Source of the DNA: a virus
Strand: one strand, 5' to 3'
Length of the DNA stretch: 47,742 bases
Virus record (IMG/VR): IMGVR_UViG_3300038336_000104
Coordinates: 1 to 47,742 of that record
Shown: piece after piece, positions 1 through 47,742 of the stretch
Position numbering within the stretch: the first letter of the stretch is position 1
Layout of the letters: the number at the start of each line of letters is the position of its first letter
Made by a program: the position numbers and the translations under genes
Notes under the pieces: model-generated
The model's database searches: none
Told to the model about the DNA's origin: nothing
The model's input: the letters and a program-made list of their open reading frames with translations, nothing else

Positions 1-127
1 TCCTTGCCTCAGCATTCGATCCGTCAGCTTTACTTGATTCACTTGCACGGCATTTGGATAGCTTACAAAAGCATAGAATTGATATTAACGCCATCGAAAA
101 TGCTACCGAAGCCGGTACAGCACAAGG
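1..127. repeat. Terminal direct repeat, copy 1 (identical to 47616..47742); marks closure of a circular genome or an assembly overlap
   Basis: Bases 1-127 are identical to 47616-47742. The fiber reading frame continues through the junction. Confidence 0.95.
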
Positions 128-3100
128 ACAAATCAAGTTCTGGGACAACTCATTATCAAAGTGGGTGCATACAGAAACTGGCGAGATGGTTTATGATGAT
201 ATAAATAAAAGGTTTGGGATTAGAAATACAACGCCAACTTCAGCGCTACACGTTAGGGGAAATGTTGAAGCAGATTATGGTGTTGATTTAGTAGTCAACG
301 GAGGATTTGATTCTAACACTATATGGTCGACTGGTGTTGGTGTAACTATAAGCTCAGGTGCAGCTAACTTTAATACCGGTTCATCCGGAATTGAATTATC
401 GCAAAACATTGGCATTGTCGCAGGATATAAATACGAGGTTACTTATACAATTCTTAATTATTCGTCTGGATCAATAAGGGTAAATGTAGGCGGCATTGTA
501 TATGGAAGCACAAAACAAGCAAACGGTACATACACGGAATACATTAATGCCACAACTTCAAATGGTAGAATATATTTAATATCTTATACAGGAGGGTTTG
601 TTGGGTCGATTGATAATGTGGTAGTAAGATTGCACCCTGTTGTAGATTTTCAATCATTGTATGTGTCGGCACCTGGGAACATAGGATTCGATACATACAC
701 ACCAACCAATATTCTGTCATTCGGTAATTCCGCCGCCAGAAAAATATGGATAGAAAATTCAGCAACAGATGTAGTCGGAAGGGATTTAACAGTAGCTGCT
801 GGCAGTACAGTTGCGGGAACTTCTGTTAGTAATGTAGTTGGAGGCAATTTAATATTTCAAACTGGATTAGGTACAGGAATAGGAGGAAACAATATTTTAT
901 TTCAAACAGGAACTCCCTTGACCACAGGAACTACTTTACAAACGATGAGCACTAAAATGACATTGTTAGGGAAAGGCTATCTTGGAATATTAACCACAGC
1001 GCCAGACAAACCATTAGAAGTTAACTCACCAACAGGATTAGGTATCCGCACAACCTATAACGATGCAGACGGATCAGCGGCAAACTATGTTGATTACTCT
1101 GTTGGTGCGACAGGAGACGCTACTATAACTCCTTCCGGAGGTGATTTAACAGTTGTTGGAAACCTAGGAATTGGGACAATTCCATCAACTCAGTTAGAGG
1201 TTGAAGGAACTTTCCCAATTATTCAATCTGATCTAATTACTAACACCGCTAGCTACGCAGGATTTTATAGTGGTAATGACGGAACCCTTACCACTTATCT
1301 GATAAGTGGAGGTACTACAAAATCAGGAACTAATTTTGGTATAAATAATGCGTCATCTGGGTTTCTATATACCAACAATGGCGCTTTAGCAATAGGTACT
1401 GCTAATGCTTATGACTTAACTTTAGGCACAAACTCTACGGGAAATATTACTTTAAAAAACGGTGGAAACTCAGGCTTCGGTATTACATCCCCTACGTCAG
1501 TAATTCATTTGAAAGCCGGATCAGCTACAGCAGGCACTTCCCCTTTGGGCTTCACATCAGGACCACTATTAACAGTACCTGTAGCTGGTAAAGTAGAATT
1601 TCTAACAGACCGTTGGTATGGAACTATCACCACCGGAGCACTACGGAAACCGTTTGCTTTCGTGAACGATATAACCGATTCCCTAAACCTAATTCGTGAC
1701 ACTTTAGCAAAACACCGGATAGATATAAACGCTTTGAGTACAGGTGTGGCGATTCCTTCAACGCAAGTGGCCTACGGAACGGGGACGGGGATAACCTCAG
1801 ACGCTAATTTAACCAGAACAAGCGGATTGCTTACTTTGACAGGTAGATTCAGATTAGATAATGGCGCTGGTTCAGTTTATATTGGTAAATCAAATGGTGA
1901 ATTAGAAGTAGGCGCGGAAATGTTTAATACTGGAATTGGCGAATCATGTTTAACTAATAATACGATCGGGGCTTTTAATGATGTGTCCGGGCATTCCGCT
2001 TTATATGCTAATGATTCAGGAAGTTATAATAGTGTTCATGCTGTCAATGGATATGTTCATAATATTGGCGGTTCGTATATATCTTCACTAGGCGCTTATG
2101 GCGGTTCGTTTATTTTTGACGGGACAACACCTAACACAAGTAATTATAAAACTGTATTTCTTGGGGCAAATATAAGGGCGTTAACCGCCACCGACACAAA
2201 CGCAATTGTTATAGGAGCTGATGCAATAAGTAATGGAAGCCGAACAGCCACAATAGGAGACACAACAATTACAGATGTGTACATAGGGCAAACAGGAAGT
2301 GCAAATATTCACATTAATGGACTGTACGACAGCTCCGGTGACGCCGGAACCTTAGGACAAGTATTTTCCTCCACCGTGACAGGGACGAACTGGATAGATG
2401 CTAGCGCCGTTGGCCAAACTGTTGACACAGTTAGGATTTATGATTCTATTGCTGTTCATTTGGATACTTTAAAAAAGCATAGGATTGATATAAACGCAAT
2501 TTCATCTAAAATACCCGATACCCTAAAATTATCGGGAGACGTGTCAGCAACATGGTTACCAAATGCCACCGGGACTACAACAATAGGGGATGATAAAGTC
2601 ACTTACAGAATGCTAAACGACAACGTAATAAGTGGGCAAACTGAACTCACAACCGGAGTAGAGGCAGTTGATGAGATTTTGATAAGTGATGCAAGTGTGG
2701 CGGGTCAGATTAAAAGGATGAAATTGAGCGTGCTTGGTGAATTGGGTTTAATGAAAAAATCCGTTACAAGCCTCACTTCAATTCAGGTATCAGATTTAGG
2801 AACTAAAAAAACTCTTATAGCAGCTCCCGGTGCGGGATATTATATTAAGGTTTTAGGCATAAGTGTAAAGCTGGTAAATACTGATATTACCTGGGTAGAT
2901 ACACAGCAGCTTCAATTCGGATACACATCAACATCCGCATTGCAAACATGGGGATATTTGAATCTTTACGGTTATAATAGCGGGACTTATAATTTTCACG
3001 TGCAACCAGACGGTGCGGCTACAGGTGGATCATTATATCTCGACATGAAAAACAATGAAGCTTTTACTATAGGATTTGGAGATGGTAATGATCCCCCTGC

Positions 3101-3152
3101 CGGTACGGCCACAATGCGAATTACAGTAAATTACACAATAGAAGAATATTAA
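3..3152 (+). CDS. Tail fiber / receptor-binding protein, 3' portion. The CDS starts at 47294 and wraps the junction; the joined product is about 1157 aa.
   Basis: The frame is open from base 3. The upstream part (47294..47742) reads into the same frame through the 127-bp overlap. It has a Gly/Thr/Ser/Asn-rich repetitive fiber-like composition, an N-proximal CBM/jelly-roll-like segment (VVNGGFDS...GSIDNVVV), and lies in the distal tail module. Confidence 0.8.
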   Translation, partial: LASAFDPSALLDSLARHLDSLQKHRIDINAIENATEAGTAQGQIKFWDNSLSKWVHTETGEMVYDDINKRFGIRNTTPTSALHVRGNVEADYGVDLVVNGGFDSNTIWSTGVGVTISSGAANFNTGSSGIELSQNIGIVAGYKYEVTYTILNYSSGSIRVNVGGIVYGSTKQANGTYTEYINATTSNGRIYLISYTGGFVGSIDNVVVRLHPVVDFQSLYVSAPGNIGFDTYTPTNILSFGNSAARKIWIENSATDVVGRDLTVAAGSTVAGTSVSNVVGGNLIFQTGLGTGIGGNNILFQTGTPLTTGTTLQTMSTKMTLLGKGYLGILTTAPDKPLEVNSPTGLGIRTTYNDADGSAANYVDYSVGATGDATITPSGGDLTVVGNLGIGTIPSTQLEVEGTFPIIQSDLITNTASYAGFYSGNDGTLTTYLISGGTTKSGTNFGINNASSGFLYTNNGALAIGTANAYDLTLGTNSTGNITLKNGGNSGFGITSPTSVIHLKAGSATAGTSPLGFTSGPLLTVPVAGKVEFLTDRWYGTITTGALRKPFAFVNDITDSLNLIRDTLAKHRIDINALSTGVAIPSTQVAYGTGTGITSDANLTRTSGLLTLTGRFRLDNGAGSVYIGKSNGELEVGAEMFNTGIGESCLTNNTIGAFNDVSGHSALYANDSGSYNSVHAVNGYVHNIGGSYISSLGAYGGSFIFDGTTPNTSNYKTVFLGANIRALTATDTNAIVIGADAISNGSRTATIGDTTITDVYIGQTGSANIHINGLYDSSGDAGTLGQVFSSTVTGTNWIDASAVGQTVDTVRIYDSIAVHLDTLKKHRIDINAISSKIPDTLKLSGDVSATWLPNATGTTTIGDDKVTYRMLNDNVISGQTELTTGVEAVDEILISDASVAGQIKRMKLSVLGELGLMKKSVTSLTSIQVSDLGTKKTLIAAPGAGYYIKVLGISVKLVNTDITWVDTQQLQFGYTSTSALQTWGYLNLYGYNSGTYNFHVQPDGAATGGSLYLDMKNNEAFTIGFGDGNDPPAGTATMRITVNYTIEEY

Positions 3153-3170
3153 CTATTTAAATTAAAAATC

Positions 3171-3401
3171 ATGAAAACAGGATTTTTTGAAGTAACACCA
3201 GGTAATTTTTCAATAATGCGTTTGGCATTTGCCTGGTTAATTCTTAACGCAACGGGGATGGGTTGGTATGCTCTACTCGATACAGGTGTAGGAGCCGCCG
3301 CCGCTATATTCGGAACAATCGCCTCAGTAGCGACAGGATTAAAAATCATTCAAAAAGAGCAGGAAGACAAAACCGAATTATTAAACAAAGAAACTAAATA
3401 A
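3171..3401 (+). CDS. Small membrane protein (two predicted hydrophobic helices)
   Basis: 76-aa ORF packed tightly between the fiber gene and the next tail gene. Hydrophobic stretches are LAFAWLILNATGMGWYALL and GVGAAAAIFGTIASVATGL. Confidence 0.55.
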   Translation: MKTGFFEVTPGNFSIMRLAFAWLILNATGMGWYALLDTGVGAAAAIFGTIASVATGLKIIQKEQEDKTELLNKETK

Positions 3402-3406
3402 GTTTC

Positions 3407-5506
3407 ATGCTTCTTCTAACCGCCGCCTCCCAACCTTTAATTTTATACCCCAACACCGGGTTTAACCTCACTGTATCTGGTCCGGTGGAGGGCGAACAGG
3501 CAGGGGCCTATATTTATTCGGTGGTGGTGCCATACGATGGCAACGCGCAGAAATTTGGCTTTCCGGCCAGGCTTACCAGGCTGGTTACCCAAAAAGCCAG
3601 CATAGCGGGAGAAATTAGGTACGGACTGCATTTACTCAATGGTGAGTGGAATGCCAAAAGCAGCAATGGCAAAACAATCGAACTGGAGATGGTGATTGGA
3701 GGTTCGCACTTTAATGCCCTGGTGGAAGGCCACACGCTACCTGAGTATTTCGATATCACCACCGCCATTGCCGATTTTCCGGCACATATTAACGCGCAGG
3801 TGGCTTTAAATTACCCAGAGGTAAATCACCAGTTTCCGAGTATATTGAATACAAAGTTTTATGGTGATAAAAACGCGCAGTACTCAGGCGTAATTAACGA
3901 TTTTGATAATGATTTTATTGAGGATTTGAATGCAACGGCTATTGTACCACAACTTTACTGGCTTTATGTTATCAAACGTATGTTTGAAGCTGCTAATTAT
4001 AGGGCCACAGGCAATGCTTTTAACGATGATTTGTTAAAAGTTGCCTTGATGTACAATAACTTTTCATTGGAGCATCCTTTATATGCAGGATTTTCTGCTA
4101 AATTTTCAACCGATGCAGTTTACAACCCGTGGGTTGTTAAATTTAATGTTGACGTAAGTGACCCATTAAATGTATATGACGAAACTACAGGGCTTTACAC
4201 TGTACTTTATGCAGGTAATTATCAAATAAATCTATCATCACAAATAAAGCCACTTGTAAATAACCCTGCGATTAATAAATTGTACATCGTCACCTTTTAT
4301 GGAACAGAAATAATCGATTCAAGCCAATATGATATTGCTGATCCTTCTGTTTACGATTTTTATAACATTGAATTTCTTTATGATGTGTTGCCGGAAAATA
4401 TCGGGCTTGATTTTTCAATGAAAATATATTACACTGATGTCCCCTTAAATCTTTATGAAGCATACATTTATTCAGCTACATGGCGGGTTTTAAATACAGC
4501 CATGGTTTTTGTAAATACCTTTGGTACTGAAATCAACTACAAAAACCATGTCCCAAACATGGAGGTGAAAGCGTTTTTTGCAGCTTTTTGCAGTGCTTTT
4601 AAAATTCTGCCAATATTTGATCATTCGGCCAGGGAAGTGGAGTTGGTTTTTATGCGCGATAGCTTTGCTCAAGCTAATAGTGCAGTAATACCTGAAGGTT
4701 TGATACGCGATAGTTTAAAAGTATATGAATCAGATTATGATGGTTTAACATTCGGATTTGATTTTCAGGGACCTGATGAATTATTGAATGATAATTTTAA
4801 AGTTCCTCGTGTTTTACACGGCACTGTTGATACTTTTCTCGATCTGCCTACTTTAGTCAACCATGGAGATATTTATTTGGTTACCAGCCTTAATGCCTAT
4901 TATATTTATACTTACATCCCGCCTCCCGATCCTGTAGAAGGCGAACCTGTTGTTTTAGGTAGTTCTGAATTTCTTATCTGGGGCGATCGTCACCACGATG
5001 TTGTTTACGACAATGGCACCATGCCAATCAGGTCTACCCTGGCACCCATGCTGATGCGAAATTTAAACCGCGTTGGTGCAAACAGAAGCTTGCCATCCAT
5101 CGAAGCCGAAGCCAATAGCTCGCTTTACGATTTACAGGGAGATTTCCCATTGCGAATCATGTTTTATGTTGGTATGGTCAATTCTATCTGGACACTGGAC
5201 GGAAGTAATTCGTTTTTTTATCCATTTGCTTCAACAACAAAATACGATACCGCAGCGAACGTAGTGCTACCAATAAACTACCAATGGACTGATTTAATCT
5301 CCCGGTACTGGCTTCCCGTGATAGCCTGGTACAAACGCCGGATGCCGATCGAGTTTACTAACCTGGTAACGCCGGAGTTTATAGCAAACATTAAGCTATC
5401 AAAGCGTTTCAGGTTTCAGAATACGCTTATTTTTCTGGATGAGGTGGTTGTAAAAATAAAATCTAAACTGTTTGGGCCTGGAGACTTTAAGGGGTGGACG
5501 GGTTAA
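3407..5506 (+). CDS. Large structural protein of unknown function (tail or baseplate associated by position)
   Basis: 699-aa ORF on the same strand, 5 nt after the previous stop. I recognised no motif. Confidence 0.6.
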   Translation: MLLLTAASQPLILYPNTGFNLTVSGPVEGEQAGAYIYSVVVPYDGNAQKFGFPARLTRLVTQKASIAGEIRYGLHLLNGEWNAKSSNGKTIELEMVIGGSHFNALVEGHTLPEYFDITTAIADFPAHINAQVALNYPEVNHQFPSILNTKFYGDKNAQYSGVINDFDNDFIEDLNATAIVPQLYWLYVIKRMFEAANYRATGNAFNDDLLKVALMYNNFSLEHPLYAGFSAKFSTDAVYNPWVVKFNVDVSDPLNVYDETTGLYTVLYAGNYQINLSSQIKPLVNNPAINKLYIVTFYGTEIIDSSQYDIADPSVYDFYNIEFLYDVLPENIGLDFSMKIYYTDVPLNLYEAYIYSATWRVLNTAMVFVNTFGTEINYKNHVPNMEVKAFFAAFCSAFKILPIFDHSAREVELVFMRDSFAQANSAVIPEGLIRDSLKVYESDYDGLTFGFDFQGPDELLNDNFKVPRVLHGTVDTFLDLPTLVNHGDIYLVTSLNAYYIYTYIPPPDPVEGEPVVLGSSEFLIWGDRHHDVVYDNGTMPIRSTLAPMLMRNLNRVGANRSLPSIEAEANSSLYDLQGDFPLRIMFYVGMVNSIWTLDGSNSFFYPFASTTKYDTAANVVLPINYQWTDLISRYWLPVIAWYKRRMPIEFTNLVTPEFIANIKLSKRFRFQNTLIFLDEVVVKIKSKLFGPGDFKGWTG

Positions 5507-5527
5507 AAAAAAGTACACAAAAAAAGG

Positions 5528-5552
5528 CGAGAGGATCTGCTCGGGTTTTTTT
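5528..5552. terminator. Weak hairpin flanked by A-run and T-run between convergent genes (possible bidirectional terminator)
   Basis: cgag-N8-ctcg followed by TTTTTTT, with an A-run upstream. The stem is only 4 bp. Confidence 0.35.
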
Positions 5553-5553
5553 G

Positions 5554-6753
5554 TTACAATTCCGGCATCGACTTCCTGAAGAATTCCGATTCCCATCCAA
5601 CCATTGATTTTAGGTATTCATCCGTTATCTGTACCGATGAATGCCCCATTTGGTGCTGTATTTCCTTGATATCGGCACCAGCTTTCAGCGCTTGCACCGC
5701 ACCGGTGTGCTTAAATCCATACAGCTTGTAATCTTTGGGGATTTTCAACTTTTCGCGCACCTTGTCATATTGCCGCCATAAATGGTTTTTAGAAAGATGT
5801 TTTTCACCGGGGATCCCCTTTAAAGTAAATACAAAATAATCTTCCGGATATTCCTGAAGGTGGTATTCTTCGTAAAGCTTTTCAAGAAACGTTTCGTTGA
5901 TATCCACAATGCGGGTGCTGCCCGATTTGGTGATATCGCTATATAGCGTTATACGACCTTCAAACAGATCGATGTGCTTTATCTGCAAAAAACGCAATTC
6001 CTTTGGCCTTATAAAACAATAATACATAAACTGAGCGGCCAACCACAATTGCGGATCGGTTTTTTCGATCTCCTTCTTCAGGATAGCTAATACCGCACGC
6101 TTCATGGGGATTTGTGGTTTGGTTTTGGATTGAAATTTTTGAATGTCTTCCCATGGATCGGCCAGCAACTTTCGGTCTTTACGCGCTACCTTCCAGACGC
6201 GGCGCATGGTTTCGAGGTATTGATTTTTGGTTTTACCTCCAATTTTCCGTTTTTCATCAAGATATTGAAAGAATTCGAGCGCATTTGGTTTTGTGAAGCA
6301 ACTAATATCCTCATCGCGTAGCTTATTTAGTCGTAGGAATTCATCCACTATGCGTAGTTCTGATTGATATTTCTGATAGGACGCCTTCCCTATATTCATT
6401 TTAATGCTATCCAAAAACCTATTTGAATAATAACGTATCGACCGCTTTGTTTGCCGTATGGGGTTTACCTGTTTGGCAAGATCCTGGTAAACCAGGTTAT
6501 CCCGGTAAATCAATCCCGGATCGTTATCCGGAAGCCATCCCGATTTAAGTTTTCGCAGGTACTTTGCTTTGAGTGCCCGTGCATTTCGTTCCGCTTCTTC
6601 CTTGGTTTTGCACGATGCAAACCCGGCAAACTTGCGGTAACGCACTAATTTTCCGGTCAAATGGTTGCGTACACTGAAATGAACATACCAATGTACAAAG
6701 TCGGCACCAGGTGCCCGATAAATTTTTGGAAGAATGATTTCAATTTGTCTCAT
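5554..6753 (-). CDS. int: Tyrosine recombinase / phage integrase
   Basis: 399 aa. The C-terminal catalytic region FKHTGAVQALKAGADIKEIQHQMGHSSVQITDEYL is typical of Bacteroidota-type tyrosine integrases. An N-terminal SAM-like/arm-binding region is present. Confidence 0.9.
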   Translation of the reverse strand: MRQIEIILPKIYRAPGADFVHWYVHFSVRNHLTGKLVRYRKFAGFASCKTKEEAERNARALKAKYLRKLKSGWLPDNDPGLIYRDNLVYQDLAKQVNPIRQTKRSIRYYSNRFLDSIKMNIGKASYQKYQSELRIVDEFLRLNKLRDEDISCFTKPNALEFFQYLDEKRKIGGKTKNQYLETMRRVWKVARKDRKLLADPWEDIQKFQSKTKPQIPMKRAVLAILKKEIEKTDPQLWLAAQFMYYCFIRPKELRFLQIKHIDLFEGRITLYSDITKSGSTRIVDINETFLEKLYEEYHLQEYPEDYFVFTLKGIPGEKHLSKNHLWRQYDKVREKLKIPKDYKLYGFKHTGAVQALKAGADIKEIQHQMGHSSVQITDEYLKSMVGWESEFFRKSMPEL

Positions 6754-6821
6754 GGTATTCGGCTAATAAGCCCCCCAGCGTTTCGCCCGAATCCAACATT
6801 AGACAGTTTGTCGGCTTTTTC

Positions 6822-6848
6822 GGAGTGTCCACCTGTCATGGACACTCC
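6822..6848. repeat. Perfect 10-bp inverted repeat (ggagtgtcca N7 tggacactcc) in the repressor-integrase intergenic region
   Basis: Read directly from the sequence. It is followed by TTTT on the + strand. Confidence 0.85.
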
Positions 6849-6991
6849 TTTTAAGCCTGATAATCAACCTCTTTCGAGGGTTTGGGGTGGATGATGGGAT
6901 ACACCCATCCACTTTATCAAACTGTCTTGCAGTTAGTTAATTTCGTTCGGTTGTGGCAGGTGACTTTATACTATCGTTTCTTATTCTTTTT

Positions 6992-7405
6992 TTATTGAAG
7001 TTTATCTTCTATTAGATGCTGCAAAAATTTAATTTGATCATCTTTAATTTTCAATTGATTTATCAACTCACCGACTAGCATTTTTATCTCTCTAGATTCT
7101 ACATTATCCTTTATATTCAATAAATCATAACTCGAGTTATTTTCGGATGCTTGAGTCGGCTTTTCATCTTTTGATATATCTGTTTCATACATTTCACCCT
7201 CCCCAAGAAGCAACCAACGTGCATTAATTGTTTTGTCATAGTCAAGTATTTTAATGATCGGCTTTATACCAATCGAACCGCCATCATGTACATACTGCCC
7301 TATTGTTTGTTTGCTTATTCCCCATATATCAGCAAAATATGATTGGGTTTTCCCTTCTTTTATCTTATTCTTAAACCAATCTGAAACACGCTGATTAATA
7401 GTCAT
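6992..7405 (-). CDS. CI-type phage repressor (HTH)
   Basis: N-terminal HTH (SYFADIWGISKQTIGQYV) followed by INARWLLLGEGEMY, the WLLtGeGeM signature of the phage CI repressor HTH domain family. It is divergent from a Cro-like gene. Confidence 0.8.
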   Translation of the reverse strand: MTINQRVSDWFKNKIKEGKTQSYFADIWGISKQTIGQYVHDGGSIGIKPIIKILDYDKTINARWLLLGEGEMYETDISKDEKPTQASENNSSYDLLNIKDNVESREIKMLVGELINQLKIKDDQIKFLQHLIEDKLQ

Positions 7406-7472
7406 ATAAAATTATTTATAAAATAATCATATAATTACTTGACTTTAGTCATTTAATTACCTTACTTTGCGA

Positions 7473-7500
7473 CAACATATCTGCAACAAATGTACAACAT
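7473..7500. promoter_or_regulatory. Three direct ACAACAT / CAACAAAT / ACAACAT repeats about 10-11 bp apart in the divergent repressor/cro intergenic region (candidate operators)
   Basis: gACAACATatctgCAACAAATgtACAACATt read directly. The position is typical of a genetic switch. Confidence 0.35.
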
Positions 7501-7529
7501 TAACTAACTTTTGTAAATACCATTTTAAT

Positions 7530-7742
7530 ATGACATACAAAGAGAGACTAAAACTCAGAAAAAGATTGCCTGCAGACGGCAGCTCTCAAATATCAAAAGC
7601 AACAAAATTTACTCAGGCATATGTCAATATGGTGCTCAAGGGAACAAGATCTAATAATCAGATTATTGATAAAGCAATTGAAATTGCTAACGAGCATCAG
7701 GAATATTTGAAAAACAATAAACAAAAACTATCAAACCTATGA
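7530..7742 (+). CDS. Cro-like small HTH regulator
   Basis: 70 aa from the internal ATG of ORF 7467..7742. HTH-like segment SQISKATKFTQAYVNMVLKG. Divergent from the CI-like gene. Confidence 0.6.
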   Translation: MTYKERLKLRKRLPADGSSQISKATKFTQAYVNMVLKGTRSNNQIIDKAIEIANEHQEYLKNNKQKLSNL

Positions 7743-8284
7743 ACCTCCCTGAAAACCTAAGTCAACTCAATAAAGAATTCATCGGTATTGACGGTGAATT
7801 ATACCGTGTTAAAATTGAATTGATACATTTCAACGAATTCCAGGCAAGAACACTTTTTGAATTGCAATCAAAGCTTGATGAAGATACAATAGCCCAGGTA
7901 TCGCTTGATCAACTTGGTATTACAGAAGATAAAGCCAGGCTAAACAAATTTGGTATTTGTCGTTACGGTGGATTTGACGACAAAGCGGATATTAAAAATG
8001 ACCTGAGCACAACACACGAATACTACGATTGTGGCCAACGTGGATCCTGCATGGTTGAAGGTAAACTTTGTAAGCACGTTCAAGCAAACAATGGTTATTT
8101 AACCCCCCGCGAAATTGATGTCATCAAACTTATTGCCAACGATATGGCTGATAAGCAAATAGCCGATAAACTGGATATCAGTATCAATACAGCCAACCAA
8201 CACCGGGTAAATATACAACACAAAATTGGTTGCAATAGCAAGGTTGGTATCTGCCGCTTTGCCATCGAAAAACGAATTCTTTAA
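7739..8284 (+). CDS. LuxR/GerE-family HTH regulator with an N-terminal domain of unknown function
   Basis: The C-terminus LTPREIDVIKLIANDMADKQIADKLDISINTANQHRVNIQHKIG matches the LuxR-type HTH. A Cys cluster (YYDCGQRGSCMVEGKLCKH) lies upstream. ATGA overlap with the preceding gene. Confidence 0.8.
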   Translation: MNLPENLSQLNKEFIGIDGELYRVKIELIHFNEFQARTLFELQSKLDEDTIAQVSLDQLGITEDKARLNKFGICRYGGFDDKADIKNDLSTTHEYYDCGQRGSCMVEGKLCKHVQANNGYLTPREIDVIKLIANDMADKQIADKLDISINTANQHRVNIQHKIGCNSKVGICRFAIEKRIL

Positions 8285-8303
8285 TCATTAATAATCATCT
8301 ATC

Positions 8304-8627
8304 ATGCAAAATCCTGCCCCCCAGCGTTTCGCACCTAGATTCAACATGCTTTTGAAAAGCATCATCCGCCAACGAAAGCGGCTTATTCTCGATAACATTT
8401 CAGGACTGCCAAAGGAACTTGTACAACCAAAATTAGATTACCTGTCCAGGTATATCAATTATGGATTTACTGACAAGGGAGCGGCATCATTTCTTATTGA
8501 CAACCAAACGAAATTAAAGTTCTTGGTTCCAAATAACCGCTCCGGGTTATCGACTATGCATCACATTGATACTTTACTCACCGCCGCCAAAATTCTCACC
8601 ACAAAATCATTAAGTCATGCAAATTGA
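8304..8627 (+). CDS. Hypothetical protein
   Basis: 107-aa ORF in the early operon. Its 5' end carries a 17-nt exact copy of a sequence at 6771-6787. Confidence 0.55.
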   Translation: MQNPAPQRFAPRFNMLLKSIIRQRKRLILDNISGLPKELVQPKLDYLSRYINYGFTDKGAASFLIDNQTKLKFLVPNNRSGLSTMHHIDTLLTAAKILTTKSLSHAN

Positions 8628-8823
8628 ATCAAAGCCATTATTGTTGCTTGTTCAGCAAGCCATGCTCGAAAAAAAGGCAAAAACACGCGCGCAACTGGAT
8701 GAATATTTTAACCAGGAGCATGTGTTTACCAGCGACCTGGACGTGGCTAACCAAATCATTGAGCATTGCGAAGAGCTGATCGATGCTATCAGCAATGAAC
8801 TTGCTAACAAACACCACGTTTAA
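8617..8823 (+). CDS. Hypothetical protein (helical)
   Basis: 68-aa ORF that overlaps the previous gene by 11 nt. Confidence 0.5.
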   Translation: MQIESKPLLLLVQQAMLEKKAKTRAQLDEYFNQEHVFTSDLDVANQIIEHCEELIDAISNELANKHHV

Positions 8824-8825
8824 AA

Positions 8826-9221
8826 ATGGAAGCCATCAAAAAGCAATGCGGGTACATTACCGACCCCATTCCCGAACCAGGAAAGAATGGCCCCCGGATT
8901 CAACGGCTGTTGGCTAAGTTGGAAGCAAAAAAGCCGAAGCCGGTAGATCCAGATGAACTGGCCATTGAAAAGGAACCTGATTTTTCGTACATCCCAAACC
9001 TTCGCGCCGGGCACCATCCATCAAAGCGCCAGATGGATGAAGAATTTGAATTGAAAATGGAGAAAAAGCGGAAACGCTCCATTGCCCTAAGCCCGGATAT
9101 TGATAAGCTACAGGAAGTGCGTATCGACAAACGCACCTCCATCTTTATTGCGCTCGATGCCGACCCTGTGGAAGCTCGCATTAATTTCCTTGAAAAATTA
9201 AGCCGCAATGTTCAACATTAA
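8826..9221 (+). CDS. Hypothetical protein (charged, Lys/Glu rich)
   Basis: 131-aa ORF 2 nt after the previous stop. Confidence 0.6.
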   Translation: MEAIKKQCGYITDPIPEPGKNGPRIQRLLAKLEAKKPKPVDPDELAIEKEPDFSYIPNLRAGHHPSKRQMDEEFELKMEKKRKRSIALSPDIDKLQEVRIDKRTSIFIALDADPVEARINFLEKLSRNVQH

Positions 9222-9360
9222 CCAATACCAGGAGATAGCCGAATATTTTGAAGCCGGGTTTACCTGTGCCGAAATATCGAAAGAACTGGATATTGAGTTG
9301 AGCACAATTGTTACCTATTTAAGTAAATACCTTAATGAGAAAAATCATCAATTAAATTAA
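9208..9360 (+). CDS. Small HTH-like protein (50 aa, below the ORF-track cutoff)
   Basis: ATG at 9208 overlaps the end of the previous gene. MFNINQYQEIAEYFEAGFTCAEISKELDIELSTIVTYLSKYL resembles a sigma-70 region 4 / LuxR-like HTH. A hairpin follows. Confidence 0.45.
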   Translation: MFNINQYQEIAEYFEAGFTCAEISKELDIELSTIVTYLSKYLNEKNHQLN

Positions 9361-9372
9361 TTACTAACCACC

Positions 9373-9413
9373 AGAAAGCCGGCCTTTCTTGCACCGACTT
9401 GTGTCGGCTTTCT
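9373..9413 (+). terminator. Hairpin with an agaaagccg/cggctttct stem and conserved TTGCACCG inside the loop
   Basis: 9-bp stem read directly. A related hairpin lies at 9907-9940. Confidence 0.5.
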
Positions 9414-9429
9414 TTAAACCCTTTGACCC

Positions 9430-9891
9430 ATGAAAATTACGATTACGGATACAAAAATTAAGGTACGTTGCGAAAAAACGACCTATACTATTGTTCTTCC
9501 AAAACAAAATAAAGACAATGTGGTTGCAAAAACTATAAGCCACGCCATCAAATCGCTTGATAACATGGTGAAAAAAGCAAAACAGCATGAAGCAGTAAAA
9601 CAAACACAGGACCGGATCAGCACACTTACTAAATCCAACATACCACCGGCACCGGAGCCAATGTTTAAAAAAGGTGGAGAGGGACTAGGTTTCCCAAATA
9701 CTTGTGTTAACTGTAATAGCCATTTTAAACCAACCACTTTTCAACAGCTTACCTGTGGTGCATGTGGTTTACCTTCTGAAATTATTAAAATACAACCAAC
9801 TCCTGATCAAATATTTATTGCCAAAAGTCATCTGGATATAGCCCGTCATGAGTTGGAAGAAAAGAAAAAACAAACATACAAGGATAAATAA
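9430..9891 (+). CDS. Zinc-ribbon protein of unknown function
   Basis: 153 aa with a CxxC...CxxC motif (CVNCNSHFKPTTFQQLTCGACG). Confidence 0.6.
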   Translation: MKITITDTKIKVRCEKTTYTIVLPKQNKDNVVAKTISHAIKSLDNMVKKAKQHEAVKQTQDRISTLTKSNIPPAPEPMFKKGGEGLGFPNTCVNCNSHFKPTTFQQLTCGACGLPSEIIKIQPTPDQIFIAKSHLDIARHELEEKKKQTYKDK

Positions 9892-9906
9892 TTATAAACC
9901 TTTTCA

Positions 9907-9940
9907 GAAAGCGGCTGCCGTTGCACCGGTGGCCGCTTTC
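9907..9940 (+). terminator. Hairpin with a gaaagcggc/gccgctttc stem and the same TTGCACCG loop motif as 9373-9413
   Basis: 9-bp stem. Its sequence differs from the first copy by compensatory changes. Confidence 0.5.
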
Positions 9941-9954
9941 ATTATCAAAATGCT

Positions 9955-10263
9955 ATGCAAACACTCATAATCATTTTTATCGCGCTTTCCATCTTAATTC
10001 CAATCTGGTTCAGGTTGTTCGTAAAGAAAGCCATTATCGACCTGGTCGAGTTTCGCACCGAGCTCATTAAGGGCCAGGCTGTAGTTATTGAAGAAGAACC
10101 CGGTATTCTTTACCAGGTACGCATACTTGCAATAGCAGATTCTGCTATCCTGTTCGAGTACGAAGGAAAAGAATGGGGGTTTTGCGAACTCACAAAAGTA
10201 TTCCCTGTAAATTATTTTCTGGATGAAAATGGGTATGTGGAAGTATTAAGCCAAACTGTGTAG
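9955..10263 (+). CDS. Membrane-anchored protein (N-terminal TM helix)
   Basis: 102 aa with N-terminus MQTLIIIFIALSILIPIWFRLFV. Confidence 0.6.
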   Translation: MQTLIIIFIALSILIPIWFRLFVKKAIIDLVEFRTELIKGQAVVIEEEPGILYQVRILAIADSAILFEYEGKEWGFCELTKVFPVNYFLDENGYVEVLSQTV

Positions 10264-10265
10264 CC

Positions 10266-11060
10266 ATGCCAAAACTATTCTGGTCTCCAGACAAAATCGA
10301 ATTTATTAAAAGTCACCTGAAGATGACGGATGCTGAATTAGCCAGGCATTTTTCAACTACAGTGCCTTCGGTGAAAAGTGCCAGGAAAAAACATGGCATT
10401 TCTAAATTTATAAGGAAAGTATTTACTGTAGATGAAAATAATTTCCTCATAAAAATGTACCCGGATACCAGGACAGATAAAATAGCTGAACAGCTAAACC
10501 GTACGGTTCGGTCAATTTACATGCAGGCTACAAATCTGAAATTAAAAAAAAGCAAAGAGTTCCTGGCTAGTCCTGAATCGGGCATATTAACAAAAGGCAC
10601 TACCAGGGGCAAAGCCACTCAATTTGGGAAAGGCCATATTCCTGCAAACAAAGGCGTAAAAATGAGCCCCGAGCTACGTGATAAGGTTAAACATACCTGG
10701 TTTGAACGTGGGCATAAACCCCACAATACAAAAACCGATGGCGTCATTACTACCCGATTTAACAAAAAAGCAGGTTACTATTACAAATACATCCGCATTG
10801 GCGAAGGAAACTGGGAGGATTTAAAACGTCATATATGGGAACAAGCCAACGGACCGGTTCCATCCGGATTCAATGTTGTGTTTAAAACAGGCGCCCATGG
10901 TAACTACGAGCTCTCAAATTTAGAACTCATTTCAAATGCTGAATTGCTCGATCGCAATTCGTTGCGCCAATGGCCCGATGAACTGAAGCAATTAATAAAA
11001 CTTAATAATAAACTTAAAAAACAGATCGATGGCCGACACAAGTTTACAGGCTCTTCGTGA
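10266..11060 (+). CDS. HNH-like endonuclease / DNA-binding protein (degenerate HNH_3-type C-terminus)
   Basis: 264 aa. Two N-terminal HTH-like repeats, then RHIWEQANGPVPSGFNVVF...NLELISNAEL, which resembles the HNH_3 pattern. The catalytic His is not obvious. Confidence 0.5.
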   Translation: MPKLFWSPDKIEFIKSHLKMTDAELARHFSTTVPSVKSARKKHGISKFIRKVFTVDENNFLIKMYPDTRTDKIAEQLNRTVRSIYMQATNLKLKKSKEFLASPESGILTKGTTRGKATQFGKGHIPANKGVKMSPELRDKVKHTWFERGHKPHNTKTDGVITTRFNKKAGYYYKYIRIGEGNWEDLKRHIWEQANGPVPSGFNVVFKTGAHGNYELSNLELISNAELLDRNSLRQWPDELKQLIKLNNKLKKQIDGRHKFTGSS

Positions 11061-11277
11061 GGAGCTTTTTGACGTAATCATCCGCTTAAAGGATGGCAAC
11101 GACCCAGGAGTGGATCCAAAAGATACCATCTCAATTGAATCTGCCAAAGCCATTACAGGTGTCGCAGCGCAGATCATTAATTCAGCAAAAGTTGAAGTAA
11201 TGGCCTATAACCTGATTGCCAGAGAAGGCGAGCGTACGGGGTTGGAAAATAGCAAAATTTTAAAACTTAAAGAGTAA
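11029..11277 (+). CDS. Hypothetical protein
   Basis: 82-aa ORF that overlaps the previous gene by 32 nt. Confidence 0.5.
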   Translation: MADTSLQALREELFDVIIRLKDGNDPGVDPKDTISIESAKAITGVAAQIINSAKVEVMAYNLIAREGERTGLENSKILKLKE

Positions 11278-11281
11278 TCAC

Positions 11282-11965
11282 ATGAAAGAATCCCCCATTA
11301 TCTTTAGCACCCCGATGGTCAAGGCCAATTTGGAAGGAAGAAAAACAAAAACCAGAAGACTAAACGGCCTTGATGAAATCAATGAAAATCCCGAATGGTA
11401 TTGGTTAAGCAAGGAAAATTACATAGATAGAAAAGGCAGATTTTGTCAGAAGTTTTTCACAGCAAAAGGCTTTAGTAAAATTGTAAATTGCCCTTATGGA
11501 AATATCGGCGACCTGCTTTGGGTACGCGAAACATTTGTTCCGATGATTATTGAAGATCATGATGGAGAAGGAAATGATTTGTACACATGGCTATATAAAA
11601 CTGAGCCAGGATGCGACAATATTCTGAGAATGATGGAGGATTCAACCTGGAAACCCTCCATCCACATGCCCAAATCAGCAGCCCGCATCTGGTTAAAAAT
11701 TACGGATATCAGGTTGGAAAGATTGCACGACATTTCGGAGGAAGATGCCATTAAGGAAGGGATTATACCCTTACTAATGTCATTAACACAATTTGAAACC
11801 CATGGGCGTTTATATTTTGATTATTCAAAACATGAATACATGTTTAATGACGGATTGAAACCAATTGAAAGCTTCAAATCATTATGGGAATCAATAAACG
11901 GTAAAAATTCATGGGACGCAAACCCCTGGGTTTGGGTAATCACGTTTGAAAAATACGACCGGTAA
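11282..11965 (+). CDS. ASCH-domain-like protein
   Basis: The N-terminus IIFSTPMVKANLEGRKTKTRR matches the conserved start of phage ASCH-domain proteins, as I recall it. Confidence 0.6.
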   Translation: MKESPIIFSTPMVKANLEGRKTKTRRLNGLDEINENPEWYWLSKENYIDRKGRFCQKFFTAKGFSKIVNCPYGNIGDLLWVRETFVPMIIEDHDGEGNDLYTWLYKTEPGCDNILRMMEDSTWKPSIHMPKSAARIWLKITDIRLERLHDISEEDAIKEGIIPLLMSLTQFETHGRLYFDYSKHEYMFNDGLKPIESFKSLWESINGKNSWDANPWVWVITFEKYDR

Positions 11966-12165
11966 TGGATCCCCACACCAAACGCCGATACAACACCACC
12001 TACAAACTCCGTAAATCGGGCTTTGTAGTCGATACAAAGCGAAAAACAATACCGGTGTACTTCAGGCAGGTAACGGCGCTTATCGGCCATCCGCAGGTGA
12101 TTACACTGGTAAAAGAATACGAATATAAATTAATCGAAAACCGACAGTTAGAATTACCTCTATGA
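11965..12165 (+). CDS. Small basic hypothetical protein
   Basis: 66-aa ORF with ATGA-type overlaps on both sides. Confidence 0.5.
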   Translation: MDPHTKRRYNTTYKLRKSGFVVDTKRKTIPVYFRQVTALIGHPQVITLVKEYEYKLIENRQLELPL

Positions 12166-15100
12166 TACCACAAACAACCATCGACAATATTTTGCAAACC
12201 GCCCGCATAGAGGAAGTTGCTGCCGATTTTTATACCTTCAATAAAGCTGGTGCCAGCATTTATACCAAGTGCCCCAACTGCGATAAAGAAGGCAAAGGCA
12301 AAGGGTTGATTATTACCGCTTCAAAACAAATATATAAGTGCTATAGCTGCGATCTGGCCGGCAAGTCGCCTGCTAATTTTTTGATGGAAACACAAAAAAT
12401 GACCTACCCTGAGGCCCTAAAATACCTGGCCAACAAATACCATATCATCATCGAGGAGGAAGAAAAGCCCAAAGGCCCGCAAATGCACAAGTCGAAAAAG
12501 GCCGATACTTTTTGTGCCAGGCAGCTAAAATCGTCGGGGTTGATTATAAAGGATATCACGGCCACCACTTTCGTGGACGATAAAACCGAAGCGCTGGTTG
12601 AAGTGTATCAACCCGGCACCCGCGATCAGTTTGGGCGCATTGCTCCCGGCGATGACATGATTATCTGGTACTACGACCTTGAGGGAAAACCGGTGATGTA
12701 CAAAAAGGAAAAAACCAGCAAGTTCGAGCACCTGTACCGGGTGCGCTGGCAGTTCCCTGAGCATCATCTCGACAAATCGGGCAAACCAATTAAATACCAA
12801 TCGCCGTATGGCTCCGGCTCGCATTTGTACATTCCCGAATCGGTTCGCCAGATATACAAAGAGCGGCGCATAATCAAACGGCTTTACATCCAGGAAGGCG
12901 AAAAGAAAGCCGATAAAGCCACCATCCATGGCATTACCTCGGTAGGCATCATGGGCATCCACAACATTGCTTCCAGCGGCCGCCTCCCCCACGATTTACA
13001 ATTAATAGTACAAGCGTGCAAGGTGGAAGAAGTGGTATTTATGCTCGACAGCGACTGGGACCAGCTCAGCGAAAACCTAAAACCCGGCGACCGTGTCGAT
13101 CAACGCACCTATTCGTTTTACAGGGCTGTGGTCAACTTCCGCGATTACCTGAAGGCATTTAACAACCATGGCATTTACCTGGAAACTTATTTCGGATACA
13201 CCAAACACAATGCCCACAACGATAAGGGCATTGATGACCTGCTTGTGAATACCCTTTCGGGGAAAGAAATTGAACTAAAGCGTGATTTGGACCGTGCGGT
13301 GAATGATATTAAGGAGAAAGATGGCGAAGGAACTTACGTGCAGCTGCACCGGATCACTACGCTTTCAGAACATCAGATCATGCAGTTTTGGGGTTTCGAG
13401 AATGCCAAAACATTCCTCAAAAAGCACAAAGATACTTTGTTGCAGTTTTATCCTAACGGCGAAGTGTTTAAGGTTGGTAAACTTGAATGGCGATATGATA
13501 AGGAAACAGATTTCTTTATTCCTGCCCAACCGCTGACTGTTGACGAACAGTATTGGGAGGAAGTGAAGTGGGAAGACAAGATGGGCAACGAAAAAAAGAA
13601 GGTCCAGTTCGACTATGTTAACCTGCGTAAATTTCTTAAAAACCGGGGATTTGGCAAGCTGATGATGGCCAACGGCAAATACTATTTCGTGCACAACCAC
13701 ACCAAGGTGGTGCGCAATGTGGATGCCGGCGAAATAAAAGACTTTGTGGTAGAGTTTACCGAAGAAGTGGCCCATAAAGATATCCAGAACCTCATTCTCC
13801 GTGGTGGTAAAATGTACCTGGGACCCGACAGCCTGAGCAACATGTACAAGCTGTTTACCAAATTCGAAGAACCTCAAAAAGACAGTCAGAACCTTTATTT
13901 TCAGGACAAATACTGGTCCATTTCCAAAGATGGCATCGACGAAAAACCCGTTATAAACCTTGAAAACTCCATCTGGCATGACCAGATAATTGATTTTGAT
14001 GCCAAAAAAATTAAACCCATGCTGCTGATCGACCAGGTTACCGAGGCCATGGCCAGGCAAAACGAAGCGCTAAAATACTTTGTGGGTCAGTTTGATGTGG
14101 ATTTTACCGAAACCGGCAAACAAAGCCACTTTCTACAATTTATTTTAAACACATCAGAATTCGCCTGGCGAAAAATGTTGGATGCAAAAACCCGCCAACC
14201 CATCAAGGACACCCGCACCCTGGACGAAAAATTTGAAACAAACATGCATTTAATGAGCAAACTCACCAGCATCGGGTACCTGCTTCACGAATACCACAAC
14301 AAATCAATCAGCAAAATGATTATTGCCATGGATGGCAAAATGAGCGAGGTAGGACAGAGCAACGGGCGAACCGGTAAATCAATCATCGGTATGTTTATTG
14401 GCCGTCTCATTCCGCAGGTTTACATTGCCGGAAAGCAGAAAAACCTGACCGAAGATCCATTTTTGATGGAAGGTGTTACCGAGAAAACAAAGTCCATTTT
14501 TATCGACGATACCCGGACAAACATCGATATCGAATTCTTTTACCCGCACCTGACCGGTCAGTTCACCGTAAGGGGATTGGGCCAGGCCAAATTTAACCTG
14601 CCTGAAGATAGAAAGCCCAAATTTTATGTAAGCACCAACCATGGCATTAACGATGCCGGAGGATCGCTCCGCGACCGGGTATTCATGCTGGCTTTTTCCG
14701 ACTTCTACAACGAAAACCACAAACCCATCGACGATTTCGGTATTAACTTTTTCGACGATTGGGATCAGGAGCAATACAACATTACCTACAACCTGGCAGC
14801 CACCTGTTTGCAACTGTATTTTCAATATGGACTTGTAAAGGCACCATTGCGCCGCCTGGAGCTTCGCAACCTGAGGCAGGAAATGGGCGAATCGTTTTTG
14901 GATTGGGCCGATGAATATTTCAGCAACATCAACAACCTGGGCATGCGCATAGCCCGTCAGGAGCTGGCCGACAATTATTTGCTTAAGGTGCCAACGGCCA
15001 AACGATTCTACACGCCCAACAGCTTTAAAAAGAAACTGAAAGCCTACGCTGAATTCCGTGGCTATATTTTTAATCCGGATCTGTTCGATGCCGATGGCAA

Positions 15101-15182
15101 CCCAAAGAAGTACGATAACAAAGGCCGGGCAATTGATTACGATAAATCGGGAGGAGTGGAGTACATTACGATAGCAGAATAG
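12162..15182 (+). CDS. Bifunctional DNA primase / helicase
   Basis: 1006 aa. N-terminal CHC2 zinc finger (CPNCDKEGKGKG...YKCYSCDLAGKSPANFLM...YPEALKYLANKY), a Toprim-like centre (EGEKKADK...DSDWD), and C-terminal P-loop GQSNGRTGKS with Walker B IFIDD. Confidence 0.9.
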   Translation: MIPQTTIDNILQTARIEEVAADFYTFNKAGASIYTKCPNCDKEGKGKGLIITASKQIYKCYSCDLAGKSPANFLMETQKMTYPEALKYLANKYHIIIEEEEKPKGPQMHKSKKADTFCARQLKSSGLIIKDITATTFVDDKTEALVEVYQPGTRDQFGRIAPGDDMIIWYYDLEGKPVMYKKEKTSKFEHLYRVRWQFPEHHLDKSGKPIKYQSPYGSGSHLYIPESVRQIYKERRIIKRLYIQEGEKKADKATIHGITSVGIMGIHNIASSGRLPHDLQLIVQACKVEEVVFMLDSDWDQLSENLKPGDRVDQRTYSFYRAVVNFRDYLKAFNNHGIYLETYFGYTKHNAHNDKGIDDLLVNTLSGKEIELKRDLDRAVNDIKEKDGEGTYVQLHRITTLSEHQIMQFWGFENAKTFLKKHKDTLLQFYPNGEVFKVGKLEWRYDKETDFFIPAQPLTVDEQYWEEVKWEDKMGNEKKKVQFDYVNLRKFLKNRGFGKLMMANGKYYFVHNHTKVVRNVDAGEIKDFVVEFTEEVAHKDIQNLILRGGKMYLGPDSLSNMYKLFTKFEEPQKDSQNLYFQDKYWSISKDGIDEKPVINLENSIWHDQIIDFDAKKIKPMLLIDQVTEAMARQNEALKYFVGQFDVDFTETGKQSHFLQFILNTSEFAWRKMLDAKTRQPIKDTRTLDEKFETNMHLMSKLTSIGYLLHEYHNKSISKMIIAMDGKMSEVGQSNGRTGKSIIGMFIGRLIPQVYIAGKQKNLTEDPFLMEGVTEKTKSIFIDDTRTNIDIEFFYPHLTGQFTVRGLGQAKFNLPEDRKPKFYVSTNHGINDAGGSLRDRVFMLAFSDFYNENHKPIDDFGINFFDDWDQEQYNITYNLAATCLQLYFQYGLVKAPLRRLELRNLRQEMGESFLDWADEYFSNINNLGMRIARQELADNYLLKVPTAKRFYTPNSFKKKLKAYAEFRGYIFNPDLFDADGNPKKYDNKGRAIDYDKSGGVEYITIAE

Positions 15183-15208
15183 TAATTAATCAAATAAACT
15201 TCAATTAT

Positions 15209-15520
15209 ATGAAAGGAAAATACCTAATAACAACTGATAGCTGGTTTATTGCACCCGACGGCAAACAATACAGAGCAGTTTGGGGAGATGTAGAAATTAT
15301 CCCGGATACATTTCTTGGTGTAACTACAAATAGAAATTCATCCAATTGGTTTGCTAAGGTTGGAAATGAAGACAATCATGTTATCATTGCTGGTTGCCAG
15401 GTACATTATGCAATTAAATCAAATGAGGAACCAGTTACTGATAGAGTTATGGATTATTCTACCGGGGAAGGTAAAATATCAGAATTTTCGCGTCCTACAC
15501 AGATTTACATAGCAAACTAA
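15209..15520 (+). CDS. Hypothetical protein
   Basis: 103-aa ORF in the replication operon. Confidence 0.6.
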   Translation: MKGKYLITTDSWFIAPDGKQYRAVWGDVEIIPDTFLGVTTNRNSSNWFAKVGNEDNHVIIAGCQVHYAIKSNEEPVTDRVMDYSTGEGKISEFSRPTQIYIAN

Positions 15521-15526
15521 AGTACC

Positions 15527-15820
15527 ATGGGAACACTAATCAACGAACTCACCAAATCGCCTGCAGTGGCCACAGCAGTACCGGAGTTGCAATACGACCA
15601 GGGCGATCCTTATTACAACCGGCTCCCTGCGCGCGCCAGGCAGGCCACGTTGCAGGATTTTACCGATCACAACGGCCAGTACCAAACCGGCATTGCCTAC
15701 CTTATACACAGCCAGCGCCAACCCGATCGCTATTGGGCCAAACGCAGCAAACCCGGCTTTACCGAGCACAACGATTTTTTTGATTTTATGGAACTGGGGA
15801 GGATTTATGTGTTTGAATAA
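15527..15820 (+). CDS. Hypothetical protein
   Basis: 97-aa ORF. Confidence 0.6.
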   Translation: MGTLINELTKSPAVATAVPELQYDQGDPYYNRLPARARQATLQDFTDHNGQYQTGIAYLIHSQRQPDRYWAKRSKPGFTEHNDFFDFMELGRIYVFE

Positions 15821-15838
15821 TCAACTAAAAACTAAAAT

Positions 15839-16216
15839 ATGAATACATCAGAAATTAAATTCAGAGGTAAAAGAATCGACAACGGAGAATGGGTTTATGG
15901 ATATTTTGTAAAAGACCCAAAAGGACAATGTAGAATTTACTCGCAACCATTTGATGAAGCAACCAGTAATACATACCATTTTGTAAAACCAGAAACGGTC
16001 GGGCAATATATTGGTAAAATCAGAACCGAACAGGAGATTTATATAAATGACCTTATACAACACGGTGAAACTATTAGGATTGTTGAATATAGGAATGGAA
16101 ATACTTGCCTTATTCGACAAAATAAACAGGACACTATCTTATTGTCGTTTTCTGAAAATCCTAAAAAAGTGGGTAATATTTTCGATAACCCAGAACTTTT
16201 GCAGGATGCTTCTTAA
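15839..16216 (+). CDS. YopX-family protein
   Basis: The N-terminus IKFRGKRIDNGEWVYGYF is typical of the YopX family. Confidence 0.75.
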   Translation: MNTSEIKFRGKRIDNGEWVYGYFVKDPKGQCRIYSQPFDEATSNTYHFVKPETVGQYIGKIRTEQEIYINDLIQHGETIRIVEYRNGNTCLIRQNKQDTILLSFSENPKKVGNIFDNPELLQDAS

Positions 16217-16234
16217 ACTGAGCGATAACGTTGG

Positions 16235-16305
16235 GCGTATGTGCTGTGCAGTCTTGCTCGTACTTTCAACAAATAATAAATAATTTGGCTGCATAGCATA
16301 TACGC
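16235..16305 (+). terminator. Long 17-bp hairpin directly after the YopX gene (no U-tract)
   Basis: gcgtatgtgctgtgcag pairs with ctgcatagcatatacgc. Two positions are G-U wobbles on the + strand only, which favours an RNA-level structure. Confidence 0.45.
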
Positions 16306-16349
16306 ATTGTTATAAACCGTGTTTTATTCACAATTAAATATTTATCAAA

Positions 16350-16709
16350 ATGAAAAAATTTATTTTAATTTTAATCGCATTAATAATCTTTACAGGATTA
16401 CAATCACAAGAACTTGTTATTTTAAAACAAGGACAAAATGAGATAATTAGAGTTGATTCAGACACAACAAAAGTAAAATTTGGTGGAGCTGAATTAATTA
16501 CAATTAAACTTTTAATGAAGTATAAAGCTGAATGCTTTAATGACAGTTGCCAGATTAATGTATATATTGACCCGAATACTACAACAGAGATTGCCCCGGG
16601 TATTTATTCCTCTACATTAATGATGGGTTATTATAAAAAAGTATGGAAACATAAAGAACCAACATTTTCAGATTTTATCGATTGGCTGTCTAAAGAATAT
16701 GGTTTATAA
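16350..16709 (+). CDS. Secreted or lipoprotein-like small protein (Sec signal peptide)
   Basis: 119 aa with N-terminus MKKFILILIALIIFTGLQSQ. AT-rich compared with its neighbours. Confidence 0.65.
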   Translation: MKKFILILIALIIFTGLQSQELVILKQGQNEIIRVDSDTTKVKFGGAELITIKLLMKYKAECFNDSCQINVYIDPNTTTEIAPGIYSSTLMMGYYKKVWKHKEPTFSDFIDWLSKEYGL

Positions 16710-16716
16710 CGTCTGG

Positions 16717-16752
16717 GGGCTAAAAAATCGTATAACCCTTATTGTGCGGTGG
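16717..16752. repeat. Left repeat unit: 24-nt arm A (16717-16740) plus 9-nt gtgcggtgg (16744-16752)
   Basis: Arm A is the reverse complement of 17019-17041 (about 22 of 24 positions). The 9-mer recurs in direct orientation at 17009-17017. Confidence 0.85.
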
Positions 16753-16790
16753 GGTTAGAATTACTGCACGTAAATTAAAATCAAAATAGT

Positions 16791-17000
16791 ATGAATTTTG
16801 ACAATGTGGGTCAAGCCATCTTAAAGGCGTTTGATGAGCTGAACCAAGACGAGCAATCATCTGAAATCATTGATTTGATTGATGGGGGTGAAAACGATGC
16901 TGAAATTAAGAAAGGTCTCAATCAAGCAATTGTGAGGCTTCGTGAACTCGGCAAAGAAGATGCAGCCAAAGACATCGAAGAAAAGATTAAAGGCTGGTAA
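16791..17000 (+). CDS. Small, highly acidic protein (69 aa)
   Basis: MNFDNVGQAILKAFDELNQDEQSSEIIDLIDGGENDAEIKK... is rich in Asp/Glu. The gene is bracketed by the nested repeats. Confidence 0.6.
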   Translation: MNFDNVGQAILKAFDELNQDEQSSEIIDLIDGGENDAEIKKGLNQAIVRLRELGKEDAAKDIEEKIKGW

Positions 17001-17008
17001 TATTAGCG

Positions 17009-17041
17009 GTGCGGTGGCAAGGGTTATATGTTTTTTAGCCC
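17009..17041. repeat. Right repeat unit: 9-nt gtgcggtgg (17009-17017) plus inverted arm A' (17019-17041)
   Basis: See the left unit at 16717-16752. Confidence 0.85.
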
Positions 17042-17073
17042 TTGTTACCAAATCGTTTTAATGTTTGGTAACG

Positions 17074-17102
17074 GGCGCATAAACACATTGTGTTTATGCG
17101 CC
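17074..17102 (+). terminator. Perfect 13-bp hairpin (ggcgcataaacac att gtgtttatgcgcc)
   Basis: Read directly. Only a weak T-run follows. Another 9-bp hairpin precedes it at 17044-17072. Confidence 0.45.
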
Positions 17103-17380
17103 ATTCTGTTTAATAAACGTTTAAACCGTTTATTAAACATTTAGCAACCCCCTGAGAATCGCATATACATCCCGGCACCTTACCTTTGCCCGTTACATTA
17201 AAGCCTCAGGGCTGTATCTTTAAGCACATGGCGAAGCATAAACAATCGTGAGCGAAGCGAACACCTTTTCAATACTCCGGCGACAGCATAATTAACTTGT
17301 TCGCGCCAGCGAACTCCTTTCAATTTATTTTTCACGCTTCGCGTTTTCCGGCGCCCCTTTTTTTTTCTCAAAAATAAATG

Positions 17381-17747
17381 GTACAAAAGTACATGCCAAA
17401 ATCGGCTTCGTAAAATTGTGGCAAACAGCCACATATATATAGTATTTATTTTTTTATTTATTTTTTTGTTAAAAAAAGACTTAATAAATAATAAGGTAAA
17501 AAAGAGTACAATCGTACGGCATGGCGCAAATGTTTAAATATCAACACAATACACCGTACTACTTAAATCGAACGTAAACGAACTTTTGTACACTTTCGTA
17601 CGATAAAAAAAAGACTTTTAAAAAGTACGAAAAAGAGTACGGATTACACACTTTTGTACTAAAATATAGTACGGTGTAATATACTGCATACCAGTTTATT
17701 AAGTACAGTTTTAGTACCCCTGTACACTTGTACTCTTTTTTTCGTAC
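17381..17747. repeat. GTAC-core repeat array: 16 GTAC tetramers, four of them as GTAC-N4-GTAC, beside an AT-rich tract at 17433-17497
   Basis: GTAC starts at 17381, 17389, 17506, 17514, 17556, 17588, 17598, 17625, 17637, 17656, 17669, 17703, 17714, 17722, 17730 and 17744. GTACGAAAAAGAGTAC (17625-17640) and GTACTCTTTTTTTCGTAC (17730-17747) form an imperfect inverted pair. Confidence 0.85.
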
Positions 17748-17791
17748 TTCTGGACCAAGTGTGTTTTGTAATTGTTTCACAAATGTTTTGA

Positions 17792-17872
17792 GCGTTCCCC
17801 TGCGGGTCAGGCTTTCCGCTATATCTTTCCCTGGCTCCACCAGGTAAAGGATGCCGCTGCAATCCTTAACGC
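17792..17872 (+). repeat. About 80-nt structured repeat element, copy 1 (second copy at 27571-27650)
   Basis: The 5' 37 nt match at 33 of 37 and the 3' 27 nt at 25 of 27. The central 16-17 nt differ, but both copies fold into a hairpin there. Confidence 0.85.
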
Positions 17873-17913
17873 GAAAATCTTCCTGGTAAAGGTTGTATTT
17901 CACATGAATTTTG

Positions 17914-17921
17914 TATGTTTG
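17914..17921 (+). promoter_or_regulatory. Candidate Bacteroidota-type -7 box TATGTTTG ahead of the late/head operon
   Basis: Exact TAnnTTTG match 43 nt upstream of the ATG at 17964. Confidence 0.4.
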
Positions 17922-17963
17922 CAGGGCAAGAAAGGTCGGCTTATCTGGGTTATACCAGAAATT

Positions 17964-18461
17964 ATGTCGAGTACAATCATTACAATCGATATTGAGGTAA
18001 AACCTTATCTTCGAAAATATCTTCTTTACAAATCAATAAACAAAACCTTTCCACTGCGTTTTCCAAACAGGCACGATTACAATCACATGCTTGTTAAGCT
18101 GGTTACTAACTATAACAGCCTTTCTAGTGTTCCAATTGCCGATAAAGAAAACGTGATGGAGTATTTCAAATCATCACAGCTGCAAAACGACAATAACGTT
18201 ACCATCATTCTTCCTTTTAATAGCCGGAAAGATATACGTTCTTACAACTATCTTTCGGTGAAGAGTAAAATACGGTTCCGGAAAGAAGTTCGAATCGACT
18301 TTAACTTCGAATTTTCAAGGGATCTGTTTCGCGGTTTAAAAGACGGCTTGCCCCGCACCGAGATCATAAATTTGTTTAAACGGAAGTACAATATTACTGA
18401 AGATGATCTTAAATCTGAGTCACTTTACCGGTTTTCTACACGAATGTTGCAGGAATTGTAG
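17964..18461 (+). CDS. Hypothetical protein, first gene of the head/packaging operon
   Basis: 165 aa from the internal ATG. The longer ORF-track start (17772) would read through the repeat element and the promoter box. Confidence 0.6.
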   Translation: MSSTIITIDIEVKPYLRKYLLYKSINKTFPLRFPNRHDYNHMLVKLVTNYNSLSSVPIADKENVMEYFKSSQLQNDNNVTIILPFNSRKDIRSYNYLSVKSKIRFRKEVRIDFNFEFSRDLFRGLKDGLPRTEIINLFKRKYNITEDDLKSESLYRFSTRMLQEL

Positions 18462-18536
18462 TGTATTTAACTGGTATTCTGTTTATTACATGCCATTATT
18501 TCTTTTTCTCACTTAATCGTCTTAAATGTCCGTAAT

Positions 18537-19049
18537 ATGCTCTCACAAAAAAGTACAAAACTGATACCTGTAATCACTAAAATTGCCTACCAATTGGCTA
18601 AAAATGTGATTTCAATCGAAAAACAACCTGCCACAGATAAGTATGTGGTAACCTTTGCTACAGGATTAAATTGGTTGCCGGTTTATTTTACTCCGGCATC
18701 AGCCAAATTTAAGGAACCATCCAAACGCCAGGATGCAGGGCTACTATTTACACAGAACTTAATGTTCAATGTTCCTGGAGAATGGGTGTACAATGCCGAC
18801 GAATTGGCCTTATTAAACGAATTGCCTCTGGTGGTTGGATTTACTTATAGCGATGGATCGGCAAAATTATTGGGTACCACCATTGTACCCGCTTATTTTA
18901 AATCATCGCCCCAAAGTGATGCCAAAGCAACCGGCGATCAGTTTCAGTTTATATGCGAAAGCATTAAACTTGCCAGGCAGCTTTACACGGTTGATACGAT
19001 ACTTTACCAGAATCAATCAGTCCTTTTGGATGAAACCCCCGCAACTTAA
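18537..19049 (+). CDS. Hypothetical structural-module protein
   Basis: 170-aa ORF immediately upstream of the protease gene. Confidence 0.6.
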   Translation: MLSQKSTKLIPVITKIAYQLAKNVISIEKQPATDKYVVTFATGLNWLPVYFTPASAKFKEPSKRQDAGLLFTQNLMFNVPGEWVYNADELALLNELPLVVGFTYSDGSAKLLGTTIVPAYFKSSPQSDAKATGDQFQFICESIKLARQLYTVDTILYQNQSVLLDETPAT

Positions 19050-19075
19050 TATTGTACTGTTTTTACGGTACAATT

Positions 19076-19987
19076 ATGGATGTTTCAAAATTTCTTTCTA
19101 AAATACTGAGCACCGCCTGGTTTTATCAGCCTCAAAAATTAATCGCTTATGGTTCTTTTATCAAAGGTTTGATGGATGGTACCATTAAGTTTGAAGAAAT
19201 AAAGCTACCGTTAGGCGCTTATGCAATTTCTCCAACAGGAGATAAAATGATGCTTTATGATTCAGAAGAAGTTAATGACAATTCAAAACCAGCATCCATT
19301 TTCGACCGCTTTCCTGAAAATTCTACTTTGATAATTCCTCTAAAAGACATTATGTTTAAAGAGGACGATTGGTGGGACTGGGGAACAGTAACCATTGCTT
19401 CCTATATACGCGAAGCTGCCGATCATGACAATATTAATGCCATTATTATTGAAACCGATTCGGGTGGAGGAACCGTCGATTCAATATTCCCGATTGTTGA
19501 TGCCATTCTGTATGCAAAAACAAAAAAACCGGTTATTGCCTGGGCCGATACCGCCGCTTCTGCCGCTTACTATAGCATCGCAGCAACGGATCTGATTATT
19601 GCTTCAAACAACATTTCAAGCGAATTCGGAAGTATAGGGGTAATGGTTTCATTTATGGATATAGCTCCCATGTGGGAAAAACAGGGTGTAAAATTCCATA
19701 CCATCTATGCTCCTGAATCGAACTTCAAAAATTTAGCATGGGAAAATGCCCTGAAAGGCGATTACAAATTAATGATGGAAGAAGTTCTTTCGCCATTGGC
19801 TCAGAAATTTCAGGCTGATGTTCGTGAATTCAGAGCCGGAAAAGTAGACATTACCCAAAAAGGCATTTTAAACGGACGCATGTTTTATGCCAACGATGCC
19901 ATTAAATATGGCCTTGCTGACGAAATGGGCAACCTTGATTATGCAGTAAAGCGTGCTATACAAATGGCCGCAAAAAGAAATAAATAA
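19076..19987 (+). CDS. S49-family (SppA/ClpP-fold) serine protease; prohead maturation protease
   Basis: IIETDSGGGTVDS...KPVIAWADTAASAAYYSIAATDLIIASNNISSEFGSIGV is the S49 peptidase signature. It lies upstream of the capsid gene. Confidence 0.85.
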   Translation: MDVSKFLSKILSTAWFYQPQKLIAYGSFIKGLMDGTIKFEEIKLPLGAYAISPTGDKMMLYDSEEVNDNSKPASIFDRFPENSTLIIPLKDIMFKEDDWWDWGTVTIASYIREAADHDNINAIIIETDSGGGTVDSIFPIVDAILYAKTKKPVIAWADTAASAAYYSIAATDLIIASNNISSEFGSIGVMVSFMDIAPMWEKQGVKFHTIYAPESNFKNLAWENALKGDYKLMMEEVLSPLAQKFQADVREFRAGKVDITQKGILNGRMFYANDAIKYGLADEMGNLDYAVKRAIQMAAKRNK

Positions 19988-20012
19988 TTTGTTTAACTAA
20001 ATCTTTTCAAAA

Positions 20013-22157
20013 ATGAATCCAAAATTAATCGCAACCTTGTTAATCGTACTTGGCTTCACAGAACTGGCTTCTGTTGATGGCAAAGTGGCGTTAACCAAGG
20101 AAGATGTTGGCAAATTGCAAGCTGAACATCAAAAAAAGTTTGGAGCTCCTTTAACCTTGGAAGGTTTAGCTTATGATGAAGATGGCTACGCTTCTTTCCA
20201 GGAAGCAGAGATTCTCTCCATTGAAGCTGCCCTGGCCAAAAAAGCTCCCGAGAAACCAAAATCCACAACTGAGGATCCTCCCAAGGTAGATCCGGTTATT
20301 GTTGTATTACAATCAAAAGTAAGTGAGTTAGAAGGAAAGCTTACGGCCATGGAAGTGGCTCAACAGCAAAGCCAGGCTACCATCATCAAATTAGGCAAAC
20401 AGCCTGAGGACGATGTTCCTCACGCCGGAGCCGGTACACCAAACAAAGCAGTTTTTATGCACAGCAAAACCCATTTGTTTTCATCGAAACAAAGTTTTGA
20501 TGCTTACGAAAATCGCCCGTGGAATGCGAGAGCTGCAAGCAATGTTAAAGTTGAGGCAACCGATTACACTCCAATGGACATTACCCAGCTTAACACCGAC
20601 CTGGGTGCCTATTACCGTGAAAATCAAACGGCCCTTATTTCATTCCTGCGGGCCAAAAACAGGCTGCCTGCTTTTTGGAACACCGTTTCAAATGTTCAGG
20701 ATCAGATTGCCTATGCAAAAGCCTTTACCGGCGAAGTAACCCAGGCACGCAAAAAGAAATGGTTACCAAAAGGTTCCTTCGAGTTTCAACCGGAGATTGC
20801 CAAAGTGTATCCAATTCAAATTGATATTACCATTCTGGGGTCTGAACTTCAAAGCATGGAAACAAGCTGGTTGAACCATTTGGAATCCATCAAAAAAGAA
20901 GGATCGAAACCTTACAAAATGAGTTTTGTGGCCTACCTGGCTGGCGAAATTTTGAAAAAAGCAGCCGAGGAAGATCAAATTGCTCACATTCGTGGAATTT
21001 ATATTCCAACGGCTGACAATGCTACCGTGGCAGGGTTATCTATTCACAAACAAAACGGTTTGTTGATTGGTATTAAAGCAGCCCAGAAACGCCGGGTTTA
21101 CATGCCTTACGATTTGGGAGTTCCCACCGAGGAAAATATCCTGGATTATGTAGAAACGCTCGTAAAAAGAATTCCTGAGTACTGGCGCGATATGCCGGGT
21201 ATGGTTCTTTACATGGCCAACTATTGGCGCGATGCTTATTTGAAACGCAGAGAAACCGTAAAAGGGCTCATGCCTACCTTCACCGAAGGTAAACTTACCG
21301 TTGACCTGCATGAAAATATTCGTCTGGAAGGATTGTCATTTTTGAATGACAGCAAATTCATGTTTGCAACAACTGAAGATAACATTTCGCTATTGGAAAA
21401 CATCCCTTCAGAAAAGAAAATTCTGAACATGGAGATGGACAAACGCGACATCAATATTTTTGGTGATTACAAAACAGGCATCCATGTTTGGGCCTATGGT
21501 TACGAATATCCGGATGGTGTTGATCTTTCGGATGACAAACAAATCTTTTTCAGCAATGATGTTGAAATTTTGCCTGATTCGTATGTAAACATTGCTGCTG
21601 ATGTAACCATTCCTTCGGTTCAGTATCACACATCGCTTCGTACCGGGGTTAACACCCAGGCTACCGCGATTACCGATATTGCTGATTCTGCCGTTGGCGA
21701 TTACATTTACATCATCGGTAATACAGGTGCAAATCCATCCACCATTGCCAATGCCGGTAAATTTGACCTGGATGCTGCCATTACCCTCGACGAAAATACG
21801 CTGATCCTTCTATACAAAAGAGGTGCTGCCGATTTCGTTGAAATCGAGCGCTGGGATCTGGCTCTTTCAAATGTTGTTTTCCTGGCTGCTGATGCTACCA
21901 CGGCAAACGCTGCCTCAGGTAAACACTTTGTCACTGCTGTTAACTCAGCGGCCACTGCGATAACCAACATCCTTAATGCAGTTGATGGCGACGTCTACCT
22001 GCTCGAAGGAGGTTCAGATACCAATGCCACAACCATTGCTCAGTCAGGTTATTTCAGCCGTATTTCGGCAGCTATGACCCTGGGTGCAGGCGAATGGATT
22101 AAAGTCCGTTTCAACGGTCTCAAGTTTGTTGAACTTGACCGCTTTGAAATAGCGTAA
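20013..22157 (+). CDS. Major capsid protein candidate with an N-terminal coiled-coil (scaffold-like) region and two C-terminal 74-aa repeat domains
   Basis: 714 aa after the protease and followed by a strong terminator. Coiled coil KVSELEGKLTAMEVAQQQSQ. The capsid assignment rests on position and general resemblance, not on a diagnostic motif. Confidence 0.6.
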   Translation: MNPKLIATLLIVLGFTELASVDGKVALTKEDVGKLQAEHQKKFGAPLTLEGLAYDEDGYASFQEAEILSIEAALAKKAPEKPKSTTEDPPKVDPVIVVLQSKVSELEGKLTAMEVAQQQSQATIIKLGKQPEDDVPHAGAGTPNKAVFMHSKTHLFSSKQSFDAYENRPWNARAASNVKVEATDYTPMDITQLNTDLGAYYRENQTALISFLRAKNRLPAFWNTVSNVQDQIAYAKAFTGEVTQARKKKWLPKGSFEFQPEIAKVYPIQIDITILGSELQSMETSWLNHLESIKKEGSKPYKMSFVAYLAGEILKKAAEEDQIAHIRGIYIPTADNATVAGLSIHKQNGLLIGIKAAQKRRVYMPYDLGVPTEENILDYVETLVKRIPEYWRDMPGMVLYMANYWRDAYLKRRETVKGLMPTFTEGKLTVDLHENIRLEGLSFLNDSKFMFATTEDNISLLENIPSEKKILNMEMDKRDINIFGDYKTGIHVWAYGYEYPDGVDLSDDKQIFFSNDVEILPDSYVNIAADVTIPSVQYHTSLRTGVNTQATAITDIADSAVGDYIYIIGNTGANPSTIANAGKFDLDAAITLDENTLILLYKRGAADFVEIERWDLALSNVVFLAADATTANAASGKHFVTAVNSAATAITNILNAVDGDVYLLEGGSDTNATTIAQSGYFSRISAAMTLGAGEWIKVRFNGLKFVELDRFEIA

Positions 22158-22163
22158 ACTAAT

Positions 22164-22187
22164 GTTCCCGCTTCGGCGGGAACTTTT
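22164..22187 (+). terminator. Rho-independent terminator after the capsid gene
   Basis: gttcccgc-ttcg-gcgggaac followed by TTTT. Confidence 0.85.
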
Positions 22188-22210
22188 AAACTCTTTAACG
22201 ATATACTAAT

Positions 22211-23026
22211 ATGAGCTATGTAAAAGTAAATGTCGCCCGTCCTGCAAAAGCCTCACCCGGCTCAGGTGGCGACAAAAAAAACAAGGTCACCATTGTTGAC
22301 GTTGCCGATATCCTCACACATCAACCCCGCGATTCAAAAGGAATTTTAATTTCAGGGAAACATGTGTTCAAAGCCGGAGCTTATGCCATCGAGTTGTACG
22401 TAACACCTTCTTCCATCGCCGCTAAAAATACCGGTGAAGGTGAAATTGATGCTGAAGGCGTAATTCAGGAGTTTGTATTTGCCCATCCCGGAACCGAACA
22501 GGAAATTCTTGAGTTTCGTGCCAACTGGTTAGGCAAGGATGTGTTGATTTTTGATGAAGCCTGTTCCGATGGCCGTATTCTTGAGTACGGTGGTCTATGT
22601 GCTCCGCTTCGCATGAAATTTGAAGGTACCGATGATAAGGATGCCAAGAAAACGGTATTCACATTCACGAGCACTAACAAAGGGCCTAATGTTGCTATTT
22701 ATAACAACACGTTAACCCTTAGTGATGTAACTACAACGGTTGCCGCTGATGCTACGTTTATCGATTTGACGAACGGCTCAGGCGAATATCAGCTTACCGA
22801 TAATACAATAGCCACTCAGATTACGACATGTTCAAACGCTTCTGATGGACTTGTATTTACCCTGCTCGGATCGGGTGGTACCAATCCTGCTTCAATTGTT
22901 ACTGGCGGAAATTTATTGCTTAAAGATGGCACTTCCTGGTCAGGAATTGCCGGAGCCACCATTACTTTTAAAGCGTTCAAGGATGGAGGTGCAACCTTTA
23001 AATATTTCGAGCTCTCCAGAACTTAG
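22211..23026 (+). CDS. Capsid-associated (decoration-like) protein sharing the capsid C-terminal repeat domain
   Basis: 271 aa. The C-terminal 77 aa align with both capsid repeats (AT.IT...G..NP.TI..G...F.E..R pattern). Confidence 0.6.
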   Translation: MSYVKVNVARPAKASPGSGGDKKNKVTIVDVADILTHQPRDSKGILISGKHVFKAGAYAIELYVTPSSIAAKNTGEGEIDAEGVIQEFVFAHPGTEQEILEFRANWLGKDVLIFDEACSDGRILEYGGLCAPLRMKFEGTDDKDAKKTVFTFTSTNKGPNVAIYNNTLTLSDVTTTVAADATFIDLTNGSGEYQLTDNTIATQITTCSNASDGLVFTLLGSGGTNPASIVTGGNLLLKDGTSWSGIAGATITFKAFKDGGATFKYFELSRT

Positions 23027-23060
23027 TAGTAGTCGCTTCGTAAGTTTATAATTTGGTTAA

Positions 23061-23095
23061 AGCCTGCCCAACGACAAAACCGGGCAGGCTTTTTT
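23061..23095 (+). terminator. Rho-independent terminator
   Basis: agcctgccc N12 gggcaggct followed by TTTTT. Confidence 0.85.
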
Positions 23096-23167
23096 ATGTC
23101 CTTTTGGTTTTTGCTCTGCAATTGCATATTTGTAATTTCAAATTGCAAATAATTAAAACCTTTAGTT

Positions 23168-24115
23168 ATGAAAGTAAATGAAAATCCAAAAGCCGCCATC
23201 CTCGATTGGTTTGAATCGGATCGTGACTTTGAAACCGGAAAACAATTGTATTTGCGCCACGGACGAAATCTTTCGTTTAAATCAACTCTTAACAGAGCGG
23301 GGAATACTCAAGCCAATTACAACTTTTTATGTTACGAATTGGCCAAGGTGGCCGGTATTCCTGAAATGGTTTACAAAACAATGCTAAAAACCGCTTTGGT
23401 TAGCTCAATGGCTCCTGCCGCCGAAAGTCAGGATCCGGGCAATGATGTTGTACTTACCATTGCACAAATGGCTGAACAAATCGAGTTGGTAGATATTACA
23501 ACTCTCGATTGGCCTCAGGTACAACAGTTGGCAGCCATGTTGGAAATTAAACCTGCTTCGCGCAAGAAAAAGGACCTTATTTCTGCACTCCAGGAAGCCA
23601 AAACCCGAAAGTTTGTATCCACCGTTCCTGATAACATCAAACGCTCCATTAAACTTCGTGAGGAATTCCCATTCCTAAAGCAGAAAACCTGCCCTGGTGT
23701 ATTGAAGGAATTGGTTGCCGATATGCTTACGGCCTACGATGCATACATCCAAGGCCACAGCAAACTGGTAGAAGGAGCCAGTGCGGAAGAAATTGCGGAG
23801 CTTTCCAAGTCGGTAGTAGAAAATTACCTGGAGAACCGCGAGATATGGGACGAGCTGAATCATTTTAAAACAACCGGTACATTGCTCGGAAAGCACCCCA
23901 TTTTCGACTGGATGAAGCGTAAAGCCGAAATTCACGCCATGAAGGATGCTGAATTGGTTATCTTGCGCGATCAGTTGAAAAACAAGATCCCGCGTACAAA
24001 AAAGCAAATCGCCGATGAGCCCGATCACAAAGAAACGGCTAAACGGGTGCAACGCGTAGAACAGTTTGAACAGGAATTGCTTGAGGTAAACACGCTTTTG
24101 GGCATTAATGAATAA
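23168..24115 (+). CDS. Hypothetical protein (C-terminal coiled coil)
   Basis: 315-aa ORF. Confidence 0.6.
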   Translation: MKVNENPKAAILDWFESDRDFETGKQLYLRHGRNLSFKSTLNRAGNTQANYNFLCYELAKVAGIPEMVYKTMLKTALVSSMAPAAESQDPGNDVVLTIAQMAEQIELVDITTLDWPQVQQLAAMLEIKPASRKKKDLISALQEAKTRKFVSTVPDNIKRSIKLREEFPFLKQKTCPGVLKELVADMLTAYDAYIQGHSKLVEGASAEEIAELSKSVVENYLENREIWDELNHFKTTGTLLGKHPIFDWMKRKAEIHAMKDAELVILRDQLKNKIPRTKKQIADEPDHKETAKRVQRVEQFEQELLEVNTLLGINE

Positions 24116-24710
24116 ACTGTTTTCCATCGGTGAATTAACCACAAAGTCAGATGAACATCCCGGGGAAAAATCGGCCATTCTCCGGGATAATTATCTGAGC
24201 ATGCATGAGATTAAACTCGAAAGTCTTAAAAATCTCAATGGCCGGTTACCCAATCAGGGTGAGTTCTTTGCCATTTGGACGTTGAAAAGCTTTAATGCTT
24301 TTACATTTATCCCTTACCTGTTGCACGAATGCGAAAAAATTGATTACCTGGTATTGTCAACCTACTCCATCAACCGCAGGATAGTAGATTCACTAATCAA
24401 GCGCATCGATCAGGGCAAAATTGGTCATGTAAAATTATTCATCAGCGATTCAATGAAACACCGGATGCCCAGGGTAGTGGATCACCTTACCAGCCTGGTA
24501 AATTCCAGAAACCAAATATCTATTCATTATGCCTGGAACCACTCAAAAATAACGCTGGTTGAAGCTGCAAACAACCACTACCTGATTGAAGGATCAGGCA
24601 ATTGGAGCGAGAATGCCCAATATGAGCAATACCTATTTTTTAATGATAAACGATTGTACGATTTTCGATTAAACTGTATCACTGATGGGCTTTATAAAAG
24701 ATCTGATTAG
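24108..24710 (+). CDS. Phospholipase D-like (HKD) nuclease-family protein
   Basis: WNHSKITLVEAANNHYLIEGSGNWSENA fits HxK...GSxN, with Glu at the usual Asp position and a longer spacer. The upstream part IDYLVLSTYSINRRIVDSLIKRIDQGKIGHVKLFISDS fits the PLD fold pattern. Confidence 0.55.
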   Translation: MNKLFSIGELTTKSDEHPGEKSAILRDNYLSMHEIKLESLKNLNGRLPNQGEFFAIWTLKSFNAFTFIPYLLHECEKIDYLVLSTYSINRRIVDSLIKRIDQGKIGHVKLFISDSMKHRMPRVVDHLTSLVNSRNQISIHYAWNHSKITLVEAANNHYLIEGSGNWSENAQYEQYLFFNDKRLYDFRLNCITDGLYKRSD

Positions 24711-24720
24711 TAAACCTAAA

Positions 24721-24990
24721 ATGAATTACTCAACCATCTATGTGAAAAGCATAAAGGATTGTATTGATATTCATTTTAAAGGTACTCATGATGATACAAC
24801 CGGATTAGGAGGGTCATGGTCATCAGAAGGATCTTTATTAAAGGTATACAAAGTTTCGAAGTACCTGGTTATTTCAAAACCTTTTAGCAATAAACCGATA
24901 CATGTTATTCAATCAGTTGAAGAATTAAACAACTTTATTAAAGAGAAATACAAAGTCGAATTAGAATGGAATTCACAGAAGAGCAAATAG
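24721..24990 (+). CDS. Hypothetical protein
   Basis: 89 aa from the ATG after the PLD stop. The ORF-track start at 24685 would overlap the PLD gene. Confidence 0.5.
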   Translation: MNYSTIYVKSIKDCIDIHFKGTHDDTTGLGGSWSSEGSLLKVYKVSKYLVISKPFSNKPIHVIQSVEELNNFIKEKYKVELEWNSQKSK

Positions 24991-25271
24991 AAGAAATTGA
25001 ATCCCTTGCCGGTATCAATTACACCATTAAGCAAATGGCCATGTATTTTAATATCCCAATTAAGGAGCTACAACGCCAATTTGATGATAAAACATCTGAA
25101 TTTCGATTTCATTATGATCGCGGCCAGCTCATTGCCCAGGCACAGATCGACATGGCAGTTCTTACCAGTGCCAAAGGTGGGAATACAACCGCCCAACAGC
25201 AAATTGAGAAAATTCGCGATGCCAGAAAATTTGAAAACATACGAGACCAACTGCTTTATGGAGATAGATGA
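24966..25271 (+). CDS. Small HTH protein, terminase small-subunit candidate
   Basis: 101 aa with HTH-like YTIKQMAMYFNIPIKELQRQF, two genes upstream of the large terminase. Confidence 0.45.
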   Translation: MEFTEEQIEEIESLAGINYTIKQMAMYFNIPIKELQRQFDDKTSEFRFHYDRGQLIAQAQIDMAVLTSAKGGNTTAQQQIEKIRDARKFENIRDQLLYGDR

Positions 25272-25860
25272 CAATAAATATGATGCATTGCTTTCGTTTA
25301 TCGAAACAGGTGCAGAAGGAGATCTTCCCACAGAAATGGTTGAATATCTTTCGACGCTGGAAATGATCCGTGGAATGCACATGCGTTACGAAAACCGCAG
25401 TGCCATCATTAAATTGCTACAGCTGCCACCTTATGCACTTTCTCCTTATCTGTCTAATAAGTATTACAGCGATGCCATCAATTTCTTTTACCTGGATAAC
25501 GCAATTAAAAAGCAAGCCTGGAGGAACATGTATGCCGAAATGCTTGAACGATCTGCCGAACTCGTTATAAAAACAGCCAAGACTTCCAAGGACCTGGATA
25601 TCTATAAAAACATTATCCTGGCTGCAGGTAATATGCGCCAGCTTAATGAAGCCGAACCTGATGATATCCCGGAAGAATTTTTCAAGAAACCTGTCAAGAT
25701 TTATACACTGGATCCTGAACTGGTTGGACGTACAAAAGCCAACAGATATGAATTAGCCAGGCACATCGATGGACTTGATATCCCTGAGCGTGAAAAATTA
25801 CGTGTGAAAGCTGATGCTATGATTGAGGATATTGATTTATTCCCTGAAGATGAAGATTAA
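25258..25860 (+). CDS. Packaging-module protein of unknown function (alternative small-terminase candidate)
   Basis: 200 aa from the ATG at 25258. Overlaps the previous stop by 14 nt and the terminase start by 11 nt. Confidence 0.55.
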   Translation: MEIDDNKYDALLSFIETGAEGDLPTEMVEYLSTLEMIRGMHMRYENRSAIIKLLQLPPYALSPYLSNKYYSDAINFFYLDNAIKKQAWRNMYAEMLERSAELVIKTAKTSKDLDIYKNIILAAGNMRQLNEAEPDDIPEEFFKKPVKIYTLDPELVGRTKANRYELARHIDGLDIPEREKLRVKADAMIEDIDLFPEDED

Positions 25861-27562
25861 ACTTGAAAAATCTGAGTTCCGTTTGACCAATTGGCTGAGT
25901 ATGGTCATCAATATGATTAGTCCCAAAAATCTATATTTGATTGTTGGTCGCGGAGCAGGTAAAACATCTGATATATTAGCCGGGCGAGCCCAGGATATAG
26001 TGCATGATATGCCAGGAGCTCCACTTGCTTTTGTTGGCGATACGTATACAAATCTACTGAAAAACACAGCCAAAACATTTATTGAAGGATGGGAACGTCT
26101 TGGTTGGATTGAGGCTGATGGAAAAACCAAAGGGCATTTTGTGGTAGACAAACAACCTCCTGATTATTTCAAAAAGCCATTTACAAAGTTCAAATCATTC
26201 AAACACACGATTTCCACTTTTACCGGTGCCAATTTTACACTTGTGTCAATGGATCGGCCTTCCAGTGGTGCCGGTAGCAACTATGTTCATGTGCTTGGAG
26301 ACGAAGTTAAATATTTCAAAAAGAATAAGATAAAGAAACTTACACCCGCCATCAGGGGAAGTATTCAGCGTTTCGGACATTCACCCTATTTTCGGGGACG
26401 TACTTTTACTACCGACTTTCCGGACATGAACCGAATAGATGAAGATGACTGGATCCTGGACTTGAAGAAAAACATGAACAAAGAGCAAATCAAATCGATT
26501 CTCGATTGTGCTTTTATTCTTAATGCTATCCGAATTGAATACCAACAGGCCGAACAAACTAAAAATGTAGAATTGCTTAAGAAAGTTGCTGTTAAGCTTG
26601 TCAGATGGGAGAAAAGGTATTACAAAATCAGGATGAATTCCACTTTTTTCTACATTGCTTCCAGCTTTGTAAATGCCGATATCCTTACCGAGGGCTATTT
26701 CCCTGAACAATTGGCTGATGGGAGCTTAGAGGACTATCTTACATCCATTCTTTCAATGAAACCTGCCATAGAAAAAGGCATGCGTTTTTATGGTAATCTT
26801 AGTGAAGCACACTTTTACCATGATGGATACAACTATTCCTATTATGATCAGTATGGTATTCGTGATAACATTACTCAAAGCAGTCGCGGCTTGAAGTATA
26901 TTCGTAAGCATGAGAAGCTTGAAACTGGTGTCGACTTTGGTAACATGTGTAGTATGGTAATAGGGCAGGAGCAATGGCCAAACTACCGGGTATTAAAAAA
27001 CATGCATGTGCTTACACCCGAGTGGATAGATCATCTGGCTAAAAATTTTATTGATTTTTTCCAACACCACGAGCGCAAAGAATTAGATATGTATTACGAC
27101 CGTTCAGGGAATGCATACAGTAAGCAGAAACAAGACTTTGCAACCAAGTTAAAGAATGCCATCGAGAAGCGTAAAGATGACTCAGGAAGTGTTAAATCAA
27201 CAGGATGGAAAGTTAATCTGATGAGTGTTGGTCAGGGCAATATCTCCCATCCTGAAGAGTTCGACCTGATGAACGACTTGATGGGTAACCATGTTACAGC
27301 ATTACCTAAGCTACTGATTGATCAGTTCGAATGCAAAGAGCTAAAGAGTAGCCTGGAAATGGCACCAGTCGAGAAGGATGCAAAGGGCAATATCAAGAAG
27401 GTCAAGAAGTCAGAGAAGTTCCCAGTCAAACGCCTGCCCATGGAATCAACCAATTACAGTGATGCATTCAAGTACCTGATGTGCCGTAAGAAGTACATGG
27501 ACATTGTTAAGGCACGTCAACAGATCAAGTTTAGTGATGTAGCTATACGTGAAATGAGGTAA
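25850..27562 (+). CDS. terL: Terminase large subunit
   Basis: Walker A-like LYLIVGRGAGKTS, Walker B-like HVLGDEV, about 570 aa with a C-terminal nuclease-size region. I prefer the ATG at 25850 (MKIKLEKSEF). Confidence 0.85.
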   Translation: MKIKLEKSEFRLTNWLSMVINMISPKNLYLIVGRGAGKTSDILAGRAQDIVHDMPGAPLAFVGDTYTNLLKNTAKTFIEGWERLGWIEADGKTKGHFVVDKQPPDYFKKPFTKFKSFKHTISTFTGANFTLVSMDRPSSGAGSNYVHVLGDEVKYFKKNKIKKLTPAIRGSIQRFGHSPYFRGRTFTTDFPDMNRIDEDDWILDLKKNMNKEQIKSILDCAFILNAIRIEYQQAEQTKNVELLKKVAVKLVRWEKRYYKIRMNSTFFYIASSFVNADILTEGYFPEQLADGSLEDYLTSILSMKPAIEKGMRFYGNLSEAHFYHDGYNYSYYDQYGIRDNITQSSRGLKYIRKHEKLETGVDFGNMCSMVIGQEQWPNYRVLKNMHVLTPEWIDHLAKNFIDFFQHHERKELDMYYDRSGNAYSKQKQDFATKLKNAIEKRKDDSGSVKSTGWKVNLMSVGQGNISHPEEFDLMNDLMGNHVTALPKLLIDQFECKELKSSLEMAPVEKDAKGNIKKVKKSEKFPVKRLPMESTNYSDAFKYLMCRKKYMDIVKARQQIKFSDVAIREMR

Positions 27563-27570
27563 TTATTTGG

Positions 27571-27650
27571 GCGTGCCCCTTCGGGTCGGGCTTTCCGCTG
27601 TATCTTTTCCTTGCTTCGCCGGAAAAGGATGCCGCTGCAATCCCTCACGC
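27571..27650 (+). repeat. About 80-nt structured repeat element, copy 2, starting 9 nt after the terL stop
   Basis: See 17792-17872. The closing stem gcgtG/Cacgc differs from gcgtT/Aacgc in copy 1 by a compensatory pair change. Confidence 0.85.
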
Positions 27651-27947
27651 GGTTGGAAAAACATGGTTACTATATTAAAGAAGATACTACTAACCACCAG
27701 ACCGACCAACTTAAACAAAAATTTTAAAATAACTGTATAACGTACTGTTTAGATGCACGTTGTCATATATCCAATAAAAAACGCAATATGCAAAGGCATA
27801 TCATGGGCAGAGCGGGTCGGTCTGAAAGCAGGCTTTCACACTTTCCCGAAAGTGTGATAAAGGGCAAAAAGCCTCATTTACAGGAATAATAATCAATTTG
27901 ATTTTGATTTTTGATTCTTAACATGATTGAAATATTTGTAAACATTT

Positions 27948-28062
27948 AAAAACGGCTACCTTTTCTTTTCGGAAAGAAAAGGTAGACCAAAAGAAAACAG
28001 GCCCCCAAGGAATTTTTGCTTTTATGGTATTCAGTATAAATGGGGTGGGGGCGTTACCTTAA
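27948..28062 (-). ncRNA. Candidate minus-strand small RNA (promoter box to intrinsic terminator, no ATG)
   Basis: The minus-strand -7 box TAACTTTG is the + strand caaagtta at 28070-28077. About 100 nt without an ATG follow. The unit ends in a perfect 13-bp stem with a 4-nt loop (27956-27985) followed by TTTTT on the minus strand. Confidence 0.4.
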
Positions 28063-28083
28063 TTAATAGCAAAGTTATTGATC

Positions 28084-28219
28084 GTGAGTTGACAAAGTCA
28101 ATGGCCGCCTCCTGATGGAGCCGCGGCCCCGTGGGGTTCGGTCAGTTTTCGCTTTTTATTGTTTGTATTTTTCGGGATTGCGAAAACAGACATTCACCAT
28201 TGACAAGAAGTCAACTCAC
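28084..28219 (+). ncRNA. Multi-branch structured element upstream of the ArdC-N-like/SymE-like operon (leader or ncRNA)
   Basis: A bipartite closing stem (28084-28093 with 28210-28219, and 28097-28104 with 28197-28204) encloses hairpins at 28103-28128, about 28127-28136 and 28141-28191. Confidence 0.45.
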
Positions 28220-28284
28220 TCAATAAAATTTTTGCATTAATTAATTTAACGCTGGCGGCAACAGCACAATACGGCATTTGTATC

Positions 28285-28620
28285 ATGAAAAAATCAACAA
28301 CTGACGTTAAACAAAAGCGTCGTGAATTAAGTGCTTTATCCAAGGTGATTAAGGCACAGATCCATTCAGGGGAACTTGATGCAGGATCTGTTAACGAAGG
28401 ATTGATTGAGGTGTATTCCGGAGGAGAAGAAATTGAATTCAACACCTTTCATCAATGGAAAGACAAAGGGCTTTCGGTGAAAAAAGGAAGCAAAGCTTAC
28501 CTGGTATGGGGAACACCCAGGCAGGTACCAGTTCCTGATGCTGAAGATGATGATGAAATGAAGTTCTGGCCAATTTGCTACCTGTTTTCAGCCAATCAAG
28601 TTGAAAGGAGGCAGTCATGA
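28285..28620 (+). CDS. ArdC N-terminal-like (ssDNA-binding, anti-restriction-type) small protein
   Basis: 111 aa. FNTFHQWKDKGLSVKKGSKAYLVWG resembles the W.TF.Q...G..V+KGEK motif of the ArdC N-domain. Only part of that domain is present, so the function is tentative. Confidence 0.45.
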   Translation: MKKSTTDVKQKRRELSALSKVIKAQIHSGELDAGSVNEGLIEVYSGGEEIEFNTFHQWKDKGLSVKKGSKAYLVWGTPRQVPVPDAEDDDEMKFWPICYLFSANQVERRQS

Positions 28621-28811
28621 CACGATCAATTAAAGTGCAATCGCATGTTATTCCTCATTCATTCAGATCACCAATGAAGATTTTTAGTCAATTGTTGCTA
28701 AAAGGAAAATGGTTGTCTGAATCAGGGTTTACTCCTGGTGATCAGGTATCAATTGAGGTGACGCCTAACCAGATAATCCTCCGTAATATTAAGAAAGGAG
28801 GCCCGAGATGA
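28617..28811 (+). CDS. SymE-family (AbrB-fold) toxin-like protein
   Basis: LLLKGKWLSESGFTPGDQVSIEVTPNQIIL aligns with the E. coli SymE core [30 protein letters not shown]. ATGA overlap with the upstream gene. GAAAGGAGG lies 6 nt upstream of the ATG. Confidence 0.8.
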   Translation: MTRSIKVQSHVIPHSFRSPMKIFSQLLLKGKWLSESGFTPGDQVSIEVTPNQIILRNIKKGGPR

Positions 28812-28951
28812 TTGATGCTTTTGTAGAATTTCTCGATTCTATCTACTATGAAGGATATGCGATGCACACAGCTTTGGATGATCCGGGTAGGTTCACTTTT
28901 GAATTTAACGAATTCATTGAAAATTACGGTTCAGGACTTAAAAGGTCCTGA
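28808..28951 (+). CDS. Small acidic protein (47 aa, below the ORF-track cutoff)
   Basis: The ATG at 28808 overlaps the SymE-like stop (ATGA). The same GAAAGGAGG box lies 6 nt upstream. The gene ends inside a strong terminator. Confidence 0.5.
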   Translation: MIDAFVEFLDSIYYEGYAMHTALDDPGRFTFEFNEFIENYGSGLKRS

Positions 28952-28962
28952 ACCTTTTTTTT
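28928..28962 (+). terminator. Rho-independent terminator
   Basis: ggttcaggac N7 gtcctgaacc followed by TTTTTTTT. Confidence 0.85.
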
Positions 28963-28965
28963 GTG

Positions 28966-28973
28966 TAACTTTG
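28966..28973 (+). promoter_or_regulatory. Candidate -7 box TAACTTTG for the XRE-family gene
   Basis: Exact TAnnTTTG 25 nt before the ATG at 28998. Confidence 0.45.
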
Positions 28974-28997
28974 AGCTTTTAAACCAACTAGGTGGCT

Positions 28998-29228
28998 ATG
29001 CTGATTAATAATAAAAAGTATGTTCAAGCCCGGGAAAACATTTGTAGGCAGCTTCGGGAGACTGTTTTGGATAACAAGATATCAGTTGATGAGATTGCTT
29101 TGAAAACTGGATTAGTAAAATCAAACGTTAACAGGGTTTTAAATGGGATGTATGCTCCGAAATTGGACCATGTTATTGCTATTGCTGATGTTATCGGGTT
29201 TAAATTGACTATACAAGAGGTGCCATGA
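28998..29228 (+). CDS. XRE-family HTH transcriptional regulator
   Basis: 76 aa. ISVDEIALKTGLVKSNVNRVLNG...KLDHVIAIADVIGFKL is a classic Cro/C1-type HTH. Confidence 0.75.
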   Translation: MLINNKKYVQARENICRQLRETVLDNKISVDEIALKTGLVKSNVNRVLNGMYAPKLDHVIAIADVIGFKLTIQEVP

Positions 29229-29460
29229 TAAATTTTTAGAAATTTGTAGCTCAGTACTTGATTTATAAACTTTTATTTTTGTACGTTTGATGTCTTATTA
29301 AAAACCCGCATAGCTAAATAAGTTCTAATAATTACATTATTAACCAGTTAACAAATTTTGCTTGTATATAAAGAGTTTAAAATTCGACTATAGCAGGTCG
29401 TTATTTTCCCGGATTCATCTTTCTGCGAGCGATGGAAAGATATAATCTTGTTGGAAAACC

Positions 29461-29492
29461 GGTTCAGGGTCAGAGCTGGCCCTGAACCTTTT
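29461..29492 (+). terminator. Terminator-like hairpin related to 28928-28962
   Basis: ggttcaggg N10 ccctgaacc followed by TTTT. The flanks are also similar to those of the first copy. Confidence 0.6.
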
Positions 29493-29500
29493 ACTGTGTT

Positions 29501-29508
29501 TAATTTTG
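29501..29508 (+). promoter_or_regulatory. Candidate -7 box TAATTTTG
   Basis: Exact TAnnTTTG, at the same offset from the hairpin as the box at 28966. Confidence 0.45.
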
Positions 29509-29547
29509 AGATTTCACATCAAAATGTTCTTACAATGGTTAATAAGA

Positions 29548-29569
29548 GATTATTCTTATAAGAATCATC
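29548..29569. promoter_or_regulatory. 22-bp near-perfect palindrome GATTATTCTTATAAGAATCATC (candidate operator); a second CTTATAAG lies at 29574-29581
   Basis: 10 of 11 symmetric pairs. It sits between the candidate promoter and the ATG at 29648. Confidence 0.5.
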
Positions 29570-29647
29570 AACACTTATAAGGAGCTTTGGAATAATATTT
29601 TAGATAACAATGTTTCTATCTTTGAATAATCAAATTATACTATAATT

Positions 29648-30484
29648 ATGAAAAGCATAATAAAGAATATAATTTTTCCTGTCCTTGCATCTGGTATTTT
29701 TTTTTACGGAGTACAATCCTTAGTTGAGTATTATTCGCGTTCCGATGGCGCTTACCAAATGTTATTATATCAGTCCAATGATGAATATCATGCATTAATA
29801 CAGATTTCAAATGAATCAACAAAATCGCAAAATGACTTTAAGTTTTTCGTTTCTGATATTAAAAATGTTAAGCTTAGTCACTCTCGTGATATTCAATGTG
29901 AATTAATTTATGATAGTAAAGATTCTAGCCACTGTTTCTTTATCGTTCCTGATGTTTATCCTCGCGTAAGTTGTTATATAGATTTATCTGGACTAACCAG
30001 TAATTCGACAATTAGTTTTCTAAATGCGGAAGATCTCGGTTATAGCAGTTATGAAAGTCTAGTAAATAAGCAATTAAATTCTAAGTGGTTAGTTGTCATG
30101 AATTCGATTTTATATACTGTAATATTAGGAATAACCATGACATTACTAAATGTTCACACTACAAAACGATATGAACAAGAAAATAAAACACTTAGAGATA
30201 AATTACAGCAATTAACAAGTAATGTTGAAGATATTGGTAGGTCGTACAAATCATTGATGAAACATAGGTTACTATTACTAGCAAGAATAAGAGATTATGA
30301 GAAAGAATTGAATTTTTGGCAGACTACAATTTCAAAGATATTACTTAAGTCAAAATTGTTAAAACCCAAAACATTATTTAACATGATTACAACCGAACTA
30401 AAGACATTTGGAACAAAGGCATCGGATGTAAAAGATCTGTCATTTGCAGAGTATATTGCAAAAATAATAAGTAAAGAACAATAA
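29648..30484 (+). CDS. AT-rich membrane protein with two TM helices and a C-terminal coiled coil; function unknown
   Basis: 278 aa. TM segments IIFPVLASGIFFYGV and LVVMNSILYTVILGITMTLL. Heptad-like C-terminus. Visibly lower GC than the rest of the genome. Confidence 0.65.
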   Translation: MKSIIKNIIFPVLASGIFFYGVQSLVEYYSRSDGAYQMLLYQSNDEYHALIQISNESTKSQNDFKFFVSDIKNVKLSHSRDIQCELIYDSKDSSHCFFIVPDVYPRVSCYIDLSGLTSNSTISFLNAEDLGYSSYESLVNKQLNSKWLVVMNSILYTVILGITMTLLNVHTTKRYEQENKTLRDKLQQLTSNVEDIGRSYKSLMKHRLLLLARIRDYEKELNFWQTTISKILLKSKLLKPKTLFNMITTELKTFGTKASDVKDLSFAEYIAKIISKEQ

Positions 30485-30645
30485 CTAATTAAACTGATCA
30501 GTGAGAGGTTAACTAAGTTGTAACAATTGCAATTCAATTATGTTAACAAAGTATATTAGCTTGCAAATTAATAACTTACTCCCCACACCCCCTCAATTTT
30601 AACGGCAAAGTTACCTACATTAAAAATATTTTTCTCTAAAAACGA

Positions 30646-30721
30646 AAACCCGCTTCATGGAAATGTAAGCGGGCTTTCGCCCTTCGGGTGCGTTCAGTTT
30701 TTTCGGAAGGGAAAAAACTGA
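30646..30721 (+). ncRNA. Three-hairpin structured element related to the core of 28103-28191
   Basis: Hairpins at 30649-30673, 30678-30690 and 30694-30721. The segment cccttcgggtgcgttcagttttttcg matches cccgtggggttcggtcagttttcg at 20 of 24 positions plus a 2-nt gap. Confidence 0.4.
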
Positions 30722-30823
30722 CATGCATTTTTGTTCCAAAATTTTTAATCCGGTATTGGGTGGCCATTAAAATTAATGGTGTGCCAGGTACCGAAATAAA
30801 TCCGAAAGGCATCGGTGAAAAAA

Positions 30824-31207
30824 ATGTCGAACGACAATAAATCAACAAAAGCACCTGAAAATAAGGTGAAGGAAATGAAAACAGCTGCTAACCAGATTGA
30901 TGATCTGAAGGCATTGCTGGAAAAACAGATCGAGACTTATCAGCGCAAAAGTGAGCTGATCGGTCACCGGGACATGTTTATCGCAAAGCGTACCCAGTTG
31001 ATGAATTTCATTAAAGAGATGGGTACTGACTTTGACGAGAACATCGACAGCCATCAACTGAAGCTGTTTTTGACTGACAACAGGGGTTATCGTGATGATG
31101 CGAAGATCTCAATTTCAAACAACATGATTGTGCGAGATATCATTTCATCCATCATCGTAAGGATCAATACGAAGGTGGCTGAAATTGAAAAGGAGATTGT
31201 TTCCTGA
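30824..31207 (+). CDS. Coiled-coil protein of unknown function
   Basis: 127 aa from the ATG at 30824 (the ORF-track GTG start is at 30815). Confidence 0.6.
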   Translation: MSNDNKSTKAPENKVKEMKTAANQIDDLKALLEKQIETYQRKSELIGHRDMFIAKRTQLMNFIKEMGTDFDENIDSHQLKLFLTDNRGYRDDAKISISNNMIVRDIISSIIVRINTKVAEIEKEIVS

Positions 31208-31213
31208 TTATTA

Positions 31214-31236
31214 AGGGGGCTAACGCCCCTTTTTTT
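31214..31236 (+). terminator. Rho-independent terminator
   Basis: ggggc-taac-gcccc followed by TTTTTTT. Confidence 0.75.
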
Positions 31237-31412
31237 GTTCGTTTTTACAACAAGTTATCAACACCCTTAACTTATTTAAGATCATTAGTTAAATTTGCAG
31301 TTATAATCTCATTTATAGTATTATTCATTGAAATTATTACTGTATTTAGTTCTTATTTGTATTGTGGGTTTAATTTATTGAAAGTTTTCTTGACTTAATC
31401 AATAGTTGTATA

Positions 31413-31547
31413 TATATTTGCAAATCGAAAATTATCTGAATAACCTCTTGTTAGGTTGACCATTAAAAATTTGCGCCACTTATTACTATTTAAAAACTGT
31501 GTCACGCAAGAACTTGAACCCGATATCCCAAGTATCGGGTTTTTTTT
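31413..31547 (+). ncRNA. Candidate small RNA unit: -7 box TATATTTG (31413-31420), about 90 nt without an ATG, and an intrinsic terminator (31517-31547)
   Basis: Exact TAnnTTTG with a TTG about 20 nt upstream. The terminator is aacccgata N7 tatcgggtt followed by a T-run. There is no ATG between box and terminator. Confidence 0.4.
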
Positions 31548-31601
31548 CGCTTAATAGCGAAGGTAGTTACCGCCTAAAGGGACAGAAAGGAGGTATTCCT
31601 C

Positions 31602-31730
31602 ATAGATAATTTTCGAACAATTGATGGTCGACTACATAAGTTGGTATTCTGTAAATACATAACCAGAAATGGCAAACGTGTTTATCCGAAAAAGGCGAAA
31701 GCGTTTTCGTTTTGGGTACCTGTAACTTAA
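31602..31730 (+). pseudogene. Possible 42-codon basic ORF with ATA where a start codon is expected (decayed or non-canonically initiated gene)
   Basis: GAAAGGAGG (31585-31593) is followed 8 nt later by an in-frame ATA. The frame stays open to the TAA at 31728-31730 (..KLVFCKYITRNGKRVYPKKAKAFSFWVPVT). The same SD box precedes the two ATGA starts at 28617 and 28808. Confidence 0.25.
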
Positions 31731-31751
31731 ATGGTCTTGGGAAACCATGAA

Positions 31752-31778
31752 GGGGGCTGTTGGAGCCCCCTTTTTTTT
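31752..31778 (+). terminator. Rho-independent terminator
   Basis: gggggct N5 agccccc followed by TTTTTTTT. Confidence 0.8.
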
Positions 31779-31832
31779 ATACCCACTTTTCTGTCCTTTG
31801 CATTTTTTTATCCATGCTGCACCTTTGCATCC

Positions 31833-32150
31833 ATGGATGAAATCAATTTATTTTCTGCAATTGCAGAAATGCGAAAGTTAACGGCTCAGGGCATTCCTTT
31901 TTCGTTTGAGCATTACACCTGGGACGCGCTCAGGCAAAAATCGTCGGGTTTGCGGCGGGTGGATAAGGCAACGCTCAGGCCTTCGGCACGGGGTGATAGC
32001 ATTGAGCATGCTGATCACAAATTGTTTTATCAGGACTTGAACGTGGGAGATCCACTGAAAAATAAACGAAACTGCTGGCAAATTCTCATCGTGAGATTCA
32101 ACGGCATTAAGGTTACTCCAAAATCTGTGTTTTATGAGAATATCAAGTAA
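31833..32150 (+). CDS. Hypothetical protein upstream of the portal candidate
   Basis: 105 aa from the internal ATG (MDEINLFSAIAEMRKL). The longer ORF-track start would read through the terminator at 31752-31778. Confidence 0.55.
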   Translation: MDEINLFSAIAEMRKLTAQGIPFSFEHYTWDALRQKSSGLRRVDKATLRPSARGDSIEHADHKLFYQDLNVGDPLKNKRNCWQILIVRFNGIKVTPKSVFYENIK

Positions 32151-33477
32151 CGGAAACTACGCGCTGGTAGATACCGGCACGTTTTTGTTTTCGGCTGAAA
32201 TTTCGGCCACCGACAGAACGCCATCCACAGGTGTGCAGCCGTATTTTACAGGAACCGGCACCACGCCCATGCAAATCGGAAGGTTTTCGATTGTGCCTTA
32301 TGGTGATCAGAACACGCTTCCGGGAGATATCCGCGCCATGCTGGATGAAAACAATGTTTCGCCTGAAATTCTGTTAAAGAAAACCCATCTGCTCTGGGGC
32401 CAGGGCCCTGAATTGTACGAAATAAAGTTTAGTGATGGCCAGCGCAAAAAGGAATTTGTAACCGATCCTGAAGTATCTGCATGGCTAAAAGATTGGGATT
32501 ATCAGCAATATTTGCTTAAATCGTTGGTGGAGTTTGAGCATGTAAACGGCCATTTCCCAAAGTATTTTCGCAACCGTGCTGCGCGTATTGGCGGTAAGCC
32601 CATGATTGCCAAACTTGAGTGTGTAAGTGCCATCGGTGCCAGGCTCGAATATCCGGATGATTATGATAGAATAAACCACATCATTACAGGGGATTTTGAA
32701 CAGCCTTTTAGGGATGATTTTCGTCAGTATCCTATATGGAACCCGATGGATCCGTTCCGGAACCCGGTGAGCATGCGCTACAGCAATATGTACAGCTTTG
32801 CCCTGGAAAATGAGTATTCGCGCCCTTCATTCTTTGGTTTGTTCAACTGGATTAAGCTTGGATCGAGTTTGCCTATTCTGTTACTCAACTTTAACGCCAA
32901 TGCGGCTGCCATCCGGTATCATATTGAGGTGCCTGCCTTGTATTGGGCGCAAAAGGAAGATATGTTGCGTAAAAATTGCGAGCTGCTGGGTATTGAGTAT
33001 AAAAACAGCATGCTTGAGGATTTAAAAACTGAGGTTTTTTTAAAATTTGGTGAAGCGCTGATTGGCATCGAAAAGGCAGGTAAGATGATCACCTCTGAAA
33101 CCATCTATGATGATTTAGCCCAGGAATACGTTGGATGGAAAATTAACACCATCGACCAGAAGGTAAAGAACTTTATCAGCGCCCAGGTGGAAATTGCCAA
33201 ACGTGCCGACTTTGAAATCACCGCCGGCTTTGGCTTGCATCCTGCCCTGAGCAATATGAGCGCCGATGGTAACCTGCCTTCCGGATCTGAACAACTATAT
33301 GCATTCAAACTTTACCTGGCTACCTCGGTGGATATCCCGGAAAGTATTGTTTGTAAGGATATCAACATGGCCATTGCTGCTAACTGGCCTAATAAAACGG
33401 TGAGGATGGGCTTTTACCACGATGCCGTATTAACGGAATCGCAGACTTCACCAGGAGACAGAATTAAAAACAATTAA
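32134..33477 (+). CDS. Portal protein candidate
   Basis: 447 aa, the first large structural gene after the terminase once the island is ignored. The size and position fit a portal, but I recognised no diagnostic motif. Confidence 0.5.
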   Translation: MRISSNGNYALVDTGTFLFSAEISATDRTPSTGVQPYFTGTGTTPMQIGRFSIVPYGDQNTLPGDIRAMLDENNVSPEILLKKTHLLWGQGPELYEIKFSDGQRKKEFVTDPEVSAWLKDWDYQQYLLKSLVEFEHVNGHFPKYFRNRAARIGGKPMIAKLECVSAIGARLEYPDDYDRINHIITGDFEQPFRDDFRQYPIWNPMDPFRNPVSMRYSNMYSFALENEYSRPSFFGLFNWIKLGSSLPILLLNFNANAAAIRYHIEVPALYWAQKEDMLRKNCELLGIEYKNSMLEDLKTEVFLKFGEALIGIEKAGKMITSETIYDDLAQEYVGWKINTIDQKVKNFISAQVEIAKRADFEITAGFGLHPALSNMSADGNLPSGSEQLYAFKLYLATSVDIPESIVCKDINMAIAANWPNKTVRMGFYHDAVLTESQTSPGDRIKNN

Positions 33478-33481
33478 AATT

Positions 33482-33739
33482 ATGAGTGCCTTAAAACCAA
33501 TAGAATTTAAAGAATCCAATAAAGTATTGACCAAGCCACAAAATATGGATGAAGAATGTGGCGATTTACATGTTTTTAATGATGGTAAACAAAGCATAAG
33601 TTGTTGGAGATTATCATTTAAACAACGAATCAGCGCTTTATTATTTGGCCGTATATGGCTGAGTGTTTTTGGAGGAATAACACAACCTCCCGTTTGGATT
33701 GATTGCTCAAAAACCGTTTTCATCGATAAGGAGGAATAA
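33482..33739 (+). CDS. Hypothetical small protein
   Basis: 85-aa ORF, tightly packed. Confidence 0.55.
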   Translation: MSALKPIEFKESNKVLTKPQNMDEECGDLHVFNDGKQSISCWRLSFKQRISALLFGRIWLSVFGGITQPPVWIDCSKTVFIDKEE

Positions 33740-33741
33740 CC

Positions 33742-34731
33742 ATGCTTTTTAACAAATCAAATAACGGCCAAGCCGAATTAAAATCCCTGATGGGTTTTCT
33801 GCATGCCTCGAATACTTTTGCGAATATAGAAACCGATATCCTGCTGGAGCATGAAGCCATGACAGAGCTAATTGGTAAACCGGTGATGGACAAAGCCCAG
33901 ACTCACTACGATTCGGCGGCTTACAACACAGGTGGCGATGTAAAATTACTTGATGACCTGGTGCATTACATTCAGTTGCCTGTGGCGTATTATGCCACAC
34001 ACAATTACGCTTCGCACAGCGATGTTACCCATGGTGACGATGGCCGTAAGGTGGTGATTGATTCGGCCAACGAAAAAATGGCCTGGGAGTGGATGATTGC
34101 CCGTGATGATGAAGCCACGCTAAATAAAGCCCATAAAACCACCGACCGGCTGATCGCTTTTCTGGAGGCCAATGCGACTAACATTGCCGAATGGAAGGAT
34201 TCGGCTGCCCAAAAGCTGGCACGAAGCCTGTTTATCAATACAGCCAGGCAGTTCGATGATATTTTCCCCATCGACAATTCACGCCGTTTCTTCCTGAAAA
34301 TTCTGCCATTTATCCGCGAAAGCGAGCGTAAATACCTGCTACCGGTACTGGGAAAAACCCGCTTTGATGATATTAAAGCAGCTCTGTTAACCGGAAATTT
34401 TACCGATTACGAAGATATGCTGCTGCTTATCCGCGTGCCATTGGTATATTACTCATTGAGTTTGGCTGTTAAACGATTGTCGATTAACATGCTGCCCAAT
34501 GGCATTTTTCAGGATTATATCAGCGACAGGCTGACCATGAAGGCCAAGCAACCGGCTCCAACGGATGTAAGGCGCGAAATCGGCCAGAGCTTTCTGGCGG
34601 ATGCGCTGCTCGAGCTTGAAAACCTGCAAAAGGAGCTGAGCAAACTGGATGCCGAAGCCGCCGCCATTGATTATGTACCTGTTGATCCCATTGCACACAT
34701 TGACCCTGAAGCACAAATTTTTAGAATATGA
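33742..34731 (+). CDS. Head or connector-associated structural protein (unknown)
   Basis: 329-aa ORF in the structural operon. Confidence 0.6.
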   Translation: MLFNKSNNGQAELKSLMGFLHASNTFANIETDILLEHEAMTELIGKPVMDKAQTHYDSAAYNTGGDVKLLDDLVHYIQLPVAYYATHNYASHSDVTHGDDGRKVVIDSANEKMAWEWMIARDDEATLNKAHKTTDRLIAFLEANATNIAEWKDSAAQKLARSLFINTARQFDDIFPIDNSRRFFLKILPFIRESERKYLLPVLGKTRFDDIKAALLTGNFTDYEDMLLLIRVPLVYYSLSLAVKRLSINMLPNGIFQDYISDRLTMKAKQPAPTDVRREIGQSFLADALLELENLQKELSKLDAEAAAIDYVPVDPIAHIDPEAQIFRI

Positions 34732-34883
34732 GCCAAGCCGACATTTTAGAAGTTGAAACCCGCCTGAAGCAAGTAAAAATTGAACTCCGGGCAAAGTATA
34801 AATATCCAAAACAACGGGCGAAGATCCAGCAACGCGCCGACCGCCTGAAACGTTGGTTAACCGAACTGCGATGCATACAATAG
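34728..34883 (+). CDS. Small basic coiled-coil protein (51 aa, below the ORF-track cutoff)
   Basis: ATGA overlap with the previous stop. It fills the gap before the ATG at 34871. Confidence 0.45.
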   Translation: MSQADILEVETRLKQVKIELRAKYKYPKQRAKIQQRADRLKRWLTELRCIQ

Positions 34884-35752
34884 AAATACCAGAAATCAAC
34901 TTTAAAGTTGATTTTCCGGCTGAAATGTCGGAATTGAGCAACGATCAGTTTGTATTTCTGGCCGGGTTGATGCTAAAACAACATGCCGGAGAAATAAACC
35001 TGACCGATTTGTACACGGCCATGGTGCTTAAAATATTGGGCGTTACCAATGGCTATAATGATTACGATCGCCTGACAGATGAAGCCAAATTGTTTGTTTC
35101 GGACAATGTAAACCGTCTGGCCGAGTTGCTTGATTTTATCTTTATCGAGAATGAGGGTAAAATATCGCTTAATATGGCCTTTACCCGTAATTTTGTTCCT
35201 CATTTAGCCGTCAAAAATGTCCGAACCTGGTACGGACCTGCCGACGCGCTTACCGACTGCACTTTTTTGGAGTATAAAGATGCGGGAACCTATTACCGTC
35301 AGTACATGAAAACCAACGATGAAAGCGATTTAAACCGCCTGGTGGCCGTGTTGTACAGACCAAAAGACTGGCGCGGCAACAAAATTGCCTACAATGCCGA
35401 TTTAATTGAATCGCGTGCAACAAAAATTGTGGATGTACCCCTGGCGAAACGTTTTGCCGTCTTCTTATTTTTCCAGGCCATTGAAAACTATTTGCGCACG
35501 GCCACCCTGGAAGTTGACGGGCAGGAAATAAGCCTGGAGCTGCTTTACGAAACCACACTGATTGAAAAGCAGAAAAGCAAGCCTGTTAAGTACGAAAACA
35601 AAACCGGGCTGGCCGGTGTGGCACTCAGCCTGGCCGCCACGGGCATATTTGGCCCCATAGAACGGGTATATAGCCAAAACCTGTACGATGTACTTGTGCT
35701 GCTGTATAAGCAACGTGTGGAATACCTTAACCAACTCGAAAATACAAAGTAA
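34871..35752 (+). CDS. Structural-module protein (unknown)
   Basis: 293 aa from the ATG at 34871 (MHTIEIPEINFKV). Confidence 0.6.
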   Translation: MHTIEIPEINFKVDFPAEMSELSNDQFVFLAGLMLKQHAGEINLTDLYTAMVLKILGVTNGYNDYDRLTDEAKLFVSDNVNRLAELLDFIFIENEGKISLNMAFTRNFVPHLAVKNVRTWYGPADALTDCTFLEYKDAGTYYRQYMKTNDESDLNRLVAVLYRPKDWRGNKIAYNADLIESRATKIVDVPLAKRFAVFLFFQAIENYLRTATLEVDGQEISLELLYETTLIEKQKSKPVKYENKTGLAGVALSLAATGIFGPIERVYSQNLYDVLVLLYKQRVEYLNQLENTK

Positions 35753-36213
35753 TGGTCAATATAACCACCTATAACCAATACTGGCAGCACGTGGCAGCCA
35801 CCATTGCAGGGCTCGAAGCTGCTTACCTGGTAGCCAACGAGGCCCAGCTAAAAACCGTAGTGGCTAACGTGGCAGCGTACCCCATACTGGTGGCCACCAT
35901 ACCATCGGCCGATGCCGACAGCCGCGACGAAGACAACCTGGGCGAAATGAATACCGGGCTTATTTTTATTCTAAAAAAAGTAGCCGACAGCGACCGCACC
36001 TCCGCCGGCTATGTAGCCGACATGGCCACCCTGCAAACCGTGATGGCCGGCGTAAAAAGCCTGATGCTGGACGATAAAACAAACTGCGACAGCGAATACC
36101 ATGAGCTGATGTACCGCCTGCAGGTGGGCAGCATGCACCAGGATCCCGAATACAACTACCTGGGCCACGATGGGTGGAGCCTGAGTTTTAAAATTGGCAG
36201 CATAGGGATGTAA
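35752..36213 (+). CDS. Structural-module protein (unknown; head-tail joining or tail tube by position)
   Basis: 153-aa ORF whose start overlaps the previous stop. A strong terminator follows. Confidence 0.6.
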   Translation: MVNITTYNQYWQHVAATIAGLEAAYLVANEAQLKTVVANVAAYPILVATIPSADADSRDEDNLGEMNTGLIFILKKVADSDRTSAGYVADMATLQTVMAGVKSLMLDDKTNCDSEYHELMYRLQVGSMHQDPEYNYLGHDGWSLSFKIGSIGM

Positions 36214-36243
36214 AGATGCTTTTTTTTTGTTTTTTATGGTTGA

Positions 36244-36267
36244 GGGAGCCGCGAGGCTCCCTTTTTT
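36244..36267 (+). terminator. Rho-independent terminator
   Basis: gggagcc-gcga-ggctccc followed by TTTTTT. Confidence 0.85.
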
Positions 36268-36306
36268 ATATATTTGGGGAATACAATAACCCTAAAACAT
36301 AATATT

Positions 36307-36516
36307 ATGAAATTAATTTATTTGGAATGGTACAGTGGACTTGATACTGTCGTTTATGCTGTTATTGCTTTAGGAATAATATTCCTGGTATTTATGGTAT
36401 TACGTGAGTTGTTTACATGGTATTGGAAGATAAATGCCATAGTTGAAAATCAAGTGAAACAAACTAAGCTACTTGAAAAGTTGATGAATCATTTTGAAGA
36501 AGAAAAAAAAGATTAA
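36307..36516 (+). CDS. Small single-pass membrane protein (moron-like, between two terminators)
   Basis: 69 aa from the ATG at 36307, with TM segment VVYAVIALGIIFLVFMVL. Confidence 0.55.
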   Translation: MKLIYLEWYSGLDTVVYAVIALGIIFLVFMVLRELFTWYWKINAIVENQVKQTKLLEKLMNHFEEEKKD

Positions 36517-36534
36517 TGTTTGCTTGTATTGCAT

Positions 36535-36562
36535 AAAAAAGCGGGTTAATCCCCGCTTTTTT
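36535..36562. terminator. Bidirectional terminator (A-run, gcggg N6 cccgc, T-run)
   Basis: Lies between convergent genes. It overlaps the 3' end of the minus-strand RHH gene. Confidence 0.7.
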
Positions 36563-36695
36563 CTTTTTCTTTGAAGTGCTTTATGAGCACCGTCTCAATG
36601 TAATTGTTTACTGATCGATTTTCTTTTTCCGATTCCGTTTTTATCTTCTCAATCAGATCTTTTTCCAGCTTAATACTTGAGCCTATCTTTACCAT
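36546..36695 (-). CDS. Ribbon-helix-helix (Arc/Mnt/CopG-like) small repressor (49 aa, below the ORF-track cutoff)
   Basis: MVKIGSSIKLEKDLIEKIKTESEKENRSVNNYIETVLIKHF has the beta-strand, helix and NxxIE pattern of RHH proteins. Divergent from the antirepressor gene. Confidence 0.65.
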   Translation of the reverse strand: MVKIGSSIKLEKDLIEKIKTESEKENRSVNNYIETVLIKHFKEKEKSGD

Positions 36696-36725
36696 TGCCT
36701 CTGTTATTTGGTTAAATAATGACTA

Positions 36726-36805
36726 CAAAGATACATTAAAATATAAAGAAATATATAAAAGTTATTAACAATACTAGGAAATACATAGAAATACTATTAT
36801 GTTTG
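36726..36805. promoter_or_regulatory. Divergent promoter/operator region: minus-strand -7 box TATCTTTG (36726-36733), three tandem 10-bp ATAC repeats (36771-36800), and + strand -7 box TATGTTTG (36798-36805)
   Basis: Both boxes match TAnnTTTG exactly. The repeats read atactaggaa / atacatagaa / atactattat directly. Confidence 0.45.
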
Positions 36806-36828
36806 CAAAAACATTTAAACTTTTACCT

Positions 36829-37515
36829 ATGGAAACACAAGAAATCGTAATTTCAAAAAACACACTGGAGACTGTTCAATTTGGTGTAGACTTGTTATTC
36901 TGCCCTATTATAGATGGGGTGCCTTTTGTTGTATTGAATGGGATCATTAGTAGTATTGGACTAAACTATAATACGGCTATTGATAACGTTAAAGCACACT
37001 CAAGATTTGGGAAACATACCATTCAAATTCAGATTGGGAAACCTGAAAAAAACAAAAACCGACACGCCGTAAGGCGTGTCAGTTTGGAAAAAAACGACCA
37101 AAAAGAGGTATATTTTATTGAGAATACCCCTGAATGGGGGGTATTTATTGAGCAAATTAGAGGATATAAGTACACTCTTTTGCCTATACACAAAGTTGCA
37201 GGATGGTTATACTCGATTCAATTGGGAAAGGTAAAACCGGAAATTCAACCCAGACTTGAGAAATATCAGGACGAATGCGATGATGTTTTGTTCCAGCATT
37301 TTTTTGGCAGTGCTGTTCAGCGTAAAAACTTATTATTTGAAAAAGCCAGGATAAAATTGGATAGAAAAGCTGTATTGAAACGGCTTGAAAAGAACCAAGA
37401 TTATGTTATATACGTTTCGTTGTGCGCAGAAGAAATGAGGCTCGGTACTCAAATGAATAACGCTGACAAGGTAATCGTTTCAACCCAGCTTACCATGTGG
37501 GATAAACAGGATTAG
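36829..37515 (+). CDS. Antirepressor (P22 Ant N-terminal domain family)
   Basis: LLPIHKVAGWLYSIQLGKVKPEIQPRLEKYQDECDDVLFQHFF matches the conserved LP..K+.GWL..I...KVKPE....YQ.ECDDVL core of P22_AR_N proteins. I prefer the start at 36829 because 36799 lies inside the -7 box. Confidence 0.85.
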   Translation: METQEIVISKNTLETVQFGVDLLFCPIIDGVPFVVLNGIISSIGLNYNTAIDNVKAHSRFGKHTIQIQIGKPEKNKNRHAVRRVSLEKNDQKEVYFIENTPEWGVFIEQIRGYKYTLLPIHKVAGWLYSIQLGKVKPEIQPRLEKYQDECDDVLFQHFFGSAVQRKNLLFEKARIKLDRKAVLKRLEKNQDYVIYVSLCAEEMRLGTQMNNADKVIVSTQLTMWDKQD

Positions 37516-37523
37516 TAATTAAA

Positions 37524-37564
37524 GCTTAGTTGCCATTTTCAAGTGTTGAAAATGGCAACTAAGC
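37524..37564. repeat. Perfect 17-bp inverted repeat with a 7-nt loop that contains the ATG at 37552
   Basis: gcttagttgccattttc aagtgtt gaaaatggcaactaagc. Confidence 0.9.
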
Positions 37565-38208
37565 AAAATCAAACCTTAATAAAATTAAAATATATGCTTA
37601 CTAACTTGAAAAAAATTGCACATCACGTTGACTTTGTACTCAGCTTTTCCTGTACGCCATTTGAACCAGGTAAGGAACATTTGAGGGTAATAAAAACGGA
37701 CGATGAGTTTTACATTCAAATAGGGACTGTTTATGTTGCAAAACGCAACCTAAAGTCAATCATTAATGCCCTCGAAGTTATAAAAAAAGAGTGTATTTCG
37801 GAAATAAACGGAACCTTTTTTGAAGATCATTACCAGCCACATCACAACCATGAGGATGATGCTAAGTACGATCCGGAAGAGCATAACCCGTACAGCTTTA
37901 TTAAATATTGCATTATTGAAGATACGTTTAAACTTAACGGTTATCTTGAATACTTAATCGAACAATTTCCATCTTTACAACACAAATTAACATCCGGGTT
38001 AAGTATGGTATTCAAAGAGAATAAATTACCCGTGATAAAAAATGGAGAAATAAGCAACATGACTGCTACGGAATTGGCCGACGAAGGTTATTTGGAGGAC
38101 ATAAAAGCCGCTTCTATTACTGAGACGTACTACGAAACAATTCTGAAATTAGGCGAAGCCGCCAAAAACAAAGCCCCGATTTCTGAAATATTAAAACTAA
38201 TCGAATAA
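37552..38208 (+). CDS. Hypothetical protein
   Basis: 218 aa from the ATG at 37552. AT-rich. Confidence 0.6.
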   Translation: MATKQNQTLIKLKYMLTNLKKIAHHVDFVLSFSCTPFEPGKEHLRVIKTDDEFYIQIGTVYVAKRNLKSIINALEVIKKECISEINGTFFEDHYQPHHNHEDDAKYDPEEHNPYSFIKYCIIEDTFKLNGYLEYLIEQFPSLQHKLTSGLSMVFKENKLPVIKNGEISNMTATELADEGYLEDIKAASITETYYETILKLGEAAKNKAPISEILKLIE

Positions 38209-38217
38209 TAAATTAAA

Positions 38218-38351
38218 TATCTTTGTCCCGTTAATCAACAAAAATCGCCAAAACAATGATTACACTCATCTCTAAAATAGGGGAAACCCGTTGCGCCTCA
38301 CCTTCGGGTGGGCAGGCTTTGGCGAGCCTGTGTTGTGCGCAGCGGGTTTTT
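38218..38351 (+). ncRNA. Promoter box TATCTTTG plus a strongly folded roughly 120-nt unit ending in a T-run. Alternatively the 5' part of a two-micro-ORF operon (38256..38372 and 38369..38455).
   Basis: Exact TAnnTTTG at 38218-38225. A 13-bp closing stem (38284-38296 with 38337-38349, one mismatch) encloses hairpins at 38299-38310 and 38313-38330, then TTTTT. GGAGG lies 7 nt before the ATG at 38369. Confidence 0.35.
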
Positions 38352-38604
38352 CCTTTGGAGGAAAAATCATGATTAAATTAAAAAGACTAACCAATCTTAC
38401 GCCAAATTTGGTTAAATACCCACGCCACAGGCTAATTGCGTGTCGAACCGGCTAAGGCCTAGCGTCCCCACGTGCAACCAGGGATCCAACCGCGCTCCCT
38501 GGTATTTCATTAACAAAAAGGTTTATAATTAATTGGAGAGGCACTTCCGGGGTTACACAGGGTGCAAGCTGGTAACCTAACCTAAAGTGCGCTACTCGCT
38601 AAAA

Positions 38605-38910
38605 ATGAGTAAAATGCAAAAATTATCATTAAAAACATATACAAATGGGATTGAATTGATAACACTAAACGATAAAGCGGAACAATTACTTGCTGATTTG
38701 GGCAATGAAACAGAAGTAAAATCGAATAAACACGCTTTGTTTGGAGTATTGCACGGTATTGCCGAGATGGCGATAACTTTATTACCTAACAAAAATAATC
38801 CCGGAGATGAAGTTAAGCCATATTTATCAGCCGATTTACTGCAAGGAATATATGTATTAGACCAGCTCTATCAGTTCTTGGATAATTTAGAATATAAAAC
38901 TAAAATGTAA
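38605..38910 (+). CDS. Hypothetical protein (tail assembly chaperone candidate by position)
   Basis: 101 aa from the ATG at 38605, upstream of the tape measure gene. Confidence 0.5.
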   Translation: MSKMQKLSLKTYTNGIELITLNDKAEQLLADLGNETEVKSNKHALFGVLHGIAEMAITLLPNKNNPGDEVKPYLSADLLQGIYVLDQLYQFLDNLEYKTKM

Positions 38911-38911
38911 T

Positions 38912-39079
38912 ATGGACACAAAAAAGAAAGTGTATTTCCGCAATAAAGCCGAAATACAGCACATAGATCCCGGGTGCCTTTGGGAACATAAAGGCAAAAT
39001 GCTGGTACTGGTGGATGATGACCAGTACATTGCTGTAAATTTTCAAAAGCATCAACACGAATTTATCAAGGTAGAATAA
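38912..39079 (+). CDS. Small hypothetical protein (55 aa, below the ORF-track cutoff)
   Basis: ATG 1 nt after the previous stop. A strong terminator follows. Confidence 0.45.
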   Translation: MDTKKKVYFRNKAEIQHIDPGCLWEHKGKMLVLVDDDQYIAVNFQKHQHEFIKVE

Positions 39080-39100
39080 CTCCCCTAAAAACTGCCTTTC

Positions 39101-39126
39101 AGCCCCGCATGACGCGGGGCTTTTTT
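39101..39126 (+). terminator. Rho-independent terminator
   Basis: agccccgc N5 gcggggct followed by TTTTT. Confidence 0.85.
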
Positions 39127-39167
39127 ATGTCCTTTTTTGCGCGATTACTCGTGAGTAATATTGCCGC

Positions 39168-39626
39168 ATGGACGGTAAATACAATGATTTAGAACTTCTA
39201 TTTATTGAAGAAGTACTCGACCAGCATGGAGAGTACCTTACTGATTTATTGACCGAAGATATTGATAACAGGCGTCTGCCTTTGCGCGTTACTGATGACC
39301 TGATTAACAGCATTTCGTACAAAACAAGCAAATACGGTATTGACCCGGTATTGCTGATTAATTTTATGAGCTATGGCCGTGCCATTGAAATCCGTTGGCA
39401 CAAAAAAAGCGATAATACCAAAAACTGGACTACCGACACCAATCGCCAGGTGTGGGGCATAGGAGCCAATAGAAAAGCAAAAAAGAAAGATACCCGTTGG
39501 TATGCGCGCAATGTATATGGATCGCAAAACCGCCTGATATCCATTCTTTCGAACGAATTTACCGAAGAAGAAAAAGCCCGCCTGAAAGGGATCCTCGATC
39601 AACAACAAATACGCATGGCCTTATGA
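39168..39626 (+). CDS. Hypothetical protein immediately upstream of the tape measure gene
   Basis: 152-aa ORF with an ATGA overlap onto the TMP start. Confidence 0.6.
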   Translation: MDGKYNDLELLFIEEVLDQHGEYLTDLLTEDIDNRRLPLRVTDDLINSISYKTSKYGIDPVLLINFMSYGRAIEIRWHKKSDNTKNWTTDTNRQVWGIGANRKAKKKDTRWYARNVYGSQNRLISILSNEFTEEEKARLKGILDQQQIRMAL

Positions 39627-42600
39627 GTTTAAAAATAGACCGCCTCCAGCTCGAGATAGTGATAAACAACGACCAGGCGCGTAAGAGCCTGCGCCTGCTT
39701 GAAGATGAAGCACGCCAGTTAAAAAAGGATTTAAAGAAAGTACCTGAGGGCAGCGATGAATGGAATAAAATAAGCAACCGGCTTAAAGCCATCCAGGTGC
39801 AACATGATGGTATTATTCAAAAGTTGGGAATTGAGAATCTTACATTAAAAGAGTTGGGGCAAAGGCAGCGTGAGTTAAATGCCATACTCAGTCAGATGCG
39901 TCCCAGTATGCAGGGATATACTGAATTAAAACAACAGCTCGATGCCGTTAATTTACGCATGGCAGAATTAAAAGGAAAATCCCAACAAACCAATGCTTCG
40001 CTAAGCAAGATGGCCCAGGGATTTAACAAGTATTTTACTATGGTAACCGCCGGTATTGCCGCTTTTACCGGAGTATTTTTCTCTATAAAAGAATTGATTA
40101 CAGGACTTTCTGATCTTGATGATCAGATTGCTAATGTGATGAAAACAACCGGACTTACTAAAAAGGAAGTCAGGGAGTTGCACAGCGAATTCAAATACCT
40201 GAACACCCGCACACCTCGCAAAGAGCTGATGTTGCTGGCCGAAGAAGCCGGGCGACTTGGCAAGAAAAGCAAGAAGGATGTAATGGACTTTGTGGAAGTT
40301 GCCAACCAAATTAAAATTGCCCTGGGCGACGATTTGGGTGGAAATGCTGAAGAAGCCATTCGCGAGGTAGGTAAACTAACTACCATTTACAAAATTGGTG
40401 AGCAATACGGCACCGACTTTAAAGAATCGATGCTTAAAGTAGGTTCGGCTATTAACGAAGTTTCGGCCAACAGCCAGGCGCAAGCACCCTTTTTAATTGA
40501 GACACTTAAACGACTTGGTGGATTGGCCACACAGGCAGGTATTATGGCCGATGAAGTTATTGGTTACGGATCGGCTCTGGACCAGTTGGGGCAACGTACC
40601 GAAATGTCATCTACAGCACTGAGCAAGGTGATCTTAAACATGTTTACTGATACCAGTACCTATGCCAAAATAGCTAAAATGGAATTGGGCGAATTTACCA
40701 AATTGCTTAATACCGATGCCAACGAGGCGTTTTTAAAAGTGCTTGAAGGGTTGAATGGAAACAATGACGGATTGACCGTGATGGGTGAAAAGCTGGGCGA
40801 TTTGGGTTTGGATGGATCCAGAGCTGTACAGGTTCTTGCAACGCTTGCCGGTAATACTGAAATGGTTCGTAATGAACAGGCATTGGCCAATAAGGCCATG
40901 AAAGAAGGGACTTCGTTAACCAACGAGTACAATGTAAAGAATGAAAACATGGCCGGTAACCTGGAGAAAATAGGCAGGGCCATGCGTGCCTGGTTCATCA
41001 ATTCTACAGTAAACAAAAACATGGAAAAATTTGTTGGCTATTTTGCTGAACTGGTTAAGTATCCACTTTCTGAAAAATTGAACAAAGAGCGCATAAGCGT
41101 TAATGGTTTGGTAATAGAAATGACGAGCGCCAACACCACGGCTGAACGCAGGAATACCATTTATAAGCAATTGATGGAGATGAACCCGGATATTGTTGAC
41201 GGCATTGATTTGGAAAATATCAGCATTGTACAACTTCGTAAAAACCTGGCTTTATATAATGAAGAGCAAATTAAGAAAATTGCTCTTCAGGATTCTGAGG
41301 AAGCATTAGCCGATACAAGAGAAAAACTTGGAAAGCAAATTGGCGAGAAATTGGAAATAGAAAACAGTTTAGGCAAGGAACTTTTAAAAATAAAGGAAAA
41401 AATTTCAGTTTGGGACAAAGAGGCTGCAACCAAAATGGAGGAAATTTTATTTAGCGATATTGATATTATTGAAAAATCGAACAAAATCAGAGAGATAGCC
41501 AGCGAGATAGCCCGTGCAAACGGATTAAATGCCAATAGCATAACAACAGCATATCATAATACCGTACTACTCGAAGATGCCAGAAAAAACGAAGTAAAGC
41601 TTCAGGATGAATTTAATGAGTCATTTGCTGAGTATCAAGAAATGTACAACCGGGTTATGGATAAATCTGCCACTCAGGGAGCATATCCGGGACCTCCGTT
41701 ACCGCCTAATTTGAATAAGGGAGGGCAGGAAAATACTGCCACCACCATCACTACCCTAAAGACACAACTAGAGGCTTTGAATAAAGCACGCAACGAGATT
41801 AACATAGCTGATACAGAAGCTTTACTCAAAAATCAGCAGGAGATTGAAGCCAAGGAGGCTTTAATAAAAAAGTATGAAGATCTCGGTAAAACATTAAAAA
41901 CAGTTTCAAAAGAAAAAGCTTCACAACACTCTGATTTTATGTATTTCGCTAAGGTGGAAGAAGATCAGAAAAAAAACATGAGCGAGGAAGAAAAACGAAT
42001 TTTAAACGAACAGCTGTTTTTCAAACAGTTGGAAAGTGATCAAAATAAAGCCAATATTGAGCAAGACCTAAAAGACCTGGAAGACAAATACAAGCGCGAA
42101 AAAACCCTTGCAGAAACCAGGTATAATGAACAATTGCTTGCTTTGGGTACCAACGAAGCCGCTAAAAAAGCACTGAAAATTCAGTTTGAAGCTGACGAAT
42201 TACAGCGCAACCTTACACACCTGAATGAGCTGAAAGCAATGATGGAGCAATCGCTTCAGGGTATCAACCTGGAGGATGCGATGCTAAGTGATGAGGACAG
42301 GGATGCGCTATTGGTTAAAATTGACGAATTAAACCTGGCGATATCACAACTGAAGCTGCTGGCTAATGATCAGGAATCAGCAACTCCTGCCGGTGAACTT
42401 TCAAAAATGCTCTTCGGTTTTGATGATGGAGATACCTTGTTTGAAAGAATTGCCAAAGTAGGGCAATTCGCGGTAACTACGTTTAGTAAGATAAACCAGA
42501 TTATTTCCAACTCAGAGCAAAAGCAATTACAGGATTTTCAGCGCGCCAACGACCAAAAGAAAAAAGCACTCGAACAGCGTTTGAATTCCGGTAAAATAAC

Positions 42601-43294
42601 TCAGGAGCAATACAATACCGCTATTTCGGCTTTGGATGAAGAAATGGCCAAAAAGCAACGGAAGATTGCCCACGACCAGGCAGTTCGTAATAAAGCCATT
42701 GCCGTTATGCAGGCCATTGTGAATACTGCCGCAGGGGTTGCAGCTCAATTGGCAATCCCTGGTGCAGGTATCGGACTGGCCATTGCCGCTGCCGCTATGG
42801 GTGCCATTGAAATAGCCATTGCAGCCTCTACCCCGGTACCTGCTTTGGCAAAGGGTAACCGTCAAAAAATACTGGCCGATGACGGCAAAACCTACAATGC
42901 CAAAGTAGCATCCTCCGATCATGCTTCCGGCTTGTTTAACGAACCCACCTATGTGCCCGGCTTTGGCCTGTTTGGCGAAACAAGAGATCCAGAGCTGGTA
43001 TTTAACCCGCGCGATACCCAGTCCATCATCAACTCCCCCGCGCTAATCGATGCCATCAACATGACACTGGGTGGCCGGCAATACGCTCAGGGAAACTCAC
43101 GAGAGATTATCCGGGAGAACAACACGGTTACAACTACCGCCATGGATCCGGAAACCATGGCTTTACTGGCCGACATCCGTAAAAAGCTCGACCAACCCGC
43201 TACCGCTTACCTGGTAGCCGATGAAGACTACATCCGTACCCACAAAAAAAAGGTTACGGAATACGACACATTTAAAAAGAGAGTAAGCAATTAA
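39623..43294 (+). CDS. Tail tape measure protein
   Basis: 1223 aa from the ATG at 39623. Long coiled coils, a conserved TMP core region (DFVEVANQIKIALGDDLGGNAEEAIREVGKLTTIYK), and a hydrophobic Gly/Ala-rich segment near the C-terminus. Confidence 0.85.
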   Translation: MSLKIDRLQLEIVINNDQARKSLRLLEDEARQLKKDLKKVPEGSDEWNKISNRLKAIQVQHDGIIQKLGIENLTLKELGQRQRELNAILSQMRPSMQGYTELKQQLDAVNLRMAELKGKSQQTNASLSKMAQGFNKYFTMVTAGIAAFTGVFFSIKELITGLSDLDDQIANVMKTTGLTKKEVRELHSEFKYLNTRTPRKELMLLAEEAGRLGKKSKKDVMDFVEVANQIKIALGDDLGGNAEEAIREVGKLTTIYKIGEQYGTDFKESMLKVGSAINEVSANSQAQAPFLIETLKRLGGLATQAGIMADEVIGYGSALDQLGQRTEMSSTALSKVILNMFTDTSTYAKIAKMELGEFTKLLNTDANEAFLKVLEGLNGNNDGLTVMGEKLGDLGLDGSRAVQVLATLAGNTEMVRNEQALANKAMKEGTSLTNEYNVKNENMAGNLEKIGRAMRAWFINSTVNKNMEKFVGYFAELVKYPLSEKLNKERISVNGLVIEMTSANTTAERRNTIYKQLMEMNPDIVDGIDLENISIVQLRKNLALYNEEQIKKIALQDSEEALADTREKLGKQIGEKLEIENSLGKELLKIKEKISVWDKEAATKMEEILFSDIDIIEKSNKIREIASEIARANGLNANSITTAYHNTVLLEDARKNEVKLQDEFNESFAEYQEMYNRVMDKSATQGAYPGPPLPPNLNKGGQENTATTITTLKTQLEALNKARNEINIADTEALLKNQQEIEAKEALIKKYEDLGKTLKTVSKEKASQHSDFMYFAKVEEDQKKNMSEEEKRILNEQLFFKQLESDQNKANIEQDLKDLEDKYKREKTLAETRYNEQLLALGTNEAAKKALKIQFEADELQRNLTHLNELKAMMEQSLQGINLEDAMLSDEDRDALLVKIDELNLAISQLKLLANDQESATPAGELSKMLFGFDDGDTLFERIAKVGQFAVTTFSKINQIISNSEQKQLQDFQRANDQKKKALEQRLNSGKITQEQYNTAISALDEEMAKKQRKIAHDQAVRNKAIAVMQAIVNTAAGVAAQLAIPGAGIGLAIAAAAMGAIEIAIAASTPVPALAKGNRQKILADDGKTYNAKVASSDHASGLFNEPTYVPGFGLFGETRDPELVFNPRDTQSIINSPALIDAINMTLGGRQYAQGNSREIIRENNTVTTTAMDPETMALLADIRKKLDQPATAYLVADEDYIRTHKKKVTEYDTFKKRVSN

Positions 43295-43345
43295 TTGTCC
43301 TTTTAAAAAGTAAAATGTACAACGATTTTAGCAACATGAAAAAAA

Positions 43346-43804
43346 ATGAACACAAAAAATACCATTATGGACTGGAGTACTCAGCACGTTTATAATTTCA
43401 TAACAGGGTTATTTGTAGCCTTTTTCGGGTACTTCATCCCGATAGGCCCCATTATTTATGTCATGATTTCGGCCATATTGATCGATATGTTCATCGGCAT
43501 TTGGGCGGCCCGCGTGCAGGGCTACGGAATAAAATCGGCAAAGTTGTGGAAAACAGCCTGGAAGCTGCTGTTTGCTTTGGTGATAGTGCACCTCACGTTT
43601 GCCATGGACAAAGAAATGGGCATCGATGCCATACAGCTTCACCGGGTAATTGCCTTTATCATCACCGGATGGGAAATCTGGTCGATACTGGAAAATTCAG
43701 CCAAAATATCGGACCATTCTATTTTTCGGATACTGAAAAAGTTTATGCACGACAAAATTGAGCAACATACAGGTGTTGATTTGGATGATACTAATTTGGA
43801 ATAG
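43346..43804 (+). CDS. Holin candidate (phage_holin_4-like)
   Basis: 152 aa with 3-4 TM segments. MISAILIDMFIGIWAARVQGYGIKSAKLWKTAWKLL resembles the holin family 4 pattern. It lies directly upstream of the amidase gene. Confidence 0.6.
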   Translation: MNTKNTIMDWSTQHVYNFITGLFVAFFGYFIPIGPIIYVMISAILIDMFIGIWAARVQGYGIKSAKLWKTAWKLLFALVIVHLTFAMDKEMGIDAIQLHRVIAFIITGWEIWSILENSAKISDHSIFRILKKFMHDKIEQHTGVDLDDTNLE

Positions 43805-43806
43805 CC

Positions 43807-44229
43807 ATGAGAAAAATTAACCGCATAGTAATTCATTGCACGGCCACTCAACAGAGTGCCAAAGTAGAATCGATACTCAACTATTGGAAAACCCAATTGG
43901 GCTGGAAAATGCCAGGGTATCATTTTCTGATTTCTCCAGATGGAGAAGTACATAAGTTACTCCCCATCGACCAGGTAAGCAATGGCGCTGCAGGGTACAA
44001 CCACGATTCTATTCACATCAGCTACATTGGTGGAATAGATGCCTCAGGAAAGCCTGTTGACAACCGCACCGACGCACAAATAAAATCGATGCTGGCACTC
44101 ATAGCCACATTAAAGCTGAATGATTTCCTAAGTCAGCTACCTGTTATTGGTCATCGCGACCTGCCCGGAGTTACTAAGGCATGCCCGTCGTTTGATGTAA
44201 AAAACTGGTTAAATACTATATACAAATGA
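43807..44229 (+). CDS. N-acetylmuramoyl-L-alanine amidase (Amidase_2/PGRP type endolysin)
   Basis: IVIHCTAT, GYHFLISPDGEV, GHRDL and CPSFDV motifs. Confidence 0.9.
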   Translation: MRKINRIVIHCTATQQSAKVESILNYWKTQLGWKMPGYHFLISPDGEVHKLLPIDQVSNGAAGYNHDSIHISYIGGIDASGKPVDNRTDAQIKSMLALIATLKLNDFLSQLPVIGHRDLPGVTKACPSFDVKNWLNTIYK

Positions 44230-44840
44230 AAAAAATACTAATGTTTTTCTGGAAATACTGGATATTCGGCTTGTTAATTGCCGTAATCGCGGTAATCGGA
44301 TACCAGGCATGGCCCTACATCAACCTAAAGGTTGAATTGAGTATTTACTTTGTAATGGCCTCTGGCATGTTTGTTTACAGAACTATCCTGAGTGGTAGAA
44401 AAAATGGATGTTTCTACCATAAAAACGATGAAGTACTACCACCTTTTTTGAAACAAGAAATTGGAAATATGCACTATATCGAGACACCTGCCTGGTGGGT
44501 TCAAAGCATAGGTATCTTTTTGTTTACCCTTTCAATTAACCGGATACTGAACTATTCAACTGAATTTCTACAATTCGCGATACAATCAGCAATTGCCTTA
44601 TTATTCACATTGGGAACGATCCTGGCAGCAAGCTACCATTTTCAGCGTGGTATTACTGCGGGGCTGAAAGATGCAGCTCAATTGGATGAGACTACAAAAT
44701 CAGAAGTAGCAGTAAATATTTTGTTCATCCACTTCGAATTCTGGAAGCCCCGTATTTTTAGCAATAAAGGCCGGATTGTGGCACAATACCTTGGTATTGC
44801 CATGATACTCGGAAGTATTTACTTAATGATATGGCTATGA
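44226..44840 (+). CDS. Polytopic membrane protein in the lysis cassette
   Basis: 204 aa with several hydrophobic helices. Overlaps the amidase stop. Confidence 0.6.
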   Translation: MKKILMFFWKYWIFGLLIAVIAVIGYQAWPYINLKVELSIYFVMASGMFVYRTILSGRKNGCFYHKNDEVLPPFLKQEIGNMHYIETPAWWVQSIGIFLFTLSINRILNYSTEFLQFAIQSAIALLFTLGTILAASYHFQRGITAGLKDAAQLDETTKSEVAVNILFIHFEFWKPRIFSNKGRIVAQYLGIAMILGSIYLMIWL

Positions 44841-45415
44841 AAACAGCACCCTGGATCATCATTATCATCTTAATCGCGGTAATCTTCTTGCTGCGCGAGT
44901 GCACGCCCGTGCCAGAATGCCCCGAATGTCCGAAAGTGGATACCATTACCTTGGTGGTGCACGATACCATTATGGTGGCCAACGAAATATATGTGCCACG
45001 GGTTTACTATCGTGATACAGGATCCACGCGCTATGTTATTAAAACCTACGCAGATACCGTGGCCATCATCAACCACTTTTTTGCGCGTAATTATTATGCC
45101 GACACCCTGGTAAACGACACCAACGCCTTTATTTTGTTGGAAGATACTGTGGCCATGAACCAAATCACCTGGCGCCGCAAAACAGTAAGGGTATTCCCGG
45201 CCACCATCTACACCACCCAAATCGTAACCAAGCAAGCCGATCCCCGCAGGATGATGTATGTTGGTCTGGGCGTTGGCCGCTCGGTAAATAGTTTCGGGCT
45301 GGCTCCATCGCTGCTGTACATCAGCAAGCGGCAGTCGGCTTATTCGCTGTCCTATGATGTGCTGAATAAGGACGCTTATTTTACCATGTATTTTAAACTT
45401 TCATTTAAGAAGTAA
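44831..45415 (+). CDS. N-terminally anchored envelope protein (spanin-like by position)
   Basis: 194 aa. TM segment WIIIIILIAVIFLL followed by a CxxxxxCxxC cluster. The C-terminus is beta-strand-like and ends FKLSFKK. Confidence 0.55.
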   Translation: MAMKTAPWIIIIILIAVIFLLRECTPVPECPECPKVDTITLVVHDTIMVANEIYVPRVYYRDTGSTRYVIKTYADTVAIINHFFARNYYADTLVNDTNAFILLEDTVAMNQITWRRKTVRVFPATIYTTQIVTKQADPRRMMYVGLGVGRSVNSFGLAPSLLYISKRQSAYSLSYDVLNKDAYFTMYFKLSFKK

Positions 45416-47040
45416 TGCCAACTCCTAACATAGAACTGATTAAATCGCCGCCAACGGTTGCTTTGCTTGACGAGGGTATTAAGTATCAGGTTCAATCGAA
45501 CCGCAATGCTGCATCATACAATGCCGCGTTGTTTCTTACCATGAGTGAAACCGCTGCCAACTACCTGGATAAATATTTCACTGTAGAATTTATGGGTATT
45601 GAATTGCAGTTTTATCTTAGGCTGGCACCTGATCAATCCGGGCTTGAAATTACAACGTGGTTGGGTGCTGATAGTCTTTCGCAATTTGTAACAAAGATAT
45701 GTGCCGAAATAAACGCTAATTATCTTATCAACCAATATTATGTGGCGTATAATTATGAAATACTGGGTGTTGCTAAGTTAGCATTTGCTGCAAAAAACGA
45801 TGGTACGCTTTATAATATTACACTTAAAGCTACTGATATTACCGACGTATCTGTTTATCAGGAAACAGCCGGTATTGATTCGGTAATAGCTGACGATTAC
45901 AGTATTTACGTGGCTCCTTACATTTATTCTGGTTTGCCCCTTACAACCGATGCTTTAGGCAAAGAATTACTACCCATAAATGATGATAATATTGTTGAAG
46001 CCGATTTGTCGGAATATCTTAAATCATCAATCATAACACAGTTCACCTACCCGTTTAACGGGGTGTATGCGCGCACGTTGGCCGATGGAGTAAAAAAATA
46101 CTACATCAAATATGCTGAATACGAAAACGGCAGCATGCAACTCCTTCGCTCTACTTACGACAATCCAAAATATGTGATTCGTGGCGGGCTAAAGCGTATC
46201 GATTCGGACTTTTTTTATAACGAAGACGGCAATTACTTCGATTATGCCAATAACTTTCAGCGGTTTCTTAACTGGGCGCCAACCGAAAAAATTACCTATC
46301 CCGGTGTGCCTGAGTTGTTGTATTTCTTAAAATCGACCACCGGCAATTTGACGGTTAAACTCAAGATGAAAAAGGTAGATGTGGCCGAAGCGACATCAAC
46401 CCTGGTAACCATCACCGCCGATCAGTACACCATTACCGAATTATCGGTTGGTTTGGCCGATTTACTTCCTGCCGAAGATGGCACCAATGTGGAATGGTTT
46501 GAAATCTGGATTGAGAATTTAGCCAGCGAAGCAGTCAGCGAAGTCCGAAAATTCACGGTAGATCAAACATTTTATTTGAATAAACGGGTATTGTTTTTTC
46601 AGAATAGCTTCGATTTGTACGAAACCATTTGTTGCACCGGAGTGCTCCAGGTTGACGACAGTTTTAAACAAGAAGAAATTGAAGTGCTGAAAGGACCGGT
46701 TTTCAGGCGGGCGGTAATCAATCTGGAGCAAGCGCAAGTTTACACGCTTTCATCAGGATTTTTACCTGGAATTGAATACCGCAACTGGCTTACAGAAGTA
46801 ATGTTGTCGAAAGACACCTTTTTAATGTTGGGCCATTTTCTGTTACCGGTAATCATCACCAACAAAAAAGTAAATCGTTCAAAAGACCGTGAACATCTTT
46901 ACTCCATCACCTTCAGTTTTGAAGCCGACTTTACCGAATCGCGCTACAGCAGCATTGTTGGCGATGGCGCTTATTTCTTATTGGACGAAAACGGCGTTGT
47001 ATTGCTCGATGAAAATAATATAGGACTAATTGCTTCATAA
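45415..47040 (+). CDS. Distal tail / baseplate structural protein (unknown)
   Basis: 541-aa ORF between the lysis cassette and the fiber gene. Confidence 0.6.
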   Translation: MPTPNIELIKSPPTVALLDEGIKYQVQSNRNAASYNAALFLTMSETAANYLDKYFTVEFMGIELQFYLRLAPDQSGLEITTWLGADSLSQFVTKICAEINANYLINQYYVAYNYEILGVAKLAFAAKNDGTLYNITLKATDITDVSVYQETAGIDSVIADDYSIYVAPYIYSGLPLTTDALGKELLPINDDNIVEADLSEYLKSSIITQFTYPFNGVYARTLADGVKKYYIKYAEYENGSMQLLRSTYDNPKYVIRGGLKRIDSDFFYNEDGNYFDYANNFQRFLNWAPTEKITYPGVPELLYFLKSTTGNLTVKLKMKKVDVAEATSTLVTITADQYTITELSVGLADLLPAEDGTNVEWFEIWIENLASEAVSEVRKFTVDQTFYLNKRVLFFQNSFDLYETICCTGVLQVDDSFKQEEIEVLKGPVFRRAVINLEQAQVYTLSSGFLPGIEYRNWLTEVMLSKDTFLMLGHFLLPVIITNKKVNRSKDREHLYSITFSFEADFTESRYSSIVGDGAYFLLDENGVVLLDENNIGLIAS

Positions 47041-47055
47041 TAAATACTTAACACA

Positions 47056-47283
47056 ATGGATGGACGCAGAGAGGATTCGTTACCTCAAAAAACACCAAAC
47101 GCGAACTTTGAAGTGCGCGCGCTGGACGATACAGGCAAATCGTGTGTAATACTGTATTCTGAATTTGGCACTCCCGTACCACAAGAGGGCGATATACGCG
47201 ATTTTTTGGAAGGCAATACCATAAAAAAGAAAAAATACACCAGTGGCGCTTGGGTCGATACTGGTATAGAATGGGAAATATAA
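47056..47283 (+). CDS. Small hypothetical protein
   Basis: 75-aa ORF. Confidence 0.5.
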   Translation: MDGRREDSLPQKTPNANFEVRALDDTGKSCVILYSEFGTPVPQEGDIRDFLEGNTIKKKKYTSGAWVDTGIEWEI

Positions 47284-47293
47284 ATTTATCAAT

Positions 47294-47742
47294 ATGAAAA
47301 AGACCATATTAATATTAGTTACCATGGTGCTGTTATCCACCACAGGTACATCGCAAACCATTAAATCGCAGATATCGGCCACGGCAGACACCCTTTGGCG
47401 ATTTTTGAAAAACAACAACGGCTCAGGCACAGCAACCTTCGGTTTCATCACCGGAGCCGACACTGTATTTGTGCAAGGCGACGGCACTAACTTACGCATT
47501 ATCGCTGATTTTTTAAAAGCGCCCACTATTTTAATGGATACCAACCAAATAAAGCAGGTTGACACGGCTGTTGATACACATGATGCAGTGCCGTTTTTTC
47601 AGATGCTCGATTCAATCCTTGCCTCAGCATTCGATCCGTCAGCTTTACTTGATTCACTTGCACGGCATTTGGATAGCTTACAAAAGCATAGAATTGATAT
47701 TAACGCCATCGAAAATGCTACCGAAGCCGGTACAGCACAAGG
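47294..47742 (+). CDS. Tail fiber / receptor-binding protein, 5' portion (open to the window end; continues at base 128 of the circular genome)
   Basis: ATG 10 nt after the previous stop. MKKTILILVTMVLLSTTGTSQ...LDSLQKHRIDINAIENATEAGTAQG has no stop before the window end. The last 127 nt are identical to bases 1-127. Confidence 0.7.
   Translation, partial: MKKTILILVTMVLLSTTGTSQTIKSQISATADTLWRFLKNNNGSGTATFGFITGADTVFVQGDGTNLRIIADFLKAPTILMDTNQIKQVDTAVDTHDAVPFFQMLDSILASAFDPSALLDSLARHLDSLQKHRIDINAIENATEAGTAQ
47616..47742. repeat. Terminal direct repeat, copy 2 (identical to 1..127)
   Basis: Exact identity read directly. Confidence 0.95.

Follow-up and report, generated by a model that had tools for sequence, protein, structure and literature searches.

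The window analysed here, the whole 47,742-nt viral record, carries a 127-nt terminal redundancy and therefore represents a circular or complete phage genome of about 47.6 kb, in which nearly all large ORFs lie on the + strand. A blastn search of GenBank phages with both flanking regions of the element described below gave no match, so that this phage has no sequenced close relative there. Two direct repeats are found on the + strand, copy 1 at 17792-17872 (81 nt) and copy 2 at 27571-27650 (80 nt), with a spacing of 9779 nt. They are 86% alike overall, with identity at 33 of 37 positions in the 5' part and 25 of 27 in the 3' part. The central 16-17 nt are unrelated between the copies, yet form a hairpin in both. 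The closing helix P1 reads GCGTT/AACGC in copy 1 and GCGTG/CACGC in copy 2, and a second compensatory difference, which had not been scored in the original prediction, lies at the base of the long hairpin (cAGG...CCTt versus cGGG...CCCt). The similarity runs 5 nt further upstream (TTTGA and TTTGG, respectively) and includes a shared G downstream; outside TTTGR...CGCG the copies have nothing in common. The two copies, their matches and their divergent centres are thus as first described, and a scan of the window with the covariance model R1 (see below) revealed no third copy, the next best place scoring 10 bits.

Copy 2 begins 8 nt after the TAA codon (27560-27562) that ends a 570-aa ORF labelled terL in the original prediction. 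That label can be kept as probable: a profile of 15 homologous sequences gave a weak match to the P74-26 terminase large-subunit ATPase domain, and the product itself had no Pfam, PHROG or single-sequence PDB match. Between the copies lie an S49 protease gene, phage-family ORFs and terL, so that the repeats do bracket the head/packaging block. The first sizeable gene downstream of copy 2 encodes a small protein with similarity to the ArdC N-terminal domain, its Pfam ArdcN score of 22.6 bits being equal to the cutoff of that model (E 1.3e-4) and its PHROG match being to an anti-restriction protein (E 3e-4). Copy 1 had been placed about 40 nt before a late -7 box, in good agreement with the 41 nt that separate its end from TATGTTTG. 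The first conserved late gene starts at 17964, where homology with the closest relative, contig L159, resumes. An ordinary hairpin-plus-T terminator is present at 17074-17102, about 690 nt before copy 1. The coordinates of all features are collected in Table 1.

Table 1. Positions of the two elements, their helices and the neighbouring features in the window
Feature	Position	Strand	Evidence and remarks
Copy 1, full unit (TTTGA, P1, P2, P3, P1')	17787..17873	+	R1 72.2 bits (E 1e-17); Rfam Flavo-1 51.5 bits on the - strand, 17877-17801
Copy 1, P1 5' strand GCGTT	17792..17796	+	Pairs with AACGC at 17868-17872; P1 covaries family-wide
Copy 1, P2 small hairpin CCC-CTGC-GGG	17797..17806	+	Sequence; P2 covaries
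Copy 1, P3 long hairpin	17809..17866	+	CCGCT boxes at 17816-17820 and 17854-17858; distal stem CCTGG/CCAGG; the part that the Rfam Flavo-1 model covers
Copy 1, P1 3' strand AACGC	17868..17872	+	Sequence, family alignment
Predicted Bacteroidota-type -7 box (TAnnTTTG), TATGTTTG	17914..17921	+	41 nt past the end of copy 1; putative promoter
Probable terminase large subunit gene (570-aa ORF)	25850..27562	+	15-homologue profile matches PDB 4ZNJ/4ZNI, E 6e-5
Copy 2, full unit (TTTGG, P1, P2, P3, P1')	27566..27651	+	R1 78.8 bits (E 2e-19); Rfam Flavo-1 51.6 bits on the - strand, 27658-27580
Copy 2, P1 5' strand GCGTG	27571..27575	+	Pairs with CACGC at 27646-27650
Copy 2, P2 small hairpin CCC-CTTC-GGG	27576..27585	+	Sequence, R1
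Copy 2, P3 long hairpin	27588..27644	+	CCGCT boxes at 27595-27599 and 27632-27636; distal stem TTTTCC/GGAAAA
Small ArdC N-terminal-like (ssDNA-binding, anti-restriction) domain protein, first sizeable gene downstream of copy 2	28285..28620	+	Pfam ArdcN, PHROG

Both copies are members of the Rfam family Flavo-1 (RF01705) and not of a new family. The matches cover the full-length Rfam model with E about 2e-8, lie on the - strand and exceed the gathering score of 42 bits, as do those of the homologues from contigs L159 and L007. Taken together with the R1 scores, these values show that the two-copy match is not due to chance. The original prediction was borne out in that the structure is under selection; the element itself is neither new nor phage-specific, being Flavo-1 read on the other strand. 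Flavo-1 goes back to a computational search by Weinberg et al. (2010), who reported it from Flavobacteria, from other Bacteroidetes and from a few Spirochaetes, and it has been in Rfam since then without an assigned function or informative gene context (PMC2864571). The sole functional comment on it that was found in the literature comes from a transcriptome study of F. psychrophilum, in which the matches were sense or antisense to transcripts and in many cases outside transcribed regions (PMC9723704).

Relatives were gathered by exact-pattern scans, which yielded 8 and then 26 viral contigs from IMG/VR and at least 120 loci from the GTDB genome set, and plasmid copies were found by blastn against PLSDB. 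The comparison set amounted to about 170 relatives, about 100 of which were aligned. The complete unit is a Y-shaped three-way junction of 85-160 nt, larger than the Rfam model. Its order is TTTGG, the 5-bp helix P1 (GCGYN/NRCGC), the P2 hairpin, C, P3 (with the base NNG/CNN), T and the 3' strand of P1. Across copies P2 is free in sequence and length, and the length of the distal stem of P3 varies freely between 20 and 130 nt. A ~20-nt unit with internal dyad symmetry makes up each of the two arms of P3 as a direct repeat, and for this reason the invariant CCGCT boxes, one per arm, are opposed across symmetric internal loops.

Covariation among the aligned relatives is seen in the closing helix as well as in the small and the long hairpin, which supports the selection on structure that had been proposed from the two window copies. 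Among the matches listed, an exact 5-bp P1 occurred in 90 of 131 copies, compared to 10-14 of 131 for shifted control pentamers. In a MAFFT alignment of 71 sequences, from which the covariance model R1 was built, 22 designated pairs were paired in 95% of the cells and gave a covariation score of 0.43, versus 0.14 for shuffles and 0.08-0.15 for slid partners. The helices of P3 were 93-100% paired, with double-sided changes. The three helices also covaried in copies outside the training set of R1: in 29 such viral and plasmid copies 91.5% of the cells were paired and 18 of the 22 pairs had changed on both sides. In the L159 orthologue, a pair of the central helix, which is otherwise invariant, has changed on both sides from C-G to T-A. 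Single-sequence folding stability was unremarkable (z from -2.1 to +0.5), and the case for structure therefore rests on covariation. When folded as DNA, the minimum-energy structure of the Rfam strand was the three-way junction for both copies.

A similarity of the repeats to '...KDAAAI...' peptides of Bacteroidota annotations, suggested in the original prediction, turned out to be a translation artefact of the conserved AAGGATGCCGCTGCAATC box. The peptide is read in frame 2 of copy 1 and in frame 1 of copy 2, and the copies do not lie within a common ORF. The element thereby explains spurious '...KDAAAI...' extensions of ORFs such as that at 17772-18461 of the window.

At 80 IMG/VR loci whose TerL is 39-95% identical to that of the window, the element follows terL only in L159 (95%). 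It is absent from the other 79 and is therefore dispensable for this phage type. The copy in L159 has a different P3 subtype with compensatory changes in P1 and in the central helix, between flanks that are ~89% identical. L159 (about 90% identical to the window, 84-93% in the flanks) lacks copy 1: the copy-1 slot, 196 nt between a GTAC-rich region and the first late gene in the window, is taken in L159 by 857 nt including an ORF. Contig L160 (72% TerL identity) lacks copy 2 and has a different, plain hairpin in the intergenic region downstream of terL. No precise empty site was found in these comparisons, in that the L160 intergenic region is unalignable, the whole slot is replaced in L159 and L007 is without close relatives. 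Copy 1 is closer to copy 2 than copy 2 is to its orthologue in L159. These sequence comparisons fit copy 1 being a lineage-specific second copy in a variable slot upstream of the predicted late promoter, which would have come either from recent copying within the genome or from a shared donor pool. It had also been suggested that the repeats could mediate deletion of the block between them, which would take out the head and packaging genes. No such deletion was seen in exact-protein look-ups: these gave only near-identical contigs of ~47.7 kb, 12 of which were collapsed on account of the same neighbouring genes, and the one long contig shown keeps the arrangement.

Besides the window, the element was found after terL at 13 loci on IMG/VR viral contigs, which together with the window represent about 11 distinct phages. 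About 10 of the contigs form a separate clade, with TerL 22-28% identical to that of the window and 34-59% identical among distinct contigs, and P1 covaries among the terL-linked copies of this clade. The early module after terL is common to the window and a phage of this clade with a TerL just 23% identical: L007 shares with the window the element, a 75-nt non-coding block (95%) and the gene for the ArdC-N-like protein (76%). Since terL is not shared, copy 2 sits exactly at a mosaic junction between terL and the early module, and to judge from these alignments it probably arrived with that module or marks its edge. An ArdC-N gene after the element is also present in L001 and L004. The association was discarded as a general rule for phages, as it concerns only 4 contigs, and the linkage of element and terL was likewise rejected as a sign of a role in packaging, being mostly a matter of one phage clade and module exchange.

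At least 19 plasmids of Bacteroides and Phocaeicola carry a full-length unit directly after a resolvase gene, and in the two that were inspected an ArdC gene (ArdcN and zincin domains) follows about 350-530 nt further downstream. Conjugative or mobilizable gammaproteobacterial plasmids carry the element with an expanded P3, the long insertion of which escapes the Rfam model. Among these, a Moraxella copy reached 63.8 bits with R1, and copies in 49 Vibrio plasmids, at up to 6 places each, scored 32-40 bits. The gammaproteobacterial copies sit among anti-restriction, RadC and DinI-like genes: the element adjoins an Antirestrict-family gene in the Moraxella plasmid and RadC and DinI in Vibrio. 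In one Moraxella plasmid a canonical terminator already precedes it. Neither the E. coli genomes searched nor their plasmids contained a match. With oriT inferred from the relaxase operons rather than mapped, the element was on the leading (non-relaxase) side in 5 of 6 plasmids, and in 5 of 6 the inferred transferred strand carried the Rfam orientation, the F-type plasmid of V. tasmaniensis being the exception. In 4 of the 5 fitting plasmids this leading-strand rule is inseparable from an orientation in sense to the neighbouring genes.

Partial relatives were also detected. Enterobacter and Acinetobacter plasmids and one inovirus have TTTGG, P1, P2 and the junction in common with the element and differ in P3; these P1/P2-only variants lie beside ArdA in Acinetobacter and beside a SprT-like gene in Enterobacter, and the inovirus copy is intergenic, between zot and rep. 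As full members, the inovirus (Dulem virus 63) and the Enterobacter and Acinetobacter plasmids were rejected, because they possess only P1, P2 and the junction and fail the full model. To judge from the shared segments, such relatives with a different P3 suggest a wider superfamily. Finally, three small contigs resembling ssDNA phages carry the element 102 nt upstream of a gene for a G2P-type rolling-circle Rep.

In cellular genomes the GTDB matches (at least 120 loci) came from Flavobacteriia, Bacteroidales, Chitinophagia, Sphingobacteriia and Spirochaetota, with several copies per genome, for example at least 5 in the assembly of Foetidibacter luteolus and at least 13 in one MAG of a termite-gut spirochaete. 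The subtypes of P3 are genome-specific. In the copies checked, the neighbours were housekeeping genes (thiolase, fructose-bisphosphate aldolase, signal peptidase, transporters), and when the ORFs within 2.5 kb of the 120 cellular matches listed were clustered, no neighbouring protein recurred in more than 4 loci. The configurations of neighbouring genes among the matches listed were ++ 27, +- 18, -- 15 and -+ 7, with the element nearer to the facing stop codon. This corresponds to a 2:1 bias for the sense orientation and to a depletion of divergent, promoter-containing gaps (7 of 67), while about 22% of the chromosomal copies listed were antisense to both neighbouring genes. There was no bias with respect to the replication strand, the sign of the GC skew being 46 versus 45 around 91 of the listed copies. 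Regex scans of the 120 cellular matches listed gave no real RAYT, HUH/Y-motif or transposase ORF. In summary, the Flavo-1 family is a dispersed intergenic repeat common to chromosomes, plasmids and phages, whose chromosomal copies lie mostly just past stop codons and whose copies on mobile elements nearly always run in the direction of the genes around them.

The strand of the fold was considered next to this gene context. Calculated RNA folding energies favour the Rfam (-) strand by about 2.3 kcal/mol. A conserved T.G pair, present in 51 of the 71 aligned sequences, can form a wobble only on the + strand of the window and becomes a C.A mismatch on the - strand. A count of wobble pairs (75 versus 10) was discarded as proof of the strand, because it was driven by this one conserved position, and a strand-neutral recount outside it revealed no clear asymmetry. 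On viral contigs, about 17 of the 24 copies listed lie 19-122 nt after a co-oriented ORF, and on plasmids all copies with CCGCT boxes are co-oriented with the neighbouring genes. What favours the + strand is thus the T.G pair together with the arrangement of genes around the copies on mobile elements, and the energies and the recount do not decide. The strand and the boundaries given in Rfam may need revision.

Among the roles considered, the most likely one, which we put forward tentatively, is a structural punctuation of transcription units acting in the coding-sense single strand. The element would fold in this strand, most simply in the transcript, and a protein would read the conserved junction and the CCGCT loops, leaving the peripheral helices free to vary. 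Punctuation would then mean that the 3' end of the preceding message is formed, protected or processed at the element and that the next transcription unit is insulated by it. A folded single strand read by a protein is suggested by the conservation of junction and loops next to helices that vary in a compensated manner. Punctuation is suggested because the element lies just past stop codons, at module edges and, on mobile elements, in sense; from position and orientation we infer a role at the RNA level. A terminator had been named among the possible functions of such an RNA. The element is not a canonical U-tract terminator: no U-tract follows it, the T frequency being 6-25% at positions +1 to +10 past P1, and the phage has ordinary terminators elsewhere. 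A scan for terminator-like structures reported ordinary terminators nearby and neither the P1-closed structure nor the long hairpin, and the single match that it gave within copy 1 (17802-17819) corresponds to another pairing of 5 bp. The punctuation model is weakest for copy 1. As this copy lies upstream of the predicted late promoter and after the strong terminator at 17074-17102, it is possibly outside any abundant sense transcript. Several further observations run against this model, namely the missing U-tract, the Moraxella terminator that precedes the element and the antisense fraction among the chromosomal copies listed. To these can be added strand evidence that comes largely from the one T.G position with folding energies slightly in favour of the Rfam strand, the scatter of the F. 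psychrophilum matches over sense, antisense and untranscribed regions (PMC9723704), the unremarkable stability of single sequences and the 79 of 80 TerL relatives that do without the element.

Much of the plasmid and ssDNA-phage context could also be read as a signal in single-stranded DNA, an explanation we regard as rather unlikely. RNA polymerase or a primase would recognise the Y-shaped fold in ssDNA, where it would serve as a single-strand initiation site or an Frpo-like promoter with which mobile elements that enter or replicate as ssDNA start the complementary strand or the early expression of anti-restriction genes, and the phage copies would be inherited from such modules. The plasmid copies do adjoin anti-restriction and establishment genes (ArdC, Antirestrict-family, RadC and DinI, with ArdA and SprT-like genes beside the P1/P2-only variants), and an ArdC-N gene follows the element in the window and in three other phages. 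The position upstream of Rep in the ssDNA-phage-like contigs, the partial copy between zot and rep of the inovirus, the side of the inferred oriT and the strand in 5 of 6 plasmids, and the three-way junction as the DNA minimum-energy fold of the Rfam strand in both copies are equally in line with such a signal. However, the orientation rule is broken by the V. tasmaniensis F-type plasmid and confounded with gene direction elsewhere, and in the ssDNA-phage contigs the presumed virion strand has the element the other way round. The element has no sequence relation to known Frpo and no match in E. coli genomes or their plasmids, and by eye no -35/-10 or -33/-7 arrangement is conserved across subtypes. 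Nor would a signal of this kind lead one to expect the chromosomal copies listed, which lie among housekeeping genes, including convergent gaps, with no GC-skew bias; a tailed dsDNA phage has no obvious need of it. A fold in the minus strand could instead belong to a free-standing small RNA gene, as Rfam annotates Flavo-1. The strand of the Rfam match, the purine-rich internal loops (GNA/GGA) and the better RNA energy (by about 2.3 kcal/mol) agree with this, but the large ORFs of the phage lie almost without exception on the + strand, the minus-strand copies are not framed by a promoter or a terminator, the copies on mobile elements are almost always antisense to the Rfam orientation and the T.G pair becomes a C.A mismatch, so that such a gene is very improbable.

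The chromosomal copies could alternatively be those of a selfish REP- or MITE-like repeat, copied in trans by an enzyme of the host or of a mobile element, for instance an HUH/RAYT-type nuclease acting on folded ssDNA, and tolerated in harmless places; for the phage it would be nothing but homology for module exchange. We consider this doubtful, in spite of a number of matching traits. The multiple copies per assembly (at least 5 in Foetidibacter luteolus, at least 13 in the spirochaete MAG) beside housekeeping genes, the depletion of divergent promoter-containing gaps among the matches listed (7 of 67), the genome-specific P3 subtypes, the presence or absence of the element in closely related phages and the greater likeness of copies within a genome than of orthologous copies would all be accounted for. 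In addition, IS200/IS605-type elements have fixed target or cleavage sites, and the conserved TTTGG directly at the 5' end is reminiscent of these. The core of the element is, however, conserved across phyla, whereas REPs evolve together with their RAYT. The 120 cellular matches listed yielded neither a transposase nor a RAYT-like ORF, and no inverted repeat was seen at the ends apart from the 5-bp P1, nor any target-site duplication. Moreover, a phage clade in which TerL identity has fallen to about 35% has kept the element, with compensatory changes, and P2 differs among copies of one genome with near-identical P3, which is unexpected under simple copy-and-paste. The 'atypical' structured repeats on either side of RAYT subclass 2.6 in Bacteroidetes have the words AGCGG and AATCC in common with the element, but these are simple hairpins and not three-way junctions (PMC6006769). 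MITEs common to Bacteroidota hosts and their viruses have been reported (PMC11602168). A site in double-stranded DNA, also raised in the original prediction, would have the two direct CCGCT-box repeats bound by a regulator or recombinase, or would be extruded as a cruciform. The arms of P3, being direct repeats of a 20-nt unit with internal dyad symmetry, and the location at module junctions could be taken in this sense. A duplex operator, however, needs no complementarity of the arms, P1 or P2, and the strong covariation together with the free length of the distal stem (20-130 nt) argue for intramolecular folding, which leaves the duplex site only a marginal probability.

A broader interpretation, which we hold to be improbable as well, would place Flavo-1, as the branch found in Bacteroidota, in a larger and so far undescribed superfamily of Y-shaped elements that constitute a new class of single-strand initiation sites or promoters distinct from Frpo. 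Its members would share a core of TTTGGGCGTK, a CCCC-loop-GGGG hairpin, CGGG...CCCT and MACGC. If so, the elements would act at the leading regions of plasmids, before ArdA/ArdB/ArdC-type genes, and beside Rep in phages of the filamentous type, copies in chromosomes would be spill-over, and the two window copies would stand at the beginning of the early unit with the ArdC-N gene and at that of the late unit.

The phage and plasmid copies give Flavo-1 an informative gene context, with fixed orientation, anti-restriction neighbours and mosaic junctions, and its function becomes directly testable on tractable Bacteroides plasmids or in Flavobacterium strains. In the annotation of phages the element is a useful marker of a Bacteroidota/Spirochaetota host range and of module boundaries.

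Compared to known systems, the element resembles REP/RAYT repeats, including those of RAYT subclass 2.6 (PMC6006769), as a dispersed structured extragenic repeat that occurs in both orientations close to the 3' ends of genes and has a short conserved sequence at its 5' foot. It differs from them by having a 5' flank of consensus TTTGG followed by GCGYN in place of a GTAG/CGTC tag, by its three-way junction, by the lack of a nearby RAYT gene in the 120 matches listed, and by a core that stays conserved from phylum to phylum and is also carried by phages and plasmids. With MITEs such as the Correia elements (PMC11602168) it has in common that it is a small non-coding intergenic repeat of host and phage genomes. 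Unlike them, it has no long terminal inverted repeats, target-site duplication or known parent IS, and its copies are not near-identical and diverge by compensatory changes.

The single-strand promoters of plasmid leading regions, Frpo/ssi (Masai & Arai 1997; Samuel et al. 2024, PMC11541004), are likewise folded and non-coding, sometimes several per plasmid, and upstream of anti-restriction or establishment genes. The element has no motif in common with the published Frpo set and is much shorter than the 300-400-nt Frpo in the supplementary table of Samuel et al. (PMC11541004). On inspection no -35/-10 mimic was evident in it, and it is abundant in chromosomes. Minus-strand origins (hairpins B/C of Ff phages, ssoA of rolling-circle plasmids) consist of two adjacent hairpins with conserved unpaired bases. 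The element is similar to these in this build and in its intergenic position next to Rep in the ssDNA-phage-like contigs, and differs in having no sequence in common with them, neither RSB nor CS-6, and in occurring also in dsDNA phages and chromosomes.

The closest likeness is with Flavo-1 itself: the window copies have its AGCGG/CCGCU boxes and its long hairpin with a pair of symmetric 3x3 internal loops, and the taxonomic range, Bacteroidota and some Spirochaetota, is the same. In contrast to the Rfam model, which comprises P3 only and on the opposite strand, the unit described here is a three-way junction with TTTGG, P1 and P2, and the family extends to tailed phages, ssDNA-phage-like contigs and plasmids of Bacteroides and gammaproteobacteria.

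In the closest relative of the window phage (L159, TerL 95% identical), the interval 17768-17963, which in the window contains copy 1 of the Flavo-1 element, is occupied by an 857-nt insert (L159 1541-2397) with an AT-rich ORF of about 230 aa. This position looks like a moron slot immediately upstream of the predicted late promoter. The non-coding DNA at 17600-17770 is crowded with short GTAC-containing repeats (AGTACG, TGTACT, AGTACGG and others). This GTAC-rich stretch is 85% conserved in L159, and an imperfect inverted repeat of 46 nt involves it, 17472-17517 pairing with 17722-17767. Lying ahead of the late operon, it may serve in regulation or as an origin. Further upstream, slightly 3' of the last plus-strand ORF (end at 17000), a hairpin with a T-rich tail looks like a canonical terminator, one that would serve the upstream operon.

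Downstream of copy 2, two non-coding blocks are conserved. The first is kept in L159 and also, at 85%, in the more distant relative L160 (TerL 72%), while the intergenic DNA around it could not be aligned; it contains the palindrome TATGCAAAGGCATA and may be an operator or promoter. The second, 75 nt in length (27937-28011), is 95% identical to its counterpart in L007, a phage contig that shares the element and an ArdC-N-like gene with the window, though the terL genes are unrelated. The hairpin within this block is followed by a T-run when read on the minus strand and is likely a terminator of leftward transcription. Immediately 3' of the ArdC-N-like gene lies a 64-aa ORF (28617-28811), for which the identical ENA contig carries a precomputed Pfam SymE_toxin match. 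Together with the HTH_3 gene it may form a small toxin or regulator cluster opening the early region. Finally, the window carries an exact 127-nt terminal direct repeat (1-127 = 47616-47742); on the simplest explanation, the genome is circular or circularly permuted and its assembly overlaps at the ends.

Additional features of the window outside the element copies
Feature	Position	Sequence	Setting
Perfect 13-bp hairpin, T-rich tail	17074-17102	GGCGCATAAACAC..GTGTTTATGCGCC	
Non-coding block, 66 nt	27759-27823	TTGTCATATATCCAATAAAAAACGCAATATGCAAAGGCATAT...	
Perfect 13-bp hairpin	27956-27985	CTACCTTTTCTTT-TCGG-AAAGAAAAGGTAG	Within 75-nt block
HTH_3 gene	28992-29228		Follows 64-aa ORF

Paired copies of the element were also found elsewhere. 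Two IMG/VR contigs carry it twice on the same strand (L155, 1598-1669 and 10303-10371; L149, 4713-4873 and 10636-10708), with a spacing of 6-9 kb and each copy 18-33 nt past a stop codon. Judged by their gene content, which includes a type I restriction R subunit and outer-membrane beta-barrel proteins, both look cellular rather than phage. On the V. tasmaniensis plasmid L242, the element is part of a repeat of about 580 nt (20002-20580 and 36938-37520, 88% identity) heading duplicated gene blocks with a hypothetical gene, a DUF7659 gene and a lytic transglycosylase gene; the first block also has a small gene annotated as 'type I restriction subunit M'-like. Also integrated in this plasmid is a segment that resembles a filamentous phage, with zot and a replication endonuclease.

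The motif TTTGGGCGTK-CCCC-TTCG/TGC-GGGT-CGGGC is common to an Enterobacter plasmid (L249, 4995-5095), an Acinetobacter plasmid (L250, 5000-5180) and the inovirus Dulem virus 63 (L243, 1560-1650, minus strand). The two plasmids also have the 3' CCCT-MACGC in common, which was not found in the inovirus, and in both of them SprT-like/ArdC-type or ArdA genes adjoin the variant. The third arm differs in all three, and these variants suggest a superfamily broader than Flavo-1.

Follow-up and report, generated by a model that had tools for sequence, protein, structure and literature searches.

The stretch between the genes for the terminase large subunit (terL) and the portal protein of this phage is best explained, with moderate confidence, as an accessory-gene slot of temperate Bacteroidota siphoviruses that holds counter-defence cargo with cis-acting RNA leaders. 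The window, i.e., the whole 47,742-nt stretch of DNA that was analysed, covers a circular 47.6-kb phage genome that encodes an integrase, indicative of a temperate lifestyle. The island at 27563–31832 is the least-coding 4.3 kb of this genome. By greedy ORF cover in sliding 4270-nt segments, its non-coding content (0.43; median 0.05) ranked first of 435. Counting six genes, half of the island (50.0%) is non-coding; adding a 29-aa ORF at 31641–31730 lowers this share to 47.9%. An earlier reading made from the letters alone (the sequence-only reading) had described about 2.15 kb without any ORF; the proportion of about half stands, whereas the segment 31208–31832 is not ORF-free, this ORF having been overlooked. 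Its six small genes all proved real, judging by their ORF positions, by family hits or homologues for five of them and by conservation of the sixth, p47. The lower GC content that it had seen across 29.2–30.6 kb was confirmed (0.28 at 29.5–30.5 kb, against ~0.41 elsewhere), as were its at least five intrinsic terminators: 14 terminator-like sites were found in 27000–32500, against 4.0 ± 2.4 in shuffled sequences, and five on the plus strand are strong (28928–28954, 29461–29488, 31213–31232, 31516–31542 and 31749–31773). The count of four exact TAnnTTTG boxes was too low; the island contains seven on the plus and four on the minus strand. Across the whole window this motif is not enriched (53 found, 59 ± 6.7 expected), yet the island, 9% of the genome, holds 7 of its 24 plus-strand boxes, partly because it is AT-rich. 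Well-positioned boxes are limited to those at 28966, 29617 and 31413.

The left flank of the slot is terL (25823–27562, plus strand), a 579-aa ORF with a GRGAGKT Walker-A-like motif. Searches of Pfam, PHROG and the PDB gave no match to it, and its homologues are named "terminase" in Bacteroides phage BT-TP2 and "terminase LSU" in Porphyromonas phages. The end of terL at 27562 and the next large structural gene at 32134 had been placed correctly; the latter (32134–33477, plus strand; phrog_22277, E 5e-76) encodes a 447-aa portal homologue, whose relatives are annotated "portal" in Cellulophaga Ingeline phages, Porphyromonas phages and BT-TP2. The immediate right neighbour of the island is not the portal gene, as had been supposed, but the conserved small gene p105 (31833–32150, plus strand; phrog_26140, E 7.8e-10), a homologue of which lies directly 5' of the portal gene in most relatives examined. 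The slot is minimal in 80 of 110 related loci, with a terL–portal gap of 540–750 nt that contains p105 (~100 aa) alone, a count that overstates the independent observations because many of these loci come from the single metagenome 3300045988 (93 distinct spacers). The remaining 30 loci have expanded slots of 1.08–4.36 kb with changing cargo, a total of 131 ORFs (≥60 aa) that fall into 63 families. Among these are orphan DNA methyltransferases (N6_Mtase, D12 MTase and N6_N4_Mtase), ArdcN, DUF932, RadC, Tad2-like, HicA and SymE-like proteins. The slot of the cultured phage BT-TP2 holds 10 small genes, and that of the Porphyromonas phages is empty apart from a p105-like gene. The terL–portal junction is an accessory-gene slot with turnover. 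The proposed variable hotspot with cargo of the anti-defence type is thereby borne out, and the block is not a set of conserved structural core genes. The suggested PADLOC scan yielded nothing: no model matched any island protein.

Most of the island is, on comparison with other phage loci (designated by L numbers), one coherent module transferred as a block, and not a heap of independent units. The module runs in the order Flavo-1, conserved box, hairpin, element A, ArdC-N, p47, element C and cc130. The whole of it recurs in L139 with this order kept, and most of its parts recur in L145 and in L142, the contig of which stops just past p47. In these three it also sits 3' of terL, and their terL genes are merely 23–26% identical to that of this phage; L139 and L145 have no other backbone genes in common with it over the 5–6 kb compared on each side. 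The core module, conserved behind unrelated terL genes, is horizontally exchanged. The island as a whole is composite, consisting of this module and two private cassettes. The earlier picture of stand-alone units thus holds for the private segments 29208–30581 and 31246–31790, but not for the remainder. The non-coding half consists mostly of the module's conserved cis-elements (Flavo-1, the box and two four-helix-junction leaders), and not of spacer or debris.

The first gene of the module operon, ArdC-N (28285–28620, plus strand), encodes a 111-aa protein that scores 22.6 bits against Pfam ArdcN, exactly at the cut-off. Many of its 68 homologues (86–157 aa) were already annotated with PF08401, and one as "ArdC family protein". 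Its AlphaFold2 model (pLDDT 84) was searched against the PDB with Foldseek; the top three matches were all ArdC of plasmid R388 (6I89, 6SNA), with Rad4/XPC chains next, the probability for ArdC being 1.00 but the E value only 4e-3. The family profile did not reach ArdC by sequence in the PDB. The structure model thus identifies a predicted stand-alone ArdC N-terminal, ssDNA-binding domain fold, as in ArdC of R388/RP4; unlike ArdC, the protein lacks the C-terminal metalloprotease domain, and sequence similarity is marginal. The second gene (28617–28811, plus strand), the start of which overlaps the ArdC-N stop, encodes a SymE-like protein of 64 aa and pI 11.1. It matches SymE_toxin (E 4.7e-10, 39.9 bits against a cut-off of 29) and MazE_antitoxin (E 6.5e-5), and scores merely 25 bits against the NCBIfam SymE equivalog, the cut-off of which is 132. 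Homologues occur in the slots of L001, L002, L004, L012, L025, L027 and L138. The gene is absent from public gene calls. The third and last gene of the operon, p47 (28808–28951, plus strand; 47 aa, pI 4.2), is overlapped at its 3' end by the terminator at 28928–28954. Family searches with p47 gave no match, and it is kept beside ArdC-N at 49–98% amino acid identity in L001, L002, L138, L139, L140, L142 and L145. In L139, L142 and L145, p47 is present and no SymE-like gene was detectable. The XRE gene (28992–29228, plus strand; HTH_3, E 5.3e-6) has its own −7 box, TAACTTTG at 28966–28973, and is limited to this phage, L001 and L138. The coiled-coil protein cc130 (30815–31207, plus strand) probably starts at ATG 30824, and its gene is followed by the terminator at 31213–31232. 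It has homologues in L001, L138, L139, L145, L028, L090, L091 and L102, and no assignment was obtained from Pfam or the PDB. An hhalign comparison (probability 73%, E 3e-5) suggests that cc130 is probably related to a family of 127–149-aa proteins encoded at nine other loci next to SymE-like and ArdC-N/DUF932 genes on the opposite strand. Judging from their predicted folds, the small core-module proteins (ArdC-N, SymE-like, p47 and cc130) probably bind nucleic acid; the SymE-like, XRE and cc130 proteins could equally be regulators.

Upstream of the operon, the 80-nt element whose second copy had been noted is present, and was identified as Flavo-1 (RF01705; 27580–27658, minus strand, 51.6 bits; other copy at 17801–17877, 51.5 bits). 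Both copies pass the Rfam gathering score of 42. In F. psychrophilum (Flavobacterium psychrophilum), Flavo-1 matches occur in both orientations and often outside transcribed regions (PMC2864571; PMC9723704). Here it is found in a phage, at a fixed site right past terL, with the Rfam model antisense to the surrounding genes; in L001, L138, L139 and L142 it lies about 17–70 nt past the terL stop with its orientation kept. The fold of copy 2 is no more stable than those of shuffled sequences on either strand. The conserved box (27763–27825, plus strand) consists of TCATATATCCA, the palindrome ATATGC-AAAG-GCATAT and GGGCAGAGCGGGTCGG. It is 85% identical to that of L002 over 66 nt with unalignable flanks, and it also occurs in L001, L138, L139, L145, L102 and L134; a 1-nt indel relative to L002 excludes it as coding sequence. 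A candidate leftward small transcript (27945–28077, minus strand) comprises an exact −7 box TAACTTTG at 28077–28070, a stem-loop and a hairpin at 27985–27956 with U5, which was scored as a minus-strand terminator (fold energy of the whole −34.3 kcal/mol, z −3.6). The minus-strand box beside A/C-type elements is kept in most lineages inspected, and a similar hairpin recurs in L139, L140 and L145 with different stem sequences; the transcript is tentative because the U-tract after the hairpin is not conserved. A promoter-like site, TTGACA-18-TAAAAT (28200–28229, plus strand; 11 of 12 consensus matches), lies in the 3' arm of a 43-nt inverted repeat, I2 (28051–28093/28210–28252). Two TTGAC-N3/5-GTCAA palindromes were located at 28090–28102 and 28200–28214. 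TTGACAAGAAGT is invariant in this phage, L001, L138, L139 and L140, and perfect palindromes were found in only three lineages, each of which also has the XRE gene.

Element A (28084–28219, plus strand) lies directly 5' of the ArdC-N/SymE/p47 unit and was folded by RNAalifold from five sequences into a four-helix junction, with a closing helix (28084–28104/28196–28219) and hairpins at about 28103–28128, 28128–28136 and 28140–28193. In this alignment, 92.4% of cells are paired (36–42% in slid controls) and eight pairs are changed on both sides (0–3 in slid controls). Element A is 96% identical to that of L001, the adjacent CDS 83%. Its paralogue, element C (30613–30753, plus strand), lies directly 5' of the cc130 unit and has 56 RNAalifold pairs, 10 of them changed on both sides, with a closing helix (30619–30642/30728–30749), hairpins at 30643–30679, 30680–30688 and 30689–30727, and then a U-run. 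Its covariance model R2 recovers this phage, L001, L138, L139 and L145, the last of which was unseen by the model and scored 112 bits. The plus strand scores 163–168 bits against 28–32 bits for the minus strand, and G.U pairs are conserved. A clean count over five rows gave 97.9% of cells paired and 18 pairs changed on both sides, against 2–3 in slid controls. Element C is 97–98% identical to those of L001 and L138 (cc130 CDS 74–76%) and 75–78% identical to those of L139 and L145 over about 215 nt. The C-derived model also picks up A-type copies, those of L139 and L140 (E about 0.02), and an Rfam search matched Flavo-1 alone, with no family for A or C. The compensatory changes, counted over three or four independent lineages in alignments partly fitted to the model, establish A and C as paralogous predicted four-helix junctions of ~140 nt on the sense strand. 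This sense-strand conservation makes RNA leaders their most likely nature, and their paralogy and position directly upstream of protein genes lead us to expect cis-leaders, not autonomous RNA genes. No canonical plus-strand promoter turned up 5' of A, so that its transcription is assumed to result from terL read-through.

The AT-rich cassette (29208–30581, plus strand; GC 0.29) contains an orphan terminator (29461–29488), a −7 box TATCTTTG (29617–29624) and tm278 (29648–30484), which encodes a 278-aa membrane protein with two TM segments. L001 and L138 have no counterpart of this cassette and carry other genes at that position, and no homologue of 29229–29647 was detected. The tm278 family, which has no name, has 233 representatives at E ≤ 1e-3; the AlphaFold2 model (pLDDT 85) predicts TM1, a beta-sandwich (34–134) and then a 100-residue helix, with generic beta-sandwich matches only in Foldseek and no match in PADLOC. 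The 545-nt cassette (31246–31790, plus strand; fold z −2.9) begins right past the cc130 terminator and has its own similar terminator at its end, and L001 and L138 join cleanly across it. It comprises an sRNA-like unit (31390–31550), with a promoter TTG-N20-TATATTTG (31390–31420), ~120 nt and the terminator at 31516–31542, and a second unit (31641–31730) with the 29-aa ORF and then the terminator at 31749–31773. The peptide has a homologue, IFCRYIVKNGRKIFPKRSRAFRIWV, in the related phage L035; no DNA homologue of the cassette was found elsewhere. Both segments are private insertions with moron-like anatomy. Only 31427–31550 (plus strand) and perhaps 28063–27945 (minus strand) look like free-standing sRNA genes. 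The earlier expectation of several RNA genes thus survives for one or two candidate units, the ORF-free segments being mainly cis-elements of protein genes.

A loose pile of independently acquired and independently transcribed morons, with several ORF-free stretches as free-standing RNA genes, would account for the terminator-bounded private insertions, the numerous plus-strand terminators and some well-placed −7 boxes, the promoter-to-terminator unit at 31390–31550, which has no credible ORF, and the possible leftward transcript at 28063–27945. We consider it unlikely, given the ordered recurrence of the module behind divergent terL genes, the paralogy of A and C directly 5' of protein genes, and Flavo-1 as the only Rfam match. 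There is a smaller chance that the block is a phage regulatory module in which the XRE protein, the AbrB/SymE-fold protein and the leaders time head-gene expression or the lysis–lysogeny decision: two of six proteins have DNA-binding regulator folds, operator-like palindromes overlap the promoter-like site, the block is immediately 5' of the head genes, and in L102 and L134 the TCATATATCCA box precedes p105 by 268 nt. However, head assembly in 80 of 110 relatives proceeds with no part of the island, the neighbours in the slot are methyltransferases, Tad2, RadC and DUF932, and the ArdC-N domain fold is not that of a transcription factor. Remnants of former cargo genes in decay are scarcely credible as the source of the non-coding half; no homologue of 29229–29647 was detected and an orphan terminator lies within it, but the non-coding segments are the best-conserved parts of the island, above coding sequence, and tblastn with the 131 cargo proteins of relatives found no gene fragment in them.

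A SymE-type toxin–antitoxin, addiction or exclusion unit, its toxin checked by acidic p47 or an antisense RNA, seems improbable. The SymE_toxin match, the basic and acidic proteins encoded by overlapping genes and HicA in the same slot elsewhere are consistent with it. The protein is, however, only 64 aa long, falls far below the equivalog cut-off and scores nearly equally as a MazE/AbrB antitoxin-type DNA binder; p47 occurs where no SymE-like gene is detectable, and the interval 28077–30340 lacks a minus-strand TAnnTTTG, which leaves none facing the SymE-like 5' end. We give slighter credence still to A and C being promoters of the Frpo type, active in single-stranded DNA, that came in together with ArdC-N from a conjugative element's leading region. 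In this phage's clade, A adopts as DNA an imperfect hairpin of ~210 nt (dG −47 kcal/mol; z −8.9 relative to mononucleotide shuffles), with TTGACA and TAAAAT in its stem 5' of an anti-restriction-type gene. To our knowledge, TTGACA/TATAAT is not the main promoter type in Bacteroidota, which weighs against such promoters. Moreover, it is the sense strand whose structure is conserved, whereas an ssDNA promoter has to form on the template strand; L139 and L140 do not retain the outer stem with the −10 box, and tailed phages inject double-stranded DNA. Element A does have the features by which Frpo candidates are recognized, and methyltransferases, anti-restriction and toxin–antitoxin genes typify leading-region islands (PMC11541004), which counts in favour of Frpo. 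The island resembles these anti-defence islands in cargo types and in long structured DNA or RNA 5' of genes, but it belongs to a phage, not a conjugative element, and only part of its sense-strand structure includes the −35 box.

The preferred reading, a slot with counter-defence cargo, has counterparts in other phages. The acr-aca loci of Mu-like Pseudomonas phages, reportedly described by Bondy-Denomy et al. in 2013, are said to lie inside the head-morphogenesis region. As in those loci, small fast-changing genes occupy a fixed slot among late structural genes, with a helix-turn-helix gene at the 3' end and inverted repeats at the promoter. Unlike them, the cargo is of the ArdC-N, SymE-like and methyltransferase kind with no known Acr homologue found, the host phylum differs, large structured leaders precede the genes, and XRE repression is putative. 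The morons of lambdoid phages, reportedly treated by Juhala et al. in 2000, resemble 29208–30581 and 31246–31790, which are extra promoter–gene–terminator cassettes absent from the nearest relatives, one of the two with deviant GC; outside these two, the island is not a single-gene insertion but a conserved module of several genes. The conserved position and high cargo turnover in otherwise syntenic phages are shared with the hotspots of P2-like phages and P4-like satellites, which hold anti-phage defence systems (PMC9122126), in contrast to the counter-defence-like cargo without PADLOC matches seen here.

Under this preferred reading, the slot would here hold the exchanged core module, joined in this lineage by the XRE gene, and two private moron-type cassettes. 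The module would act in counter-defence, protecting phage DNA in an anti-restriction-type manner as it enters or replicates. The XRE protein may repress the ArdC-N operon via the TTGAC-N3/5-GTCAA palindromes in the style of Aca regulators, and tm278 may be a prophage-expressed exclusion-type membrane protein. The A and C leaders may serve as RNA attenuators or insulators; the third hairpin of C with its U-run is terminator-like, so that control of, or insulation against, read-through of the late (terL) transcript is the leaders' probable role. Overall, A and C appear to be a previously undescribed folded element that is present in two copies and travels with genes between unrelated phages.

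The junction between the terminase large subunit gene (terL, 25823-27562, + strand) and the p105-portal pair is a genuine accessory-gene hotspot. Loci were gathered via terL (80 from IMG/VR, 50 from GTDB genomes and two annotated phages), the window proteins were then located in them, and the count was restricted to the 110 loci in which terL and portal share a strand. In 80 of these, the terL-portal distance was found to be 540-750 nt, with a homologue (~100 aa) of p105, the small conserved gene before the portal (31833-32150; phrog_26140; portal, 32134-33477), as the sole gene there; the distance is 1.08-4.36 kb in 30 loci, and the window is the largest at 4571 nt. Many of the minimal loci stem from one metagenome; the distinct spacers nonetheless number 93. 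Variable DNA sits between terL and p105 in nearly all expanded loci in which p105 was detected, the exception being the L133 prophage (gap 11716-14623), where the additional DNA separates p105 from portal. Together, the expanded slots contain 131 ORFs of at least 60 aa, falling into 63 families. Syntenic flanks enclosing variable or absent content, the mark of a phage variable accessory-gene hotspot, were thus observed across the 110 loci, and the synteny comparison bears out the proposal, made in the sequence-only reading, that this junction is variable.

Across the family, the recognisable cargo of the slot is counter-defence-like. It comprises three kinds of orphan DNA methyltransferase, ArdC-N, SymE-like, DUF932 and RadC proteins, and also Tad2-like (Thoeris anti-defence), HicA, DUF5053, DUF6943 and ClpP/SDH protease proteins. 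The cultured Bacteroides thetaiotaomicron phage BT-TP2 has ten small genes in the slot, and the Porphyromonas phages have a minimal one. PADLOC defence models gave no significant match to the island proteins of the window (best E = 0.012, for the HTH gene). Among relatives, Tad2-like (Pfam) and RadC-like JAB genes were located in the terL-p105 slot at L006 5790-6095, L005 12886-13341 and L145 5342-5806; RadC of L145 lies immediately 3' of ArdC-N.

The first and last 127 nt of the window (1-127 and 47616-47742) are identical, which makes it a complete circular assembly of about 47,615 bp (~47.6 kb). The phage is temperate, and a tyrosine integrase is encoded at 5554-6753 (- strand), adjoined by an HTH protein. 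Relatives identified by the terL and portal proteins are Bacteroidota phages and prophages only: Cellulophaga phage Ingeline, Flavobacterium phages 6H, 1H and 2A, Porphyromonas gingivalis phages and Bacteroides phage BT-TP2, together with prophages of Flavobacterium, Maribacter and many Bacteroidales MAGs. A Megablast search of GenBank phages with 25.8-34 kb was without a match, as was a sequence search of the PDB with terL and portal. Several public assemblies contain the same phage as a free ~47-kb contig (L135-L137); their gene calls leave out the SymE-like gene at 28617-28811, start cc130 at 30875 and start p105 at 31731, across the terminator at 31749-31773. Upstream of terL, 19052-22157 encodes an S49 (ClpP-like) peptidase and a 714-aa ORF, and therefore morphogenesis-type genes apparently flank the packaging genes on both sides. 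Other irregularities were noted along the genome and among its relatives. Two small inserts are specific to the window relative to its near relative L001, at 24694-24980 (one ORF, 24685-24990, 101 aa) and, at the junction of portal and DUF6712 'adaptor', at 33478-33739 (one ORF, 33482-33739, 85 aa). A P22_AR_N (antirepressor N-terminal) domain protein at 36799-37515, adjoining a 30% GC patch at 36.5-37 kb, occupies a moron-like spot within the structural region. The related phage contig L004 has, at 21142-21219, an above-gathering-score match to c4-2 RNA (RF02944), of the clan of the P1/P7 c4 antisense repressor RNAs.

The island itself, 27563-31832, spans 4270 nt and contains six genes, exactly as first read. 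It is 50% non-coding (48% with one overlooked ORF counted), and by a greedy ORF cover it has the highest non-coding share among 435 genome windows of its size (0.43 vs a median of 0.05); no gene remnants were found in its ORF-free stretches. The low GC reported earlier was confirmed (0.28 at 29.5-30.5 kb), as was the abundance of terminators: hairpins of terminator type occur at 3.5 times the level in shuffles, five of them being strong ones on the + strand. The TAnnTTTG boxes, also listed as a mark of the island, showed no enrichment when counted over the whole window (7 of 24 + strand copies are in the island). Three of them have Bacteroidota -7 spacing: 18 nt 5' of the start of XRE (28992-29228), 23 nt 5' of the start of tm278 (29648-30484), and at 31413, with a TTG 20 nt upstream.

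Comparison with the nearest relatives, L001 (terL 95% identical in amino acids) and L138 (77%), revealed the island to be composite. The stretches 27563-29207 and 30582-31245 are shared with both. By contrast, 29208-30581 is private to the window, L001 and L138 each holding other content here, and so is 31246-31790, whose flanks meet within 3 nt in both relatives. These two private cassettes fit the anatomy of morons, as had been suggested for the island: extra genes with a promoter and terminator of their own that close relatives lack and that often deviate in composition. The AT-rich insert 29208-30581 (GC 0.29) holds tm278, with the -7 box before its ATG as predicted promoter; as terminators it has only the hairpins of the downstream element C. 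The 545-nt insert 31246-31790 has its own predicted promoter and two terminators; it lies just 3' of the cc130 terminator and ends with a look-alike of that terminator. Within it, 31390-31550 is a canonical promoter-to-terminator unit lacking a credible ORF, and 31641-31730 is a 29-aa ORF whose sole detected homologue is in L035, beside a HicA-like gene. The true start of this ORF is uncertain, since the similarity runs on upstream of the TTG start. A distant nucleotide search with the 545-nt cassette gave no match.

In a word-indexed search tm278 appeared to be an orphan, a view overturned by a full HMMER scan, which placed it in a family, as yet unnamed, whose members are ~275-300 aa long (233 representatives at E <= 1e-3); searching again with the family profile gave no further members, and no relatives were found in the viral contigs searched. 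The family shares a conserved C-terminal motif, RLLLLARIxDYxKELxFWRDTIRKILY...LKTYGT. In the AlphaFold2 model (pLDDT 85), a transmembrane helix precedes a ~100-residue beta-sandwich, after which comes a 100-residue helix containing the second hydrophobic segment and a coiled coil. Structure searches returned generic carbohydrate-binding or Ig-like sandwiches only, and PADLOC gave no match to the family. From this anatomy and the moron context, our guess is that tm278 is a prophage-expressed envelope protein of the exclusion type. Directly 3' of terL in L004 (11738-12568) is a 276-aa protein with two hydrophobic segments and a long coiled coil, similar to tm278 in architecture and unrelated to it in sequence.

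The shared part of the island recurs in more distant phages. Contigs retrieved via homologues of the 111-aa ArdC-N protein (L139, L142 and L145) have terL proteins only 23-26% identical to that of the window, and no other backbone gene in common with the window was found within 5-6 kb either side in L139 and L145 (the L142 contig stops just after p47). Most or all of a module nevertheless lies directly 3' of terL in all three, in the same order as in the window. Its parts are, in order, the Rfam motif Flavo-1 (in L139 and L142), the box TCATATATCCA, accompanied by a palindrome and a GGGCA..GCG motif (L139 and L145), a polypyrimidine/polypurine hairpin of differing stem sequences, an A-type structured element, ArdC-N (53-65% amino acid identity to the window), p47 (49-62%), a C-type element and cc130 (43-48%). 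SymE-like, XRE, RadC and the two private cassettes are optional extras. Profile comparison (hhalign probability 73%, E 3e-5) points to a probable relative of cc130, a family that at nine other loci sits on the opposite strand beside SymE-like genes, ArdC-N or DUF932 genes and a methyltransferase, so that the same protein set recurs in either orientation. The comparative set is small, because pattern scans of IMG/VR and JGI metagenomes (box, elements A and C, cassette terminator) returned only contigs already compared, or nothing. Overall, the island of the window phage consists of a conserved module, equipped with structured cis-elements and exchanged horizontally, to which two private moron cassettes have been added.

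The first gene of the module (28285-28620) encodes the 111-aa protein, which scores 22.6 bits against Pfam ArdcN, equal to the cut-off, and has homologues annotated as PF08401. Foldseek ranked ArdC of R388 at the top (6I89, 6SNA), followed by Rad4/XPC chains; by its model, the protein folds like the N-terminal ssDNA-binding domain of ArdC. The C-terminal metalloprotease domain of ArdC is absent (111 aa; family range 86-157 aa). Sequence searches of the PDB with the ArdC-N profile and with cc130 (30815-31207) gave no match. The next product, of 64 aa (28617-28811), contains a SymE_toxin domain (39.9 bits vs a cut-off of 29) and reaches only 25.2 bits against the 113-position full-length SymE equivalog (cut-off 132), which characterizes it, at the level of sequence, as a basic SymE/AbrB-fold protein and not a full SymE. 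A type I SymE/SymR pair would call for an antisense RNA gene facing its 5' end. Consensus scans of the - strand over 28077-30340 found no exact TAnnTTTG box and list no sigma-70-like site, and this pairing was rejected on the absent antisense promoter and the incomplete SymE. The p47 protein (28808-28951) is acidic (pI 4.2), and the XRE gene begins 41 nt 3' of it with its own predicted promoter. Element A lies between perfect TTGAC-N3/5-GTCAA palindromes that also overlap a TTGACA-18-TAAAAT site; the palindromes are confined to the three XRE-bearing lineages, which amounts to one phylogenetic event. In acr-aca loci, an HTH regulator gene typically comes after a set of small genes, and the operon promoter carries inverted repeats; the same layout is seen here, the XRE gene and its putative operators being arranged as for an Aca-type autoregulator.

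Elements A (28084-28219, + strand, just upstream of ArdC-N) and C (30613-30753, + strand, just upstream of cc130) are paralogous, each a closing helix round three hairpins. In five sequences of element A, 92% of cells are paired, vs 36-42% in slid controls, and eight pairs are changed on both sides, vs 0-3. For five C-type copies the values are 97.9% paired and 18 of 56 pairs changed on both sides, vs 2-3 in controls, two reverse-strand rows that inflate the raw count having been left out of alignment A16; the alignments of A and C draw on no more than three or four independent lineages and were fitted in part to the model. A covariance model of element C (R2), built from four sequences, picked up at 112 bits an L145 copy that had not gone into it, and cross-detected the A-type copies of L139 and L140 at full length (E about 0.02). 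Taken together, the structural support for A and C, drawn from sequence comparison, is good but falls short of proof. No other part of the island is as well conserved as element C, which is 97-98% identical to L001 and L138, vs 74-76% for cc130, and 75-78% identical to L139 and L145 over ~215 nt, where most coding DNA no longer aligns.

What A and C do can be narrowed by strand and position. Element C scores 163-168 bits on the sense strand vs 28-32 on the antisense strand, and several G.U pairs are conserved, which points to an RNA made in the gene direction. A Frpo-like ssDNA promoter was considered, since in the window clade a long imperfect hairpin 5' of a putative anti-defence gene encloses the -35 and -10 boxes. 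This reading was rejected on strand grounds, the structure being conserved on the sense and not the template strand; the outer stem of that hairpin is also lost in L139 and L140. Pairing between G-rich 28041-28052 and C-rich 30582-30593, at long range or between the two leftward transcripts, was likewise dropped, as the boxes are not kept in L139 or L140. A minus-strand -7 box, exact or near-exact (TAACTTTG or TACTTTTG), is present just 5' of most inspected A and C copies, and in the window such a box might give rise to a leftward RNA of ~120 nt, with the hairpin 27985-27956 (z -3.6) as its end; this RNA stays tentative because its U-tract is not conserved. The earlier suggestion of several free-standing RNA genes was too generous: A and C sit upstream of protein genes, and an Rfam scan of 27400-32300 at E <= 1 gave no match for A, C or the sRNA candidates, Flavo-1 alone being credible. 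The third hairpin of element C is followed by AUGCAUUUUUG and scored as a terminator, and the A-rich 5' strand of the closing helix pairs with the U-run after this hairpin; we infer that element C resembles an attenuator or transcriptional insulator. The broader proposal, that A and C constitute a new family of ~140-nt four-helix-junction cis-regulatory RNAs that control Bacteroidota phage counter-defence genes and are exchanged, with these genes and Flavo-1, between phages with unrelated packaging and head genes, is put forward as speculative and rather doubtful. Another small hairpin, with an AGGGCA/AAGGCA loop, lies just 5' of the start codon of cc130 in the window (30790-30815) and of ArdC-N genes in distant phages (L139 about 5955-5995, L142 about 3880-3925, L145 about 4950-4995); its stems co-vary (CCG/CGG, CCGC/GCGG, CCCC/GGGG), and it may be a translation-control element.

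The 80-nt element noted in the sequence-only reading is Flavo-1 (RF01705; 51.6 and 51.5 bits vs a gathering score of 42). In five phages of two terL lineages, Flavo-1 was found about 17-70 nt 3' of the terL stop, in every case antisense to the Rfam model, and elsewhere in 2.3 Mb of related loci only the window's second copy was detected. The predicted fold of Flavo-1 is no more stable than those of shuffles (z about 0 on both strands), and no exact TAnnTTTG box was found near it on the - strand (nearest at 28077). In F. psychrophilum, Flavo-1 matches occur in either orientation, often outside transcripts (PMC9723704). A REP-like or protein-binding DNA element fits Flavo-1 better than an sRNA gene. 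The second copy (17801-17877, within 17768-17963) lies in a segment swapped in L001 for 857 unrelated nt, and likewise marks a variable junction, that between the replication-side genes and the S49-protease block.

Phage counter-defence genes have mostly been discovered via variable slots. The present comparison locates one of these in temperate Bacteroidota phages of a widespread family, with cultured or prophage relatives that infect Bacteroides, Porphyromonas, Flavobacterium and Cellulophaga, and provides a short list of unstudied candidates: the stand-alone ArdC-N protein, the acidic p47 protein, cc130 and the tm278 membrane-protein family. Covariance model R2 offers a sequence-and-structure handle for finding more such modules. 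Flavo-1, an orphan Rfam motif without assigned function, obtains a reproducible genomic context; on the speculative reading of A and C given above, this would be its first defined one, as a fixed element at the 3' end of terL marking the left border of the module. The conserved structured leaders are unusual in that the best-conserved parts of the island are non-coding and move with the cargo between phage backbones, suggesting that regulation belongs to what is exchanged.

Follow-up and report, generated by a model that had tools for sequence, protein, structure and literature searches.

A coupled three-gene operon of a Bacteroidota phage is one arrangement of a modular set of small, putatively DNA-binding proteins

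The ArdC-N/BHD domain is an ssDNA-binding 'header' by which ArdC and many polyvalent proteins ride on incoming DNA, and in work on R388 the anti-restriction activity of ArdC is reported to need its metalloprotease domain. The AbrB/MazE/SymE-type fold dimerises to bind DNA, and E. coli SymE, encoded by the type I system symER, is toxic when over-produced. The role of ArdC-N as a DNA-bound header domain of counter-defence proteins is a published framework (Iyer, Burroughs, Anand, de Souza, Aravind 2017, PMC5512222), and a text search of that paper found no mention of SymE/AbrB domains. The E. coli symE gene is located in a restriction/defence island (PMC12707154). As a rule, the ribosomes of Bacteroidia are blind to the SD (PMC7797042, PMC9976891, and PMC13000453), and a rare case of a strong conserved SD in this group is the SD-dependent autoregulation of rpsU (bS21) in Flavobacteria (PMC9976891, PMC13000453). 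The radC and STAXI RNA motifs, derived from Proteobacteria and Enterobacteriales, are structured, often repeated, and situated near RadC, anti-restriction, SSB, and integrase genes (Weinberg et al. 2010, PMC2864571).

The window, i.e., the whole 47,742-nt stretch of viral DNA analyzed here, contains three short ORFs designated G1, G2, and G3, which are listed with the surrounding features in Table 1. The ATGA overlaps by which a preliminary description of this DNA had joined the three ORFs are present at 28617 and 28808, and the strong terminator that it placed at the operon end is real. A codon comparison with the relative L001 indicated purifying selection on all three ORFs, with synonymous and non-synonymous changes numbering 27:15 in G1, 18:10 in G2, and 6:1 in G3. 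The neighboring HTH_3 gene is a possible regulator of the operon, its membership in the module being uncertain; HTH genes are recurrent near G1 in other loci. A DNA search with a 4.6-kb region against 50,697 phage records gave no match. Word-indexed searches with single window proteins retrieved near-identical relatives only, and an exhaustive HMMER search on G1 was needed, from which a G1 family of 684 representative clusters was obtained.

Table 1. Positions of the operon, its regulatory elements, and adjacent features in the window.
Feature	Position	Strand	Description
Polypyrimidine/polypurine hairpin	27953..28003		GGCUACCUUUUCUUUU-CGGA-AAGAAAAGGUAGACC then AAAAGAAAAC; 5' edge of the operon upstream region
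Operon leader/promoter region	28020..28284	+	Two inverted sites, GGCCGCCUCCUGAUGGAGCCGCGGCC hairpin, sigma-70-like site
G1 ORF	28285-28620	+	111 aa
SD box 1	28603..28612	+	GAAAGGAGGC; within the last G1 codons, 4 nt before the G2 ATG
G2 ORF	28617-28811	+	64 aa
SD box 2	28793..28802	+	GAAAGGAGGC; within the last G2 codons, 5 nt before the G3 ATG
G3 ORF	28808-28951	+	47 aa
Intrinsic terminator closing the operon	28928..28962	+	12-bp stem (28928-28954) then T8
Neighboring HTH_3 (Cro/CI-type) gene	28998..29228	+	Own Bacteroidota -7 box TAACTTTG at 28966
Canonical copy of the conserved structured 5' leader	30668..30823	+	Helices GGYG...YRCC and YCNN-ARGGCA-NNGR
C1	30824..31207	+	127-aa coiled-coil protein; near-constant partner of G1 elsewhere
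Third box and 42-codon frame	31585..31730	+	GAAAGGAGG, frame opening with ATA; decayed or non-canonically started homologue

On the evidence of profile and predicted fold, G1 is a stand-alone ArdC-N/BHD-fold protein, for which ssDNA binding is predicted. Its score against ArdcN (PF08401) was 22.6 bits, exactly at the cut-off and over a short stretch; the same profile matched 71 of 72 members of the G1 family. A Foldseek search with the AlphaFold model of G1 (pLDDT 90.7) placed ArdC (6i89/6sna) at the top with a probability of 1.00, followed by the BHD of Rad4/XPC. The ArdC-N assignment of the preliminary description was borne out in this way, as was the absence of a metalloprotease domain: the N-domain model spans all 111 aa, and no other Pfam match was found in G1. 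The N-terminal ssDNA-binding domain is common to G1 and to ArdC of the IncW plasmids (R388 / pSa; PDB 6i89, 6sna), and both are found on mobile elements. However, G1 consists of the N-domain alone, without the C-terminal metalloprotease, is encoded by a dsDNA phage and not by a conjugative plasmid, and has C1, a SymE-like protein, and G3 as partners.

According to its profile matches, G2 is a SymE-family or AbrB-MazE-like swapped-hairpin (half-barrel) protein. SymE_toxin (PF08845) was matched at residues 22-56 with 39.9 bits against a cut-off of 29 (E = 4.7e-10), in agreement with the earlier SymE assignment, and the match to Pfam MazE_antitoxin was just under the cut-off (E = 6.5e-5). Among solved structures, the G2 family profile gave weak but consistent matches, the best being the antitoxins MazE (0.02) and PemI (0.03) and the regulator AbrB (1.2), with E-values of 0.02 to 1.3 overall. 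The Pfam core LKGxWLxxxGFxxGxxV and the AbrB-like half-barrel are shared with E. coli SymE, but G2 comprises the core only, whereas E. coli SymE extends beyond it (113 positions in the NCBIfam SymE model). Moreover, unlike E. coli symE, G2 sits in an operon and is fused elsewhere to an ArdC-N domain. G3 is, as previously described, an acidic protein of 47 aa, and is rich in aromatic residues. Judging from its sequence, it founds an unannotated family of acidic mini-proteins, comprising 111 clusters with the motif F-[IV]-[ED]-[FY]-[IL]-D-x-[IL]-Y-[YFW]-x-G-Y-A ... N-P ... F-E-[FY]-x-E-F; no match to G3 was detected in Pfam, PHROG, NCBIfam, or PADLOC.

The exact G1-G2-G3 triad was found in close relatives only. 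The three-component module proposed in the preliminary description did not stand as a fixed triad, but the tight coupling and linkage of its parts did, since both orders of adjacent genes and two SymE-G3-G1 fusions were found. Parts of the triad and C1 recur in about 240 phage and mobile-element loci, and the trio is a single version of a widely distributed set of small DNA-binding proteins that combine in various ways. The conserved unit is a modular set anchored by C1, a fourth gene that had gone unnoticed. The start of C1 was reassigned to the ATG at 30824 because of the leader spacing. Pfam and PDB profile searches with C1 returned coiled-coil noise only, and neither C1 nor G3 was described in the profile libraries or in the literature found. 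In the 163 loci selected by G1, C1 adjoins G1 in 143, a SymE-like gene in about 30, on either side, and G3 in about 20; in the window lineage, C1 is displaced by about 2.5 kb downstream. A SymE-centred scan found C1, G1, or G3 in the 3-kb flanks of 33 of 79 viral loci. The G3 gene is placed after G1 or after C1, the latter also in integrase-bearing islands with DUF932 or RadC, and there are G1-G3 pairs without a SymE-like gene.

Two independent proteins from different samples, P0037 and P0153, are one-chain SymE-G3-G1 fusions (65% identical), in which the G3 segment lies between the SymE and ArdC-N domains. An AlphaFold model of this type of fusion, built on a shallow MSA, had a pLDDT of 74.9 and a pTM of 0.50, its inter-domain contacts being unreliable. 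In addition, G1 is fused to RadC-JAB in five proteins and to DUF3560 in three. A tandem array of G1, G3, and RadC genes adjoins a type IIG restriction-modification gene and a DUF3987/DUF6371 element, and an orphan N6 DNA methylase follows G1 in 13 loci. One of these is the cultured Flavobacterium phage vB_FspS_laban6-1, in which gp23-gp27 include C1, a SymE-like gene, and G1 but no G3. Neither RadC nor a methylase accompanies the window operon, which contains non-catalytic parts only. All families involved are essentially confined to Bacteroidota elements. The ArdC-N header and the RadC-JAB/methylase vocabulary are common to the G1 relatives and the polyvalent proteins (PMC5512222), but the functions are split here into mini-genes instead of being joined in one giant polypeptide.

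With less than even confidence, we favor the interpretation that these genes of a temperate Bacteroidota tailed phage encode a nucleic-acid-binding module of an establishment or anti-restriction type, and not a toxin-antitoxin pair. The anti-restriction role is assigned by analogy only; the missing metalloprotease domain of G1 and the lack of a RadC or methylase partner in the window operon speak against it. The module would act on DNA, most likely that of the element itself when it enters or becomes established, after the pattern of ArdC-type anti-restriction and polyvalent proteins. G1, G2, and G3 may assemble into a single complex in which G3, placed between the two DNA-binding domains, would serve as adaptor or modulator. 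On the phage genome, such a complex could coat or mark ssDNA or ss/ds junctions, at ends or in replication or recombination intermediates, and this coating or marking might either shield the DNA or recruit partners such as the methylase or RadC.

An accessory function in phage DNA metabolism is rather unlikely. The C1-G1 core would then serve replication, recombination, or the handling of packaging or cohesive ends as an SSB-like or end-binding factor, with the SymE-like protein and G3 as accessory DNA-binding subunits. The ssDNA-binding fold of G1 and the conservation of the genes in laban6-1 are consistent with this, as is the position of the near-universal C1-G1 pair, in either orientation, between the putative large terminase and portal genes of the G1-selected loci; a location between putative packaging and head genes could point to a virion or packaging role instead. 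For the window itself, the preliminary labels of terL and portal received no support from PHROGs, Pfam, or PDB searches, and that of the capsid was likewise not confirmed by profile or PDB searches; the 579-aa Walker-A protein of the window has conserved counterparts, annotated as hypothetical, in cultured Bacteroidota phages. However, the genes of the module are also present in integrative islands that are not phages, with RadC, DUF932, integrases, and restriction-modification or CBASS genes as neighbors, and the cassette and the structural genes often have opposite directions of transcription. The RadC-JAB/DUF3560 fusions and the methylase neighbor are also typical of counter-defence and entry proteins, not of replisome parts.

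The preliminary description had left the choice between a toxin-antitoxin-like and an anti-defence system. The latter half of this guess proved the better one, as no positive evidence for the former was obtained. In a toxin-antitoxin or abortive-infection-type module, G2 (or the DNA-binding G1) would be growth-inhibitory and G3 or G1 would neutralize it, the coupling fixing their ratio. The SymE_toxin match of G2, the close coupling of the small genes by ATGA, the third of them encoding an acidic product, the label 'SymE family type I addiction module toxin' given to such genes of Bacteroidota phages and prophages in databases and the literature, and the defence-island location of E. coli symE (PMC12707154) all argue in its favor. 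However, G2 failed the NCBIfam SymE equivalog NF010128 (25.2 bits against a cut-off of 132), which does not indicate SymE orthology, and its nearest solved relatives are antitoxins and regulators, not toxins. Unlike MazE and PemI, G2 has no MazF/PemK-type partner, and its genomic context is entirely different. No known toxin family was found beside it in Pfam, NCBIfam, or PADLOC searches with G1 and G3, these partners falling outside the known toxin and antitoxin families, and PADLOC-DB v2 (anti-phage defence) gave no match for any of the three proteins. No antisense -7 motif TAnnTTTG was present on the minus strand of 28285-28951, nor was there an Rfam match, so that a SymR-like antisense RNA is not indicated; the test is weak, as an antisense RNA can escape a motif scan. 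Moreover, the SymE-like gene is optional, as G1-G3 pairs without it demonstrate, stands on either side of G1, and occurs fused in-frame with G3 and G1. Taken together, a toxin-antitoxin function is very unlikely, although some toxicity of G2 is still conceivable, given that of over-produced E. coli SymE.

The region upstream of G1 is about 99% identical between the window and the relatives L001 and L085, in contrast to the diverging coding sequences. Located in it are two inverted 22-bp sites with TTGAC-N3/5-GTCAA cores (at about 28085-28106 and 28197-28220) and a sigma-70-like TTGACA-N18-TAAAAT at 28200-28229, in which 11 of 12 positions matched; Bacteroidota promoters use another consensus, TAnnTTTG. 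The predicted fold of the region has an energy of -93.4 kcal/mol (z = -5.9), and in its 5' half it shares homology with the leader of G1 in L086. The hairpin at its 5' edge is kept with compensatory changes in L086, L013, L089, and L087 and has a terminator-like score on the minus strand. An Frpo-like single-strand promoter was considered because the hairpin stem upstream of G1 holds the sigma-70-like site, and was left as speculation, given a dsDNA phage and the different Bacteroidota consensus. That the genes form a transcription-regulatory cassette, in which the AbrB-like G2 and the HTH protein bind the TTGAC...GTCAA sites and control phage genes, G1 and G3 being co-regulated passengers, is very unlikely: AbrB/MazE-fold proteins are classical DNA-binding regulators, an HTH gene adjoins the operon and recurs near G1, and the two inverted sites flank a promoter-like region better conserved than the coding sequence, but the upstream inverted repeats of relatives carry compensatory substitutions, so that an RNA or hairpin structure is expected rather than a protein-recognition sequence, most loci keep the C1-G1 core without a SymE-like gene, and the in-frame SymE/ArdC-N fusion favors joint nucleic-acid binding over a free repressor.

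A structured leader precedes ArdC-N, RadC, G3, and C1 genes, and 34 copies of its 3' box were found by a regular expression. In the canonical copy, the last hairpin ends 8-9 nt before the ATG. The radC motifs, for comparison, lie in the 5' UTRs of such genes. The leader resembles the radC and STAXI motifs in being structured, repeated, and close to genes of similar kinds, but their Rfam models miss the Bacteroidota leader even at E <= 5. For these two motifs, UUCG loops favor RNA over DNA (PMC2864571). Rfam returned nothing at all for 28020-28284 or 30668-30823 at that threshold, and only Flavo-1 at other positions; the Flavo-1 matches were rejected as part of the leader, being on the opposite strand and of different structure. 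The repeated leader is a candidate for a new cis-regulatory RNA.

The 10-mer GAAAGGAGGC is present exactly twice in the 47.7-kb window, at 28603 and 28793, while GAAAGGAGG has a third occurrence at 31585; the minus strand has no such box. The boxes themselves were correctly reported in the preliminary description, but the spacing of 6 nt to both ATGs was not, since it is 4 and 5 nt from the 10-mer, or 5 and 6 nt after GGAGG. At each of the G2 and G3 starts, the duplex with the anti-SD has an energy of -11.9 kcal/mol, as compared to about +2 to -4 at nearly all of the other approximately 75 candidate starts, G1 included (-1.7, without SD). The genome is SD-poor, as claimed, with the exception of ORF 33742-34731, which had been overlooked and has AAGGAGG 7 nt upstream (energy -11.1). 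An ATA codon does follow the third box, but this box is probably the SD of a small ORF, now decayed, from a basic-protein family without relation to the triad, and no decayed relative of the triad lies there: the frame is homologous to a 40-aa basic protein with SD and ATG in L073 and lies in an insert of about 470 nt absent from L001 and L085.

In sequence, the G1-G2 junction of the window and the G1-G3 junction of L086 are identical. By this sequence identity, the twin SD boxes are a scar of the insertion of a SymE cassette into an ancestral G1-G3 junction, which would explain why the two boxes are identical. Horizontal acquisition had been suggested earlier; import from an SD-using lineage is unlikely because the families are confined essentially to Bacteroidota elements and the cassette insertion accounts for the duplicated box. 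A strong SD is found at nearly all G1-to-G3 and G1-to-SymE junctions, and also at G1 in four loci with a SymE-like gene upstream of it. An SD energy of <= -7 was calculated for 11 of 21 G3 starts versus 9% of background starts, and the boxes at such overlap junctions are conserved across diverged phages. The laban6-1 module has no SD boxes; therefore, SD is not essential to the module. G2 and G3 would be translated by termination-reinitiation at the ATGA overlaps with the assistance of the strong boxes. As host ribosomes mask the anti-SD, the boxes could tie the output of G2 and G3 to coupling or to bS21-lacking ribosomes. The operon resembles rpsU in its rare strong conserved SD (PMC9976891, PMC13000453), but here the SD is inside the upstream coding sequence at an ATGA overlap, i.e., in a context of translational coupling. 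A bolder and distinctly unlikely proposal is that C1, G1, G2, and G3 constitute an undescribed modular DNA-coating system of Bacteroidota phages and integrative elements, with a new structured 5' leader before each gene that may serve autoregulation, like that of T4 gp32, by the ssDNA/RNA-binding G1 and with SD boxes working only in coupled reinitiation or on bS21-free ribosomes, so that its stoichiometry would read the ribosome state of the host during infection.

The label 'SymE type I toxin' is used by annotation pipelines and in at least one prophage survey. The data presented suggest that it is misleading for Bacteroidota phages, where the protein would be an interchangeable DNA-binding subunit of an ArdC-N-centred module. 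Because a cultured phage-host pair with C1-SymE-G1 is available (laban6-1 gp23-gp27), the module is directly testable. In an SD-blind phylum, the conserved SD boxes are also a natural case in which to test when SD pairing matters. The breadth of the module is indicated by the 684 G1 clusters, nearly always paired with C1 in the loci examined, and, should it serve establishment or anti-restriction, it would be a widespread host-range determinant for gut and environmental Bacteroidota phages and integrative elements.

The window represents an essentially complete ~47.7-kb genome of a temperate tailed phage, and its contig was found again in about a dozen assemblies. The coordinates of the features are listed in the table. 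Three ORFs, designated G1, G2, and G3, are linked by ATGA overlaps on the plus strand and end in a strong terminator, both as claimed in the preliminary description. Between the window and the related contig L001, the ratios of synonymous to non-synonymous codon changes were 27:15 (G1), 18:10 (G2), and 6:1 (G3); this predominance of synonymous changes indicates that all three are real genes.

Features of the phage genome and of related loci (window coordinates unless another locus is named)
Feature	Coordinates	Strand	Remarks
G1 ORF	28285-28620	+	111 aa
G2 ORF	28617-28811	+	64 aa
G3 ORF	28808-28951	+	47 aa
Intrinsic terminator	28928-28962		12-bp hairpin, then T8; ends the operon
Non-coding region upstream of G1	28020-28284		more conserved than the genes after it
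HTH_3 gene 3' of the operon	28998-29228		76 aa
HTH_3 gene in relatives	L001 3067-3576; L002 494-988
278-aa ORF	29648-30484		between HTH gene and C1; predicted N-terminal and central hydrophobic segments
Leader	30668-30823	+	~155 nt; before C1; related to the region upstream of G1
AT-rich non-coding insert	31255-31730		~470 nt; not in close relatives L001 and L085
Third box and frame	31585-31730		GAAAGGAGG, then ATA and a 42-codon open frame
Basic protein of locus L073	L073 4634-4780	-	40 aa; contains …WITVKGKRVYPKKAKCF…; GGAAAGGAGG then ATG
SD-led ORF	33742-34731		329 aa; DUF6712, phrog_27760; SD AAGGAGG 7 nt upstream (33728-33744), -11.1 kcal/mol
Flavo-1 RNA motif, copy 1	27580-27658	-	full-length Rfam match
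Flavo-1 RNA motif, copy 2	17801-17877	-	full-length Rfam match
Integrase	5554-6753	-
Tape-measure protein	39497-43294
laban6-1 gp23			C1
laban6-1 gp24			small protein
laban6-1 gp25			SymE-like; annotated 'type I addiction module toxin'
laban6-1 gp26			G1; annotated 'ssDNA-binding domain-containing protein'
laban6-1 gp27			orphan N6 DNA methylase; 4-nt overlap with gp26 per the record's annotation

The Pfam ArdcN profile matched G1 exactly at the cut-off and over 27 residues only. An exhaustive search defined the G1 family as 684 representative clusters of ~110-125-aa proteins; ArdcN matched 71 of 72 sampled members, and Rad4 BHD_2 additionally matched four. The sole PDB sequence match of the family profile was ArdC, covering the whole domain, and the structures closest to the AlphaFold model of G1 (pLDDT 90.7) were ArdC 6i89/6sna (probability 1.00), then Rad4/XPC BHD domains, a relationship proposed for ArdC-N by Iyer et al. 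(PMC5512222). These profile and structural matches identify G1 as a stand-alone ArdC-N domain with the protease absent, as had been described. The earlier recognized SymE-core resemblance of G2 was borne out by the Pfam SymE_toxin search (39.9 bits, above the cut-off); MazE_antitoxin nearly passed, the NCBIfam SymE equivalog cut-off was not reached (25 vs. 132 bits), and the family profile matched the solved structures of MazE, PemI, and AbrB. G2 is predicted to be an AbrB-type half-barrel, and none of these matches identifies it as a toxin. G3, correctly reported as a 47-aa acidic protein, had no match in any profile library searched; a profile of its relatives retrieved 111 clusters of acidic, aromatic-rich proteins of 40-74 aa, all unannotated.

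A modular gene set centred on ArdC-N is widespread in mobile elements of Bacteroidota, and the operon is one of its arrangements, specific to a single lineage. The exact 111/64/47-aa triad was found only in the close relatives L001, L003, and IMG/VR 3300014205_000656, so conservation of the triad elsewhere applies not to this arrangement but to its components, which are linked in many combinations. The 163 loci gathered via G1 include 80 viral contigs and 79 loci of species-representative genomes, Bacteroidota in nearly all cases; their usual order was putative terL - C1 - G1 - variable genes - putative portal. C1, a coiled-coil protein of ~150 aa, neighbours G1 in 143 of these loci, and the pair may run with or against the structural genes. 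The C1 gene of the window lineage has been displaced 2.5 kb downstream, to 30824-31207. A SymE-like gene lies beside G1 in ~30 of the 163 loci (C1-SymE-G1 or C1-G1-SymE), and G3 directly follows G1 in ~20. The SymE-centred search detected C1, G1, or G3 inside the 3-kb flanks in 33 of 79 viral loci, and some loci had the order C1-SymE or C1-SymE-G3 without a detected G1; the other 45 viral loci were mostly weak matches to the domain core only. The G3-centred search led to chromosomal islands with integrases plus CBASS, KAP, or restriction-modification neighbours, where C1 or G1 is followed by G3 and then by DUF932 or RadC. Two proteins from separate metagenomes, P0037 and P0153 (both 237 aa, 65% identical), contain SymE, G3, and ArdC-N in one chain, and in locus L165 a C1 gene is immediately upstream of such a fusion. 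Since two fusion proteins join all three parts, they provide strong evidence that the SymE, G3, and ArdC-N parts work together physically.

The sequence GAAAGGAGGC was found only at 28603 and 28793 in the 47.7-kb window, both copies ending 4-5 nt ahead of the following ATG, and a single further copy of GAAAGGAGG is present at 31585. Shine-Dalgarno (SD) strength was scored as the duplex energy of the 18 nt upstream of each start with the anti-SD sequence. The G2 and G3 starts both reached -11.9 kcal/mol, whereas the remaining ~75 candidate starts ranged, almost without exception, from +2 to -4 kcal/mol, including those of the overlapping gene pairs at 7739, 12162, 35752, 44226, and 45415. The picture of an SD-poor genome with strong SDs in the operon was retained, with one exception: a strong SD also leads ORF 33742-34731, just behind the putative portal gene, and no further gene of the window. 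Locus L086 has a G1 65% identical to that of the window and no SymE-like gene; its G1-G3 junction, GGTGGAAAGGAGGCAGTCATGA, is the same as the G1-G2 junction of the window. This match indicates that the SymE-like gene was inserted at an ancestral G1-G3 junction, duplicating the box. Such an insertion explains the identical boxes and leaves horizontal import from an SD-using lineage, as suggested previously, unneeded.

In diverged phages, genes directly after G1 nearly always have a strong SD, and first genes and C1 have none; in four of the loci with a SymE-like gene before G1 (L030, L038, L080, and L023), the strong SD is on G1. Values of -7 kcal/mol or below were obtained for 11 of 21 G3 starts and 2 of 119 C1 starts, with a background of 9%. 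The boxes are absent from the laban6-1 cluster and hence are not universal. The anti-SD is normally sequestered in Bacteroidia ribosomes (PMC7797042, PMC9976891, PMC13000453), which makes conserved SD boxes unusual; in F. johnsoniae, rpsU, the sole strong-SD gene, is better translated by bS21-free ribosomes (PMC9976891, PMC13000453). Their function may lie in termination-reinitiation coupling or in a response to the state of the ribosomes.

The third box sits in an insert missing from L001 and L085, where a 104-aa gene, the counterpart of window 31833-32150, comes right after the C1 terminator. The product of the 42-codon frame contains …KYITRNGKRVYPKKAKAF… and is homologous to the basic protein of L073, which places it in a family different from the triad. 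The box does precede ATA, as reported, but the frame is a small gene of this separate family, either decayed or with a non-canonical start, rather than a decayed relative of the triad. The frame and the L073 protein represent a second SD-led mini-gene family of Bacteroidota phages.

Over the 330 nt preceding G1, the window and L001/L085 share ~99% identity, whereas the coding sequences differ. This region folds at -93.4 kcal/mol (z = -5.9), far better than shuffled controls, and its hairpins are preserved in relatives through compensatory changes. Within the non-coding stretch 28020-28284 lie two inverted 22-bp sites (cores TTGAC-N3/5-GTCAA), an almost perfect sigma-70-type TTGACA-N18-TAAAAT, and a hairpin whose CCUCC is complementary to the SD boxes further downstream. 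The G1 leaders of L086, L013, and L089 also have CCUCC/CUCCU hairpins, and there, too, the downstream genes are SD-led. The structured leader was detected in 40 copies in 20 loci (carriers besides the window include L006-L013, L066, L086-L089, and L174), always on the coding strand, its last hairpin ending 8-9 nt ahead of the ATG of a G1, C1, G3, or RadC-JAB gene. Two helices covary clearly, with double changes in 5 of 9 predicted pairs; UUCG-loop-like hairpins are present in the upstream part, and an invariant G-U pair favours the leader as a plus-strand RNA. The leader, for which Rfam 15 gave no match, has a parallel in the proteobacterial radC and STAXI motifs (PMC2864571) and is a candidate for a new cis-regulatory RNA. 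Its sharing provides further evidence for co-regulation of the G1, C1, G3, and RadC genes behind its copies.

The HTH_3 gene encodes 76 aa in the window vs. 164-169 aa in relatives, and the proteins of the window, L001, and L002 part abruptly beyond the HTH domain, which suggests that the C-terminal domain was replaced or truncated. The 278-aa ORF is variable cargo, present in the identical contig L178 and absent from L001; a search for its family gave no match. Two Flavo-1 motifs (51.6 and 51.5 bits vs. a gathering score of 42), one of which lies just past the end of the putative terL gene and on the other strand, may be of interest as occurring inside a phage genome.

A toxin-antitoxin system, as considered in the preliminary description, has its support limited to the name of the Pfam family and to the small size and coupling of the genes; over-produced E. 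coli SymE is toxic, and G3 could neutralise such a product. This reading is nevertheless unlikely, since G2 does not pass the SymE equivalog model and is structurally closest to antitoxins and regulators, a PADLOC search of the operon genes gave no match, and the SymE-like gene can be missing, varies in its position, and forms in-frame fusions with its neighbours, with G1-G3 pairs occurring without it. A promoter motif on the opposite strand of the operon, a weak test, was not found either.

Among 10 long matches examined, G1 relatives were fused to RadC-like JAB (5) or DUF3560 (3). The Bacteroidales islands L007-L012 and L174 carry tandem G1, G3, and RadC-JAB genes with an own leader copy before each; the tandem is flanked in L007 by a type IIG restriction-modification gene (Eco57I-like) and DUF6371/DUF3987 genes, and in L174 it adjoins CBASS (SMODS + S_4TM) and three tyrosine recombinase genes. 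These gene sets resemble the cargo of integrative mobile elements. In 13 loci (cluster c26), the gene next after G1 encodes an orphan N6 DNA methylase, and the cultured Flavobacterium phage vB_FspS_laban6-1 (L258, NC_048834.1, 19565-21432) carries this pairing; the phage has most of the module, namely C1-SymE-G1-methylase, and lacks G3. Combinations of ArdC-N with peptidases, RadC, and methylases are characteristic of 'polyvalent proteins', thought to be delivered with DNA by conjugative elements and phages against host defences (PMC5512222). The module resembles them in combining ArdC-N with RadC and methylase and differs in its split into mini-genes. The RadC, methylase, and polyvalent-protein associations tentatively favour a nucleic-acid-binding role of the establishment or anti-restriction type, in which G2 would provide a second subunit that binds DNA and G3 would act as an acidic adaptor or modulator. 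A literature search for experimental studies of the module's families found none. Overall, the observation and domain calls of the preliminary description were upheld, and its interpretation was re-centred on the modular ArdC-N gene set. The operon is of a known kind, that of ArdC-N/polyvalent-type DNA-entry proteins, here divided among mini-genes and accompanied by the unannotated families G3 and C1 and a SymE/AbrB partner.
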